In this document: piece after piece, positions 1-64,000 of the stretch
Numbering within the stretch: position 1 is the stretch's first letter
Layout of the letters: every line of letters begins with the position of its first letter
DNA from: Narcine bancroftii
Taxonomy: Eukaryota
Assembly: GCF_036971445.1 (NCBI RefSeq)
Contig: NC_091481.1
Span: forward strand, 72,912,001-72,976,000
DNA: 64,000 bases
Reading direction: 5' to 3'
Translations under genes and position numbers: made by a program
The notes under the pieces: generated by a model
The model's database searches: none
The model's input: the letters and a program-made list of their open reading frames with translations, nothing else
What the model was told of the DNA's origin: nothing

Positions 1-580
1 AATCCAGAGATCTTTCTTCAAAGTAATATAAGAAGTAAGGAATTAGGCTTCAAATTGGATAAAGTGCAAAAAAGATTTATTATGATAGCCTTAGCTGAAG
101 CAAAAAAATGTATAATGTCAACTTGGAAAATGGAAGAGAGCCTGAGAATACAGCAATGGTAGATGGAAATGAATAAGTGTATTCCACTGGAAAAAATAAC
201 ATACAATTTAAAAAATAAAGTCACATTATTTGAACAAATTTGGGAACCATACATGGAAGATAACAGAGAGAGCTTGCCTCGGACCTCCACCCCCTAAAAT
301 GATAAGAAGACAAAACGACTTGATCCAATGTGTAAAAGTAGATGACACATTTTTCTTGTTTATTTTTCATTGTGTGAAGACATTGTTTAATGGTTTTATT
401 GTATATGTTGAATATTTATTGGTTTTGGAGTGGGGTGGGAAGGGGGAGGGAGGGTAGGGGGGGAAAAAAGGGAGAAAATGCCACTGTGTATATTTAATGA
501 GAAATGTTTGTGTATATATATATATATATTTTAGTTGATATGATTCACAGTGTGAAAAATAAAAAAATATTTAAAAAAAG
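1..580 (+). mobile_element. L1/Tx1-clade LINE 3' fragment
   Basis: Degenerate ORF2 C-terminus (IALAEAKKCIMSTWK), G-rich 3' UTR, AATAAA and A tail. Same family on the minus strand at 59518-60237. Confidence 0.75.
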
Positions 581-647
581 AGACTCTCTTTTGCAAGACC
601 AAATCCTTTCCTTGTCGTTTGTTTTGTAATGAACTATTTGGCAGAGT

Positions 648-1180
648 TTGTGTGCAGTTCTGGCCTCCAAATTATAGGAAGGATATCAATGAGGTAGAGA
701 GGGTGCAGAGGAGATTTACTAAAATGTTGCCTGGATTGCAGTATTTAGAATACGGAGAAAGATTGAGTAGACTGGGTCTTTATTCATTGAAGCGTAGAAG
801 GTTGAGAGGGGATTTGATAGAGGTATTTAAAATTATGAAGGGAATAGATAGAGTAGATGTGAATAGGCCCTTTCCCTTGAAGGAAGGGGAGATTGGAACA
901 AGGGGTCAAAAGTTAAGGGGCAGGGGGCAAAATTTTAGGAGTAATACAAGAAGAAGCTTCTTCACTCAGAGAGTGGGGGCTGATCTTCCGGAAGAGGTGG
1001 TTGGGGCAGGGTCAATTCTGTCATTTTAGAGGAGGTTGGTTGAGTACATGGATGTGAAGGGGTTGGAGGATTAAGGGCAAGGGAGTGGGTAGGTGGAGCT
1101 AGTGGAGTTAACGTAAATCGATGCAGACTAGAAGGGCTGATATGGCCTTTTTCCGTACTGTAAATTGTTATATGGTTATA
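648..1180 (+). mobile_element. CR1 LINE 3' fragment
   Basis: ERVQRRFTKMLPGL...RRRLRGDLIEVFKIMKG is the typical CR1 ORF2 C-terminus. Confidence 0.88.
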
Positions 1181-1499
1181 TGCTTCTCTTTCTCTTATTG
1201 GAAGGGGCGCCGGACAATCTTCACAGTGACTCTGTCTAATGGCAGACTAAAGGAAATTTTGTGTAATATTACACTTTCTGTTTTATTACATGACAATAAA
1301 AGAATTTTGAGTTAGGAGTAATGCTCCTCTGTATTGTCCCATCAAAGACCCCAAGGGCAGTGGTTCCATTAAATAATTCTTCAGCTGGGACACCGTAAGT
1401 TTGATACAGAGCTAGCACATTGCTCCATAATGCATTTCCAAAGCAGGAAGCAAGGCAGTTCAATACATTCGCCATTTGCCCTGTCCTACCCCACACGTA

Positions 1500-2776
1500 G
1501 AGAGAGATACAGGAGGATCAGAGCCTGCACCATCAGGAACAGCTTCTTCCCATGGGCAGTGAGAATACCAAACGACCAAAGGAACTGCTCACAATGACCC
1601 TCCGAGACTCTCATATTCATTAAACAATATTTATTTGTATATATGAATGCTTGTCCTGCATATGTATTGTTTGTCTGTGCATGTATTTTATTAATTGGAG
1701 CATAGAAGGTTGAGAGGGAATTTGATAGAGGTATATAAAATTATGAGGGGAATCATCACCTACGGTTCCTAGAACGCTTCCATCAGCGCTGTCTCCGCTC
1801 CATCCTCAACATTCATTGGAATGACTTCATCACCAACATCGAAGTACTCGAGCTGGCAGAATCCGCAAGCATCGAATCCATGCTGCTGAAGATCCAGCTG
1901 CGCTGGGTGGGTCATGTCTCCAGAATGGAGGACCATCGCCTTCCCAAGATCATGTTATATGGCGAGCTCTCCACTGGCCACCAAGACAGAGGTGCATCAA
2001 AGATGAGGTACAAGGACTGCTTAAAGAAATCTCTTGGTGCCTGCCACATTGACCACCGCCAGTGGGCTGATATCGCCTCCAACCGTGCATCTTGGTGCCT
2101 CACAGTTCGGCGGGCAGCAACCTCCTTTGAAGAAGACCGCAGAGCCCACCTCACTGTCAAAAGACAAAGGAGGAAAAACCCAACACCCAACCCCAACCAA
2201 CCAACTTTCCCTTGCAACCGCTGCAACCGTGTCTGCCTGTCCCGCATCGGACTTGTCAGTCACCAACGAGCCTGCAGCAGACATGGACATACCCCTCCAT
2301 AAATCTTCATCCGCAAAGCCAAGCCAAAGAAGAAGATAAAATTATGAGGGGAATAGATAAGAGTAGATGTGAATAGGCTCTTCCCCATGAGGGTAGGGGA
2401 ATTTAGAACGAGGGGTCATAAGTTAAGGATCAGAGGGCAAAACTTTAGAAGTAGAATAAGAGGAAGCTTCTTCACTCAGAGAGTGGTGGCTGAGTGGAGT
2501 GACCTTCCAGGAGAGGGTCAATTCTATCGTTTAAGAGGAGATTTGATGAGTACATGGATGTGGGGGGTTTGGAGGGTTATGGGCAAGAAGCAGGTTGGTG
2601 GAATAGTGGAGTTTCACTTAAATCGATGCAAATTAGAAGAGTCGATATGGCCTGTTTCTGTACTGTAATTGTTATATGTGCTATGTCTGGTTGTGTGTCT
2701 GCATCTTTTGCACTGAGGTCTGGAGGACGCTGTTTCATTGGGTTGTGCTTGTACAATCGGATGACAAAGTTGACTT
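1500..2776 (+). mobile_element. Rex/Babar-type LINE tail interrupted by a CR1 fragment (about 1690-2677), itself interrupted by an RTE
   Basis: The same LINE tail as 20560-20845 stops near 1690 and resumes near 2678; CR1 sequence is continuous across the RTE insertion. Confidence 0.7.
1754..2335 (+). mobile_element. RTE-clade LINE, 5'-truncated
   Basis: QLRWVGHVSRMEDHRLPKIMLYGEL and C-terminal CxxC..H finger, (AAG)n tail, perfect 19-bp TSD ATAAAATTATGAGGGGAAT (1735-1753, 2336-2354). Confidence 0.92.
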
Positions 2777-2852
2777 GCCATCCAGTGGATGCAGACTGGA
2801 AGGAAATTTCCATAGTGACAAGCCACCATTTTAGGGCCATCCAGCATCCTAC

Positions 2853-2904
2853 CTGATTGTCAAGCCTCTTCTGACGCAGCCTCTGGCCATCCTCATCCAA
2901 AACA
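2853..2904 (-). CDS. TULP2: Tubby-family protein, conserved N-terminal 52-nt exon (VLDEDGQRLRQKRLDNQ); rest of gene lies left of the window
   Basis: Acceptor tctctcttccgcacAG and donor CAG|GTagga; phase 2 to 0. Peptide matches the TUB/TULP N-terminal motif (TUB SVLDDEGRNLRQQKLDRQ). Family is from sequence; the TULP2 name rests on head-to-head position with NUCB1, as in human. Confidence 0.7.
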
Positions 2905-3334
2905 CTGTGCGGAAGAGAGACAGGATGTCAATGTACACAGTGAAGTGCGGGCACTGGTGTGTAGCTAGGGGTGATGTTGAACAGGTGAGTAAGGTTGACA
3001 AACCATGGAGGTGGATTTGGAGTGGAGGGACAGTAGAGGGAGGATTGGATTGATGATGGGAGGAGGGAGGCAGTGGGTCTGGATTGGTGGCAAGGTTAAG
3101 GAGTGAGTGACAGGAGGAGATGGTTTTGGATTGGTTGGTGGGGGGTGAGAAGGAGGGAGTGGAGCAGGGACTGGGTTAGTTGGAGTGAGAATGGAGCATT
3201 AGGGGATGGGTCTAGGTTGGATGGACCAGGAGCACAGAATAGGAGAGATTGCTGCAGATGTGGACAGGAATGTGCGGAGTGCATCAGGTGGAATGGGCCC
3301 TTAGTGAGGGAATCCTCCCCCTTTACATCATGGG

Positions 3335-3775
3335 TGGAGAGTGTGGCACTGAGCCAGAGTCAGTTCACTGACACCCCAGCCGCCTGTCACTTCTGCGGCT
3401 GAGAGAAAACTGTGTCCCATGTGTACGTGGAATGTGAAAGGTTGCAGCCCCTCTTCACCTACCTGAAGGGGGGCTTATGTTCCATATGTTCTGGCTGCAC
3501 TTCAGCCCATGCTCCTGATCTTTGGGTGCGCGGCATGAGGCGTGGGGGGGTCAGGCATTCGGTGGCTCTCCTTGAGGGGATGTTGTTGGACCTGGATAAC
3601 CTGGCTATTCACGGGTTGAGATGGTGGGCAGTTGAGGGTATGGGGCGAGCAGAATGCCTGCCCCTTTCAGGGTTACGTCTGATCTGTGTGATGTTGAAGC
3701 GGGAACACGTGGTGTCTGAGAGGATGGTGGCCAAGTTCCGGGAATGGTGGGCTTCCCAGGGATCACGTGCATTGT
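3335..3775 (+). mobile_element. Tx1-type LINE remnant (zf-RVT region)
   Basis: ACHFCG...TVSHVYVECERLQPLF across a frameshift. Confidence 0.65.
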
Positions 3776-5074
3776 AGAAGTAAATCACAAAAGCCTGCAA
3801 ACACCATGGTTGAAGTAAAAACACAAATTGCTGGGGAAACTCAGCAGGTCAAACAGTGTCCTTAATGTAGTAAAGATAATGATACAGAACCAACCTTTCA
3901 GGCTTGAGCCCTTCATCAACAGAAGAATGGTATTAATCTACTGCTTCTCATGAATTTCCAACAATGTAAATAGAGTGTTTAAATGTGCTTGTTTTGTTGT
4001 TGTTTTTCATTTGAATAAACTTTGGTTAAAAAAAAGTTGTGAATTGTGTGCAGGAGGGGAAGTGTTTTTGGGAGTGATGTGCTGTAGTGGTGGGCAGAAT
4101 GCAGAGCTGAGAACAGGACAGAGCTGGAGAAAGAAGGCAAAGCAACATCCCCCACACACAACTCTCTGGGCAAAGCAAGCCTTGGGATACCAGGAAGGGA
4201 AGGAAACATCTGAACTGAAAAAGGCAGAAAGTTAATTCACATTTACCTTCCTGGGAGAATTGTAGAATACATTGAAGAGTTTTCAGCCCTAAGATTACAG
4301 AGGGAGGGAGGAAGTGACAGACGGACAGACAATGCAGGATGAAAAGACAGAGTTACTGTTAATTACATTAATAATGTTTCATCATTATGACTACATTTCC
4401 TACACATTGGATTCTCCCAGTGTGACAACGGAAGGCTAAGGCTACAGCACTAACTTGCAACTGCACCGAGGATTTAACATCGTAGAATGCCTCCAGACAG
4501 AAAACTGACACTGCACCACACAAGCAGATATTGCAATGAGCAACCAAAAGGTTAGTTAAATGGGTAACTTTTAAACCTTTGGACTACGTGTCCCTATTTT
4601 CAGGGACTACCAACAAGGGCATATACTCCATGTCTCTGTTTTCTGAGACTGGTTTTGTACCCGACTATCAGCTGGTTTGAACTGGTGCTTGTACTGGAGT
4701 TTACCCATGGACCTCGTCCAGAGTGTATATTAAGCAAGGTTAAAAATGGCCAGAGTCCACAGGGTTAAGAAACCTCTTGCAAGGAGGATGGAGGGGGAGA
4801 AATTTTCAGGCAAAATCCAGAATTCAGGGTTAAAGCAGCTGAAGTTATAATTAGGAATAGACAAGAGGCCAGAAATGGAGGAGTAAGAGAAGGTGAAGGG
4901 TAATCAGGAAGGGGCAGTGTGGCTACAGAATCGGATGGGTTCAGTAATAGCACCATCATTCGATCAGGATTAAACAAGACTGGTCTGGGTAAGTTTCTGC
5001 ACAAGGGTGGGAACTAAGTGACAAAGTTTACAGCGGGAATTGTAAATAGCAGAAGTAAAACAATAATCTGCAGA

Positions 5075-5410
5075 CACCGAGGTTGAAGTAAAAACACAAT
5101 GTGGCAGAAACTCAGCAGCTCAAACAGTAAACTTTATATAACACAGATAAAGGGACAGAACCAACGTTTCAGGCTTGAGCCCTTCATCGAGATACGAGCA
5201 AAATGTAGGCAGGCGCCGTGTACTTTAAATAACATAGATAAAGGGATATAACCAACGTGTTGTTCATACCTCGATAAAGGGATATAACCAACGTGTTGTT
5301 CATACCTCGATAAAGGGCTCAAGCCTGAAACATTGGTTATGTCCCTTTATCTTTGCTACAAAAAGTACACTGTGTGACCTGCTGAGTTTCTCCAGCATCG
5401 TGATTTTATT
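5075..5410. mobile_element. Penelope-like element termini in inverted arrangement
   Basis: 5075-5260 minus-oriented and 5300-5410 plus-oriented copies of the same terminus, with a 37-nt local duplication at the junction. Confidence 0.7.
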
Positions 5411-6767
5411 TTATTGGAAATAGCACTTAGGTCTTTTCAATATTTGGTTAGAAATATTTTTGGCCTCCCAGCAGAGGACAAGGCTGGATTAAAATGAAGA
5501 GACAGCAATGGAGGGGGTCTCAGGAATGGTGGTGAAGACAATGCTGGGTGTAAAACCTAGACAACACTCTGCAGGACAGAGCACTTGCCCCTGGAAGGGT
5601 TACATTAATAAATCATTGACGTGAACCATCACAACATGAGCACAGATTGTCCTTTCAGCACCCTTTAAATGCTGTTTTCCCAAGGGGCTGATTGATTAGA
5701 GCTGACAATTTAAAGCAGATCAGAACCTGCTCCAGCTGTCAAGAGATTTTAGTTCTGAGGAGAACCTGCTAAGATGGTATCAGTGCAATAAAATCCATGC
5801 ACAGAATTTCAGATCCGTTATTTGCAATGCTACTTGCTTTCCTCATTTTAGATTCCTGCATGGACACCAGCTCTGGCCCTGCCTGACAACAGTCCACTCA
5901 GTGACAACGTGAAATCGGAGTGAGGCTCCCTCCTTCACATCTCAATCAATGTGCCTCATCTGAGGTCAGAGAAGATGCACGAGATTCCTTTAGTGAGAGC
6001 CATTCAATTCAAACCTGTGCAATAACGTCCCTGGGACTGGTTGGAAGTGAGAGCTTGTGGATTACTCATTATTAGAGTTTACTCATGAAGGTATGTAATT
6101 GGTGATGGGAGTGTTATCACTCTCATTAATATCACTGAGAGTTGCCAAGGGGAGAGAAAGAACTGAAGAAATAACATTTACAGCTTTTACTCAGCGTGAT
6201 GCAGGAAGAAGTTATTCCGAACCTGAATCATCCCTCAATGCCTCTCTCATACATCTGACTCTTTCCTTATGCCATTGTAGGACATTGATTTAGATTTACA
6301 GAGAAGATTACAAGTGAATTCAGGATGTATTTTTACACCAACAAAGTAGAAGAGGGTTGGCACCTCACTTACTTAAGGGGTGAAGGGGACAAAGACATTC
6401 CTCACACTTTTCTACATTATATTCCACCTGGTACGCATTAGCCTAGTCACCACACTCACCCCTCATTCTCCCCACGCACATCCTCTAGCATTCCCTTTCC
6501 CCTCACTCGCCCCTCGTATTCCCCCTCCTTCCTTTCCCCAAACTCCATGCATTTCCTCTCCCTCATTCAAACCCATTCTACCTAAACTCATTCCTGGAAT
6601 TAACTCTCTTTTCCAAAAACATGCTGGAAACGTTCCTGCTGGGAACCCCTATCACTTCAAGCCCTCTTGACCTTCTCCTCGCTTGTTGACCCCAAAGAGG
6701 TCATTGGTAAAGATGCGGTGTTAGCAGGGTAGGTCCCAGGGTTCCACACATGTACCAGAATACTCAC

Positions 6768-6814
6768 AGATCGGTTTTGCCCTCCACTTGAAAACCATCC
6801 AGTTGGAACAGCAT
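6768..6814 (-). CDS. Candidate first coding exon of the tubby-family gene (MLFQLDGFQVEGKTD + 2 nt)
   Basis: 47 nt, begins with ATG right after acceptor aacaAG, ends at strong donor CT|GTGAGTA in phase 2, matching the 2853-2904 exon. No homology recognised. Confidence 0.4.
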
Positions 6815-7639
6815 CTTGTTACAAGAATGAGTGTGAGGAGGGAGGGTTGTGTGTTCAGGGCAGCAGGTGACAGCTAATCCCCCAAATGCTGATGCTCAAA
6901 TTAGCAGGTAATCGGATTGATAAAGGTTTAATGCAGACTAACAGCGGAGTTTGGTAACTGGTTAAAGTCGTCTAGAAATAAAGAGAAGGCACAGTGGTTC
7001 TGACGGTCAATCCTGACACCAGTCTCCAGGTCCCATCCTTCCTCCTGTGCCTGCATCTTTGCCCACTGCTCTCTGGTGTTCTTGACACGGGGGTTCACCA
7101 CTCTGGGGCCAGCCAGGGGCATTTATCAGCACCCACTCCAGCCACAGATGTTATTCAGCAATCTTGCCAGCCCTCAGCTCTGCATGACTGGGCAGTGGGT
7201 GCCCGCCTGCTGGAGATGGGCATTGATGCCAGTCACATCCTGGTACCTTGCTCTGGTGCCCCCCCCCACATCCATGATGCAAACCTAGAGCCCCCCCTGG
7301 ACTCCCCTTCCTCTGGCTGCCCAACTCCCCTCCCCATCCACCCTCTGGGCTGCCCTGCCCCTTCCTCCCTCCTCCCCTGACCTCTCTGGGCTGCCCTACC
7401 TCTCTTCCCCCCCCGCCCCCCCCCTGGCTCCCCCTTTCCAGTTTCTTAACCCCTTCCTGAGCTCTCCCCTTCCACTCTTCCCACCACCAAATCCCCCCCA
7501 CTCTCCCACCACCGATTCCTCCCCACTCCCCCCGCCACCAATTCACCCCCCCAACAATCCGCCCCCTACCACCACCAATTTCTCCCCCCCTTCCTTCCTC
7601 ACCCAGGACTCCCTTCCACTCGTCTCCGCACCCCCCCGG

Positions 7640-9270
7640 CCCCCTCCTCCCCCACCGGGTTCCGCACCCCCCGGCCCCCTCCCCCCCCACCGGGTACCGC
7701 ACCCCCACCGGGTACCGCACCCCCACCGGGTACCGCACCCCCCCCGGCCCCCTCCCCCCGCCCCGGGTTCCGCACCCCCCGGTCCCCTCTTCCCGCCCCG
7801 GGTTCCGCACCCCCCGGCCCCCTCCACCCCGCCCCGGGTTCCCCGGCCCCCTCCCCCCCGGCCCCCTCCCCCCCGCCCCGGGTTCCCCGGCCCCCTCCCC
7901 CCCGCCCCGGGTTCCCCGGCCCCCTCCCCCCCCGCCCCGGGTTCCCCGGCCCCCTCCCCCCCCGCCCCGGGTTCCCCGGCCCCCTCCCCCCCGCCCCGGG
8001 TTCCCCGGCCCCCTCCCCCCCCGCCCCGGGTTCCCCGGCCCCCTCCCCCCCCGCCCCGGGTTCCCCGGCCCCCTCCCCCCCCGCCCCGGGTTCCCCGGCC
8101 CCCTCCCCCCCGCCCCGGGTTCCCCGGCCCCCTCCCCCCCCGCCCCGGGTTCCCCGGCCCCCTCCCCCCCCGCCCCGGGTTCCCCGGCCCCCTCCCCCCC
8201 CGCCCCGGGTTCCCCGGCCCCCTCCCCCCCCCGCCCCGGGTTCCCCGGCCCCCTCCCCACCGCCCCGGGTTCCCCGGCCCCCTCCCCCCCCCGCCCCGGG
8301 TTCCCCGGCCCCCTCCCCCCCCGCCCCGGGTTCCCCGGCCCCCTCCCCCCCGCCCCGGGTTCCCCGGCCCCCTCCCCCCCCGCCCCGGGTTCCCCGGCCC
8401 CCTCCCCCCCCGCCCCGGGTTCCCCGGCCCCCTCCCCCCCGCCCCGGGTTCCCCGGCCCCCTCCCCCCCCGCCCCGGGTTCCCCGGCCCCCTCCCCCCCG
8501 CCCCGGGTTCCCCGGCCCCCTCCCCCCCGGGTTCCCCGGCCCCCTCCCCCCCGCCCCGGGTTCCCCGGCCCCCTCCCCCCCCGCCCCGGGTTCCCCGGCC
8601 CCCTCCCCCCCGCCCCGGGTTCCCCGGCCCCCTCCCCCCCCGCCCCGGGTTCCCCACCCCCCCGGCCCCCTCCCCCCCCGCCCCGGGTTCCCCACCCCCC
8701 CGGCCCCCTCCCCCCCCGCCCCGGGTTCCTCACCCCCCCTGGCCCCCTCTCCCCCGGGTTCCCCTCCCCCCCGGGTTCCCCACCCCCCCCGGCCCCCTCC
8801 TCCCCCGGGTTCCCCCCGGCCCCCTTCCACCCCGGGTTCCCCCCGGCCTCCCCTCCTCCCCCGGGTTCCCCACCCCCCCGGGTTCCCCACCTCTCCCGGC
8901 CCCCTCCTCCCCCGGGTTCCCCACCCCCTCGGGTACCCCCCCCCCGGCCCCCTCCCCCCCCGGGTTCCCCTCCCCCCCCGGGTTCCCCTCCCCCCCCGGG
9001 TTCCTCACCCACCCCCGGCCCCCTCCACCCCCGGGTTCCCCCCCGGCCCCCTTCCCCCCCGGCCTCCCCTCCTCCCCTGGGTTCCCCTCCCCCCCCGGCC
9101 TCCCCTGGGTTCCCCTCCCCCCCCGGCCTCCCCTCCTCCCCCGGGTTCCCCACCCCCCCGGGTTCCCCCCCCCCGGCTCCCTCCTCCCCCGGGTTCCCCA
9201 CCCCCCCGGGTTCCCCACCCCCCCGGGTTCCCCACCCCCCCGGGTTCCCCACCCCCCCGGGTTCCCCGGC
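7640..9270. repeat. Extremely GC-rich minisatellite, unit about 29-31 bp (CCCCGGGTTCCCCGGCCCCCTCCCCCCCG)
   Basis: Homogeneous core about 7870-8640 with degenerate flanks; strong C/G strand skew. Confidence 0.97.
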
Positions 9271-9317
9271 CCCCCCTACTTCCCCGCACTCCCCTCCTTT
9301 CCCCGGACTCCCCCTAC

Positions 9318-9430
9318 CTGACTATGGAACGCCCACCCGCAGCGGCTCCGCTACTTCCAGCTACGGCTCCTGCCAGGAACACGTGGACCCTGCCATTGGC
9401 CCGCGGTTGCCCTGGCACCACGTCACCGCA
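9318..9430 (-). promoter_or_regulatory. Probable promoter and first exon of the tubby-family gene
   Basis: CpG-rich patch with donor CAG|GTAGGG at 9318/9317. Contains RFX X-box-like GTTGCCCTGGCACC (9406-9419), E-box CACGTG (9380-9385) and CCACGTCA (9418-9425). Confidence 0.5.
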
Positions 9431-9599
9431 GGGTGAAACGCTCCCTTTATCACGCAACATGTCACCGCTGGCTGTAAACGGTGTGGTCAGTTCCTGGAGT
9501 GGCCAGTGGTCAATCCCTGGTGCCCCTGGAGTGGTCAATCCCTGAGACCCCTGGCTGGAGAATTTTAGCAGGTCACAAAGCATCCACAGGAATGCTTTA

Positions 9600-10340
9600 T
9601 TTTATTTTTCAAATGTATTGTCAGAGATTATTTTTCCTGCTGGGCCAGGGAGAATTACCACTTATTGGCAGTACAAACTGGACACAATGTACACATGTCA
9701 ACAAATAATGAAATGTCAACAAACTGACTGTGCAATACAGAGAGAATAAAATAATCAATAAAGTGCACAAGTAAGTCCTTAAATGAGTCCCTGATTGAGT
9801 TTGTCATTGAGGAGTCTGAAGGTGGAGGGGTAGCAGCTGTTCCTGAACCTGGTGGTGTGAGTATTGTAGCACCTAGACCTCTTTCCTGATGGTAGCAGCA
9901 GGAACAGAGAGTGTGCTGGGTGGTGTGGATCCTTGATGATTGCTGCTGCTCTCCCATGGCAGTGTTCCCTATAGATGCTTTCCATGGTGGGAAGGGGTTT
10001 GCCTGTGATGTCCTAGGCTGCGTCCATTACCTTTTGCAGAGCTTTATGCTCAGGGATATTGGTGTCCCTATGATGCAGTGGTCAGCACTCTTTCCACCAC
10101 ACCTCCGTAGAAATTTGCCTGAAGTACAGGCACTGAGATGTGCTTTCTGCATGATGTCATTATTGTGTTGGGTCCAGCAAAGAGCCTCTGAGATAGTGAC
10201 TCCCAAGAACCTCTGATCCCCCAATGATCACTGGGTTGTACACCTCTGGCTTTCCCTTCCTGAAGTCAACAATCAGCTCTTAAACTAAGTGACATTGAGT
10301 GTGAGATTGTTGTTGGTGCACCATTCAGCCAAGTTTCCAA
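9600..10340 (-). mobile_element. Rex/Babar-type LINE 3' fragment
   Basis: IIKDPHHPAHSLFLLLPSGKR...TTRFRNSCYP C-terminal motif. Confidence 0.75.
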
Positions 10341-10344
10341 TGCA

Positions 10345-10760
10345 AAGAAAGAAAACAATGTTTCAGTTCTGACCCAGGATATAACCAAAAAGCAGGCAGG
10401 GCGCCTAAATTAAAAGGTAGGAGGAGATGGGAAGAGCACAGGCAAGATGTCATAAGTGGCAATGGGTAGAGAGTAAAAGCTGAGAAGTGATAGGGGAGGG
10501 GGGGGGGTGGCTCTGTGAATGGAAAGGGAAGGGGGTGGTAGCTGGAGGAATGGAGACAGAGGGATGGGGAAGAGAGGGAGAGGTCTGGCAGAAACCAGAC
10601 CAGTTGATGATGATGCCATCCGGTTGGAGAGTGCCCAGGCGGAAAATTAGGTGTTGTTCCTCCAACTTGTGGGCGGGTCGGTTTGGCCGTCCTTGAGACC
10701 AAGACACGTTGGAGTGTGAATGGGGAACAGAGCCGCAATGGGTGGCCACTGGGAGGTCCC
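10345..10760 (-). mobile_element. Penelope-like element fragment (GIY-YIG C-terminus)
   Basis: [18 protein letters not shown] motif. Related copies at 26030-26600(+), 27140-27595(+), 40715-41200(-), 47745-48325(+), 53140-53460(-). Confidence 0.75.
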
Positions 10761-10871
10761 TGCTCTTGTAGAGGATTTACTTAATGAAAATAAACCTGAT
10801 TCTGAGATGTTGGGGTGAAAAAGACTCTGCTGGAAGGTGACTTGGCCCAGGGGACATTGCTGGATCCATTG

Positions 10872-11320
10872 CTGCCACCTTACCATGTTCAGTGGCCACC
10901 TCTCCATCTCTATGTCCCAGTATCCACCTCACTTCATCCAGTGGCCACCTTACCATGTTCAATGGCCACCTCTTCATCTGTATGTCCCAGTATCCACCTC
11001 ACTTCATCCAGTGACCACCTTATCATGTTCAGTGTCCACCTCTCCATCTCTATATCCCAGTATCCACCTAATTTCATCCAGTGGCCACCTCTCCATCTCT
11101 ATGTCCCAGTATCCACCTCACTTCATCCAGTGGCCACCTTACCATGTTCAGTGTCCACCTCTCCATCTCTATATCCCAGTATCCACCTCACTTCATCCAG
11201 TGGCCATCTCACCCTGTCCAGTGACCACCTCAATGTATCCAATAGTCACCACACCCCGACTAGTGCTCATCTCACCTTATCCAGTGGCCACCTCTCCATC
11301 CCCCTGTCCAGTGGCCACGT
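10872..11320. repeat. 70-bp higher-order tandem repeat built of CAGT(GG/AT)CCACCT subunits
   Basis: Units start at 10890, 10960 and 11030; the array runs directly into the NUCB1 promoter. Confidence 0.92.
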
Positions 11321-11715
11321 TGACGTGCGCGGTGCCGGCCACTATGCGTGCTGACGTCACCGAGGTATGTGCGCACTGAGGTCACGCGTCACTGGCAGTG
11401 GACAGTAAGTCGCTCTGTCAGAAGGGCCGGGAGTGGGCGGTGGGGGGAACACAGGAGCCCGCTGGAGCTGGGAGCGGGTGGTGGGGGGAGGTCGGGGGGG
11501 GGGGCGAGGGGAACACAGGAGCCCGCTGGAGCTGGAGCTGGGGCCGGGAGGGCTGAGGTGGATCGGAAGGAAGCCACATCCGGCCCCAATCGTTCCCCAA
11601 GGGCCGGGAGGCTGTGCGCAGGCGCAGTGGGTAGCAGCCACGGGCGCACAGCACGATCCCACCGATAGCGCGGGGCTGACGTCAGACCAGCGTCTAGGTC
11701 CAGCACTGTGGTGAG
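11310..11715 (+). promoter_or_regulatory. NUCB1: NUCB1 CpG-island promoter with candidate non-coding first exon(s)
   Basis: GCCACGT 11314-11320, TGACGTG 11321-11327, perfect CREs TGACGTCA at 11352-11359 and 11677-11684, CCAAT 11586-11590, NRF1-like TGCGCAGGCGCA 11615-11626. Donors after 11404 (GTAAGT) and 11710 (GTGAGG). Confidence 0.65.
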
Positions 11716-12414
11716 GTCCCCCATCCTAGGGGATCCCTCATTGGGGAAGAACCCTCGCATAGGGAGGTCCCTCACCCCAGGGGATCCTTCACAAGGGATG
11801 CCCCTCTTACATGGGAGATCCTTTGGAAAGGGATGTCTCTCACAGGTCCTTCAGGGATGGTATCTCTCACAGAGAAGTTCCCTCATGGGTGAATCCTCGT
11901 GGGGAGGGCCTTATGAAGATCTCTCATGGAGAGATCCCTCACCAGGGGATGTCTCTCATGGGGAGATCATTTACCCCAGGGGGAGATCCCTCCAAGCAAT
12001 CTGTAACTGAGGGAGATGCCTTATGGGGGAGATCCTTCTCTGGGTGTATTCCACTCCCCCCCACCGTGTTGATTTTCCAGATCTGTAGCATGTTCAACTT
12101 GTTCTCCCAACCAGTTTGTGCATTCCCCCCCCCTCCCCCTGTGTTTGGGCACTACCCTCCATCTGTTCTGACTGTGTTTGGTTACTACCCTCCCCCCACC
12201 CCTGGCTGGAGTCTGCTACCAACCCCCCCCCCTCTCCTCTCCACCTTGTTTGGGCACTGGCCTCCTGTTCACCCTGAAATCTGATGGTGCAGAGTAAGCA
12301 GGAACCTCTATGACAGCAGAGATGCTGGGGTAAGTAACTCTAGTGTTCGTTGTTGTGGGTGGTGATGTAATGAGATCCACTCCTTTTTATCTCAGGTAAC
12401 CGTTGGCTGGGTTG

Positions 12415-12519
12415 ATGGAGCTCTGGTGGCTCCCTGTTGCTCTCTTTCTGTCAGTTTCTGCTGTGCCCATCGACAGGTCAAAGAAGACAGAAGAGAAGCA
12501 GATCAAACCAGAGTCACTG
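12415..12519 (+). CDS. NUCB1: NUCB1 coding exon 1: signal peptide [16 protein letters not shown] / VPIDRSKK...
   Basis: Acceptor ttttatctcAG ending at 12395, ATG at 12415, nucleobindin mature N-terminus VPID, donor CTG|GTGGGT. Confidence 0.88.
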
Positions 12520-15500
12520 GTGGGTGTGGGATTGTATGTAACCGTGTGCTTTATGCAATGAATGGGAGTGCGATTCAGTGAACACTGTTTGAGTGTGGCA
12601 GGCTGTTTTTCTCATCAGTCCTCTTTCTTCATCACCTATCCCACAGCAGAGTTTTTACTGTATATACTTAATACCATGTAATAGTGAAACCCCCCCCCCC
12701 ACCTTTTTTGGCTCAAAATAGACTTTTTGTATGACCTGTGCAAAAATCAGCCCACCCCATCTTTGGCCCTGACCACTTGCCTATCTGAGCTCCTGACCAC
12801 TGGCCCATCCGAACTCCCGACGCTCTGACCGCTGACTTTCACCCGGTCCTGCCCATCGGAGCACCTGACACCTTGAACAACGCAGGAACTTCATGAGGTC
12901 AAGAGTTTGAACTGTGTAAATATCGATTTCCCCCCCCCACTTTTTGGTCTGAAAAGGTGGTCCAAAAATCGACGATTACTCGAGTATATACCATATATCG
13001 CCATTAGCTTTGATTCATTTTGCCATTAGGGCAGCACATTTGGCATAGCGCAACACTGTTTCAGCGCCATTGATTAGGACCGGGGTTCGAATCCCGCGCG
13101 ATTTGTAAGGAATTTGTACATTCTCACCGTGTCTGCATGGGTTTTCCCTGGGGTCTCCAGTTTCCTCCGACTATTCGAAATGCACTGGGGTTTTTAGGTT
13201 AATTGGATATAATTGGGCAACACGGGGCCATGGGCTGAAATGGTCGGTTACCATGATGTATGTCTAAATAAATTAACATGCATCAAGAGGTCATTTGAAA
13301 TAGCTAACATATCATTGGGATGAGGGAGGAGGTCAGATACTAATCCGATTGCAGAAACGTGCAAGCTCAATGCAGATGGGGCTTGAGGCTGGGATTGAAT
13401 CCATGTCCTTGGAGCTGTCGGGCAGTATGCCTCTGTGGTGCCTCCAGGCCACTGACCAATGCTGAACCACAGCTGAATCTGGGCAGCATCTCTGCCTCCA
13501 CAGATGCTGTCTGACCCGTTGAGTTCCTCCACAGTTGTTTTATGTTCAAAATAACCACAGCGCACAATTAGCATTGGGGTAGCAGGGCGCTATAACAGGG
13601 CCAGTGACTTTGGTTCAAATCCAGCGCTGTCTGTAAGGAGTTTGTACCTTCTCCCCGTGTCTGTGTGGGTTTTCCCTGGTTTCATTCCACCTTACAAAAC
13701 CTCTGGGGTTGTTAATTTGGGTGTAATTGGGCTGTACGGTTTTAAATGGCCAGAATTGCTGTGGAGTAAATTTTTAAAAATCCTAAATATGTGTGTGTTT
13801 CAAGGGAAGGACCCATGATTATGATGTCACGTATCCATTCTGACAGTAAATCTGAATCTTGTTCCTAGTTTATGTTATTCTACAACTGGAAGACACAGGT
13901 TTAAGGCGAGAGGGATGAGCCTTAAGAGGGACCATGGAGGAACATTTTCACTCAGAGGGAAGTCTGTATCAGGAACAAGATGTTAGAGGAAACTTATGGA
14001 AGAGGATATACAATGATACATTGAAAAGATTTTTGGATAGGTTTATGGATAGGCAGAGCGTAGCAGGACTATGGACGAAATGAAGGCAAATGGCAAATTG
14101 CCCAGAATGCTAACTTGATTGGTATGGACAAGGTGAGCTGATGACTGAGTTGTAAAAGGCTGAACAATCACCTTATCTAAATTATTAGAGAAAAACAGTG
14201 AGAGATCAGATGAGCTGGGATTTTGCAGCAGTTTTCACTATAACCTCCCAAAAATTGCTGGAATCTGAGATTGGAAGGGAAAGGGGAACTTCAGAACATT
14301 ACAATCATCAGGGATGTGATGGTGAGCAGTTGAAGCAGTCGGCTGACAGGTCTCTGGGTCCTGACCTCATCCAGGTGCCTTAATAAAAAGGTCTAGTTGA
14401 CAGGATGGCTTTAATTCTTCAAAATTTCCAAGATTCATGAGAAGTTCCATTAGATTGGAAAATAACAATTGTGTGTCCTTAATTCTAAAGGTGGGGATGG
14501 ATGGGAGGGGAGAGAAACAAGAAAAACAGTACACATTAGGCCAGTCAGTTTAGCATCTGTCATAGGGACTAATTTAAAAACAAATGTAGCAGAGGTCATG
14601 ACAGGATACTTGAGGATCAAATCAACATGGTTTCTTTGAAGAAGCAGCAAGTACTCTGGATGAATGGGAACTAGTGGCTTTGCAAAGGGCATTTGTTGAG
14701 GTGCTATGTCAGCTTATTGCGATCTTGGTGTGGACCGAAATGGATAGAAGATTGGTTGGCTAACAAGAAACTATGCCTAAATGTGCCTTGTTCTGGTTGG
14801 CGCAAGTGGTGTGTTGCCAGGAACAGTGCTGAGGCCTCAAAATTTACAACTTATGTGAATAACTTGGAAGGAAGATACAAGTTACAATTGCAAAATTTTC
14901 TGATGAAGAAAGTTGTGAGGGGTCATTGGGAGGCTATAGAGCACACATGTCAAACTCTGGCCCGCGGGCCAATTATATTTGGCCCGCAAGATCATATCAA
15001 AAATGTATTAGAGGTGGCCCGCTGGCCGCCGCGCCAGTATAGCGCATGCACAGTAACCGCTGTGTCCCAGGGTGAGAGAGAGAGAGAGAAAAATCCTGGT
15101 CCTTGAAAAGTAGTGGTGGGTGGTTTTATAAACACGCTGTCGTGTCCCCCCGCCCACCCCCCACCGCAGCGCGGCCTGGCCGGTGTCAGGGGAAGCCAAG
15201 GCCACTTCCCAGCGCCCGGAACCCCAGTGGCACAGCGTTACTTGGAGCTGCAGATGGAGTCGGGACGCCGGAGGGAAGATTGGGGCTCCCCGCCGGGCGA
15301 TGGGGGCGCTGGCCGCCCTGCGCCTTCCCACCTGACCAGCGGCGGGTGCCCGGAGTACAAGTGCCCAGAGTACAAGTGCCCGGAGTACAAGCGAGGCTGG
15401 TCGGGCAGGTAGGGTGGAACCCCCCCCCCGCCAATGTTGGGAGTGGCGTGGGCTGGATCGGGATTAGCCGCGCTCACCTGCTCCTCCACTGCTGACCAGG

Positions 15501-18500
15501 ATCCCAGCGCGGTCCTGAGTGCGGAGACTGCCTTGGAAAGGTCCTGGGACACCGGCACGGAAAGAAGAGCAGGGTCCGTAGAACATTACAGATCAGAAAC
15601 AGACCCTTTGGCCCTTTGACTCTACCTCGTGAAAACCCAACACTGGAGAAACTCAGCGGGTTAAACCGTATCCTTTATCCAGCAGAGAGGTACCTGACAA
15701 TGTTTGGCCCTTGATCCCCCTCATCAATGTATGAGCGAAAGTCTGTAGTTCTCGTAAAAACACCAGAAGGGAGAAACTCAGCAGGTCAAAGGGGGTCCGG
15801 GAGAAACTCAGCAGGTCAAAGGGGGATCCGGGAGAAACTCAGCAGGTCAAAGGGGGGTCCGAGAGAAACTCAGCAGGTCAAGGGGGAGGGGTCCGGGAGA
15901 AACTCAGCAGGTCAAGGGGGGTCCGGCAGAAACTCAGCAGGTCAAGGGGGGTCCGGGAGAAACTCAGCAGGTCAAGGGGGGTCCGGCAGAAACTCAGGGG
16001 GGCCTGACCTCGCCAGGACCGTTGCCCACTCCCCCTCCCTGTCGCAGGCCGACCCGCGACTCACGGTGACGGGGCCGCTGATCCGCCGAGATGCTGCCCT
16101 GCAGCGAGAGCTGATGCCCCCGCACTGTCGTTGTCCAACCCGATCGCCCGCAAACCCCGCCCTCCCGCACACAGGCCTGAGTAAGTATTATGAACTTTAA
16201 TCTCAGGATAAAATTATCTTCCAATAGTTTCATGTCACAGTGATAAATATATTCCTGGTTAAAAATGGTCCTGCACCTGGATACAAGCTCATTAGGCATA
16301 AAACTTGAAAAGTGTGTAAATCAAAGGATATCTGTACCAATGGAAAAAGGGCATGGCAAATAACCCTGCTAGAGTTCATGCCCACAATCAGTCACCCATT
16401 TGATTGTTTCAGGAATCACGTTATTCTCCCACATTCTCAATAGCCCTCAGATTTTACTATTGGACAGCACACTAGCAACATTTGACAAATCCTCTATAGA
16501 GAAATATTATTTATTGAATATTTTATTTCTCATTTGTTAATGCTTCTGGAAAGAGTTTATCCAAAATTATTATTAAACATTTATTTTAATAAGAAAAAGT
16601 TTAACATTACATATGTTGAAAGAAGAGAAAACATGCAGATGTTGTTGAAAATTTTCAATAAATATTTAGTTCGGCCCTCGACTTAATCCAAGTTTTTAAT
16701 TTTGGCCCTCGGTGAATTTGAGTTTGACACCCCTGCTATAGAGGAATAGAAATAGGTGAAATGAGTGTGCAAATTCATTAATGGAGGTAAATGTGAAATT
16801 ATCCACTTTGGCAGGAAAAGTAAAACGGGAAGCGATTCACTAATTGGCAAGAAGTTGTGGAGCTTGAGATACAGGAGGCATTGGGGTTGTGCTTGATTTG
16901 GAGAGCAGTAAATGCTTTTGTTTATTGGGAGGGAAATTGAATACTAAAACAGAGAGATTATATCTGTTATATAGGTCAAGGTGAGATCTCGCCTGGAAAA
17001 TTGTTGTAGATTTCATATTTAAGGAAATGATGTTGAAGCATTGAAATAAGTCTAGGGAAAGTTTGTTCAACCTGCATCTGGAATGAATGGGTTTTATAAG
17101 GAAAAGTTAAACTCCTTAACTTCATGAAAAGACAGAACTGCCAGAGGAACTCAGCCCGTTTTGTAGCATCCAGAGGAGGTAAAGATATGTAACCAATGTT
17201 TTGGGCCTGAGCCTTCTTGCAGGGCGTACCTTAAGGAGGAGTTCAGGCCCGAAACATCAGTCATGTATATCTTTACCTCCTCTGGGTGCTGCGAGATTGG
17301 CTGAGTTCCTCCAGCATTTCTACATTTTGACTACAATCACATCTGTGGACTTTTGCTTTTCAACCCAACTTAGCCTTTTATCTGTTGGAATTCAGAGAGT
17401 AGTTGAAATGTAGAAGGGTCTTGACAGAGTGGAGTAAAGAGGATGTTTCTCCTTCTGGGAATCAAAAAAAAGGGGTCACTGTTTAAATACAGGGAGTTAT
17501 CCACATATGTCCATTTTATTCTCTCAGGAGGCCATGAGTCTCCATCTCAAAGGTTCATTATTATCTGATTAATGTTAGGGTAGATTTTGATAGATCTTTG
17601 ACAAGCAAGGGGTTGAAACGTTACTGGAATATAATTTTGGGTTACATTCAGATCAACCATGGATGCACGTACTCTGGTTCTCGAGGCTGCTGCTGGTCTT
17701 CCTGGGGATCAGAACACCCTAAAGTCCATTGAAGCCATGGCTGTACTTTGAGTAATGGTGTCTCCAGATATCATCCACAAACTGACAACATTTGCAAACT
17801 GCTGTAGGCCAGTCACTGTAGTTGAAGAACATGAACTGATTTCAGTAATAAAAGCTTTCATTAACCTCTGGCAGCCATATCATCTCAGGGGTAAGAATTG
17901 CACATTTCTGTTCCCTTTATGGAAGAATTGCTTTTGTGACCTAGCTTAGAGCTAAGTCATTGACATTTTGTTGAACCAGATTCCATCCGTTTCCCCTGTC
18001 GACAACTCTATAACCTTTGTCGACACATCAATAAGATCAGCCCTTTGATTTTCCTCATTTTTGGAAATTGCTTATTAAAACATTGCACCCTCAGTTCCAG
18101 AATCTTCCAGAAGCTCACCACTTTTCTCCTCATCTTGCATGCTGTCCTGTCATCATCTTGGATCAAATTGGGTGGTCTCACAGCAGCCCCAAGGACCTTA
18201 ACCTGTTACAGTTTTGTCTATTGATTGACTTTTCTAATTCCTCCCATAATAGTCCTTCTCCCTTCACGTGATTTATTTTTATATATGTACTGCATATAAT
18301 GAACATGATAAACAAAATGCTGCTCACAGAGTTTCCTACTTCTGATTATACCATTGCCTTTGACCTTGCTGCCTGATCTGATCTGGTGCAGGACACCGGA
18401 TTGTATTATGATCGCTACCTCCGTGAAGTGATCGATGTCCTGGAGACCGACACCCACTTCCGTGAGAAGTTACAGACGGCCAATGTGGAAGATATTAAGG

Positions 18501-21500
18501 TCAGTGGGAGGGTCAAGTGGAGGGGAACTGGATGTGGGTGAAATTTTGGGTGCTCTGACCCTGGATCCAAGCTCTGATTTTAACACTGGCCCTGAGAGGG
18601 TAAGGATCAGGACCCAAGTCAAAGTGGGAAAGAGAATCTCAGGGAGAGTGGAGTTTGAGGTTCAGATATTGATAGATTCTTAATTAGTCAGAGCATCAAA
18701 GTTATGGGGAGAAAACCAGGCAGTGGGGCTGAATGGGAACATGAATCAGCTCATGATTAATGGCAGGACAAACTTGATGGGCTGAATTTCTGCTCCTATG
18801 TTGTGGTCTTGTGGGATAACAATTAAGGGTCTAGAGTAGTGTATGAAAAGGTTTGCTAAAGGAAAAAAAGGTGATTTGAGGGGGAGGGGGAAAGAACGAG
18901 AATCGCATCCAAAGGAATGTAGGTTCTGCAAAAGATGGTGAAATTGCAAACAGGGGCATTGTGCCTGGAGTTGTCAGTGAGTTGAGGTTGGATTGAGGCA
19001 GGTTGTTGGAATCTTGAATAGGAATTGGGGTAAATCTGTTCTAGGATATTGGGATAATACCCGAGGTCACGTCGTGGTGGTGCCCGAGGTCACGTCAGGG
19101 TGGTGCCTGAGGTCACGTCCTTGTGGGTAGGGCATTGGGTGAGTGGAGATTGGGAAGAGTGAAGAAATGGGGATTGGGGGAAATCAGTAGGCTGGGTGCT
19201 GGGTCTGATTGGGTGAGGAGGGTGTGGGCCGGCTCCCTGACTGGTGATTCCCTCGTCATTGAAGCCTTCCTTCTCCAGAGTGGAAAGCTGAGTACGGAGC
19301 TGGACTTTGTCAGCCACCACATCAGAACCAAGCTCGATGAGCTGAAGCGACAGGAGGTGTCCAGGCTGCGGATGCTGATCAAGGCAAAGATGGACGCTGA
19401 GCAGGGAGAGAGTAAGAACAAGTTGTTATCGCTCAACTGTTGTCAGGGTGGGGAGGGTCAAGGTGTGAATGCTGACTGTTTGAACCCACTGACTCCTTAA
19501 AGGGTGGAAATGTGATATGGTGCGAGATAACAACCTGAGTCTCAACGTGGACAAGTCAAGTTTATTGTCATCTGATTGTATAAGTACAACCCAACGAAAC
19601 TGTGTTCTGCCCATGGTGCAACACACGCAGACACACAATCAGACATAACACACATACAGACAAACAATATATATTTTCAGGATAAATAAATAAATAAATA
19701 TTGCTTTGTGAATATTCAAGTCTTGGAGGGTTAGTGTGAGCTTTTCCTTTGGTCGTTCAGCATTCTCACTGCCTGGGAAGAAGATGTTCCTCAGCCTGGC
19801 GGAGCTGGCGCTGATATTCTTGTATCTCCTTCCCAATAGGAACAGCTGAAAGATGCTGTGTGCAGGGTGGAAGGGCTCCTTGATGATTTTGCGTGTCCTC
19901 TTCAGATAATGATCCCAGTAGATCACGTCAGGGGGCGGGGGGGGAGGGTGGGGGTGGAGGGGTGGAGGGAGACTCCAGTGATGCTTTCTGCCACTCTTGT
20001 GGTCCTGTGGATTGACCTCCAATCCATTTCTCTGCAGCAGCCATACCACACTGTGATGCAACCGGTCAGGATGCTCTCGATAGAGCTCCTGTAGACTTGC
20101 CTGCTTCAGACAAAGGAGATGATCATGGATTTCGAGAGGACCAGGAATGACCACTACACATTAATAACTGTAGTGGAGAGAGTAGAGAGCACCAAGTTCC
20201 TTGGAGTTCACAACTAGTGACCTATCTCTTCAGTTGTCAGGAAAGCACAACAGCAACTTCACTTCCTGAGAAGACTGAAACGGGCAAGGCTACCAGCCAC
20301 CATCAAGTCAGCTTTCTACATAAGCTCTATCAAGAGCGTCCTGGCTGGCTGCATCACAGTGTGGTAAGGTGGTTATGGAGAAATGGATCGGAGATCAATC
20401 CACAGGACTGTGAGATTGCCAGAGAGGATCACTGGAGTCTCCCGCCCCCCATCAACATGATCTACTGGGATTGTTGTCTGAAGAGGATGCACAAAATCAT
20501 TGAGGTCCCCTTCCAACTTGCACACAGCATCTTTCAGCTGCTCCCATTGGGGAAGAGATACAGGAGGATCAGAGCCAACACCACCAGGCTGAGGAACGGC
20601 TACTTTTCATGGACAATGAGAATGCTGAATGACCAAAGGAACTGCTCACACTGACCCTCTCTCCTATTTACTGAACAATGTCTATTTAATTACTTTGATA
20701 GAGGTATATTTGTCCTGTGTATGTATTTGTATGTATGTGTGTGTTATATCTACTTGTGTGTCTGCCTGTCTTTCACTGAGATCCAGAGAACGCTGTTTCG
20801 TCAGGTTGTACTTGTGCAGTCGGATGATAATAAACTTGAACTTGGAAAACCATCAATTAGCAGTAAATCACAGAGCACAAATCTGTCGGCTTTGTGAAAC
20901 TCTAACGAACTCCTCATTCTTTCTGCCTCATCCCACTGCTCCCCCGCCTCAGATGTGCAGATTGACCACCTGAACCTACTGAAGCAGATTGAACATCTGG
21001 ATCCAAAGAATGCCCATTCCTTTGAGGCTCGAGACTTGGAGTTGTTGATCCAAGCGGTGGGTGAGCCCTCCGCCATGGGGAATCGGTGCAGCTGCGTCCT
21101 GTAGCCCTGTGTTTGGAGGGGAAGGTGACTACAGAGGAAGGGCAGAGGGTTTCTGGTGTTTGTGGGTTTATGGATGGGGCTAAGCAGTGACTGATGATGA
21201 ACTGTGGTTTTTGCTTATCTGGGGAGGGTGGGGGCTTTGGCTGGGCAGGGACATGGGACACTATTCTTCCCTCTCTCCCCCCCACCCCCCCCCCCCCCCA
21301 CCATGCAATAACACAAGGCACTGATCTGGTTCTGTAGGCCACCAGGGACCTGGAACACTATGACCAAGCCCACCATGAAGAGTTCAAACGGTATGAGATG
21401 TTGAAAGAGCACGAGAGGCGTGAGTACCTTAAATCTCTGGACGAGGAGAAGCGCAGAGACGCAGAGGTCCGATTCCAGCAGATGAAGCAGAAACACAAGG

Positions 21501-24500
21501 AACATCCAAAAGTGAATGTGCCGGTGAGGGCAGAGGGTACAGAATCATGTGGGATGGGATGGTATGGACTTTCATCTGAGTGGGAGAGGGGGAGGAGCAT
21601 TCACACCGAACCTTGCTTTCTGATCGGGTGAGAAACACAAATGATTGCCAGCCTCTAATCTTGTATCCAAAGTACTGATTAATACACAGAATACCCACCA
21701 CTCATGCAGACCAATCTTTTTACTCTGTTCAAATGCCCAGTCTCTCACTTGGGGTCCTTTCCATTCTTAGCTTATCTCTCCTGCCCTCCTGTCCTCGTCG
21801 ACCTATGGTCCCCTGTCCGCAGCCACCCGTGGTCCCCTGTCCACGGCCACCCATGGTCCCCTGTCCAAGGACACCCGTGGTCCCTTGTCCGCGGCCACCT
21901 ATCCATGTCTACCTCTATCCCTGTGCTCTTCCTTCCCACACCTTTTTATTCAGCCACCTGCCTGCTTTTTGTTCATACCTTGATGAGGGGTTTGAAATGA
22001 GGTGGTGGTGTTCACTGTCCTGACATTTGCTCTCACTTTAGGGAAGTCGGGACCAGCTGAAGGAGGTGTGGGAGGAAAGCGATGGGCTCGACCCCAATGA
22101 ATTCAATCCAAGAACTTTCTTCAAGCTGCATGGTAAGTTTCATGGGCCTCCCTACCCTATCCCATCCTATCCCACTCCACCCTACCCCGCCCCAAAACAT
22201 CCAACCACCCCCTGTGGCCAGGCCCTCTGACTTCCCTCTTTCTCTACCCCTGCTCCGTTATATAGTCTCCCATGATCATGGCATGACCCCTATTCCATTG
22301 TTATTGTTCTACTCCAACCTCATAGATCTAATTATGCCAGTGGTTCTTAACCTTTTAACCACTCACATACCTCCTTAAGTAATCCCTTACTAAGCACAGA
22401 GGATGCCATAGGTGCTCTGTGGTTAGTAAGGGATTACTTAAGATGGAATGTGAATGGAAAAAATGGTTGTGAACCACTGATCTATGCCCCCTCCCCCCAC
22501 AAACCCCATCACCCTCTTTCACCAATTCAACACCCACCGTCCAGGATCTGTGTAGCTCTTCCCCGACCTCTCATATCACCTAAGATCCTTCTGTGACCCC
22601 TAACTCCATACTACCCAACGTAATGTTCACTAAGACCTTCCCCAGTGTCATTGTTCCTCCAACTACATCTGCCCCTCTCCCCCCATGACAGATCTCTGTT
22701 CATAAATCTCACTGAGCACTTCCTCAAACTGTTCCTTTTGCAGATACAAACAATGATGGTGTGTTGGATGAACAAGAGCTTGAAGCTCTGTTTACTAAAG
22801 AGGTGAGGGGCTGAACCTTTGATCTGTTGTCCAGGGATGGTGTGCATTGATTCTGGTGTCCTGAACAAGTTCACCAGTCGTGTGTGTTGGTGGCAGTGCA
22901 TGTGATTGCTGAGAGCTGCACCCTGTCACAGTACATTGAGCTCACTGACTCCTGGGTGACACAGTCACTGTGTTGAGGCCTGTAAATAATGTTTAGTTGC
23001 TTTTGAGAGAGATTAAGACAGCCTCTCCTCACTATGCAAGCCTCCCCTCTCTTCCTCCCCCTGAGTCTTGTTTTCCTAATTACTATATATCCTGAAACTT
23101 ATAAAATGTCATCTTAAAATCGAGTCATCCAATATGAAGGCTATAAAATTCTTCCCATTATGATGAAGTCACTGTCTTCCCGCTGGCTCCGGTGTCATCT
23201 CGCGTATGCCCCGTTAGTTATTTGCAAAGTCTCAGTGCTGCCATCCGCCCAGTCCGACTTGTATCGACTCTGTACAGGCTTTAAACAGCCTGTTACTGGA
23301 GCCAATGGTGGTTTATTTTAAAATATTCAAATAAAATGTAAACCTTTACAAGGTAATTTGATTTGGCTTTTAACACCATCAACTGGTCAGCGGTCAGTAC
23401 CAGATTCAGGGTGAGGGGGAGTGGTGCGTGTTATACGAGCATTGCTCAAAACCAACATTTTATGTGGAAATTTTGGGGTTGTCCGATACAAAGTCGTCCT
23501 AGATAACGGCATTTTGGTGATTTTTATAGTCAGGTTGTCTCTGGCAAGGCCTGGGCTTCTTGACCTGCCCTAGTTGTCTGTGCACTGAGTGGCTCACTCA
23601 GCCATTTCAAAGGCATTAAAGAGTCACTGACATTGGGTGTGTGTGGAGTCACTGTAAAACCATCAAGCTTCTTCCTCAAGGACATTAACGAACCTAGTAG
23701 ATTTTTGCAGCAGTCAAATAATTCTTAAGATCAAGGTTACAAATTTTTTTCCAAACTCCATAGAACACTGCTGCATAGAAAACAGGCAATTTGGCCCTTC
23801 TTGTCAGCACCGAAGACATACTGCTAGTCCCACTGACCTACACCCATTCCATAATCCTCCAGACCTCTCCCATCCATGTATCTATTTTTTAAACTTTGGA
23901 GTGACCCCGCATTTATTAAATGATTATTAACTAAATGTAAAATCCCCAGTTCCCATGAGGGTACTTGAACGCTCGATTGTTTGTCCTCTGGAGAACTGGC
24001 CTGGTTTTTTAACTGCTGTGGTACCATCATACCCCAGTGAATTGATGGCACCTTTCAGCTGGGTGATTTTCCAATTGGTAGACAAGCAACATCTCAGCAC
24101 GGTTAGCAAGGCAACACGGGCAGCATGGTTAACACAATGTTATTACAGTGCCAGCGACCAGAGTTTGAATGCCGCGTTGTCTGTAAGGAGTTTGTACGTT
24201 TTTCTTGTGTCTGCGTGGGTTTTCCCTGGGTGCTCCAATTTCCTCCCACTGTTCAAAATGCACCAGAGTTGTAGGTCAATTGGATGTAATTGTGGGCAGC
24301 ACGGGCCGAAAGGGTTGGTTACTGTGCTATATAACCATATAACCATTTACGGAGCGGAAACAGGCCATGTTGGCCTTTCGAGTCCGCTCCGGTTCACTGA
24401 TTTTGTGCGCCCTCTTCATTGATTTCTTGTACTGCCTGGCATGAGGCCTGCAGTTCTTTGAGAGAGTTGGCTGCTTTCTCCAAAAAATTCATTCCTCAAG

Positions 24501-27500
24501 CTGGCACAATTTCTATTCTCTGGTATCTTTTTAATGTGTTAATTTTTTAAAAATAATTTAAATTTAAAAGATCTCCTGTCAGGCTGGTTGGGAATCGGTA
24601 AGGCACCAGTGATCTGGGGTTTCAGTTCATGGCCAGTCACAGAATATCCTCCTTGCTCGTTCTTGGAAGGTGTCAGGGGGGGGTATTAATTGTCATCTCA
24701 GTTGCTGTGAGAGTTGCATTAAGAGCCCTTTCGATTTTAATAAAACTATCTTTGCATCATCCACTCTCCACTCGGGCACATGAAGTTGGAGAAAGTTTAT
24801 GATCCCAAAAACGAGGAGGATGACATGATGGAGATGGAAGAGGAGCGTCTGCGGATGAGGGAGCACGTGATGAATGAGGTGAGTAATTGCCTGGGTACAG
24901 AGAGAGCAGCCAAACTTGAAATGTGTATTTTCTGAGGGGTGTCTGTTTCATTTTTACTCAGAATAATGTTGCACTCAATTCCTTTGCTGAGGGTCATTGC
25001 TGCACAGCGCGAGTTGAATGAAATCAAAGTTGAACTGCAAACATCCTGCCTGTTACATCAGTTCTTCCTTAAGATTTATAAAAAGGAGAACACCATGGAG
25101 GCCCTTGAGTCTGTTCCACTATTCAGGAAGATTGAGGCATTCTGTGTGGCGCGGTTAACGCAACGTTATCAGGCGCCAGCGACCCGGTTCAAATCCTGCA
25201 CTGTCTGTGAGGAGTTTGTACGTGTTCTCCATGTCTGAGTCCAGTTTCCTCCCACGTTTCAAAGTTGATGTAAAGAGTTGGTAGGTCACGGTCACATACA
25301 TGGGTGTATTTGGGCAGCATTGACTCAAGGGCTGGAAGGGCCTGTTAGTGTGCTATATGTCTAAATTTTTTTAAAAAACTAAATGTCCCCGATTTCCAGT
25401 TTTGATTCCTATAATTCCCTCAGTCTGCACAAATTTATTCATCTCAGAGTTAAGTATAACAATTAGACATCCTCAGCTCTTGGATGTAAAATTTTCTCAC
25501 CTCCTGAACACTGGGTAATAATTACTTCTCATCCCCTTCTTAAAAAGCTAGTGGTTCTAGCATCGTCAGCCAGCGGCAGTAGTCTGTTATCCTCCCCCCT
25601 CCCCCTCATTCCCTACACCTTTCCCCTCTCTTCTCACCCCTGTCCCCACACCCCTCTCTTCTCCCACAATTTCTCTCATTTCTTCCAACCCCCATGGGAC
25701 ATTTCTGTTTTAGAAGTAGTTCTTCCACCAGATGTCCCACAGGGTATTTGTGTTCTGACTGTGTTCTACCTTTAACTACCTGGAGTGGTGTCCCTAAAAT
25801 GGACAGAGGAGCGAGCCATCATTCCTGACTGCATGATCTTTCTGCTGCTGACAATTTACTTGCTGGGCAGGTCGACACCAACAAGGATCGATTGGTGACT
25901 CTGGAGGAATTTCTGAAGTCAACAGAGAAGAAAGAGTTCCTGGAGCCAGAGGAATGGGAGGTCAGTGTCTGATTTGCGGGAGGGATGGCCGTGAGGTTGG
26001 CGATGTTGAGGTGGAAGGGCACCAGGTCGCTCGAGCAATGCAGAACGACGTGAGAGCATCTGCCTGGTAATCCTGTTTTGTGTAGAATTTGCCCAGTGCC
26101 CACCCATTTAATTCCCTGCCCCATTGCTGTGTTGACATGTCTATCCATGGTCTCATGCACTGCCAGGCTGAGGCAGCCCGCAAATTGGAGGAGCAACACC
26201 TCATCTTCCGTCTGGGCACTCTCTAACCGGATGGCTTTAACATAGACTTCTCCGGTTTCCATGGAACACTCCTACCACCCTTCTTCTTCCCCTGTCGCCT
26301 TTCCCCCCAAAGCGCTCTCTCTCTCTCCCCCATTTTCCCTCTGTCCTTTCACAAAGGCAAAATCAATTCTCTCCTTTTATCATATCCAATTAACACCTTT
26401 TGTCTGTTAGTCTGGACATCTTCCCCTCCCATTCTTCCCCCTTCCCCCTTTCTCTCTCGTCTTTAATTAAGACGTCTTCCTGTTTTTTGCTTATACCTTG
26501 AAAGAGGGCTTAGGCCTGAAACATCAGTGATGTCTTTACCTCCTTTGGTGCTGTGAGACCAGCTGAGTTCCTCCAGCATTTCTGTGTTTTTTCTGCTTTT
26601 TTTTAAACAATATTTGTTTTTATATACGTATATATGCATGGCATTTGTATCATGTGTCTGTATGTGTGCCTGCATGTTCTGCACTGAGGACCAGAGAGCG
26701 CTATTTTGTTGGGTTGTATGTGTACAATCAGATGATTATAAATGATGTAAATGAGCAGAGGAGGAGGAGGAGGGCAATGGCTGGTATAGGTTCAGGGCTG
26801 CACTGACTTGGCCCAGGCTGAGGATGATGGAGCTGGGATTGTGTGGGGAGAGAGGAGGATAATGCTGAACTGGACTGGGGGGATGTCGGGTGGGTGGGCT
26901 TTGAGAACACAAGCTCGTGTTCCCTGTCCACTGACCATCCTCCTGCATTCTCCCGGAGCAGACACTGGACGAGACCCAGATCTACACGGAGGAGGAGCTA
27001 CGGCAGTATGAGCGCGAGCTGGCTGAGCAGGAGGCTGAGATTGCCCAAAGGGTGGAGCAGCTAAGGAGGGAACACGAGGACCTGCAGCGGAGGCAGAATG
27101 AACTGGACGCTCAGAAGAAAGAATATCAACAGGTTTGCTCAGTGGCCATCCGTTTCAGTTCCCTGCCCCATCCCCTTGATATTTCTGTCCACGATCTCGC
27201 GCACTGCCAGACTGAGACCACCCCCAAATTGGAGGAAGAAACCTCTTCCGTCTGGGCACCCTCCAACCGGATGGCATTAACATCGACTTTCCAGTTTTTA
27301 AATAATTCTCCCCCATCCCATAGCCTTCCCTCAGTTTTTTCTCTCTCCCCTTTTCCCACTGTCTCCTTTCTCAGAGCCAAAATCAATTTTCACCTTTCCT
27401 CTTATCACATCCAATTGACACCTTTTGGCTGTTGTTCTGAACACCACCCCCTGCCTGTCTTCAGTCTTCAATTTGCCTTCCTGTTCTTTGCTTATTCCTT

Positions 27501-30187
27501 GATGAAGGGTTCAGACCAAAACGCCGGTAATATATCTTTACCTCCTATGGATGCTATGAGACTGACAGAGTTCCTCCAACACCTCTGTGTGTGTTTAATG
27601 CTCAGTGGCTCACCAGCCCTGTGCTCATGTAGAATTTTGGAGTGAGAGGGGAAGGACGATGGCAGAAGGTAACAGCACTGTGTTCCAGCAACACTGCTTC
27701 AATCCTAACCCCCGTGCTGTCAGTGTGGAGTTTGATAGATTTCCCTCTAAGTGCTCTGATTTTTCTTTCCCATGTCCCAAAGGTGTGCAAGTTGGCAGGT
27801 TAATTGGTGGCTGTAAATTGCCTCTGGTGAGAAGGTAATTAGTAGAATAAGTGGGGGTTGTGGGAGGTAGGAGGAGAGGTTGATGAGAATGTGAGGGAAT
27901 AATAATAGAAGCTTGATGGTCAGTGAAACAAGGGTCTAAGGGTCTATATCCCTAGAGGGACCATTGGAGAGTGTCTGTGATCCAAATACCCCCTTCCCTG
28001 GCCATGGGTCCTGAGACCAACACATATTTTCAAAAGGATTACTTCCTGAAAAACAATTCGGGATTCCAATAGACAACTTCAAGCTGAACATAAAGGTAAT
28101 TTCAGATTTGCTGTATCATGTAGGAAGTTGGCAAAACGTTATATTAACTTTGATTGAATTTAGCCTATCTAATCGCATAATGATACTGAAACACTGCATT
28201 AGTTTGTCAGACCTAAAAATGTTTTGCCACTGATTTTCATTTGTACTCGGCATCTGATACCTCATGTGTCAGTGTCCAACAGTAGTCGGCCAGTATTGAT
28301 GGATTCCAGTTACCCTGATACCACTTTTTCATGGTCGCAATGTCCTGGTGAAACCTTTCACCCGTGTTCCTCACTGGCGGCACCAAGATCAGCTGGGGAA
28401 AAGCCCAAGTGCAAATGCAGAAAATAAATTTTCAATGACATGTGGCACTTCTTGGTTTTGTAAGCTGGAAGTCGACTTAAAATATGACAGGAAATCACAA
28501 AAATAGGTAATATTGAACAATGCAGCAGAGAAACCGGTCCTTCGGCCCTGCTAGTCCATGTCGAACTATTATTTTCCCTAGTCCTACGTAAAAAAAAAAT
28601 GTACGTGATATGAAATTTTAAAGGTTATTTTCATGATCAGCCCAAAATCCATAAAATACACCCAAAAGTCTCCAGGAAGCAAAATATTCAGTGCCTAGTG
28701 TTATTGCTACCATGGGAGCTGGCTCAGCCAATCAGGCCAGTTGAGAAAGGAACCATTTGTCCTTCTGTCGATCAATCACAGTGACCATCCAAAATCTCTG
28801 CAAATGAGGTGATGGTTGCTATATCACATACTCTGGATCTGATGCTTCCTCCCTGACTGCCTTCTCTTGTGACCCAGGCCCTACAGCAAATGGAGCAGAA
28901 GAAATCTCAGCAGAAGGGCCAAGCCCCTGCTCCTGGCCCTGGAGGAGAACTGAAATTCCATCCCCCTCAGGCAGCAACAGGTAAGGAGATCTGATGGAGA
29001 GGCAAGCCACCTCTAGGTGAGCAGGAAGCTGGGCTGGGTGATGGGTGCTGTTGGTATCCTTGTCGGTGACGTACAATGTGTTTACAATCTCCCAGGACTT
29101 TGCCTGTCCTGCAGTGTTGTGGCCTGGCCTGTTGATACTTTGGAGATGAAAACCTTGCTGCCAGAGGATTGACTTACAAGTTTGCAGATCCGTGGCCCTT
29201 GCCTGCTTTAGCCTACCATACAATCATTGATCGTTAAAAATGTCACCCCAAAACCAGGGTTGCCTTGTACACCAAGTGTAAAATCCAAACCTTAACAGTG
29301 AAGCTTCAGTACTTCCCACCCCGGGGTCCATCCATCCAGTCCGAATGCTGTCGACTCTGTTCAGGTTTTAAGTGGCCTGTTAAAGGAGCCGACAGTGGTT
29401 ACTTTAAAATGTGATAATAAAATGTAAGCCTTTACTGGGTCATTTGCTTTTATGAAATTGTGAATTAGTATATTAAATGTGCCCAGCAGGATCACTCCAC
29501 TGGTCATCGATAAGTGCCAGACTTGGGGTAGTCTTATATGGCAAGTATAACTCAAAACCTACATTTTAGGTGGAAATTCAGGGGGTCATCTTGTGCATGA
29601 GTTGTCTTTAGGCTGGTATATACAGTAATCATAACTAAAGTCTGGACCAATACAGTTGGCTGTTAACTGATATCTGAAGTGGCTTGGCCAACTATTTGGT
29701 TTATGGGTGGGGCAATAACCATCAATCCATTAACTGGAAAATGTTACATCCAAATGTTAAGTGTTGTAGGCAATGTTACACCTGTCAGCATCTGGTTATC
29801 TTAGAGGTGGATAGCACAGAGGATCATTTGGTCCAGAGTGTCTATGTCGGACCACCAGTTTCATTGCAAATACAGAGATTTGGTGCTCAATGCCATCAGC
29901 AGGAATGGGACTGAGCTCCAGTGACAAGGTTCTTCCCAATGTTGAGCCTTCCTGCTCTGCCAGTTGTGGTTTTATGTGAACTTGTTGTATCTCTGGGTCT
30001 TTCAGATGTCCGAGCTCCAGTCAATGAGCCAGCACAGGTGCAGCCAGAGGTGGAAAGGCTTGAGCATGCACCTGGCCACCAGGCTGACCAACCACGGCCA
30101 CCTGGCCACCAGGCTGACCAACCAGCACCAGCTGCCCACGATCCAATGGAGAAGCAACCAGAGACAACAGCGTCACCATTGCAGTGA
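12415..30187 (+). CDS. NUCB1: Nucleobindin-1 (calnuc), full spliced CDS of 12 exons, 1425 nt, 474 aa
   Basis: join(12415-12519,18392-18499,19279-19411,20953-21056,21338-21523,22042-22132,22744-22802,24786-24878,25871-25960,26962-27132,28878-28980,30006-30187). All introns GT-AG and phase-consistent. NUCB1-diagnostic residues [21 protein letters not shown] and HPKVNVP; two EF-hands; coiled coil. Confidence 0.93.
12657..12993. mobile_element. Tc1/mariner-type MITE
   Basis: Termini TACTGTATATACT ... AGTATATACCATA. A further MITE family has two mutually similar copies at about 23080-23515 and 29215-29627. Confidence 0.55.
13028..13270 (+). mobile_element. tRNA-derived V-SINE/HE1-like SINE
   Basis: B-box GGTTCGAATCC, V-domain-like GGAATTTGTACATTCTCACCGTGTCTGCATGGGTTTTCC. 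Further copies about 13555-13765, 24117-24330, 25146-25365, 27660-27830, 35230-35410(-), 53960-54100, 57760-57880. Confidence 0.8.
14942..16735. mobile_element. Non-autonomous hAT (Charlie-like) transposon with cargo, 1794 bp
   Basis: TIRs CACACATGTCAAACTC / GAGTTTGACACCCCTG, perfect 8-bp TSD CTATAGAG (14934-14941, 16736-16743), subterminal GGCCCGC repeats, no transposase ORF. Confidence 0.9.
15769..15997. repeat. About 31-bp tandem repeat (GAGAAACTCAGCAGGTCAAGGGGGGTCCGG), about 7 copies
   Basis: Directly visible; the unit derives from the Penelope-like terminus. Confidence 0.9.
17128..17360. mobile_element. Penelope-like termini in inverted arrangement
   Basis: GAGGAACTCAGC...AGGTAAAGATAT mirrored by ATATCTTTACCT...GCTGAGTTCCTC. 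Another inverted pair at about 34780-35140. Confidence 0.7.
18392..18499 (+). CDS. NUCB1: NUCB1 coding exon 2 ([36 protein letters not shown])
   Basis: 108 nt, AG/GT flanks, nesfatin-1-like region. Confidence 0.95.
19279..19411 (+). CDS. NUCB1: NUCB1 coding exon 3 ([44 protein letters not shown])
   Basis: 133 nt, contains the dibasic KR processing site. Confidence 0.95.
19505..20845 (+). mobile_element. Rex/Babar-type LINE fragment with an antisense copy of the same family nested at 19556-20109
   Basis: WCEITT..LNVDK / TKEMIMDF is split by the insert; both carry the IIxxPFxxAHSIFQL motif. Confidence 0.8.
20953..21056 (+). CDS. NUCB1: NUCB1 coding exon 4 ([35 protein letters not shown])
   Basis: 104 nt, AG/GT flanks, phase 1 to 0. 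Confidence 0.95.
21338..21523 (+). CDS. NUCB1: NUCB1 coding exon 5 ([28 protein letters not shown]...HPKVNVP)
   Basis: 186 nt, AG/GT flanks. Confidence 0.95.
21806..21900. repeat. 24-bp tandem repeat x4 (TGGTCCCCTGTCCGCGGCCACCCG)
   Basis: Directly visible. Confidence 0.85.
22042..22132 (+). CDS. NUCB1: NUCB1 coding exon 6 ([30 protein letters not shown])
   Basis: 91 nt, donor G|GTAAGT. Confidence 0.95.
22338..22479. mobile_element. hAT-type MITE
   Basis: TIRs CAGTGGTTCTTAACC / GGTTGTGAACCACTG, imperfect 8-bp TSD AATTATGC/ATCTATGC. A second copy at 62150-62811 is interrupted by a Rex LINE. Confidence 0.7.
22744..22802 (+). CDS. NUCB1: NUCB1 coding exon 7, EF-hand 1 loop ([20 protein letters not shown])
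   Basis: 59 nt, canonical EF-hand loop. Confidence 0.95.
24786..24878 (+). CDS. NUCB1: NUCB1 coding exon 8 ([31 protein letters not shown])
   Basis: 93 nt, near-invariant nucleobindin acidic linker; atypical acceptor catgaAG. Confidence 0.93.
25871..25960 (+). CDS. NUCB1: NUCB1 coding exon 9, EF-hand 2 ([30 protein letters not shown])
   Basis: 90 nt, AG/GT flanks. Confidence 0.95.
26962..27132 (+). CDS. NUCB1: NUCB1 coding exon 10, leucine zipper/coiled coil ([19 protein letters not shown]...KKEYQQ)
   Basis: 171 nt, AG/GT flanks. Confidence 0.93.
28012..28700 (-). mobile_element. Chapaev3-like DNA transposon deletion derivative
   Basis: Terminus CACTAGGCACTGAA...TTTGCTTCC; [29 protein letters not shown] transposase C-terminus. 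Confidence 0.6.
28878..28980 (+). CDS. NUCB1: NUCB1 coding exon 11 ([34 protein letters not shown])
   Basis: 103 nt, conserved GELKFHP motif, donor G|GTAAGG. Confidence 0.9.
30006..30187 (+). CDS. NUCB1: NUCB1 terminal coding exon (DVRAPVNEP...TASPLQ*)
   Basis: Acceptor ggtctttcAG, phase 1 matches previous exon, TGA ends at 30187. Confidence 0.8.
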
Positions 30188-30876
30188 TCTTGACTTTTGA
30201 CTATCGTGTGAATCACTGTTCAAGACAGCAGGATCAGAGTCCGGTTAATCAGGGGTAATCATCCTATAAATCTGTGAGCCAGTTATGCAAAATATTTTAC
30301 AGACAGTCCCTGAGTTGTACTCTTGTCTCCCCATCTCTTTAGTTTTGGATGTTGTTCTGCTTCCCTCTCCTGACTGGGAGTTTAACAAATGCTGCCTGCT
30401 GGTCACAGAAGGTTGAGAGATAACTCCTTGTTGTGTGCTGGGAAAAGGGGCGACAGTCAAGGATTTTCCTCATGGACCCAAGACCACATAGGAGGGCAAG
30501 CTAGTGTCAATGTTGTCCTTGACCACAAGGCTACAGTCTGATTCTGCTATGATGTCCAGTCCTTGCAGCAGCATACAGTGTAAGCAGTTGATTGGATCTA
30601 GTTTTGCTTCTTACCCATTGTCCTGGATGTGCTAAAATATTTCAGTGTGTTAGAATCTTCTGTGATACTGCAAAATAATTTAAAACCCGTGCACACAGCA
30701 ATAACGAATGATGTAAATTAATGACGAAATTTCTGGCAAATGAACACTGTTCTGGTCACTTACAATCCTTGCCGAAAGGCAGTGAGGACAGAAAACGGCA
30801 TCTGATTTTTTTTTAATGCAGTTTTTAAGCATTTGATTTAAGGTTGAGAATGGTTTTGATTAATGAGCATTTGTGA

Positions 30877-30882
30877 AATAAA
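30877..30882 (+). terminator. NUCB1: Probable NUCB1 polyadenylation signal
   Basis: First AATAAA I found after the stop, followed by GT-rich sequence. Confidence 0.6.
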
Positions 30883-31374
30883 GGGTGTGACTGGGTTGTG
30901 TGGCTATACCTTATTTTACCTTACTCAAAGGTAAATCACCTACATGGATGAAGAATTGGTTACAAGGCAGGCTAGCTAGTATTTGCACCTGAAAAAGGAA
31001 ACTTGCTATTGTTGCTGTAGATTGCAAATGCTGGGGCTGATCCCTGTTGTAACCCACAGACTCCAGTCAGCCAACCTGAGAAAGTTCGATTTATTCCAAT
31101 ATTTGTTTTCTTTCCAATAACCAATTCTCTATGCACATCACCCCAAAGCTATGAGCTCCAACTTGTTCATCAAGTTTGGGGGAAGTCTGAAGAGACTGAT
31201 AGATATCTAATTAGTCAAGGATATGGGGAAAAGGCCAGAATTTGGAACTAGATATGAGAACAGTTTTGCTCAGGATGGAGTTGTAGAACAAACTTGATGG
31301 ACCAAATGGCCCACTTCTGTTTCTTCATCTTGTGATCAATCATCTGCACAGAAAACCATCTCAAAAACCAAATA

Positions 31375-31590
31375 TAGTAAACCCCCCCCCCTTCCAGTAT
31401 CTGGCACCCAAGGGGATAGGTAGATGCCAAATAAGTGAATTTTCTGGTTGCTTGAGATTAAATGTTGTGCAATTGGCAAACTAACCACTGGCGTCCTCAA
31501 TTTTAAACTTTTGTATTTTTTTTTAACCTATTTTCTGCCATTTTTTTTGCTAGTTGCTTTAATTCTGGATTACAGGGATTTTACTGTACA
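31375..31590. mobile_element. Tigger/Tc-like MITE (second copy about 33715-33882)
   Basis: TIRs TA(T/C)AGTAAAACCC / GGGATTTTACTGTA; shared internal GGTTGCTTGAGATT. Confidence 0.65.
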
Positions 31591-32599
31591 TAAATTCACT
31601 GAAAAACAGGAAAGTCTGTAGATACTGGGGTTGAGTGCAATACTGAACCCATGTTCAATAACAAGTTCAGCATGTCAGGCAGCATCTGTAGAAAGAACAG
31701 TCAATGTTTCAGGTCTGAGACACTTCATCAGGTTAGTCCAAGTAGCAGAAATGGGGAGGGGAGAGAATGGAATGTCTTTCACCTTTCTTTACAGTGGTGC
31801 TAATATGGTCATGAGACGTCGATCTGATCGACTAAGACAAGGCCAGTTAAGGAAAAAGAAAGGGATAACAGGCCACAATGGCCAGTCGTGAAGAAAGAGA
31901 TCGACACTAGTTAACCTGTTATGAAGTTTATGGTCATATACTCAATGCAATGAGAAACTTTATTGCAGCATCCCAGGAACATAAACATACAACACGAGAA
32001 AAATATACCAGTAATAGGAAAAGATAAATCCTTTTTTCACAATATACTCAACTACCACCTTGCATCACAATGCTGATGTTTTTTAGACTGGAAAAAACAT
32101 CTGGAGATACAAGATGGCATTAAATGAAATCATCATCTTGCTCTTATTGATGTCTTGTTCTTCCTATTTCTAAAATGTTCCATTTCTCTGGGAACTCTAT
32201 ATCAATGTTAGCCATTTTTCCCCATTAGAATTTTGGGCTTTTATTTGCAAATTAGATTCATTTTCAGAATTGGTCACGAACCGGTCATGAAATTTGTTGT
32301 TTTGCGGCTTTACAGGTACAAAATTGCTACAAATTACATTTTAAAAAATAAATTAGTGCAAGAGAAAGTGAGGTGGTAAAAGCATAATACTGGAGAAACT
32401 CACCAGGTCAAACAGTGTACTTTATATAGCAAAAATAAAGGTACATAACCAATGTTTCAGGCTTGAGCCCTTCAAAGTTCAAGCAAAATGTAGGCAGGCA
32501 CTTCGACATCTCTGCAATATCTTAGTCGGGCCGATTACCTCTCAGCTGCTGACATTCCAGAGAAAACAAGTTAAACTTCTCATAGCTACTCTAATCTCT

Positions 32600-33550
32600 C
32601 CAAAACCACAGAACATTACAGCTTCAACCCTTCTATTTTGCCTAGTCCCACTGACCTGCATCCAGTCCATAGCCGCTATACCTCTCCCATCCATATTCAT
32701 ATCCAAATTCTTAAATGTTAATATTGAACCTGCATTTACCAGGTTCCTGGTGTATTAAACGTGCCCAGCAGGATCACTGCACTGGTCATCGACGTGCCAG
32801 ACTTGGGGTAGTCTTCCTACTTCTGTGCAAAGAAATTCCCCTAAACTTTTCCCCTTAACCCAGGACCTCTGGTTTGTACATCTACTCTGTGGAAAAAGCC
32901 TATCTATCCTCCTCAAAATTTTAAATATCAAATCTTCCCTCATTCCTCTATACTCCAGGGAATGAAATCCTAATCCTAACCTGTTTAACCTTTCCCTGTA
33001 AATCAGTTCCCGAAGTCCAGGTAACACCCCAGTAAATCTTCTCTGCCCTCGATCTTGTATCTTTCCTGTAATTAGGTGACCAAAACTACACAACACTCCA
33101 TAATTTGGCCTCACCAATGACTTATACAACCTCACCACAACATCCCAACTCCTGCACTCAATACTTTGACTTATGAAGGCCGATGTGTCAAAAGCGGTCT
33201 TTATAAACCCTATCCACCTGTGTCACCACTTTTAGGAAATTGTGTATCTGTATTCCCAGATCCTTGTTCTACCACACTCCTCAGTGCATGTCCTAACTTG
33301 GTTTGTCCTTCCAAAATGCATCACCTCTCACTTGTCTGCAAGCTCTCCCCATCCTTCCAGTAATTCAACTAGAACTACACACAATACTCTAAATTGTACT
33401 CCATATTTTACAGCTGCAATGCACCTTCCCAACTTTTACCTCAAGACCCGAGCCAATGAGGGCGGGCATATCGTACAAGCCTGTCTAATTTTGTTGCTGG
33501 TTTCAGTGGAGTTGTACCCCAAGATTCTTCTGTACATAATGCTCTCAAGA
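32600..33550 (-). mobile_element. CR1 LINE remnant
   Basis: VRLYKSLVRP...QRRFTGVLPGLRELIYRERLNRLGL. Other CR1 pieces about 43990-44230, 44800-45260, 61130-61760(-). Confidence 0.8.
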
Positions 33551-34001
33551 ATCCTACCATTAACATTTGCCATCCCAAAATACAGCACCCTACTTACTCC
33601 AGGACCTGCTGAAACTTTTGGACAACCTTCCTCATTCTGCATAGCTCAACATTCATGTTATCTTAAATTTAAGAATCATGTACATGGGCTGATTAGCCTG
33701 AAAATGTACCAAAAACAGTAAAAACCCCAGAATCCAGCACCTATGGAGGATTGGTAAATGCCTGATAAGTAGTTTTCGGTTGCTTGAGATTGTGTTGCAA
33801 ACTGACAGTGAGACGTCAATTTAAACTTACATATTTTTTTCCTCACTCGCTTGAATTCTAGATAACAGGGATTTTACTGTATTAGCGTGTAAATGGTCAG
33901 TGGCCTTGTGAATGTAGTACCTTACAATTTTGCTATCAACACTTTTCCAACTTGACTATTTCCAAATTCCTTCATCAAACAGGAGTAGTCAGGAATAATC
34001 C

Positions 34002-34007
34002 TTTATT
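34002..34007 (-). terminator. PPP1R15A: Probable PPP1R15A polyadenylation signal
   Basis: TTTATT on plus strand (AATAAA on minus) about 290 nt past the stop. Confidence 0.5.
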
Positions 34008-34295
34008 GGACAGGCAACAACCAGCCAAAAAATTTCAACATTATAGAGTAGGAATGGATTAAATTTCAAGTCCACATAGAATAACTATACACCCAAATAA
34101 TCCTTCATTGCAGTTTTAAGGTTATCATTAGAATGGGATAATGGTCTCCACTGATATAAACAGGTGGGGTCCAGAGTAAAAGCACAAATCATAATACAAA
34201 GGACCCATAGAAATAAACAAAACAAATGCTGAAATTTTAAAACCTCAGATCAGGGCAAATTTGTGGGAAAAATTAACATTTCAAATCAGGGCTTG

Positions 34296-34550
34296 TCAGC
34301 ATTTAGCTTTTGCTCCTTTGAAGTACTGATTTCCAAACTCTGGCTCTTGGTCACCATGAAGCTTCATCCACACCACACACCTGTGTCCCTGTTCCAGACA
34401 GAAGCCAATTGCTGCCTCAGTGTTAGCAATGCGACGCTGAAACCGGCTCCGATCTCGTGCATATTGTTCCCAGGGACCCTTACGGGCAGCTCGATAGGCA
34501 AAGTCCCACACAATCATCTGGTGAACTTCAACCACAGGATTGAATCGAAC
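34296..34550 (-). CDS. PPP1R15A: PPP1R15A terminal exon (VRFNPVVEVHQMIVWDFAYRAARKGPWEQYARDRSRFQRRI...)
   Basis: Acceptor cttctttcAG; GADD34/ICP34.5-type C-terminal domain. Confidence 0.92.
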   Translation of the reverse strand, partial: VRFNPVVEVHQMIVWDFAYRAARKGPWEQYARDRSRFQRRIANTEAAIGFCLEQGHRCVVWMKLHGDQEPEFGNQYFKGAKAKC

Positions 34551-36837
34551 CTGAAAGAAGATTATTGTTAAGCGAAGCTTTTTCCTCAGTTTTGGTTAAT
34601 CCTGTGACTGCAGCCCCCCCTCCCCCCGCCCACACTCTTGCCACAGCTACTTCATCCAGATATGCTTAATGACAGGACTAATGTCTGACTTGTTAACCAG
34701 TTCCTGGAGTCAAATCCAGCTAATTAAAACAGAAACCAAGCAGGAAGTGAGATGATGGAAGAACTCATAGGTAGGTGAAAACAAAGCTGGAGAAACTAAA
34801 GTCGAGCAGTGTCCTTTATTTAGCAAAGGTAAAAAAAATACATAACCAACATTTTAGGCTTGAGCCCTTCATCTCTGAAATTTTTGAGGGATGCCTACCC
34901 TGAAGAAGTTCTCCTTTGCTTTCCAAAGAGAGTTCTGTGGGATCTTCCTGCCTTTGTGACCTCCCCTCTTCGACTCTTGTTTGGACACCTGCCAACATTT
35001 GTCCATACTTTAATGAAGGGCTCAAGCCTGAAACGCTGGTGATGTACCATTACTATATAAAGGACACTGTTTGACCAGCGGAGTTTCTCCAGCATTGTTT
35101 TTACTTCAACCACAGTCCCTACAGACTTTTTTGCTTTACTTCTGTGGGTAGAAATAGTCAATATTTCAGGTTGGGACCCTTCATTGAAACTACAGTAGGA
35201 AGAGGTGATAAAGAAGTTTTAAAATTTTATTTGCAATACAGTAGAAGCCAATTCTAGCCACTGAAACCTGTGTCACCCAGTTAACCTACAACCTCTGGTA
35301 TGTTTTGGAGAGTGGGAAGAAAGTGGAGCATCCAGAAGAAACCAACGCAGACATGGAGAACAGACAGCACCAGAATCAAACTCTGGTTCACTGATGCTAT
35401 AATAGTGTTACACTGACTTTAGACCCAGAAATGTTGACTGACCATCGCTAACCATGGTGTTACCCATCCCACAGCAATTTGTAATGCCAGCCGTCGGTCA
35501 GTTTTTCAACTGAACAGGAAGTGTTGACTAATATTGCAATCATTGGGCATCATGCCCAGACTGAGTCAGATTTCACCTATTCTTGACCACATTACATCAC
35601 ATTTCCACAAGGCAACTGAATCACAGCACCAACACCCTTGGTAACAATTTCCTCAATAGGGTGGGGAGGTACTTGTAGGATATGGAATGGGACTGATGGA
35701 AACAGAAATACAATCTTCATAGAATCTGCATGGGATGGGGGCACTCTTGAACAGTTCAGAGAAGTGAATCTGCTGGGGAAGTTGAATCCATGACAATCTG
35801 AATACCAACACCCCATCTCTTGCCTCGGGACTGTTAACACCTACCTTTTTGAGAGTCTTCCTCTGGTTCTCATGGGTTTCTTGCTTTGAGGTCGATGCAG
35901 ACTGCTCCACACCACAGGTGTCAGCATTGAAGCACAAACCAGGGGTCTCTAGCAGTCCCTCTTCTGTCAGCTCAGTGTTACAGACCCCTTCCTTCTCTCC
36001 TTGGTTAGTGGTGGTCGTGAAAACAAGAACGTTTAAAAGGTTAAAAGGATCAGTGTTTTCAGAGAATGAGTCCCATAGTTTGTCATTTTCAGATTCAAAC
36101 TGAACCAAAGAATCTTCTTCTTTGTCTGTATCAGTATTGCAGGCCAGGTGCCCAGTTGATGCTGAGAAATTCAAGGGGTTATAGGGATCAGATTGAAAGA
36201 AGGAGTCCCAGAGAAGACGAGAGTCACTTTCATCACACAATTCATCATCCTCAGAAGACCAATCACTGGACTCTCCATCATCCATTAGTGATCCCTTGGG
36301 GACATTAATCCAATCATATGGAACCTCTTCACCTGCCCAGGCCTGCGACTGGGCATTCTCTGTAGCATCCGGCCAGATCATTGATAGAATGAGTGGATTT
36401 GCACAGCTGAACTCCATGTCACTTTGCTTTCTCACTTGGCCACCCATCTGGCCACCACTGCCTGCCACCAGGACTTTCCCTTCAGCCATTGAGGGGTTAT
36501 TTCCAGGTGGAAAAGAATGGGGCAGCAAGGAAGCACCAAGATCAGCAATGTACTGCAGCAGGCCCAGACTATTGGTGTGATGGTCACGTCGAGGGCCACA
36601 GTCCTCCGTGACAACCACGTTGCTACCCCCCTGGTCCTGTGGTTGGTGGTCCACAGCTCTCCTCTTCATTTCTGTCAGTCTGTAACAAGTGCTGCTTGTG
36701 GACAAGAATGCATTAAGCAGGAAGAGGTAGAGTTCCAACAATCTCCACCACACAACGGTGATCCACAGCAGCCAGCAGTGGGTTTTCTCCGGGCTCTGTC
36801 CATCAAAGGGCGTTGATGGATCCATGTCTGTCTGCAT
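34296..36837 (-). CDS. PPP1R15A: Protein phosphatase 1 regulatory subunit 15A (GADD34), 415 aa (432 aa if the exon-1 AUG is used)
   Basis: complement(join(34296-34550,35845-36837)). PP1-binding KK|VRF split by the intron, AARKGPWEQYARDRSRFQRRI eIF2alpha-phosphatase core. 3-exon structure and NUCB1/TULP linkage favour 15A over 15B. Confidence 0.82.
35845..36837 (-). CDS. PPP1R15A: PPP1R15A large coding exon
   Basis: Acceptor ccttgctatcccAG (exon starts 36847), ATG at 36837, donor AAG|GTAGGT at 35845. N-terminal hydrophobic helix, acidic stretches, two LWDSF..DP(Y/F)N repeats. Confidence 0.85.
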
Positions 36838-37015
36838 GCTGAGGTGTCTGGGATAGCAAGGAGAAAAGGTGTTAGAAGCAGGCTGTCCCCAGGAGGTACA
36901 GCTGTCTCAATCCAATCCACCCACCCCCCCCCCCCCCAACCACCGGCAGCGGCGGCCCCCCCACCTGATCCCACGCGCCCCGTCACCGTGAGCCCAGGCC
37001 TACCTGTGGGTGCGC

Positions 37016-37099
37016 TCAGCCCCCATCCAGTGGCCTGTGTCCATGCGGAGTAACAGTGAGTCGCCGAATGCTGTTCGCTCGCTCCGTCCTCACTCTCAT
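37016..37099 (-). promoter_or_regulatory. uORF of 27 codons in PPP1R15A exon 1 (MRVRTERANSIRRLTVTPHGHRPLDGG*)
   Basis: accATG context; lies wholly in exon 1 (about 37127 to donor CAG|GTAGGC at 37004). An 8-codon uORF (37122-37096) overlaps its start. Confidence 0.75.
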
Positions 37100-37124
37100 G
37101 GTCTTCTTTCAAGGTCAGTCATAT

Positions 37125-37262
37125 GATGACGGCGGATCCGCAGCTACCCTCTTATATACCCCGTCATGATGTCATCCGCGGGTGCGGCCACCAATCAGCG
37201 GCGGCGCACGCGGGTGGACGCGGTACGTGGTCCTTTCGTCATCGGGCTGGTCGTGACGTTAG
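37125..37262 (-). promoter_or_regulatory. PPP1R15A: PPP1R15A core promoter
   Basis: TATATAA at 37158-37152, Inr-like TCATC near 37127, ATF/CRE variant ATGACATCAT just upstream of TATA, inverted CCAAT 37191-37195, ACGTGG and TGACGT further up; CpG-rich. Confidence 0.75.
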
Positions 37263-37310
37263 AGATTGAAATCAGAAAGTGCTGGAACTCCCAAACAGCT
37301 CGAGGTCAGG

Positions 37311-40300
37311 TCCCCTTCACATCCCCCCCATCCCCTCATAACCCCTCCCACCCCCACACATTCCTTCCTAACCCCCTCACATCCCCCCACCCCCACACAT
37401 CCCCTCATAACCCCACCCCCTCACATCCCCTCATAATCCCCTCACATCCCCCATAACCCCACCCCCACACATCCCTTCCTAACCCCCTCACATCCCCCCA
37501 CCCCCACACATCCCCTCATAACCCCCTTACATCCCCCCACCCATCCCCTCATAACCCCACCCCCTCACATCCCCTCATAATCCCCTCACATCCCCCATAA
37601 CCCCACCCCCTCACATCCCCCATAACCCCACCCCCACACATCCCTTCCTAACCCCCTCACATCCCCCCACCCCCACACATCCCCTCATAACCCCCTTACA
37701 TCCCCCACCCATCTCCTCATAACCCCACCCCCACACATCCCTTCCTAACCCCCTCACATCCCCCCACCCCCACCCATCCCCTCATAACCCCACCCCCACA
37801 CATCCCCTCATAACCCCCTTACATCCCCCCACCCATCCCCTCATAACCCCACCCCCTCACATCCCCTCATAATCCCCTCACATCCCCCATAACCCCACCC
37901 CCTCACATCCCCTCATAACCCCACCCCCTCACATCCCCTCATAATCCCCTCACATCCCCCATAACCCCACCCCCTCACATCCCCTCATAACCCCCTCAGA
38001 TCCCCTCATAACCCCCTCACATCCCCTCATAACCCCCTCAGATCCCCTCCCACCCCCACACATCCCTTCATAACCCCCTCACATCCCCCCACCCCCACAC
38101 ATCCCCTCATAACCCCACCCCCTCACATCCCCTCATAATCCCCTCACATCCCCCATAACCCCACCCCCACACATCCCTTCCTAACCCCCTCACATCCCCC
38201 CACCCCCACACATCCCCTCATAACCCCCTTACATCCCCCCACCCATCCCCTCATAACCCCACCCCCTCACAACCCCTCACACCCCCACACATCCCTTCAT
38301 AACCCCCTCACATCCCCCCACCCCCACACATCCCCTCATAACCCCCTTACATTCCCCCACCCATCCCCTCATAACCCCACCCCCTCACATCCCCTCATAA
38401 TCCCCTCACATCCCCCATAACCCCACCCCCTCTCATCCCCCATAACCCCACCCCCACACATCCCTTCCTAACCCCCTCACATCCCCCCACCCCCACACAT
38501 CCCCTCATAACCCCCTTACATCCCCCCACCCATCCCCTCATAACCCCACCCCCTCACATCCCCTCATAATCCCCTCACATCCCCCATAACCCCACCCCCT
38601 CACATCCCCTCATAATCCCCTCACATCCCCCATAACCCCACCCCCTCACATCCCCTCATAACCCCCTCAGATCCCCTCATAACCCCCTCACATCCCCTCA
38701 TAACCCCCTCACATCCCCTCATAACCCCCTCACATCCCCTCATAACCCCCTCACATCCCCTCATAACCCCCTCACATCCCCTCATAACCCCCTCACATCC
38801 CCTCATAACCCCCTCACATCCCCTCATAACTCCACCCCCTCACATCCCCTCATAATCCCCTCACATCCCCCATAACCCCCTCATATCCCCTCATAACCCC
38901 CTCACATCCCCTCATAACCCCCTCACATCCCCTCATAACCCCACCCCCACACATCCCCTCATAACCCCCTCACATCCCCTCATAACCCCCTCATAACCCC
39001 CTCACATCCCCTCATAACCCCACCCCCACACATCCCCTCATAACCCCCTCTCATCCCCTCATAACCCCCTCACATCCCCTCATAACCCCCTCACATCCCC
39101 TCATAACCCCTCACATCCCCTCATAACCCCTCACATCCCCTCATAACCCCCTCATAACCCCCTCACATCCCCTCATAACCCCCTCACCTCCCCACATAAC
39201 CCCACCCCCTCACATCCCCTCATAACCCCCTCACATCCCCCCACCCATCCCCTCATAACCCCACCCCCTCACAACCCGATCACATTCCCTCATAACCCCC
39301 TCACATCCCCCCACCCCCACACATCCCGTCATAACCCCCTCACATCCTCACTTAACCCCCTCACATCCCCCCACCCTCACACATCCCCCCCACCCCCACA
39401 CATCCCCTCATAACCCCCTCATATCCCCTCATAACCCCCTCATATCCCCTCATAACCCCCTCACATCCCCTCATAACCCCCACACATCCCCTCATAACCC
39501 CCTCACATCCCCCCACCCCCACACATCCCCTCATAAACCCCTCACATCCCCTCATAACCCCCACACATCCCCTCATAACCCCCACACATCCCCTCATAAC
39601 CCCCACACATCCCCTCATAACCCCCACACATCCCCTCATAACCCCCTCACATCCCCTCATAACCCCCTCACATCCCCTCATAACCCCCACACATCCCCCC
39701 ACACCCCCTCACATCCCCCCACACTCCTCCTCACATCCCCCCACACTCCTCCTCACATCCCCCCACACTCCTCACATCCCCCCACACTCCTCCTCACATC
39801 CCCCCACACTCCTCCTCACATCCCCCCACACTCCTCCTCACATCCCCCCACACTCCTCACATCCCCCTACACTCCTCCTCACATCCCCCCACACTCCTCC
39901 TCACATCCCCCCACACTCCTCCTCACATCCCCCACACTGCTCACATCCCCCCCACATCCCCCCTGATCCCCTCTCATAACCCCCCCTCATGTCTCCCTCA
40001 TACCCCCTTTATCCCCTCACATCCCCCTCACCCCCTCACATACCCCCATGCCCCCTCACATTCCCCAAACTCCCTCACATGCCCCCACCCCCTCACATCC
40101 CCTCACATCCCCCTTGATCCCCTCTCACAACCTTTCATCCCCTCATAGCCCCCCTCACATCCCCCCATACCCCCTTTATCCCCTCACAACCCCCACACCC
40201 CCCTCACATCCCCACACCCTCTCACATCCCCACACCCCCCTCACATCCCCCACACTCCCCTCACATCCCCCCACACTCCCCTCACATCCCCCCACACTCC

Positions 40301-40425
40301 CCTCACATCCCCCACACCCCCCTCATATCCCCCACACCCCTCTCATATCCCCTCTTACAACCTCTCATCCCCTCATAACCCCACTCACATCCCCATATCC
40401 CTTTTATCCCCTCATAACCCTCATA
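37311..40425. repeat. 3.1-kb C-rich minisatellite, core unit about 21 bp (CACATCCCCTCATAACCCCCT) with variant domains
   Basis: Directly visible; pure 21-mers about 38650-38930 and 39400-39700, a 22-mer variant about 39710-39930. Confidence 0.97.
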
Positions 40426-42590
40426 AAAGAGGGATGGAGGAGGAACAGAGGCATGCGGGAGTGGAGAGTCTGAGAGGGCAAGTTCCCCTAATCAGTACGG
40501 ATCTCCCTCTGTATCCACATTTGGGTTAGGGATAGACATCAGACATCCATTTACTGTTGCAGCATCCTCTCTGGTGATCTCTTTTGGATGCAAACTCTCA
40601 GAGCTCCATTGCAAATCTTTCCATGGATCTGTACTGATAACCAGTTCAGAAGGCAGACCGCCAAGAAGTTGGATGCAATGTTTTGTAAACAAGGGGACAG
40701 CATATTACTGCAGACAAAACACAATGTTGGAGAAACTCACCAGGTCAAAAAGTGTACTTTATATGGGAAAGATAAAGGAACATAACCAACGTTTTGGGCT
40801 TGAGCCCTTCATCAAGGTAGGAGCAAAATGTAGACAGGCATCCGAACAAAATGGTGGCAAGGAGGGGTGGGTGGAGGAGTACAGTCCCAAAGGCAAGAGG
40901 TAATAGATGGATAAGTGAGGGAGGGCACAGCAGCAAAAAGGGGGAGGAGAGTTGGCTCTATGAATGAAGAGTGAAGGGGTGGAGAGCTGGAGTAAAGAAG
41001 ACAAGGGGAAAGAGAAGGGAGGGAGAACGGAGAGTAGATTAGCAGTTGATGTCAATGCCATCAGACAGAAATTCAAGTGTTCCTCCAAATTACAGGTGGT
41101 TTTAGTGGGATAGTACATGAGGCCATTTACAGACATGTGAGCATGGGAGTGTTTGGCCACCGGGAGATTCCTATAATTGATGTGGACAGATTGAAGAAAG
41201 TGGGATGAGACAAAGGAGAAGATTGAGAACAAGTTCTGCCAGATAGTGGAGGGTGGCCATGGAGGGTGATTGGTTAGATCCAGCTGATTTTTTTTTACTC
41301 CAGATTTGAGTATCTGGCATCTCTCCAAATTAAAGTCTGGCTGAGGTGGGTTGGAATACTCGAACACTTTTCTCATTCACAGTTGAGGGAGTGAGGAAAG
41401 TCTGGGTGCAAAGGGCCAATTACATTTGGGTCAGAGGGTCAGGGTAAAGGCTTGACTCAATATCTCCTGTGTGTTAAAGGATGGTAGAGGGATTGTTACT
41501 CTCTTACCCTGGAAGTACATCGTATCATTTCCAGCATCAACAATCTGCAACGGAAGAGCATCAGATAATTGATTATTGTATTTTGCTTGAGGGTTGGATA
41601 AAGATGCCATTTGAGTCTATCAGTATTTGTAGACCAGTTTATAATCAGGGCCTCCAAAGCAAAAGGATCTTGACAGTCATCCAGTCCTGGAACAGGAAAA
41701 CTACACAATCTAAAATTTATATTTTTCCTAATTTAGACCTACAGCACAGTAATAGGTCCTCAATAGTGTGATGTCTACTCTTGTTTGTGACCACATCATC
41801 TATCTACAGTTGATCAAATGGATACCATGCCCCTGCTTTTTTTCAAAGAAAATGTTAGGTGTGTTTTCTTTCCCATTCACCTGCAGACTTGACTTAACAT
41901 AGAACAGAAACAATGTGGTCTTGTTTTGGAACTGCACTGGAACGTGAGCGTGTACCCTGCTGTTCCATAATCTACTCTGGGCCTTGATCCACAAAGTTCT
42001 GGTTCTGAGTGCCAAGTACTGTGAAGCATCTCACATCTGCAACAGGTCACAGTGTGTTGCTTCTGTTTACAGGCTGGGGATAGTTCACTGCTCTTCCCTG
42101 TTTTGTTTTCCACAAGCAGTCTTACAGGTTAACTAATACTGTTCACATGACTGACCCATGAATGCATCACCAGATCCAATTCCAACAGAGGCATCAAGTT
42201 TGCAGATGACACAACAGTAGTTGGCCTCATCAGCAATAATGATGCGTCACGCTGTAGCCATTATAAAGTGAAAGAACAAGAGCACAATATATGGTTACAA
42301 TGAAAAAAAATTATCAATTAGTATCAGGCAAGGGCAGCATGAGGACACTGTTGTGGGGTTCATTCAGGAGTCTAATGGCTGCACATTCAGGAGCCAACTT
42401 ATTCCTGAGATTTCTCACTTCTATCCAGAGAAAGGTCCACAAAGCTACTGGCCCAACTCTCTGAAGCTGACTTCCTGCAAATAGATTCAGTGAATTATAT
42501 AAAAAACACACAAATGCTGGAGAAACTCAGCAGGTGTGGGGGAACATGAGAGATGTCTGAACAAAAGGGGGAAGAGTGAATTATATATAT

Positions 42591-43160
42591 CACTTGTCAA
42601 TGAAGAATTTGCTTCCTGAACACTTTTGAGTGTATTATGGATTTTGGGCTGCTGATCACAAAAATTATCTTAAAATGTTCCCATTATGTACCATTTTTTT
42701 TTAGAAATAACATGTTTTTGTGGTTTCCTGTCATATTTTACATCTACTTCAAGCGTATAATTGCAATGTTGTTGAAAATTCATTTCTTGCATTCGCACTT
42801 GGACTTCTTCCTTGCTGATCTTGGTGCCATCAGTGACAAGCATGGCGACCATGGAAAAGCGGTATCAGGGCAACTGGAATCCATCAATGCTAGCTGACTA
42901 TTGTTGGACACTGACACAAGAGGCATCAGATGCTGAGTTCCAATGAAAATCAGCGGCAAAACATTTTTAGGTCATTTGAACTGACGCAATGTCATCATGC
43001 GATTAAACAGGCTAAATTCAATAAAAGTTCATGTTTATCTAACTTACTACATGATACAACAAATCTGAAATTATTGTTGTGTTCAGCTTGAAGTTGTCTA
43101 TCATAAACCCCAATTATTTTTCAGGAAGCGAACCTTTTGAAAACAATTGTCTGGTTAGTG
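42591..43160 (+). mobile_element. Chapaev3-like DNA transposon deletion derivative
   Basis: LKIHFLHSHLDFF.ADLGAISDKHG and [16 protein letters not shown] motifs; CAC...GTG ends; homologous to 28012-28700. Confidence 0.62.
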
Positions 43161-45572
43161 GATCCTGGCATGGGGTGGCCACATGAAGAAATCGCATGAA
43201 AAGAGGTCAGATCATGGGCATGTGCTAGAGACGGGGATTGCTGAAGACAATGGCAACTTTGGAAAAGACTCAGGGAAATAGACAAGCAGGTACAGACTTG
43301 TTCAGCGGAACCCAGAAAATATGTAGGATGAAATGTTCCTTCAACAGCAGAGAAAAAGGAAAAGAAAGTTGCAGGGTGAGATGCAGTTGAGTGAAATTTG
43401 AGAAAGAAGGAGTTATTAAGAGATATGTGTGACTGAATTGCTCTCTTGTCTGGTTGAAGCAGTTCTTAATCCTACGTGTCCAGGGTTAGTCACTGTTTAG
43501 ACTAAGGAAATGAAGAATGAAATAGTGAGCATTGTTCATAAAGCAATAGCGCTATTCACCAGTAGACTGAAATCTCAAATCCTTAAACTGTCTGGTGTGT
43601 GTGTTTTTGTACATCTGATCAAAACTCCCATTACTGATCTGTAACGAGTCCTTTGACCCAGGATATTGTATCCTCCATATTGTGGACTACCTCACTTTTT
43701 CTCTTCTTTTGCATTAATTTATTTATTTAAAAATGCGCTTTATAACAACTTTTGCAGCAGTGATGCTGCCGCAAAACAACTAATCTCGTTACGGATGTTC
43801 ATGACGATAAATTATGATTCTGAATACTTTGGAGTCAAAGACATTCTGATGAAGTAATAAACTCTCTTTCACTGCCTGAGCTTCTGAAAACTTCTAATAT
43901 TTTCTGCTTTTTCCATCTGGATTTCTACTTTTACTTCAAAGTTTACAAAGGAGTTTGTATAGGATTGAAGGGAGTCTGCTTAGAACAGAGATATGGAGGA
44001 ATTTCTTCAGCCAGAGGGTGGTGAATCTGTGGAACTTGTTGCCACAGGCTGTGGAGGGTGGGTCATTCAGTGTATTTAAGGCAGAGATTGATGGTTCTTG
44101 ATGAGCCAGGGCATCAAAGGTTATAGGGAGTAGGCCGGGCAGTGAGGCTGAGCGAGAGAATGGATTAGGTCATGATTAAATGGTGGAACAGACGCGATGG
44201 GCTGAATAGCCTATTTCTGCTCCTGTGTCTTAAATAGTGCTTTCACCTGGACAAGTTCACAACAGAGAGGAATATTCAAATAAACTTGTCAATTGCAGAT
44301 CACATGAAGATAAATGAGAATGTGAAATTCCTCGTTGTGGGATTGCTAAGAAAGATACATTTTTATTATTCAAGGGATGTAATTGCCTTGAGAGATTGTG
44401 AACCTGTCTCCTTGAACAGCTGCAATTCTAGAGGTTTGGGCACACTCACAAGGGAAACTGTTCCAGAATTTTGACCCAGTGGCAATGAAGGAGGGGTGAT
44501 CAATTTCCTAATCGGGGTGGTGTGTGGCCTGGTGCCATTCCCAGGTGGTGGTATTCTCCTGCTTTTATGGTCATTCCAGGTGGTAGAGACAGTGCGTTTG
44601 GAAAGAGCAATCTATGAGCCTTGGTGAGTGACTGCAGTGGATCCTGTTGATAGTACAACCTGTTCCACCTGCGATGATGTGAGTGTATAGTTGTAGTAGG
44701 CTGTTATAAGTTATGTGGTTTTCATGCTCTGTGGGTGTGGTTGAAGCAGACCCCATCCAGCAATTGGAGAATGTCCTACCTCCACTTTAAATAGAAAGAG
44801 TTGCAGAGAAGATTTACTGGGATGTTATCTGGACCTCAGGAACTGAGATACAGGGAAAGTTTAAATAGGTTAGGACTTGATTCCCTGGTGTGTAAAAGAA
44901 TGAGGGGAGATTTGATAGAGGTTTTTAAAATTATGAGGGGGGGATAAACAGAGGAAATGTAGATAGGCTTTTTCCATTGAGGGCAGGTGAGATATAAACC
45001 AGAGGACATGAGTTCTGGGTGAAAAGGGAAAAATTTAGGGGGAACTTCTTCACACAGAGAGTGGTGGAAGTGTGGAACGAGCTTCCAGCTGAAGTGGGGA
45101 ATGTGGGCTCAATTTTAACATTTCGGAAGAATTTGGACAGGTACATGGGTGGGATGGTTATGGAGGTCTATGGACTGGGTGCAGGTCAGAGGGACTAGGC
45201 AGAACAATAGTTCGACACAGACTAGAAAGGTCGAAGGACCTGTAAAGTTCTATGGTTCTATCACACTCCTGACTTGACCCCCTTTGGGGCTTTGGGGAGT
45301 CAGGAGTGTCATTGAGTTTCCTGCTGTCAGATTCAAAGCTTAAGGAAAGATGAAGTTCAAGTTTATTATCATCTGACTGTATATGTACAACCAGACAAAA
45401 CAGCGTTTCTCTGGACCACGGAGCACACACATGCATACACGCATGCACGCACACACGTGCACATACACGCACACAGAATGCAAGAAGAATGCAGAAGGAT
45501 AGAGGCAGCAGAATGAGCAGTGGTAATCGGGGCAGGAGGTGGTTTAAGTGGAGTTTAAACCCAGACATTGGC

Positions 45573-46616
45573 GCCAGCAAGCTCACACCAAGACACAAGA
45601 GCAACTTGTCCGTGAACTACTCTTTGCAGACGATGCCGCTTTAGTTGCCCATTCAGAGCCAGCTCTTCAGCGCTTGACGTTCTGTTTTGCGGAAACTGCC
45701 AAAATGTTTGGCCTGGAAGTCAGCCTGAAGAAAACTGAGGTCCTCCATCAGCCAGCTCCCCACCATGACTACCAGCCCCCCCACATCTCCATCGGGCACA
45801 CAAAACTCAAAACAGTCAACCAGTTTACTTATCTCGGCTGCACCATTTCATCAGATGCAAGGATCGACAATGAGATAGACAACAGACTCGCCAAGGCAAA
45901 TAGCGCCTTTGGAAGACTACACAAAAGAGTCTGGAAAAACAACCAACTGAAAAACCTCACAAAGATAAGCGTATACAGAGCCATTGTCATTCCCACACGC
46001 CTGTTCAGCTCTGAATCATGGGTCCTCTACCGGCATCACCTACGGCTCCTAGAACGCTTCCACCAGCGTTGTCTCCGCTCCATCCTCAACATCCATTGGA
46101 GCGCTTTCATCCCTAACGTCGAAGTACTCGAGATGGCAGAGGTCGACAGCATCGAATCCATGCTGCTGAAGATCCAACTGCGCTGGGTAGGTCACGTCTC
46201 CAGAATGGAGGACCATCGCCTTCCCAAGATCATGTTATATGGCGAGCTCTCCTCTGGCCTCCGTGACAGAGGTGCACCAAAGAAGAGGTACAAGGAGTGC
46301 CTAAAGAAATCTCTTGGTGCCTGCCACATTGACCACCGCCAGTGGGCTGATATCGCCTCAAACCGTGCATCTTGGCGCCTCACAGTTCGGTGGGCAGCAA
46401 CCTCCTTCGAAGAAGACCACAGAGCCCACCTCACTGACAAAAGACAAAGGAGGAAAAACCCAACACCCAACCCCAACCAACCAATTTTCCCTTGCAACCA
46501 CTGCAACCATGTCTGCCTGTCCTGCATCGGACTTGTCAGCCACAAACGAGCCTACAGCTGACGTGGACATTACCCCTCCATAAATCTTCGTCCGCAAAGC
46601 CAAGCCAAAGAAAAAG
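45573..46616 (+). mobile_element. RTE-clade LINE, 5'-truncated, with uninterrupted RT C-terminal ORF
   Basis: ELLFADDAAL catalytic motif, FTYLGC, C-terminal CxxC..H; perfect 16-bp TSD AAACCCAGACATTGGC (45557-45572, 46617-46632). Confidence 0.94.
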
Positions 46617-46937
46617 AAACCCAGACATTGGCCCCAACAAACCGCCCCCATGCCCCGGTTTCCATGGAATGTTCCAAGCAGATTAAACAGCTTGGCTGGA
46701 TCATCTGAAGCAGCAAGTGAATCGCGACAAATTGTAGTGGTGACATTCTCCTGGGAATTTGAAACAGTTCTGGAATTTCATGGCAATTGGACATGGATAG
46801 TTGGAATTACTGCCCTGACCCCAGAGAGTATCAAGGGTTTCCAGCTGGTCCACACCACCACTCAGCATGGGCAACGAATGCAAGCTGCAAAGCCAGGATT
46901 TGTCATTGTCACAGTTCTTCAATTAGGCACCAGATGG

Positions 46938-47185
46938 TGAACAGTGTCCCTAACGCAGTCCCACACAGGGTTAGACCGTAACCACAGTCCTTAACATTGT
47001 CCCATACAGGGTTAGACCATAAACACAGTCCCTAACACTGTCCCACTTGGGGTCAGAGTGTGCATGCTGTCACTAATGCAGTGCCACACAGGGTCAGTCT
47101 GTGAACACGGTCCAATAAAGTCAGGCTGTGAACGCTGTCTCTAACACAATCCCACACAGCGTCAGACCATGAACACTGTGTGACA
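46938..47185. repeat. Degenerate tandem repeat, about 41-bp unit (GAACACAGTCCCTAACACTGTCCCACACAGGGTTAGACCGT)
   Basis: Five to six imperfect copies visible. Confidence 0.7.
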
Positions 47186-48781
47186 GAGTATATAGAAATG
47201 TTTTTGGTCCTCTGGGCTCTTAACAACTGTCCCTCATAGCTGTACGCAAGATAAGACAAATTCTAATTCCCCTATTCTATATTCATATCCACTGCTATGG
47301 GAGACTGCAAGGTGGACAGGGATCTCAGGCACATACTGTATACCTATCTATGAAACTCTGCTCCCACAGGACACACTGATTCTTACCTGGATATCTCCGA
47401 AGAACAATACCTTTGTAGACAGGTTTTCTACGGGTGCCTGGGCACAGGTAAACATGCTGCAGGAGGACCACTGTGTTCTCTGACATTTACTGTTTCTCTG
47501 TGGAAGACAAGGTGACTCACACTTTATGACCTCTTCATGGCATCTCTTCTGCAAATCTCTGCCACTTTCCCCAATCTGCCCTTCACCCCAGCGTCAGGGG
47601 TCACAGAAACACTCAAAAGAACCAACTCAGTGAGGAGCCCATAACTTCTCAGGCAGTGATTTGTCAGCTTGGCTGCCTTTCCAGGAGGACATCCAATCAT
47701 TGACTGGATTTGTACCTTCAGCACAACTTCCTCCTCAACTTCAGAGGTTCCCACTGCCTCAATTTGTAGCTGGTCATAGGTCACCATCGCAGAGACTGGG
47801 CACAGACTGGGACATCGATTCGTTGAGCACCTCGGTTCTGTCCGTCACAATAGTGTGGATCTCCCAATGCCCACCCATTTCAATTCCCCATCCCATTCCC
47901 TATCCGATGTGTCTGTCCATGATTTCATGCACTGCCAGACTGAGACCACCTGCAAACTGGAGGAACAACATGTCATCTTTTGTCTGGGCACTCTCCAACT
48001 AGATGGCATTAACCACTTCTTGGGTTTCCGTTAAACCACCCCCTTCTTCTTTCCCCTTTTGTCTTTCCCCCAGCTCTCTCCCCTTTTCTCTCTATCCCCT
48101 TTTACAGAACTAAAATCAATTATCACCTTTCCTCTTATCATATCCAATTAACACATTTTGGTTGTTGGTGTGGACTCCTCCCCCTGCATTATCCAGGCAC
48201 CTTCCTGCTTTTTGCTTATACCTTGAGGAAGGCCTCAGGCCTGAAATGTCGGTAATATATCTTTACCTCCTATGGACACTGCAAGAACGGCTGAGTTCCT
48301 CAAGCGTCTGCAGACTTCTGTGTTTCCACAGACCATCAAAGTGCTATGCTTCCTGGCAGCATTCACGATCCATTCATCCTGAGAAGCAAAAAACCGTCGG
48401 ACATTTCCAGTGGCTGCCAATGCCAAAAGGATGGATTCTGAGAGAGAAGGTTGCCCTGATCAGCCCTTCCCCTTCTTGTCAGAAAAGACTCACAGCTGCA
48501 GAGCATCAGCATAATGACAACAGTTGAAGGTTTGAGCTGTTCAGGATGTAACCACACCCTGTACAAAAACCCTCTGCAGAATTCACCAAACGAGTGATCC
48601 ATAGACAACAGCTGGAGCCAGAGGAAGAAGAAGGAGCCCTGGTCCCAGCTTATCCAGTCCTAGTTCAAGTTCATTGTCATTTCACTACCTATTTAGTCGA
48701 AACAGGGAAGGTGGCTGATGAATTTCTACAGCCTTATATTCAATTGGGGCTGCACAGTTGCGGGGACAAAAAGGAACTCTA

Positions 48782-49940
48782 GTCACGTTATGGTAATCGG
48801 ATTGTACAAGAACAACCTGCCAAAACATGTAGACGCACACCCAGACAGACCAACAATACATGCAGGGCAAGTATTTCATCCATACAAATAAGTAAATAAA
48901 TTTTGTTTCACAAGTATGAGCGTCTCGGAGGGTTAGTGTGAGCAATTCCTTTGGTTGTTCAGCATTCTCACTCCCCATGGGAAGAAGCTGATCCTCAGCC
49001 TGGTGGTGTGGCTCTGATCCTTCTGTGTTTCTTCCCTGAACGGAGCAGCTAAAAGATGCTGTGTGCAGGGGGGGAAGAGGTCCTCAATGATTTTGCACAC
49101 TCTCTTCAGACAGCGATCCCGGTAGATCATGCCGACGGGGGGAGGGAGATTCCAATGACCCTTTCTGCTACCCTTATAGTCCTGTGTATTGACCTCCAAT
49201 CCATTTCTTTGCAGCAACTGTACCACATTGTGATGCAGCCAACCAGGAGCTTAATAGAGCTCCTATAGAAAGTTGACATTACGATGGCCACAGTGCTAAT
49301 TTTTTCGGTGCTGGAGCTCACCAAAATGATGACAAGGAGGTCTCCTGAGGCCTGCCCTTGGTGGTCGCATTGTAGAATTGACAGCGAACTGTAGGACGAC
49401 TGGTTGTGGAAGAAACAGGTATGTCCAGAATAGAGAATAGTGCTCAGCAGCGGTGAGGGGGGGTGGGGTTGGGAACAGCTCTGAAACGGCCTGATGAGAT
49501 GCCGGAGCAATGCTCCAGTGAGCTCCGGCAGCACTGCACCCCTGACCTTGCCTGCTTCAGTATCTCAGGAAGTGCAGTTGCTGTTGAGCCTTTACTGACA
49601 ATTGAGGACATGTTGAGTGTCTATGATAAGTCACTAGTTAAGTGAACTCCAAGGAACTTGGTCTCCTTTCTCTTCTACAGAGTGGTTGATGTGTAGTAGA
49701 GGGTGGTTATTCCTGGTCTTCCTGAAGTGAATGATCATCTCTTTCACCTTGTCCACTTTGAGACTTAGGTTGTTACTTTCATGCCATTTCATGTGATTTT
49801 TCACCTCTTCTCTGTAGTGTGATTCATCGTTGGGCTGATGAGACCAACTACTGTTGTGTCTTCTGCACTGTTGAAGCTGGACCTGGTGATGCAGTCGAGG
49901 GTCAGTAACGTGAACAGGAGCAGGCCTGTCTCCTTCATAC
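48782..49940 (-). mobile_element. Rex/Babar-type LINE fragment with a small TIR element inserted at 49291-49536
   Basis: AEDTTVVGLIS...NNLSLKVDKVKEMIIHFRK...GCITMWY motifs. Other Rex pieces 54290-54520(-), 57930-58920, 62190-62720(-). Confidence 0.78.
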
Positions 49941-50780
49941 CGAGACACCTCTCCTGAACAACAATGTGCTCTTTGCACAATTGAATCACAAACACCAGTA
50001 TAACAGACCCAAGAGAGTCCATGTGATTCATGATTATTTGAAAAGTAAGGTCACATCAACATGTTTCAAATCCTTATAGCTTTCTATTTGATGGTAAATA
50101 TGTGTTGCCAATCACTATCTTAGCTATGAGTGAGTCAACATAATGATTAAACTAAAAGGCTCAAGCCTGAAATGTTGGTAATGTACCTTTATCTTTGCTG
50201 AGTTTCCCCAGCTTTATGATTTTATTATTATGATTATATTTTCTTTCATTGAGTAAAGGAGAGGCACATTGGCACTGTTAGGTAATGATGAGAAATCCCT
50301 CATGAAACTCCTTGGGTTTCCTTAACACATTGCAACAATTGACCATTTCCAGTGGTACTTGTGTTCTATGTGATCCAGAGAAGTTCAATCTTACCTGCAA
50401 CTTTTAACAAAGTGATCAGATCAACTAAACGTGTTTGCAAAAAGCAATAGTTTGTGTTTATACTTCCTCATCCAACCCTATCCCACTTATTCCAGCTTGG
50501 GAGGGATGGAGCTGAGAGAAAAGACACATTTTCCATCTCACCTCCCTCATTTTTCTCTGCCTTTCCAGGATTCTTCGTCTCAGCCATGACCACGAATGAC
50601 TCTTGCAAGAACAAAACTGACAGAGAATGAATCACAAGGTAGGAATCAATGTTGCTTCTGCATCTTGGACAACCAAGGCTTCAGAGAGCATTAACTGACT
50701 TCTCCAGTTTCTGCTAACCTACTTCCTGTTCTCCCTCCCTTCCCTTTCCCTTCAGCTCTCCAGGTTGAAAGTGGATTTCG

Positions 50781-51212
50781 GGACAGAGTGTTTAGATGGA
50801 CAGGATAAAGGTGTTTATCAGGGCAGAGTCTTTAGATGGGCGGGATGGTGGATATCAGGGCAGGGTGTTTAGATGGGCAGGGTGTTTAGATGGGCAGGGT
50901 GTTTAGATGGGCAGGGTGTTTAGATGGTCAGGGTGTTTAGCTGGGCAGGATGGTGGATATCAGGGCAGGGTGTTTAGATGGGCAGAGTGTTTAGATGGGC
51001 AGGGTGTTTAGATGGGCAGGGTGTTTAGATGGGCAGGGTGTTTAGATGGTCAGGGTGTTTAGATGGGCAGGATGAAGGTGGATATCAGGACAGTCTTTAG
51101 ATGGGTGGGATGAAGGTGGATATCAGGGCAGGATGTTTAGATGTTCAGGGTGTTTAGATGGGCAGGATGAAGGTGGATATCAGGACAGTCTTTAGACGGG
51201 CGGGATGAAGGT
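50781..51212. repeat. 17-bp minisatellite (GTGTTTAGATGGGCAGG)
   Basis: Directly visible, with interspersed ATGGTGGATATCAG variants. Confidence 0.93.
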
Positions 51213-53559
51213 GTACACTGACACAGACCACATATGGATGGGATTAGTGCAGGTGGATACACGAGGGGCAGTATGGATGCTGTAGGACTGTGGATCCAGA
51301 GTGGTTGGAACTGGAGCACACAGCCTGCCTTGGTGGAGCAAACAGCTAATCTCATCTCATTGAAGAAGTATCCAGACAAGTTTTGTATGGCCAAAATATA
51401 ATAGGCTATGGACCAAGTGCTGCAAGTGGGATTAGTATGGATGGTTCAGCACTGACCTGCTGGCTGAAGGGTCTTTCTCTGTGCTGCATAGTTCATGATG
51501 ATTATGAATGCAAAATATTAATGTGGCTCTTCTTCCTGAGAAATGTCTCTCAAAGCCAGTTTATTTTCCCCCGTATACCCTGATGAATTGTGAAATGATT
51601 TGAAATTTTTTGAGTGAATTGATTTTGATAGGAGATAGATCTCCCAATAAGAGCTCCAGACTCCAAACTAAAAACAACCAAATAACAGGCACACGTGTCC
51701 AACAGACTGTCACAAAGAACAGGGAATGTGCTTTGAATCATCTATCAAGTATTAGATTCTCTTTTTTATTCTATGAGAAAGAGGTGAATATATGAGAGAA
51801 AAGTGCTGTGGGATATACAGTATGAAGTTCAGGGTTTGAATCAGTCAAAGGGTGGACTACTAACGGGGTTGCCTTAACAGTACCCCAGTGAGTGAGAGTC
51901 AGTACCATCAGGAACTGAACCCCAGGGAGCATATTCTGGAGTTACGGGAGAGTCTGTGCCTTCAGGAACTTGTGCCACTGCAAAACACACCTCAGTTAAA
52001 CTCCATTTTATGTAATAGTTTTACAAATTCTACAAAATAACTATTTTGCAGTTTGCAGTGCTCTTTCATGATGTTTCTTACATCTGGATGAATTCTGAAT
52101 AAACTATGGATCATCCTATCCAAATTGTGTTTCTTTACACACAGAGCATTCTCAATAACTGTGAACAGTATATTTTGTTTTACAATGTATATTCTTTAAG
52201 ATAAACAGCGTGGTATGTAACAGTTGGCCAGATTCTTGAAAAGAGTGATTTGACACTTTGCAGTGTTTCTATTTCTTGATTCTCTGGGAGAGTCAGCACC
52301 AGCAAGAACGGTTACCCCAAAGGGAGTCAACCAGTGTCCAAAAACTATCCCCAAAGTATTTTCAGCATTCTGGATCTGTACCCCAGGGCAGCTTCAAGGA
52401 TTGCACTGAGGGAGAATTCACACCTTAGATTTAACTGTTCTCCAGGGTGATTCTGCAGTCTGTGTTTACTCCTGCTGTTCCGCCACTGAGAATCTCAAAT
52501 ACAAAATATGAGTACTGTACGCCTAGCTGGGGAAAGAAATGAGTTGTACAGAAACATGCTTCACTGTTTAATACAACAATTGCAGTCTTTGATTCCAATT
52601 TCTAGCAAACAGGATTTTGTGCCTTTGTGCATTGTCATTTGACTTTACTGGGTGCAGTTACTCCCACCCTGAGCTGACCCGCAGCCTCAGTCAAATAGTG
52701 CATGCATGACCTTTGTATCTCAGGCAGTGCTGTACTGAATATTGAATCCAGGCTTCTGTTTCCTGACTCCCAGTTCCACAAACCCCACTCTAGCCAGACT
52801 TTAGACCTCACCACATTACCATTCGATCAGAGCAGCCGGGAATGTAATCATTGTGTCAAGGAGCACTATACCGGTATTTGGTCAGGGATCATGGCCAGAA
52901 TGCAGGACCTTAGAACAGCTGGAAGAAAATCTGGGACAAGCTGTTTGCATTATATGGTGTCGAGACTCAAGGTATCATGGAGAGACGCTGTTTAGTTTGG
53001 TTGTATACGTACAGTCAGATAATAATGAACTTGAACAACAAGCTTGCCTTCCCCATCTCAATATCTTCCAAAATTCATCGTGCCACTACCTTAGCATAAA
53101 CTTATTATAGGGAGGAAGGAAAGGAGAAAACAAGAAGTAAAATATCAGTCTGCACACACCATAGTTAAGTAAAAACACAATGTTGGAGAAACTCAGCAGG
53201 TCAAACATTGAACTTAATATAGCAAAGATAAAGGTGCATAACCAACGTTTAGGGCTTCAGCCCTGCATCAAGGTATGACAAAATGTCAACAGACGTTCAA
53301 ACAAAATGGTGGGGGAGGGGCAGGGGGGAGGAGCATAGTCTCAAAGGCAGGAGGGCACACCAGCAAACAGGGGGCGGAAGGGGAAGAGGGCAAGAATATT
53401 GAATGCAGAGGAAGGAGGAGTGAGGTGGAGGGAATGAGAGGTTGAAGACTGGTATAGAGCAGGTATAACTCCATCCTGAAGTAGAGTTTCAGTTCAAGAC
53501 GTCAACCATTCTTTCTATCCTACTGATGCTGCTCAACCTGCTGAATGTTGTTTGGCTTC

Positions 53560-53852
53560 TGTGGTGCACTGTTTGACAGAATCAGGCACACACAAGGTAA
53601 AGACTGTATAACAGGCTTTAATCCACAAAGACTTCCACAGAGCCAGGCTGGCTGTGGCTGCAGCAACTCAGTGTGAGGCCTTGGGAGGCCAAAGCAGGTT
53701 TATAATCCCGGAGGATGATTGACACCCGATCGGGTGGGGCTTGATCCATTCAGGCTGACTGATTGGCAGCCAGCCAGATGTTGTCCTGTCCCCTTACATT
53801 CTTGCAGGTACAGAGGTTTCTCCCTGCAGTAGGCTGGTGGTGCACCACCACA
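53560..53852 (-). mobile_element. Solo LTR, 293 bp
   Basis: TGTGGTG...CACCACA inverted termini, 5-bp TSD GCTTC (53555-53559, 53853-53857); TATA and ATTAAA on the minus strand. Confidence 0.85.
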
Positions 53853-54529
53853 GCTTCAGATTCCATTATTTACAGTTTCTTGTGTATCTCCAGAAATAAC
53901 AGGAATGATCCAACGTTGAGGGAGGGGATGGGGGTCTGATCCTCAAAGGAAGGTGTACAAACTGTAAGGAGTTTGTATGTTCTCCCTGAGCCTGTGTGGG
54001 TTGTCCCCATGGTTTCCTCCCCCGTTCAAAATGTACCAGGGTGCAGGTTAATTGGGTGGCATGGATTCATGGGCTGAAATAGCCTGTAACCGGGCTGTAG
54101 AGAATTTATTAAGCCAAATCAAATTCTACATTATTCATTAATGTTTGAGAGAGCTATCTCAACCATTGGTTAAATGGATGCAGAGTGAATTTAAATCAGA
54201 ATCAATGTGAGGTTGAGGAGCCAGGACTTCAAAGAGAGGGGCTTTGAATGCCAAGAACCTCAGGTTGAGTCTGTGAGAGTGATTGTTCAGATTTCATATT
54301 GTTAGAGTACATACATGACATCACATACAAGCCTAAGATTCTTTTTCCTGCGGGCCAGGCAGAATTACCTCCAACGGTAGTGCAAACAAAAACTGTACTC
54401 AACATTCACATGTAAGCAAATAAAGAAATGTAAACAAACTGCAATACAGAGAGGAAAAAAAATCAATAAAGTGCAAAGTAAGAGTCCTTAAATGAGTCCC
54501 TAATTGAGTTTGTTGTTGATCAGTAAAGT

Positions 54530-54909
54530 TGTCATCCTTCAGTGCCTCTGCGTTCGTGTTCAAATTTGGAAATTATAAAAATTCTTGACATTTGACATTG
54601 CTCCAATAGAGCTTTTAAAGAAAATAAACAATGGCTTCCTTATCCTGCAAGGTCTTGTTCAAAAAATTGAGTTTGTCAAAGATATCTGCCAGATAAAATA
54701 AGTCCCCCTTTGCATCATTCTCATTCCAGAATCTGGGATAAGCCATGTTAAGAGTGTTATTCTCTTCGATTCCTCTGATTGTAAAGAGAATTTATTGGAT
54801 TGTAATGAAATAATGAATTGATTTTCAATGTCCTCTGCCATCTCATCAGTTCTTATAGAAACAGTGGAATTATTGAAAGGAATTGCCTGAATAGTTTCTT
54901 TGGCATTTA
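54530..54909 (-). mobile_element. hAT (Buster/Charlie, ZBED5/SCAND3-like) transposase remnant
   Basis: AIPFNNSTVSIRTDEMAEDIENQ...KFSLQSEES resembles IPLSNNTVxRRIDEM...FSLQxDES. Confidence 0.7.
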
Positions 54910-57002
54910 AGTTCTGACTGTGAGAGCTCTGGGTGTGGGGCAAGTCCACAGCCTAGTGGCTGTCATCATAAAGGTCCCGGGAGTCACAGCATCCTTGGGT
55001 TCCAAGGGATTTAAGTGCACACGAGAGTTCTATTAAAGTCAGTTGATTCATCTCGCTTTTGACTCTGCATGGCTCTTTTGCTCGCTGCATGCTTAGTGTG
55101 ACTACATTAGTGACCCCGACGGTTGGCATTCTGGACCTCGCAGCCGCAGGTCTGGTTTGAACAGGTTGAAGCCCAATTCCAAGTCAGGGAAATCATCTCA
55201 GACAACACAAAGTACTACTATGTGGTCGGCTCACTTGACCAGGAAATAACAGGCCGCATGATCGACTTCCTGCACCAGCCACCATTTGTGGTCAGCTATG
55301 AAACAATCAAGGTGCTCCTGATCTGTACTTTTGGCCTCTCCAGTCACGAGCATGCAGTGCAGGTGCTCCACATGGACAGCCTAGGTGACCGCGTACCATT
55401 GGCCTTAATGCCACCTGTCATACATCTCGGAGTATATGACCACCATCAAATACATCTCCGGGAAAAACAACATCATGGCCAATGCACTGTCTCACACCTC
55501 CATCCATTAGTGTATTCCCTGTCCCCAGGGTTCAACTATGTGGCACTCGATGAGGCACAACAGCTGGATGAAGAAATGCCAGCACACAGCATTCTTGGGC
55601 CTGCAACTTGAGGACATCCCCATTGGCCCAACAGGCAGCAAGCTCCTCTGTGACATGGACCTGGCCCATCATTCCAGTAGCTTGGAGGCATCACATTTTC
55701 AACGCACTACATGGTTTTGCCCACCTATCCATTTGGGCAACCATCCAACTGGTGGTGGATAGATTTGCTTGGCATGGCCTACGCAAGCAGGTCGGGTATG
55801 GGCCAGGGCATGCATATGTTGCCAGACCTTCAAAGACCAAAGGCATGTGAAGGTTCCCCTTCATCCCTTCCAGCCAACACAAAGGAGATTGAGCATGTCA
55901 TTGTGGACATTGTCAGTCCACCGCCATTCTCCCAGGGAGCAAGGTACCTGTTCACTATTGTTGACAGATTCACCAGGTGGCCAGAAGTCATACTGCTTGC
56001 TGACATGTCCACAGACTCCTGCGCCAGAGCCCTCATTGCAAGTTTTGGCCTGCCTACCAACACCTCAGATGGGAGGAGGTCACAGTTCACATGTGGTTGG
56101 TGCTGGCACAGCTACTTGGGACCCAGCTGCAACACAACCCAGCCTACCATCCACAGTCCAATGACCTGGTAGAGCGTTTCCATCTGTACCTGGAGTTGGC
56201 CCTGATGGCACACTTCCAAGGCCTAAATTGGATGGATAAGCTCCTATGGGTGCTTCTTGGCATCTGCATGGCTCCCAAAGAAGACTTAGCCACATCTTCG
56301 GCAGAGTTGGTATACAGCGCCCTCATGACGATTCCAGGCGAGTTTGTGCCAGCGGCCTGTGGCAAAGAGGAGACATCCACACAGTGCTCACAAGACTCTG
56401 AGAGATGGTAGGAACACTAGCTCCTGTCCCAACCTCATGCCACGGTCTGACACCTTCCTTTGTCCTCAAGGACCTCCGGGACTACGGCTACGTCTTCAAC
56501 TGCAGAGGAATCCACCAGACTCCACTCCAGTAGCCATACGTGGGCCTGTATAAGGTGGTGCGTCAGAACGGAATCATGTGCATCCTTGACATGAGCGGCC
56601 ATGAGGAGACCTTCACCGTTGACCGCTCCTACACCTGGAAAACACCCTGTGACTGTGACACCCCTATGCCGACAAGGTTGGCCACTCAAATGGAATAAAG
56701 AGCTGTTGAACGTGGATTCCACACCTCCTAACGCTGGTTCTGGGGGATGGGGTCATGCGGCGGCTCGCCCACACAACAGAAAAACCACCTCACGGAGTTG
56801 CGGCAGTTCTGACTGTGAGAGCTCCATGTGCGGGGCAAGCCCACAGTCTGGTGGCTGACGTTATGAAGGTCCCAGGAGTCACAAGCGTCATCAGGTTCCG
56901 AGGGATTTAAGCACATGTGAGAGTTCTATTCAAGTCAGTTGGTTCAACTCACTTTCGACTCTGCGTGGTTCTTTCTCTCACTGCGTGCCTAGTTCGACTA
57001 AA
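54910..57002 (+). mobile_element. Ty3/Gypsy LTR retrotransposon, internally deleted and decayed
   Basis: 5' LTR (truncated) 54910-55106, tRNA-Trp-type PBS TAGTGACCCCGACG, gag FW..QPQVWFEQVEAQF, frameshifted integrase (zinc finger, YLFTIVDRFTRWPE, AYHPQSNDLVERFH), PPT 56742-56752, 3' LTR 56756-57002. Confidence 0.88.
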
Positions 57003-59517
57003 ACAATGCATTCTTCGATAAAAGCTAGCAGACAGAGACGTAGATTCACTACCCCTAATGAAAACTTGAATCAAATTGAGGCCGCTTGCAGATGTGAGAA
57101 ATATGGAACAAAACTTTTTGGCCTGCATGCTTATTTCCTGGAATTGAAGCAGGATAGAACAAAAGAGGAAAACTACATAGAAGGCAATTCATGGCTAAAA
57201 CTGGTTCCATGTTAGTCAAACACAATCATGTCGAATCAAGAAACACTCTAAAAACATTGTTAATTTTCTACATTTATCTAGGTAATTCTAGGCTGTCTCC
57301 AAATGCCTCCAATCTTGAAAAATTCTTATGTTGCTCAGAAAACATACAAGAAAGCCCAGCAGCAGTCCTTTCCTTCCCCAAATATGTTTAATCCATTCAG
57401 ATTCCATGCCCCCTGTCAGTCAGTGGCTCCCCATGGGGACAGTTTGGCCCCTGTTGAGAATGGCTGGTCTGGGGATCCAGAGACTGCTGGGGAGTGAATA
57501 TTTTTCGGTCCCATCACTCTCTTGGGCCTCTGCTCTCCATCCCAGTCAAGTGGAGTGGAACCGGGAATTTAATCTGGATGAGGAGATCCACAAGATTAGA
57601 TCTTGACTGGATTTGGAACACATTCCTCTTTTCCACACAGAGATGAGAATGAACTGTACTACAGTATTGCCAAGGTGGTGTGTGAAGTTGGTGCAGAGTT
57701 TTGTGAGACCTGCTCAGCTTTGCCTAAGACTATCTGATTGGACATAGTGATGAAATGTGGTGACATTGCTTGCCTCACAGTAACAAGGACTCGGATCCAA
57801 TCCTGACCACGGCTGCGGTCTGCGTGGAGTTAGCACATTCTCCGTTTAACCATGTGGGTTTCTTTCAGTTTCCTTCCTCCATTAAATTGAATTGCTATCC
57901 CAGGCCAGTCAACTCATATTTAAGTACAACATGTAGTACAACAGTAAAACACAAGTGCCAGGGTGTGGTGGATCCCAAAAGTGTGCAGGTTGGTAAAAGG
58001 TTTAAAAGTTCCTTTTATTGTACATAATACATTAAAAATATAACATACATGGTATACTTCAACAGTTGTCTCCTGTAAGGCAAACAAAAAGTCACTGTGA
58101 GCATTGCCTAGTGCCCCTAACAATGGGAGAAAGATAAGAAAAAGAGAGTCCCCCCCAGAGTCACTGAGGGTCCATGGATTTGCCTCCACCATTCCCTCAC
58201 CTCTGAAGTTGTTCAAATTATTGGCAAACCGAGCTCCAGAACCAAACCTCCGATGTGATCAGGAAGTCTTCAGTGCTCAAGGTCCTTTAGCAGCCCTTCT
58301 TGGCCCTCAACATCTCCTCACTTGTCAGGAAGGTGCAACAGCAACTGCACTTCCTGAGAAGACTGAAGTGGGCAAGGCTTCTGGCCACCATCATCTCAAC
58401 TTTCTACAGGAGCTCTATTGGGAGTGTCCTGGCTGGCTGCATCACTGTGTAGTTCTGTAGAGAACTGATTGGAGGTTAATCCACAGGACCATAAGAGTGA
58501 CAGAATGGATCACTGGAATCTCTCTTCCAACCCTCCTCCCCCCGTCGACATGATCTACCAGGATCGTTGTCTGAAGAGGGCTTGCAGTCACTGAGGACCC
58601 CTTCCACTCTGCACACAGCATTTTTCATGGGGAAGAGGTACAGGGGTATCAGTTAGCACCATCAGGCTGAGGAACAGCTTCTTCCCATGGGCAGTGAGAA
58701 TGCTGAAGGACCAAAGGAACTGCTCACACTGACCATCTGAAACGTTACTATTTATTTTAACAATATTTATTTATTTTTATATAATCTATAAATGTACTGC
58801 ATGTGTATTGTCTGTACGCATGTTACACCTGGTTGTGTATCTGCGTGTTTTGCAGCGAGGACTGGAGAACGCTGTTTCATCAGGTTGTTCTTGTCAATTG
58901 GATGTTGATCACCTTGAATTTGCCCTCAGCACCCTTTCAAATCCCAGTTCTGATACCTGGTTCCCATGTCCGTCTCCAGCAGCCCACAGCCTTTGTGAGT
59001 CCTTTGACTGGGTATCACCAACAGCCCACAGACTGCGTGAATCATTGGACCACAAATCACCAAAAATCCTTGGCATTGTGGAAGGTTAAATGGCTGATAT
59101 AGGAGCCCAAGTGTGCGGGTGAGTGGCAGAACATTTAGGGGAATATGTGGGGAAAAGTTACAGAATGTGATGAGTGTTGTCACTGGTTGATGATGCAGAA
59201 CCAATGGCCAGAAGACTCTTCTCAGTGCTGTAGGGTTCCCTGCAGCACTCCCACTCCTCAGTTTATTTGTCACAAAATACCAGTGAGAAGGGTTCTGCAA
59301 ACAGTCTTAACAGCTTCTTTTTATGAAAAGGAAGATCAGTTAGTTCCAAGCTAGGGCAGCATGAGAGCACTGTATGGGCATCAGGCCTGCGGAGAGGTTG
59401 TCTTTGAGCCTGTTGATGCACACTTTCACACTCTTAAGCCTTCTCCCTGATGGGAGGAGCGGGAAGAGAATGTGTCCAGCGTGTGATTAGTTTTTCAGTG
59501 TGTTGTCTGCCTTTCCT

Positions 59518-60237
59518 TTTTTTTAAATTTAATTTTTTTTTCACACTATGAACCATATTATCCAAAATACACACAAACATTTCCCTCTTGAATATACACA
59601 GTGTCATTTTCTCCCCTTTTTACCCCCCTCCCTTCCCACCCTCCTTCCCACCCCCCTCCCTACCCACTAAACATTCAACATATAAAATATAATAAACCCA
59701 TTAAACAATGTCATCACACAATGAAAATAAACAAGAAAATTGTGTCATCTTCTTTTACACACTGGGTCAGTTCATTTCATCTTCTCATTCTATCATTTTA
59801 GGGTTTGGAGGTCTGCAATAGGCCCTCTCTGTTATGTTCCATGTATGGTTCCCAAATTTGTTCGAATACTGTGACTTTATTTTTTTAATTATATGTTATT
59901 TTTTTCCAATGGAATACATTTATTCATTTCTATGTACCATTGCTGTACTCTCAGGCTCTCTTCTGATTTCCAGGTTGATATTATACATTTTTTGCTACAG
60001 CTAAGGCTATCATAATAAATATTTTTTGTGCTTTATCCAAATCGACATCTAGTTCTTTACTTCTTATATTACTTAGAAGAAAGATTAGATTTTTTGGTAT
60101 GTTGCTTTTTGTGATTTTATTTAATACCTGATTTAGATCTTCCCAAAACTTTTTCACTTTCTCACATGTCCAAATTGCATGTACTGTTGTTCCTGTTTCC
60201 TTCTTACAGCGAAAACATCTATCTGATACTGTTTTTC
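59518..60237 (-). mobile_element. L1/Tx1-clade LINE 3' fragment
   Basis: SDRCFRCKKETGTTVHAIWTCEKVKKFW (CCHC finger); homologous to 1-580. Confidence 0.8.
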
Positions 60238-61889
60238 CCAGGCAGTGGGAGATGGAGTTAGTGCCAGGGATAAAAGTGTTTGTAATGTCCAGCGCTGCAT
60301 TCAGCACAGCTTTCAGCTCCTTCAGACCTTCTGCACGGCAGCTCCCACACCTCTCCAGTGGCCCCACAATGGGGCCAAAAGGAATGAGATTCCCTTTCAG
60401 TTGTTGACAGCCATAGCAGCAGAACAGCAATCTGTGTCATGCCAATGGAATTCTGACACCCACCTCTGCCCACGCCTCACTGCTGTGATCAAACTCAGCA
60501 AGGATTCCATCTCTTTGCTGCAGAATCCCATTGTAGGTCTCTCCCCTCAATGTGCCCTCCTCAGGCTCTTGTCTCTCACTCTCCCTGTCTCACTCCTTCA
60601 TCCACCCCCTCAGTCTTTTTCTTAGTCTCTCCCACCTTTCACACAGTTCCCCTCTCCCCAGCGCTCTCAGCCCTTCACTTCACAAACCCAATGAAGGCCT
60701 GACTCTCACCAGCAGCCATTGCGATGTGTGACTGGGAACGATGCTGGTCCCTGCAGCGGCCAGCTGTCAACGATCTCCAGAGGAGAAGCATATTCCAGAC
60801 ACTCGACAACACAAGAACTGCAATGCTGGAATCCTGTGTGAGCAAAGAGAAGTCAGAGGGAGTCAGTGGCAGTATCCATGGGGTGAAATGGTCAACCGGG
60901 GGAGGGGATATCCAAGAGCAGGAGGATTGATGGAGACTTACAGGAGTCATTAGTGGGGCAATTGTCAGGATTCCTTGACAGAGAAATAGGCATGGAGGAA
61001 GAGGCAATGGAAGAGGAGTCCAGCATTGTGGTGGAGAGGGAGTCCAGTCTCTGTAAAGGACCCACCATTGACCATTTCTCCCCTCAGAAGCTGCCTGACC
61101 TGCTGAGTCACTCCAGTCTCCCCTCATGTCCCAGAGATTGAGTCTGGGTAAGCAGGAGTTGGCAATTTTCCCTATTGAGCCTGATTCACCATTCAACAAG
61201 ATAAGGCTGACCCATCGCTGTACACAGCTCAACTTATACACGTGTTCCCATAACCCTGAGTTCCACCATTGTTCTGCGTCTTAAATGCATTTATTGCTCT
61301 ACTGCTTCCTTGGGCAGAGAATTCCACAGATTCACTCGCCTCCAGGAAAAGCAATTCTTCCTCACTTCAGCTTAAACCTGCTCCCCTGAACTTTGCAGTG
61401 ATGTCACCTGATTCTAGTCTCACCAGCCAGTAACAACAACCTCCCTGCTTCTCTCATCCATTCCTTTTATAATTTTAGATTTTCCAAGACATTCCCCCCT
61501 CATTCTTCTAAACACCAAAGAGTACAGTCCCCAGCTGCTCAATCTCTCCTCATGTTAACCCCCTCCTTTCTGGAATCAAACTGGTGAACCTTTTCTGCAC
61601 CACCTCCAAAGGCAGTATATCCCATTTTTTGCACCAAGGACCAGAGAACACGCTGTTTCGTCAAGTTATACTTGTGCAATTAGATGATAATAAACTTGAC
61701 TTGGCTTGACGACTTGACTTCAAACAAGGAGACCAGAACTGCACACAGTATTCCAGGTGCCGTGATTAAAAAGAATCCAAGGATATTTTTCTTCTGTAGA
61801 TATCCATTTGACCAGTCGAGGTGAGAGGATTTGATGAGACAGCATAGAAGGAGAAACACAATGCTGGGGAAACTCAGCAGGTCAAACAG

Positions 61890-62135
61890 TGGACTTTCTA
61901 TAGCAAAGATAAAGGTGCATAACCAACATTTTGGGCTTGAGCCCTCCATCAAGTTATGAACAAAATGCAGGCAGGCGCCATGTACTTTCTATAGCAAAGA
62001 TAAAGGTGCGTAACCAACGTTTCAGGCATGAGCCCTTCATCAAGGTACAAGCAAAATGTAGGCAGGTGTTGTGTACTTTGTATAGCAAAGATAAAGGAAC
62101 ATAACCAATGTTTGGGGCATGAGCCCTTCAAAGTA
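61890..62135 (-). repeat. 91-bp tandem repeat x2.7 of a Penelope-like terminus
   Basis: Units start at 61890, 61981 and 62072. Confidence 0.9.
62011..62047 (-). ncRNA. Minimal type I hammerhead-ribozyme-like motif (dimer type, C3U variant)
   Basis: UACC-UUGAUGA-A-GGGC(UCAU)GCCU-GAAA-CGUU-GGUUA: core boxes, 4-bp stem II, palindromic ACGU stem III, ACC/GGU stem I. Activity untested. Confidence 0.55.
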
Positions 62136-64000
62136 TGATCAATGTAGAGCAGTGGTTCTCAACCCATTTCTTCCACTCACATACCAAGTCATAAAATTAA
62201 GATACCGATTTATTGTTGGAGTACATACATGACATCACATACAACCCTGAGATTTTCATGTGAGCAAGGCAGAATTACCAGTGCAAAAAAAAGACATAAC
62301 ATACACATGTTGTGAAATATATAGTGAGAAAAAAATCAATAAAGTGCAAAGTAAGAGTTCTTAAATGAGTCCCTGATTGAGTTTGTCATTGAGAAGTCTG
62401 ATGGTGGAGGGGTAGCAGCTGTTCCTGAACCTGTTGGTGCAAATCTTGTGGCCCCTACACCTCTTTTCCTCATGGCAGCAGCAAAATCAGTGTGTGAGCT
62501 GGCTGGTGTGGATCCTTGATGACTGCTGCTGCTCTCCTACTGCAGTGTACCCTGTAGCTGTGCTCAACAGTGGGGAGCGTTTTGCTCGTGATGTCCTGGA
62601 TTGTGTCCACTATCTTTTGCAGGGCTTTGTGCTTAGACGTACTGGTGTTCCAATGCCAGGCTGCGATGCAGCCAGTCAGCACACTTTTCACCACGCCTCT
62701 GTAGAAATTTGCCAGGGTTTCCTATGTCATGGGTGCATAGGATGCCATTAGTGCAAGGGATTGCTTCAGGTCATATTATGTCAATGGAAAGAAAAAATGT
62801 TGAGAACCACTAGGGAGAGGGGTCTTATTGTATATCCATCCTTCTGCACCGCCCAGAGGAAATATGATGGGACAGTGTGGAAGGAAGCTTTAATCTCAAT
62901 CAAAGGCGCTCTACTTAGCGAGGTTGAGGGAGGTTTAGCCTCTATCTAAAACGCTCGTTCTCTTGGTGGTGTTTGAAATGTGGTAACCAAGAGTTTTGTG
63001 CTAGATCCAACCCATGGCGTATTTCCCAGACGCGAGGGATGAGAGAAATCGGGGCACAGGAGCGGCGGATGTTGGGTCTGGAAGAAAAGGTGGAGAGCCG
63101 GCAGGTCGGACAGCGCCGGCGGAGCCCGCATCCTTCGTTGAGTTTCATCGGATCGAGCAGCGTCTAGGGAGCGGGGAGGAGGGAAGGTGACGACATTTCA
63201 GGTCTAGATCCTAAAACAATGGTTCTCAACCTGTTTTTTTTTGTCACAGCCCTAAACCAAGGCTGAGTTGCCCCAGATTGTCCTCTTTGCTCCATGGAGC
63301 GTTTGTTCCTGGAATGTGTTTGATGCAGGACGGGGTTGTGATAACATGTTCACGTTATCCCGTCACCAGCAGTACACGCAGAGATGGTGGCGTTTACCAG
63401 TTTGTCGTTGTGCTCTGGAACTCAGAGTGTTAATGTACTGTGGCAGGCAGCGAGTAATTATAATATATTTAGCAGGCGGAGCTGGGGGCGAGGGTACAGT
63501 TGCCATGTGTGTGACTGTGTGAATTGTCCTGAAATAGTTATGCAGAGCAAATGGATGTGTTGGCAATTGGTGGAATGTGGATACGAGTGAAGGGGACAGG
63601 CTGGAGGGGCTGTGGCTGCAGCTGACACCCGTGCCCAGAGTAGACGAAGCGGACGGGGAACCGAGGAGCGTCCTAACCGGTGAACGGTGAGTAGAGGGGC
63701 TGGCGAGGGGGAGGAACTTTGACAGACAGACTTGTGCTCAGGATGGTGGCTGGAGGGGTGTTTATCTCCTCCTCTCCTTCCTCCTGTATTAAGGGTGTTG
63801 CTCGGGGAGAAAGACCCTGGGAAGAAGACCCGGTGTCCATCCAGACCCCATCTCTGACAACCGCCCACTCTCCCCTCCTTCTCTGACTCACTCCCCCCTC
63901 CCAGTGAAGAATCTTCCTCACCCCTGGGACTGTGCACCCATCTCCCCCATCATCCATGGATGAGCCTCTTCCCAACTCCAGGAAGGATGGGGAAGCAGAG

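What the first reader, a model, noticed from the sequence alone, without database searches (positions are those of the whole stretch)
61890..62135. 91-bp tandem unit carrying a dimer-type hammerhead ribozyme motif, found at two independent loci (retrozyme-like system)
Seen: three head-to-tail 91-bp units, each with a minus-strand motif; the best copy reads UACC UUGAUGA A GGGC-UCAU-GCCU GAAA CGUU GGUUA. The same 91-bp period and the same junction (GCAGGCGCC-RTGTACTTT) occur 57 kb away at 5131-5258, so the tandem form looks like an inherited property of a mobile family rather than a local slip. Known: Penelope-like elements carry minimal hammerheads whose palindromic stem III only folds as a dimer, and animal non-LTR retrozymes are tandem hammerhead repeats processed into small circular RNAs. 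Inference: this may be an unusually short (91 nt) self-cleaving, possibly circularising, RNA family. Caveat: the core has U at position 3, and copies 1 and 3 carry damaging substitutions.
Basis: partly seen in the sequence, partly recalled or inferred. Interest (0 to 1): 0.75.

Follow-up and report, generated by a model that had tools for sequence, protein, structure and literature searches.

The report
Tandem Penelope retrotransposon ends with hammerhead
These 91-base repeats are decayed tail ends of a very common Penelope-like jumping gene, likely in a ray or shark; each carries that gene's predicted self-cutting RNA motif (damaged in two of three copies), they were likely stacked head to tail during insertion, and such repeats are a known by-product rather than a separate circular RNA.

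Summary
In detail: 2.7 copies of a 91-bp unit at 61889-62143, a minus-strand minimal hammerhead motif, and the same junction at 5217. The unit is not a stand-alone element. It is the sub-terminal part of the 3' end of an abundant Penelope-like element (PLE). Nine insertion loci of this family lie in the window, and one single copy runs on into a GIY-YIG endonuclease remnant. Both arrays begin with the PLE terminus, and locus 5052-5412 is a classic inverted PLE pair with a 13-bp target duplication. Units are only about 82% alike and the core decays at the background rate. Only unit 2 keeps an intact core, so neither locus holds a complete dimer today. The family core is U3·G8 with a GUU site. 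In contigs of four runs the 91-base joint was not among the best-supported joints shown, but the list was cut. Short PLE-derived hammerhead tandems (51-972 bp, also in a cartilaginous fish) are already published. Left open: the same breakpoint occurs three times without microhomology, and units within a locus share variants (p=0.002, small numbers). Verdict: new member of a known kind, low interest.

The parts
61852..61888 (-). 3'-terminal ~37 bp of the PLE (inner start, no optional tail); outside the repeating unit
   Evidence: aligns with the termini of the other copies
61889..61979 (-). Unit 1 (91 bp); hammerhead motif 61958-61918 damaged (A9G, G12A, C15.2U)
61980..62070 (-). Unit 2 (91 bp)
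62009..62049 (-). Only intact minimal hammerhead motif of the array: stem I, core with U3·G8, extra A, 4-bp stem II, GAAA, palindromic ACGU, U17; predicted cut between 62016 and 62015
   Evidence: activity untested
62071..62143 (-). Unit 3, 5'-truncated; 3-base deletion in the core, G12C
62150..62812 (.). Stretch bounded by hAT-like inverted termini (label recalled); no PLE sequence resumes after it
5052..5258 (-). Locus B left arm: 36-bp optional tail, terminus, one full unit (5127-5217, motif 5196-5156 with U4C), the same junction, then 41 bp of a second unit ending at stem I
5259..5412 (+). Locus B right arm: inverted 5'-truncated copy without the optional tail (motif 5301-5341, U4C and G8A), with a perfect local 36-bp duplication over the inversion point
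5039..5051 (.). Left target-site duplication of locus B (13 bp, 1 mismatch; right copy 5413-5425)
   Evidence: 0.6% of 2000 random 30-nt pairs reach this length
40715..41196 (-). Single copy of the same family that continues past the 91-bp unit through a purine/pyrimidine-biased 3' UTR into a GIY-YIG endonuclease C-terminal remnant (41053-41196)
   Evidence: tblastn E=1e-5 with P0018
53130..53439 (-). Single copy with optional tail that continues past the unit into the same 3' UTR
34778..35149 (.). Second inverted pair of the family; tail on one arm only; no 91-bp junction
47780..48306 (+). Sister-family PLE end with a better kept GIY-YIG C-terminus (47780-48031) and a U3 hammerhead motif that keeps C17

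Best explanation
The array is the decayed 3' end of a Penelope-like retrotransposon whose hammerhead-bearing 91 bases were likely copied two or three times in a row during one insertion, the reverse transcriptase likely stopping about 131 bases in from the element's end and restarting about 41 bases in. Shown: the unit is part of the PLE end; each array has one terminus followed by repeats; the arrays are as old as single copies; today's loci hold no intact dimer. Inferred: target-primed reverse transcription, restart at preferred coordinates, and that the ancestral dimer cleaved weakly at best. The identity as a PLE end (about 0.97) holds under every rival; the confidence given is for the restart mechanism.
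For: PLE identity: a same-family single copy reaches an endonuclease remnant. The sister fragment matches GIY-YIG clusters (score 0.95) and RT+GIY-YIG proteins such as P0034, and its named relatives come from rays and sharks. PLE insertion anatomy: two inverted pairs, an optional 36-bp tail on 4 of 13 termini and on one arm of each pair, and a 13-bp target duplication; the papers describe these features (PMC8557442, PMC3846280, PMC11167929). Made at insertion: units within an array are 79-85% alike, like unrelated copies, and all sit about 10% from the window majority. Segments of one locus share non-CpG variants at 8 of 344 sites against 20 of 4140 between loci (permutation p=0.002), and the 9 pairs between the two arrays share 1 in all. 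The family throws off short go-back joints of several lengths (35, 38-40, 47, 60, 106 bases) in contigs.
Against: PLE restart at these coordinates is not a described site: the two canonical start sites lie 41 and about 77 bases further out. There is no microhomology to guide a jump. The variant-sharing test rests on 7 pairs and 8 sites, was designed after I saw the data, and one shared change (B1/B2) is absent from the inverted arm. Unit 3 lacks the two changes shared by units 1 and 2. An identical breakpoint three times is just as expected from one duplicated source element. The 91-base joint was not among the 15 + 12 joints shown (130 + 88 hidden), which fits poorly with a strong hot spot, though detection there was weak.
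Confidence: 0.45

Rival explanations
1. A non-autonomous PLE derivative with a built-in 91-bp duplication (a 'non-LTR retrozyme' in the loose sense of the 2026 preprint) spread by the PLE enzyme; the duplication would give the minimal hammerhead its dimer partner in cis.
For: The same base-exact junction at two loci without microhomology. A nested double-hammerhead fold can be drawn for two units. PLE pLTR derivatives in short tandems are published (10.64898/2026.07.22.740005).
Against: Position-matched units of the two arrays share no derived non-CpG change, while units within a locus do. The joint is not among the best-supported joints in four runs (list cut). The dimer fold is predicted 15 kcal/mol above the minimum for the majority unit (-12.7 against -27.5), although nearest-neighbour energies ignore tertiary contacts.
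Confidence: 0.3
2. One reading: dimer cleavage released a 91-nt RNA that circularised and was copied by rolling-circle reverse transcription, homogenising the units.
For: Within-locus sharing of variants is what a unit-length template predicts. Stems I and II are kept across copies and sister families (94% of cells paired, 3 pairs with two-sided changes; 18 and 28 of 500 shuffles reach these values).
Against: Both arrays carry the PLE terminus, which is not in the circle. The core is U3·G8 with a GUU site. Core positions differ from the majority as often as others (23/142 against 208/1369). Only 1 of 3 units at the finding and 1 unit of the left arm of locus B have a whole motif. The circular unit folds no better than shuffles (z -0.3; linear z -0.64). 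Published minimal PLE hammerheads cleave weakly even as dimers (PMC4209133), and 8 of 9 Xenopus dimers gave no cleavage (preprint).
Confidence: 0.1
3. Independent local DNA duplications or gene conversion soon after insertion.
For: Within-locus sharing. Local slips do occur here: the perfect 36-bp duplication at 5237-5317 and the 30-bp array at 15769-15997.
Against: Identical breakpoints at loci 57 kb apart, with no microhomology. Units are as diverged as unrelated copies.
Confidence: 0.1
4. The junction is a splice between a weak donor in one pLTR and an acceptor in the next (or a back-splice), later retrotransposed.
For: On the sense strand the 131 side follows a pyrimidine run and CAG, like a 3' splice site. 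PLE pLTRs can hold introns (PMC2377424 passages).
Against: A splice at the nearest GT would give T where the three junctions have G, G and A. The donor fits the consensus poorly (by eye; no splice model was available).
Confidence: 0.05

Closest known systems
Minimal hammerheads (min-HHR) in PLE pseudo-LTRs (Cervera & de la Pena 2014, PMC4209133)
   Same: Type I layout, extra base between 9 and 10.1, palindromic 15.2-16.2, location near the PLE 3' end, mostly single truncated copies, close pairs on opposite strands.
   Different: U3 faces G8 (that paper describes C3-G8 and U3-A8), H17 is U in most of this family, and stem II is 4 bp rather than 7-8.
PLE-derived non-LTR retrozymes of vertebrates (Li, Clavereau & Pollet 2026, bioRxiv 10.64898/2026.07.22.740005)
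   Same: Short tandems of a type I (canonical or minimal) hammerhead unit homologous to a pLTR. Units of 51-972 bp (mean 98 in the sarcopterygian). Most families have at most 7 units. Found in the one chondrichthyan sampled.
   Different: These arrays fail that paper's 'active' rule (two consecutive complete motifs), and its U3·G8 core may not fit their descriptor. They keep the PLE terminus.
Canonical animal non-LTR retrozymes (Cervera & de la Pena 2020, PMC7229834)
   Same: Head-to-tail repeats with one type I hammerhead per unit; vertebrate ones need dimers.
   Different: Those have canonical hammerheads, 170-400 nt units, up to tens of copies and abundant, highly paired circular RNAs. None of this is shown here.
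Partial-tandem and inverted insertions of EN+ PLEs (PMC8557442, PMC3846280, PMC11167929); Neptune-like by inference
   Same: 5' truncation, inverted pairs, optional 30-40 bp tail on one arm, target duplication, C-terminal GIY-YIG.
   Different: Here the internal repeat restarts 41 bases inside the inner start site at a fixed point; I did not see this in the passages read. The clade is inferred only from the Cys linker of protein relatives.

Membership tests
EN+ Penelope-like element (3' end) | C-terminal GIY-YIG endonuclease upstream of the 3' UTR | tested here: met
   Same-family copy 41053-41196, tblastn E=1e-5; sister copy 47780-48031 matches GIY-YIG clusters. Pfam alone did not detect either fragment.
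EN+ Penelope-like element (3' end) | Telomerase-like reverse transcriptase in the same ORF | tested here: inconclusive
   No copy in the window reaches that far. Relatives P0034 and P0133 carry weak RVT_1 matches.
EN+ Penelope-like element (3' end) | 5'-truncated, tandem or inverted insertions with an optional 30-40 bp tail | tested here: met
   Two inverted pairs; 36-bp tail on 4 of 13 termini (the profile was built from those four, and no further terminus matched); 13-bp target duplication at locus B, none clear at the finding or the second pair.
PLE minimal hammerhead | Core CUGANGA with a Watson-Crick 3-8 pair | tested here: not met
   U at position 3 in all 11 of 14 segments that have the position; G8 is the majority. 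No C3 row among the 40 differences shown (296 hidden).
PLE minimal hammerhead | Extra base after A9, G10.1-C11.1, GAAA, palindromic 15.2-16.2 | tested here: met
   Unit 2 has G·U at 10.1-11.1, but C is read at 49-83% of summed depth in three runs, so the U is likely CpG decay.
PLE minimal hammerhead | Stems I and II supported by compensatory change | tested here: inconclusive
   94% of cells paired; 3 pairs change on both sides, mostly in sister families; 7-28 of 500 shuffles reach four of the five measures, 153 of 500 the fifth.
PLE minimal hammerhead | Self-cleavage as a dimer | not testable with these tools
   Needs a bench assay.
Non-LTR retrozyme | [quoted passage not shown] | tested here: not met
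   1 of 3 units intact at the finding; 1 complete unit on the left arm of locus B. Likely met at the time of insertion (inference).
Non-LTR retrozyme | Unit length (170-400 nt in PMC7229834; 51-972 bp in the 2026 preprint) | tested here: inconclusive
   91 bp fails the first range and fits the second.
Non-LTR retrozyme | Highly self-paired monomer | tested here: not met
   z -0.34 circular, -0.64 linear, for unit 2.
Non-LTR retrozyme | Unit-length linear and circular RNA | not testable with these tools
   Only contigs were available.
Rfam hammerhead families | Match to a covariance model | tested here: not met
   No hammerhead family among 10 matches at E<=5.

The most novel reading that the evidence does not exclude
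This PLE's reverse transcriptase loops back over a fixed 91-nt segment with no microhomology, or copies a 91-nt hammerhead-cut circle after priming at the normal terminus. It would then write ribozyme dimers afresh at insertion, which would be a caught-in-the-act birth route for retrozymes, using a lineage-wide U3·G8/U17 core variant that still cleaves with protein help.
Probability: 0.12. Interest if true: 0.6.

Novelty: new member of a known kind. Interest (0 to 1): 0.22.

Why it matters
As it stands it is an ordinary fossil of a very abundant retrotransposon, and PLE-derived hammerhead tandems are published. Its modest value is as a natural record of how PLE tandems form, a step the field calls unresolved (PMC8557442 passages). 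If the fixed 41/131 breakpoints recur independently across the genome, they mark a stop and restart site that can be tested with a purified PLE enzyme, and they would show how retrozymes bud off pLTRs. The U3·G8 core, shared with a sister family, may also be missed by standard CUGANGA descriptors (inference), so such motifs could be undercounted in cartilaginous fishes.

Tried and rejected
No whole genome is held, so no genome-wide count. Rfam: no hammerhead match. An 18-nt family motif gave 6 viral and 74 metagenome loci; in a profile search 0 of 80 extended beyond the motif region (best 16 bits), so they were treated as chance. Indexed protein search for longer relatives: none. No RNA holder listed. 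Run X6 is only guessed to be RNA and holds contigs, so it says nothing on expression, ends or circles. The read lay used a single copy that differs from the family majority near both breakpoints, and its tables were cut, so the absence of the 91-base joint is weak and gives no frequency. My first idea, that the 41-base restart is the canonical inner start site of the PLE tail, was rejected: the tail lies further out. A junction made by ribozyme cut and ligation was rejected: it lies 27 nt upstream of the core and 35 nt downstream of the cut site. No target duplication was found at the finding (best 7 bp with mismatches). Literature: no hit for hammerhead+C3U+wobble or retrozyme+elasmobranch; one search listed no paper with the term U3-G8; one search listed one review. 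The Lunse 2016 paper on PLE hammerhead dimers could not be read, so it may already describe U3·G8 variants or short tandems. Supplements of the preprint and of PMC7229834 (Fig. S7C, 'minimal HHR copies in tandem') were not seen and may bear on novelty. Earlier scan notes: nothing on this sequence or genome; the 8 listed concern other genomes.

Full report
Observation. The array is real. TRF finds period 91, 2.7 copies, 84% matches at 61889-62130. Units 1 and 2 are full; unit 3 ends near 62143, next to a stretch with hAT-like termini (label recalled). The minus-strand motif of unit 2 reads as reported. The junction string occurs only at 61971 and 5209 at up to 4 mismatches. At 5127-5258 there is one full unit plus 41 bp that stop before the core.

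What the unit is. A profile search of the window gave 27 hits. I kept 14 same-family segments at 9 insertion loci and set aside 13 (7 sister or other families, 5 terminus-only pieces, 1 local 36-bp duplicate). The unit is the stretch 41 to 131 bases from the common end of these copies. Two of the 9 loci have the junction. Copies at 40715 and 53170 run past it into a purine-rich stretch. The 40715 copy reaches a coding remnant at 41053-41196 that matches P0018 at E=1e-5. The better kept sister fragment at 47780-48031 has 431 relatives at E<=0.001 and GIY-YIG look-alikes at 0.95. It also matches proteins with weak RVT_1 and GIY-YIG hits (P0034); Pfam alone missed both fragments. Named relatives come from rays, a skate and the whale shark, plus echinoderms. 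So this is the 3' end of an endonuclease-bearing Penelope-like element, likely in a cartilaginous fish and likely Neptune-like (inferred from the Cys linker of relatives). It is very abundant: 23,004 contigs of run X1 were laid on 301 bases, and 14,260 and 23,789 in runs of two other organisms (not copy numbers).

Insertion anatomy. Locus 5052-5412 is an inverted pair with a 13-bp target duplication, one mismatch (0.6% of 2000 random pairs). A 36-bp extension stands on 4 of 13 termini and on one arm only of both inverted pairs. Partial tandems, inverted copies and an optional 30-40 bp tail are the described PLE signature (passages of PMC8557442; PMC3846280). The tail lies between two reverse-transcription start sites (PMC11167929, parts 1-2 of 4). 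Both 91-bp arrays have one PLE terminus followed by repeats.

The ribozyme motif. It has the minimal PLE layout of PMC4209133 (parts 1-2 of 4 read): extra base after A9, palindromic ACGU, short stem I. Stems I and II are 94% paired over 13 aligned segments, with 3 two-sided changes; the shuffle controls are suggestive only. G10.1-C11.1 is likely ancestral, since C is read at 49-83% of depth in three runs. Position 3 is U opposite G8 throughout this family and in three sister copies, and position 17 is U. The papers I read describe C3-G8 and U3-A8; that a U·G wobble and a GUU site lower activity is my recall. Units 1 and 3 have broken cores, and locus B has U4C. Core positions differ from the majority at 23 of 142 against 208 of 1369 elsewhere, so there is no sign of selection on the inserted copies. 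The unit folds no better than shuffles. A nested double hammerhead can be drawn for two units but is predicted well above the minimum (-12.7 against -27.5 for the majority unit; -9.9 against -35.0 for units 2+1).

How the tandem arose. All copies sit about 10% from the window majority, and units in an array are 79-85% alike, like unrelated copies, so the arrays are about as old as the insertions. The breakpoint is base-identical three times, has no microhomology, is not the cut site, and is not a canonical start site. Segments of one locus share non-CpG variants at 8 of 344 sites against 20 of 4140 between loci (permutation p=0.002); the 9 pairs between the two arrays share 1. This favours copying from one template per insertion, but it rests on 7 pairs, was done after the fact, and has exceptions (unit 3; the inverted arm of locus B). 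In contigs laid on the 40700-41000 copy the 91-base joint is not among the 15 + 12 joints shown (130 + 88 hidden). Go-back joints of 35, 38-40, 47, 60 and 106 bases are shown, and loose ends at 40838 in two runs read as the normal continuation. That copy differs from the majority near both breakpoints, so this is weak evidence and gives no frequency. I put restart during insertion at 0.45, an inherited duplicated source at 0.30, a 91-nt circle at 0.10, local duplication at 0.10 and splicing at 0.05.

Comparison with what is known. The 2026 preprint (parts 1-3 of 5 read, supplements not seen) reports tandem hammerhead repeats of 51-972 bp in 20 of 31 vertebrates, including its one chondrichthyan. 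It derives them from PLE pseudo-LTRs and found cleavage in 1 of 9 dimers. PMC7229834 (part 2 of 6 and passages; supplement unreadable) defines canonical retrozymes as 170-400 nt expressed circles and mentions PLEs with minimal hammerheads in tandem. PMC11167929 found the hammerhead protein-assisted and dispensable for insertion in vitro. Also seen: passages of PMC6765202, PMC2377424 and PMC3884650, and section 8 of PMC3088659. The Lunse 2016 paper was seen only as a reference title. The array looks like a PLE-derived short retrozyme but fails the two-intact-units test and shows no feature of an expressed circle.

Verdict. Observation confirmed; interpretation partly supported. New member of a known kind, interest 0.22. 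The boldest reading not excluded is a fixed loop-back or circle that writes ribozyme dimers afresh at insertion (probability 0.12, interest 0.6 if true); a genome-wide unit tree and a cleavage assay would settle it.

Noticed in passing
joint 40819 back to 40780/40781: The best-supported go-back joint in contigs is 38-40 bases long and would duplicate just the bare hammerhead, probably through an AAGGTA microhomology. Depth is 894 in run X1 (most single pieces show 5-15) and it also appears in X5 and X9. It may mark a ~40-bp hammerhead-only tandem family elsewhere in these genomes.
   Followed up: no
window 15755-15997: 7.4 copies (91% alike) of a 30-bp unit made of the PLE's terminal segment plus a G run, directly behind an older copy at 15630-15740.
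   Followed up: partly
window 17127-17328: Inverted pair of sister-family PLE ends; its hairpin gives a sub-threshold Rfam MIR6457 match (59.8 bits, gathering 140), likely spurious.
   Followed up: partly
position 40811 and 40788: Core position 7 (the freely variable one) is C in 39% of depth in run X5, and position 17 is C in 12% (X1) to 43% (X9); sister-family contigs may supply the C17 share.
   Followed up: no
window 31667-31740 (-): A further PLE-type end whose motif has canonical C3.
   Followed up: no
window 19111-27645 (+) and 35653-36906 (-): Host genes: nucleobindin-like exons (NUCB1_N, E=1.7e-17) and a PP1-binding-region ORF (PP1c_bdg, E=7.9e-9). A PLE endonuclease remnant begins right behind the exon near 27130.
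   Followed up: partly
P0002, P0017, P0107: Ray and skate gene models in public databases (named mucin-2, RecQ5, neuromedin-U receptor) contain this PLE endonuclease end: exonised pieces or annotation artefacts.
   Followed up: no
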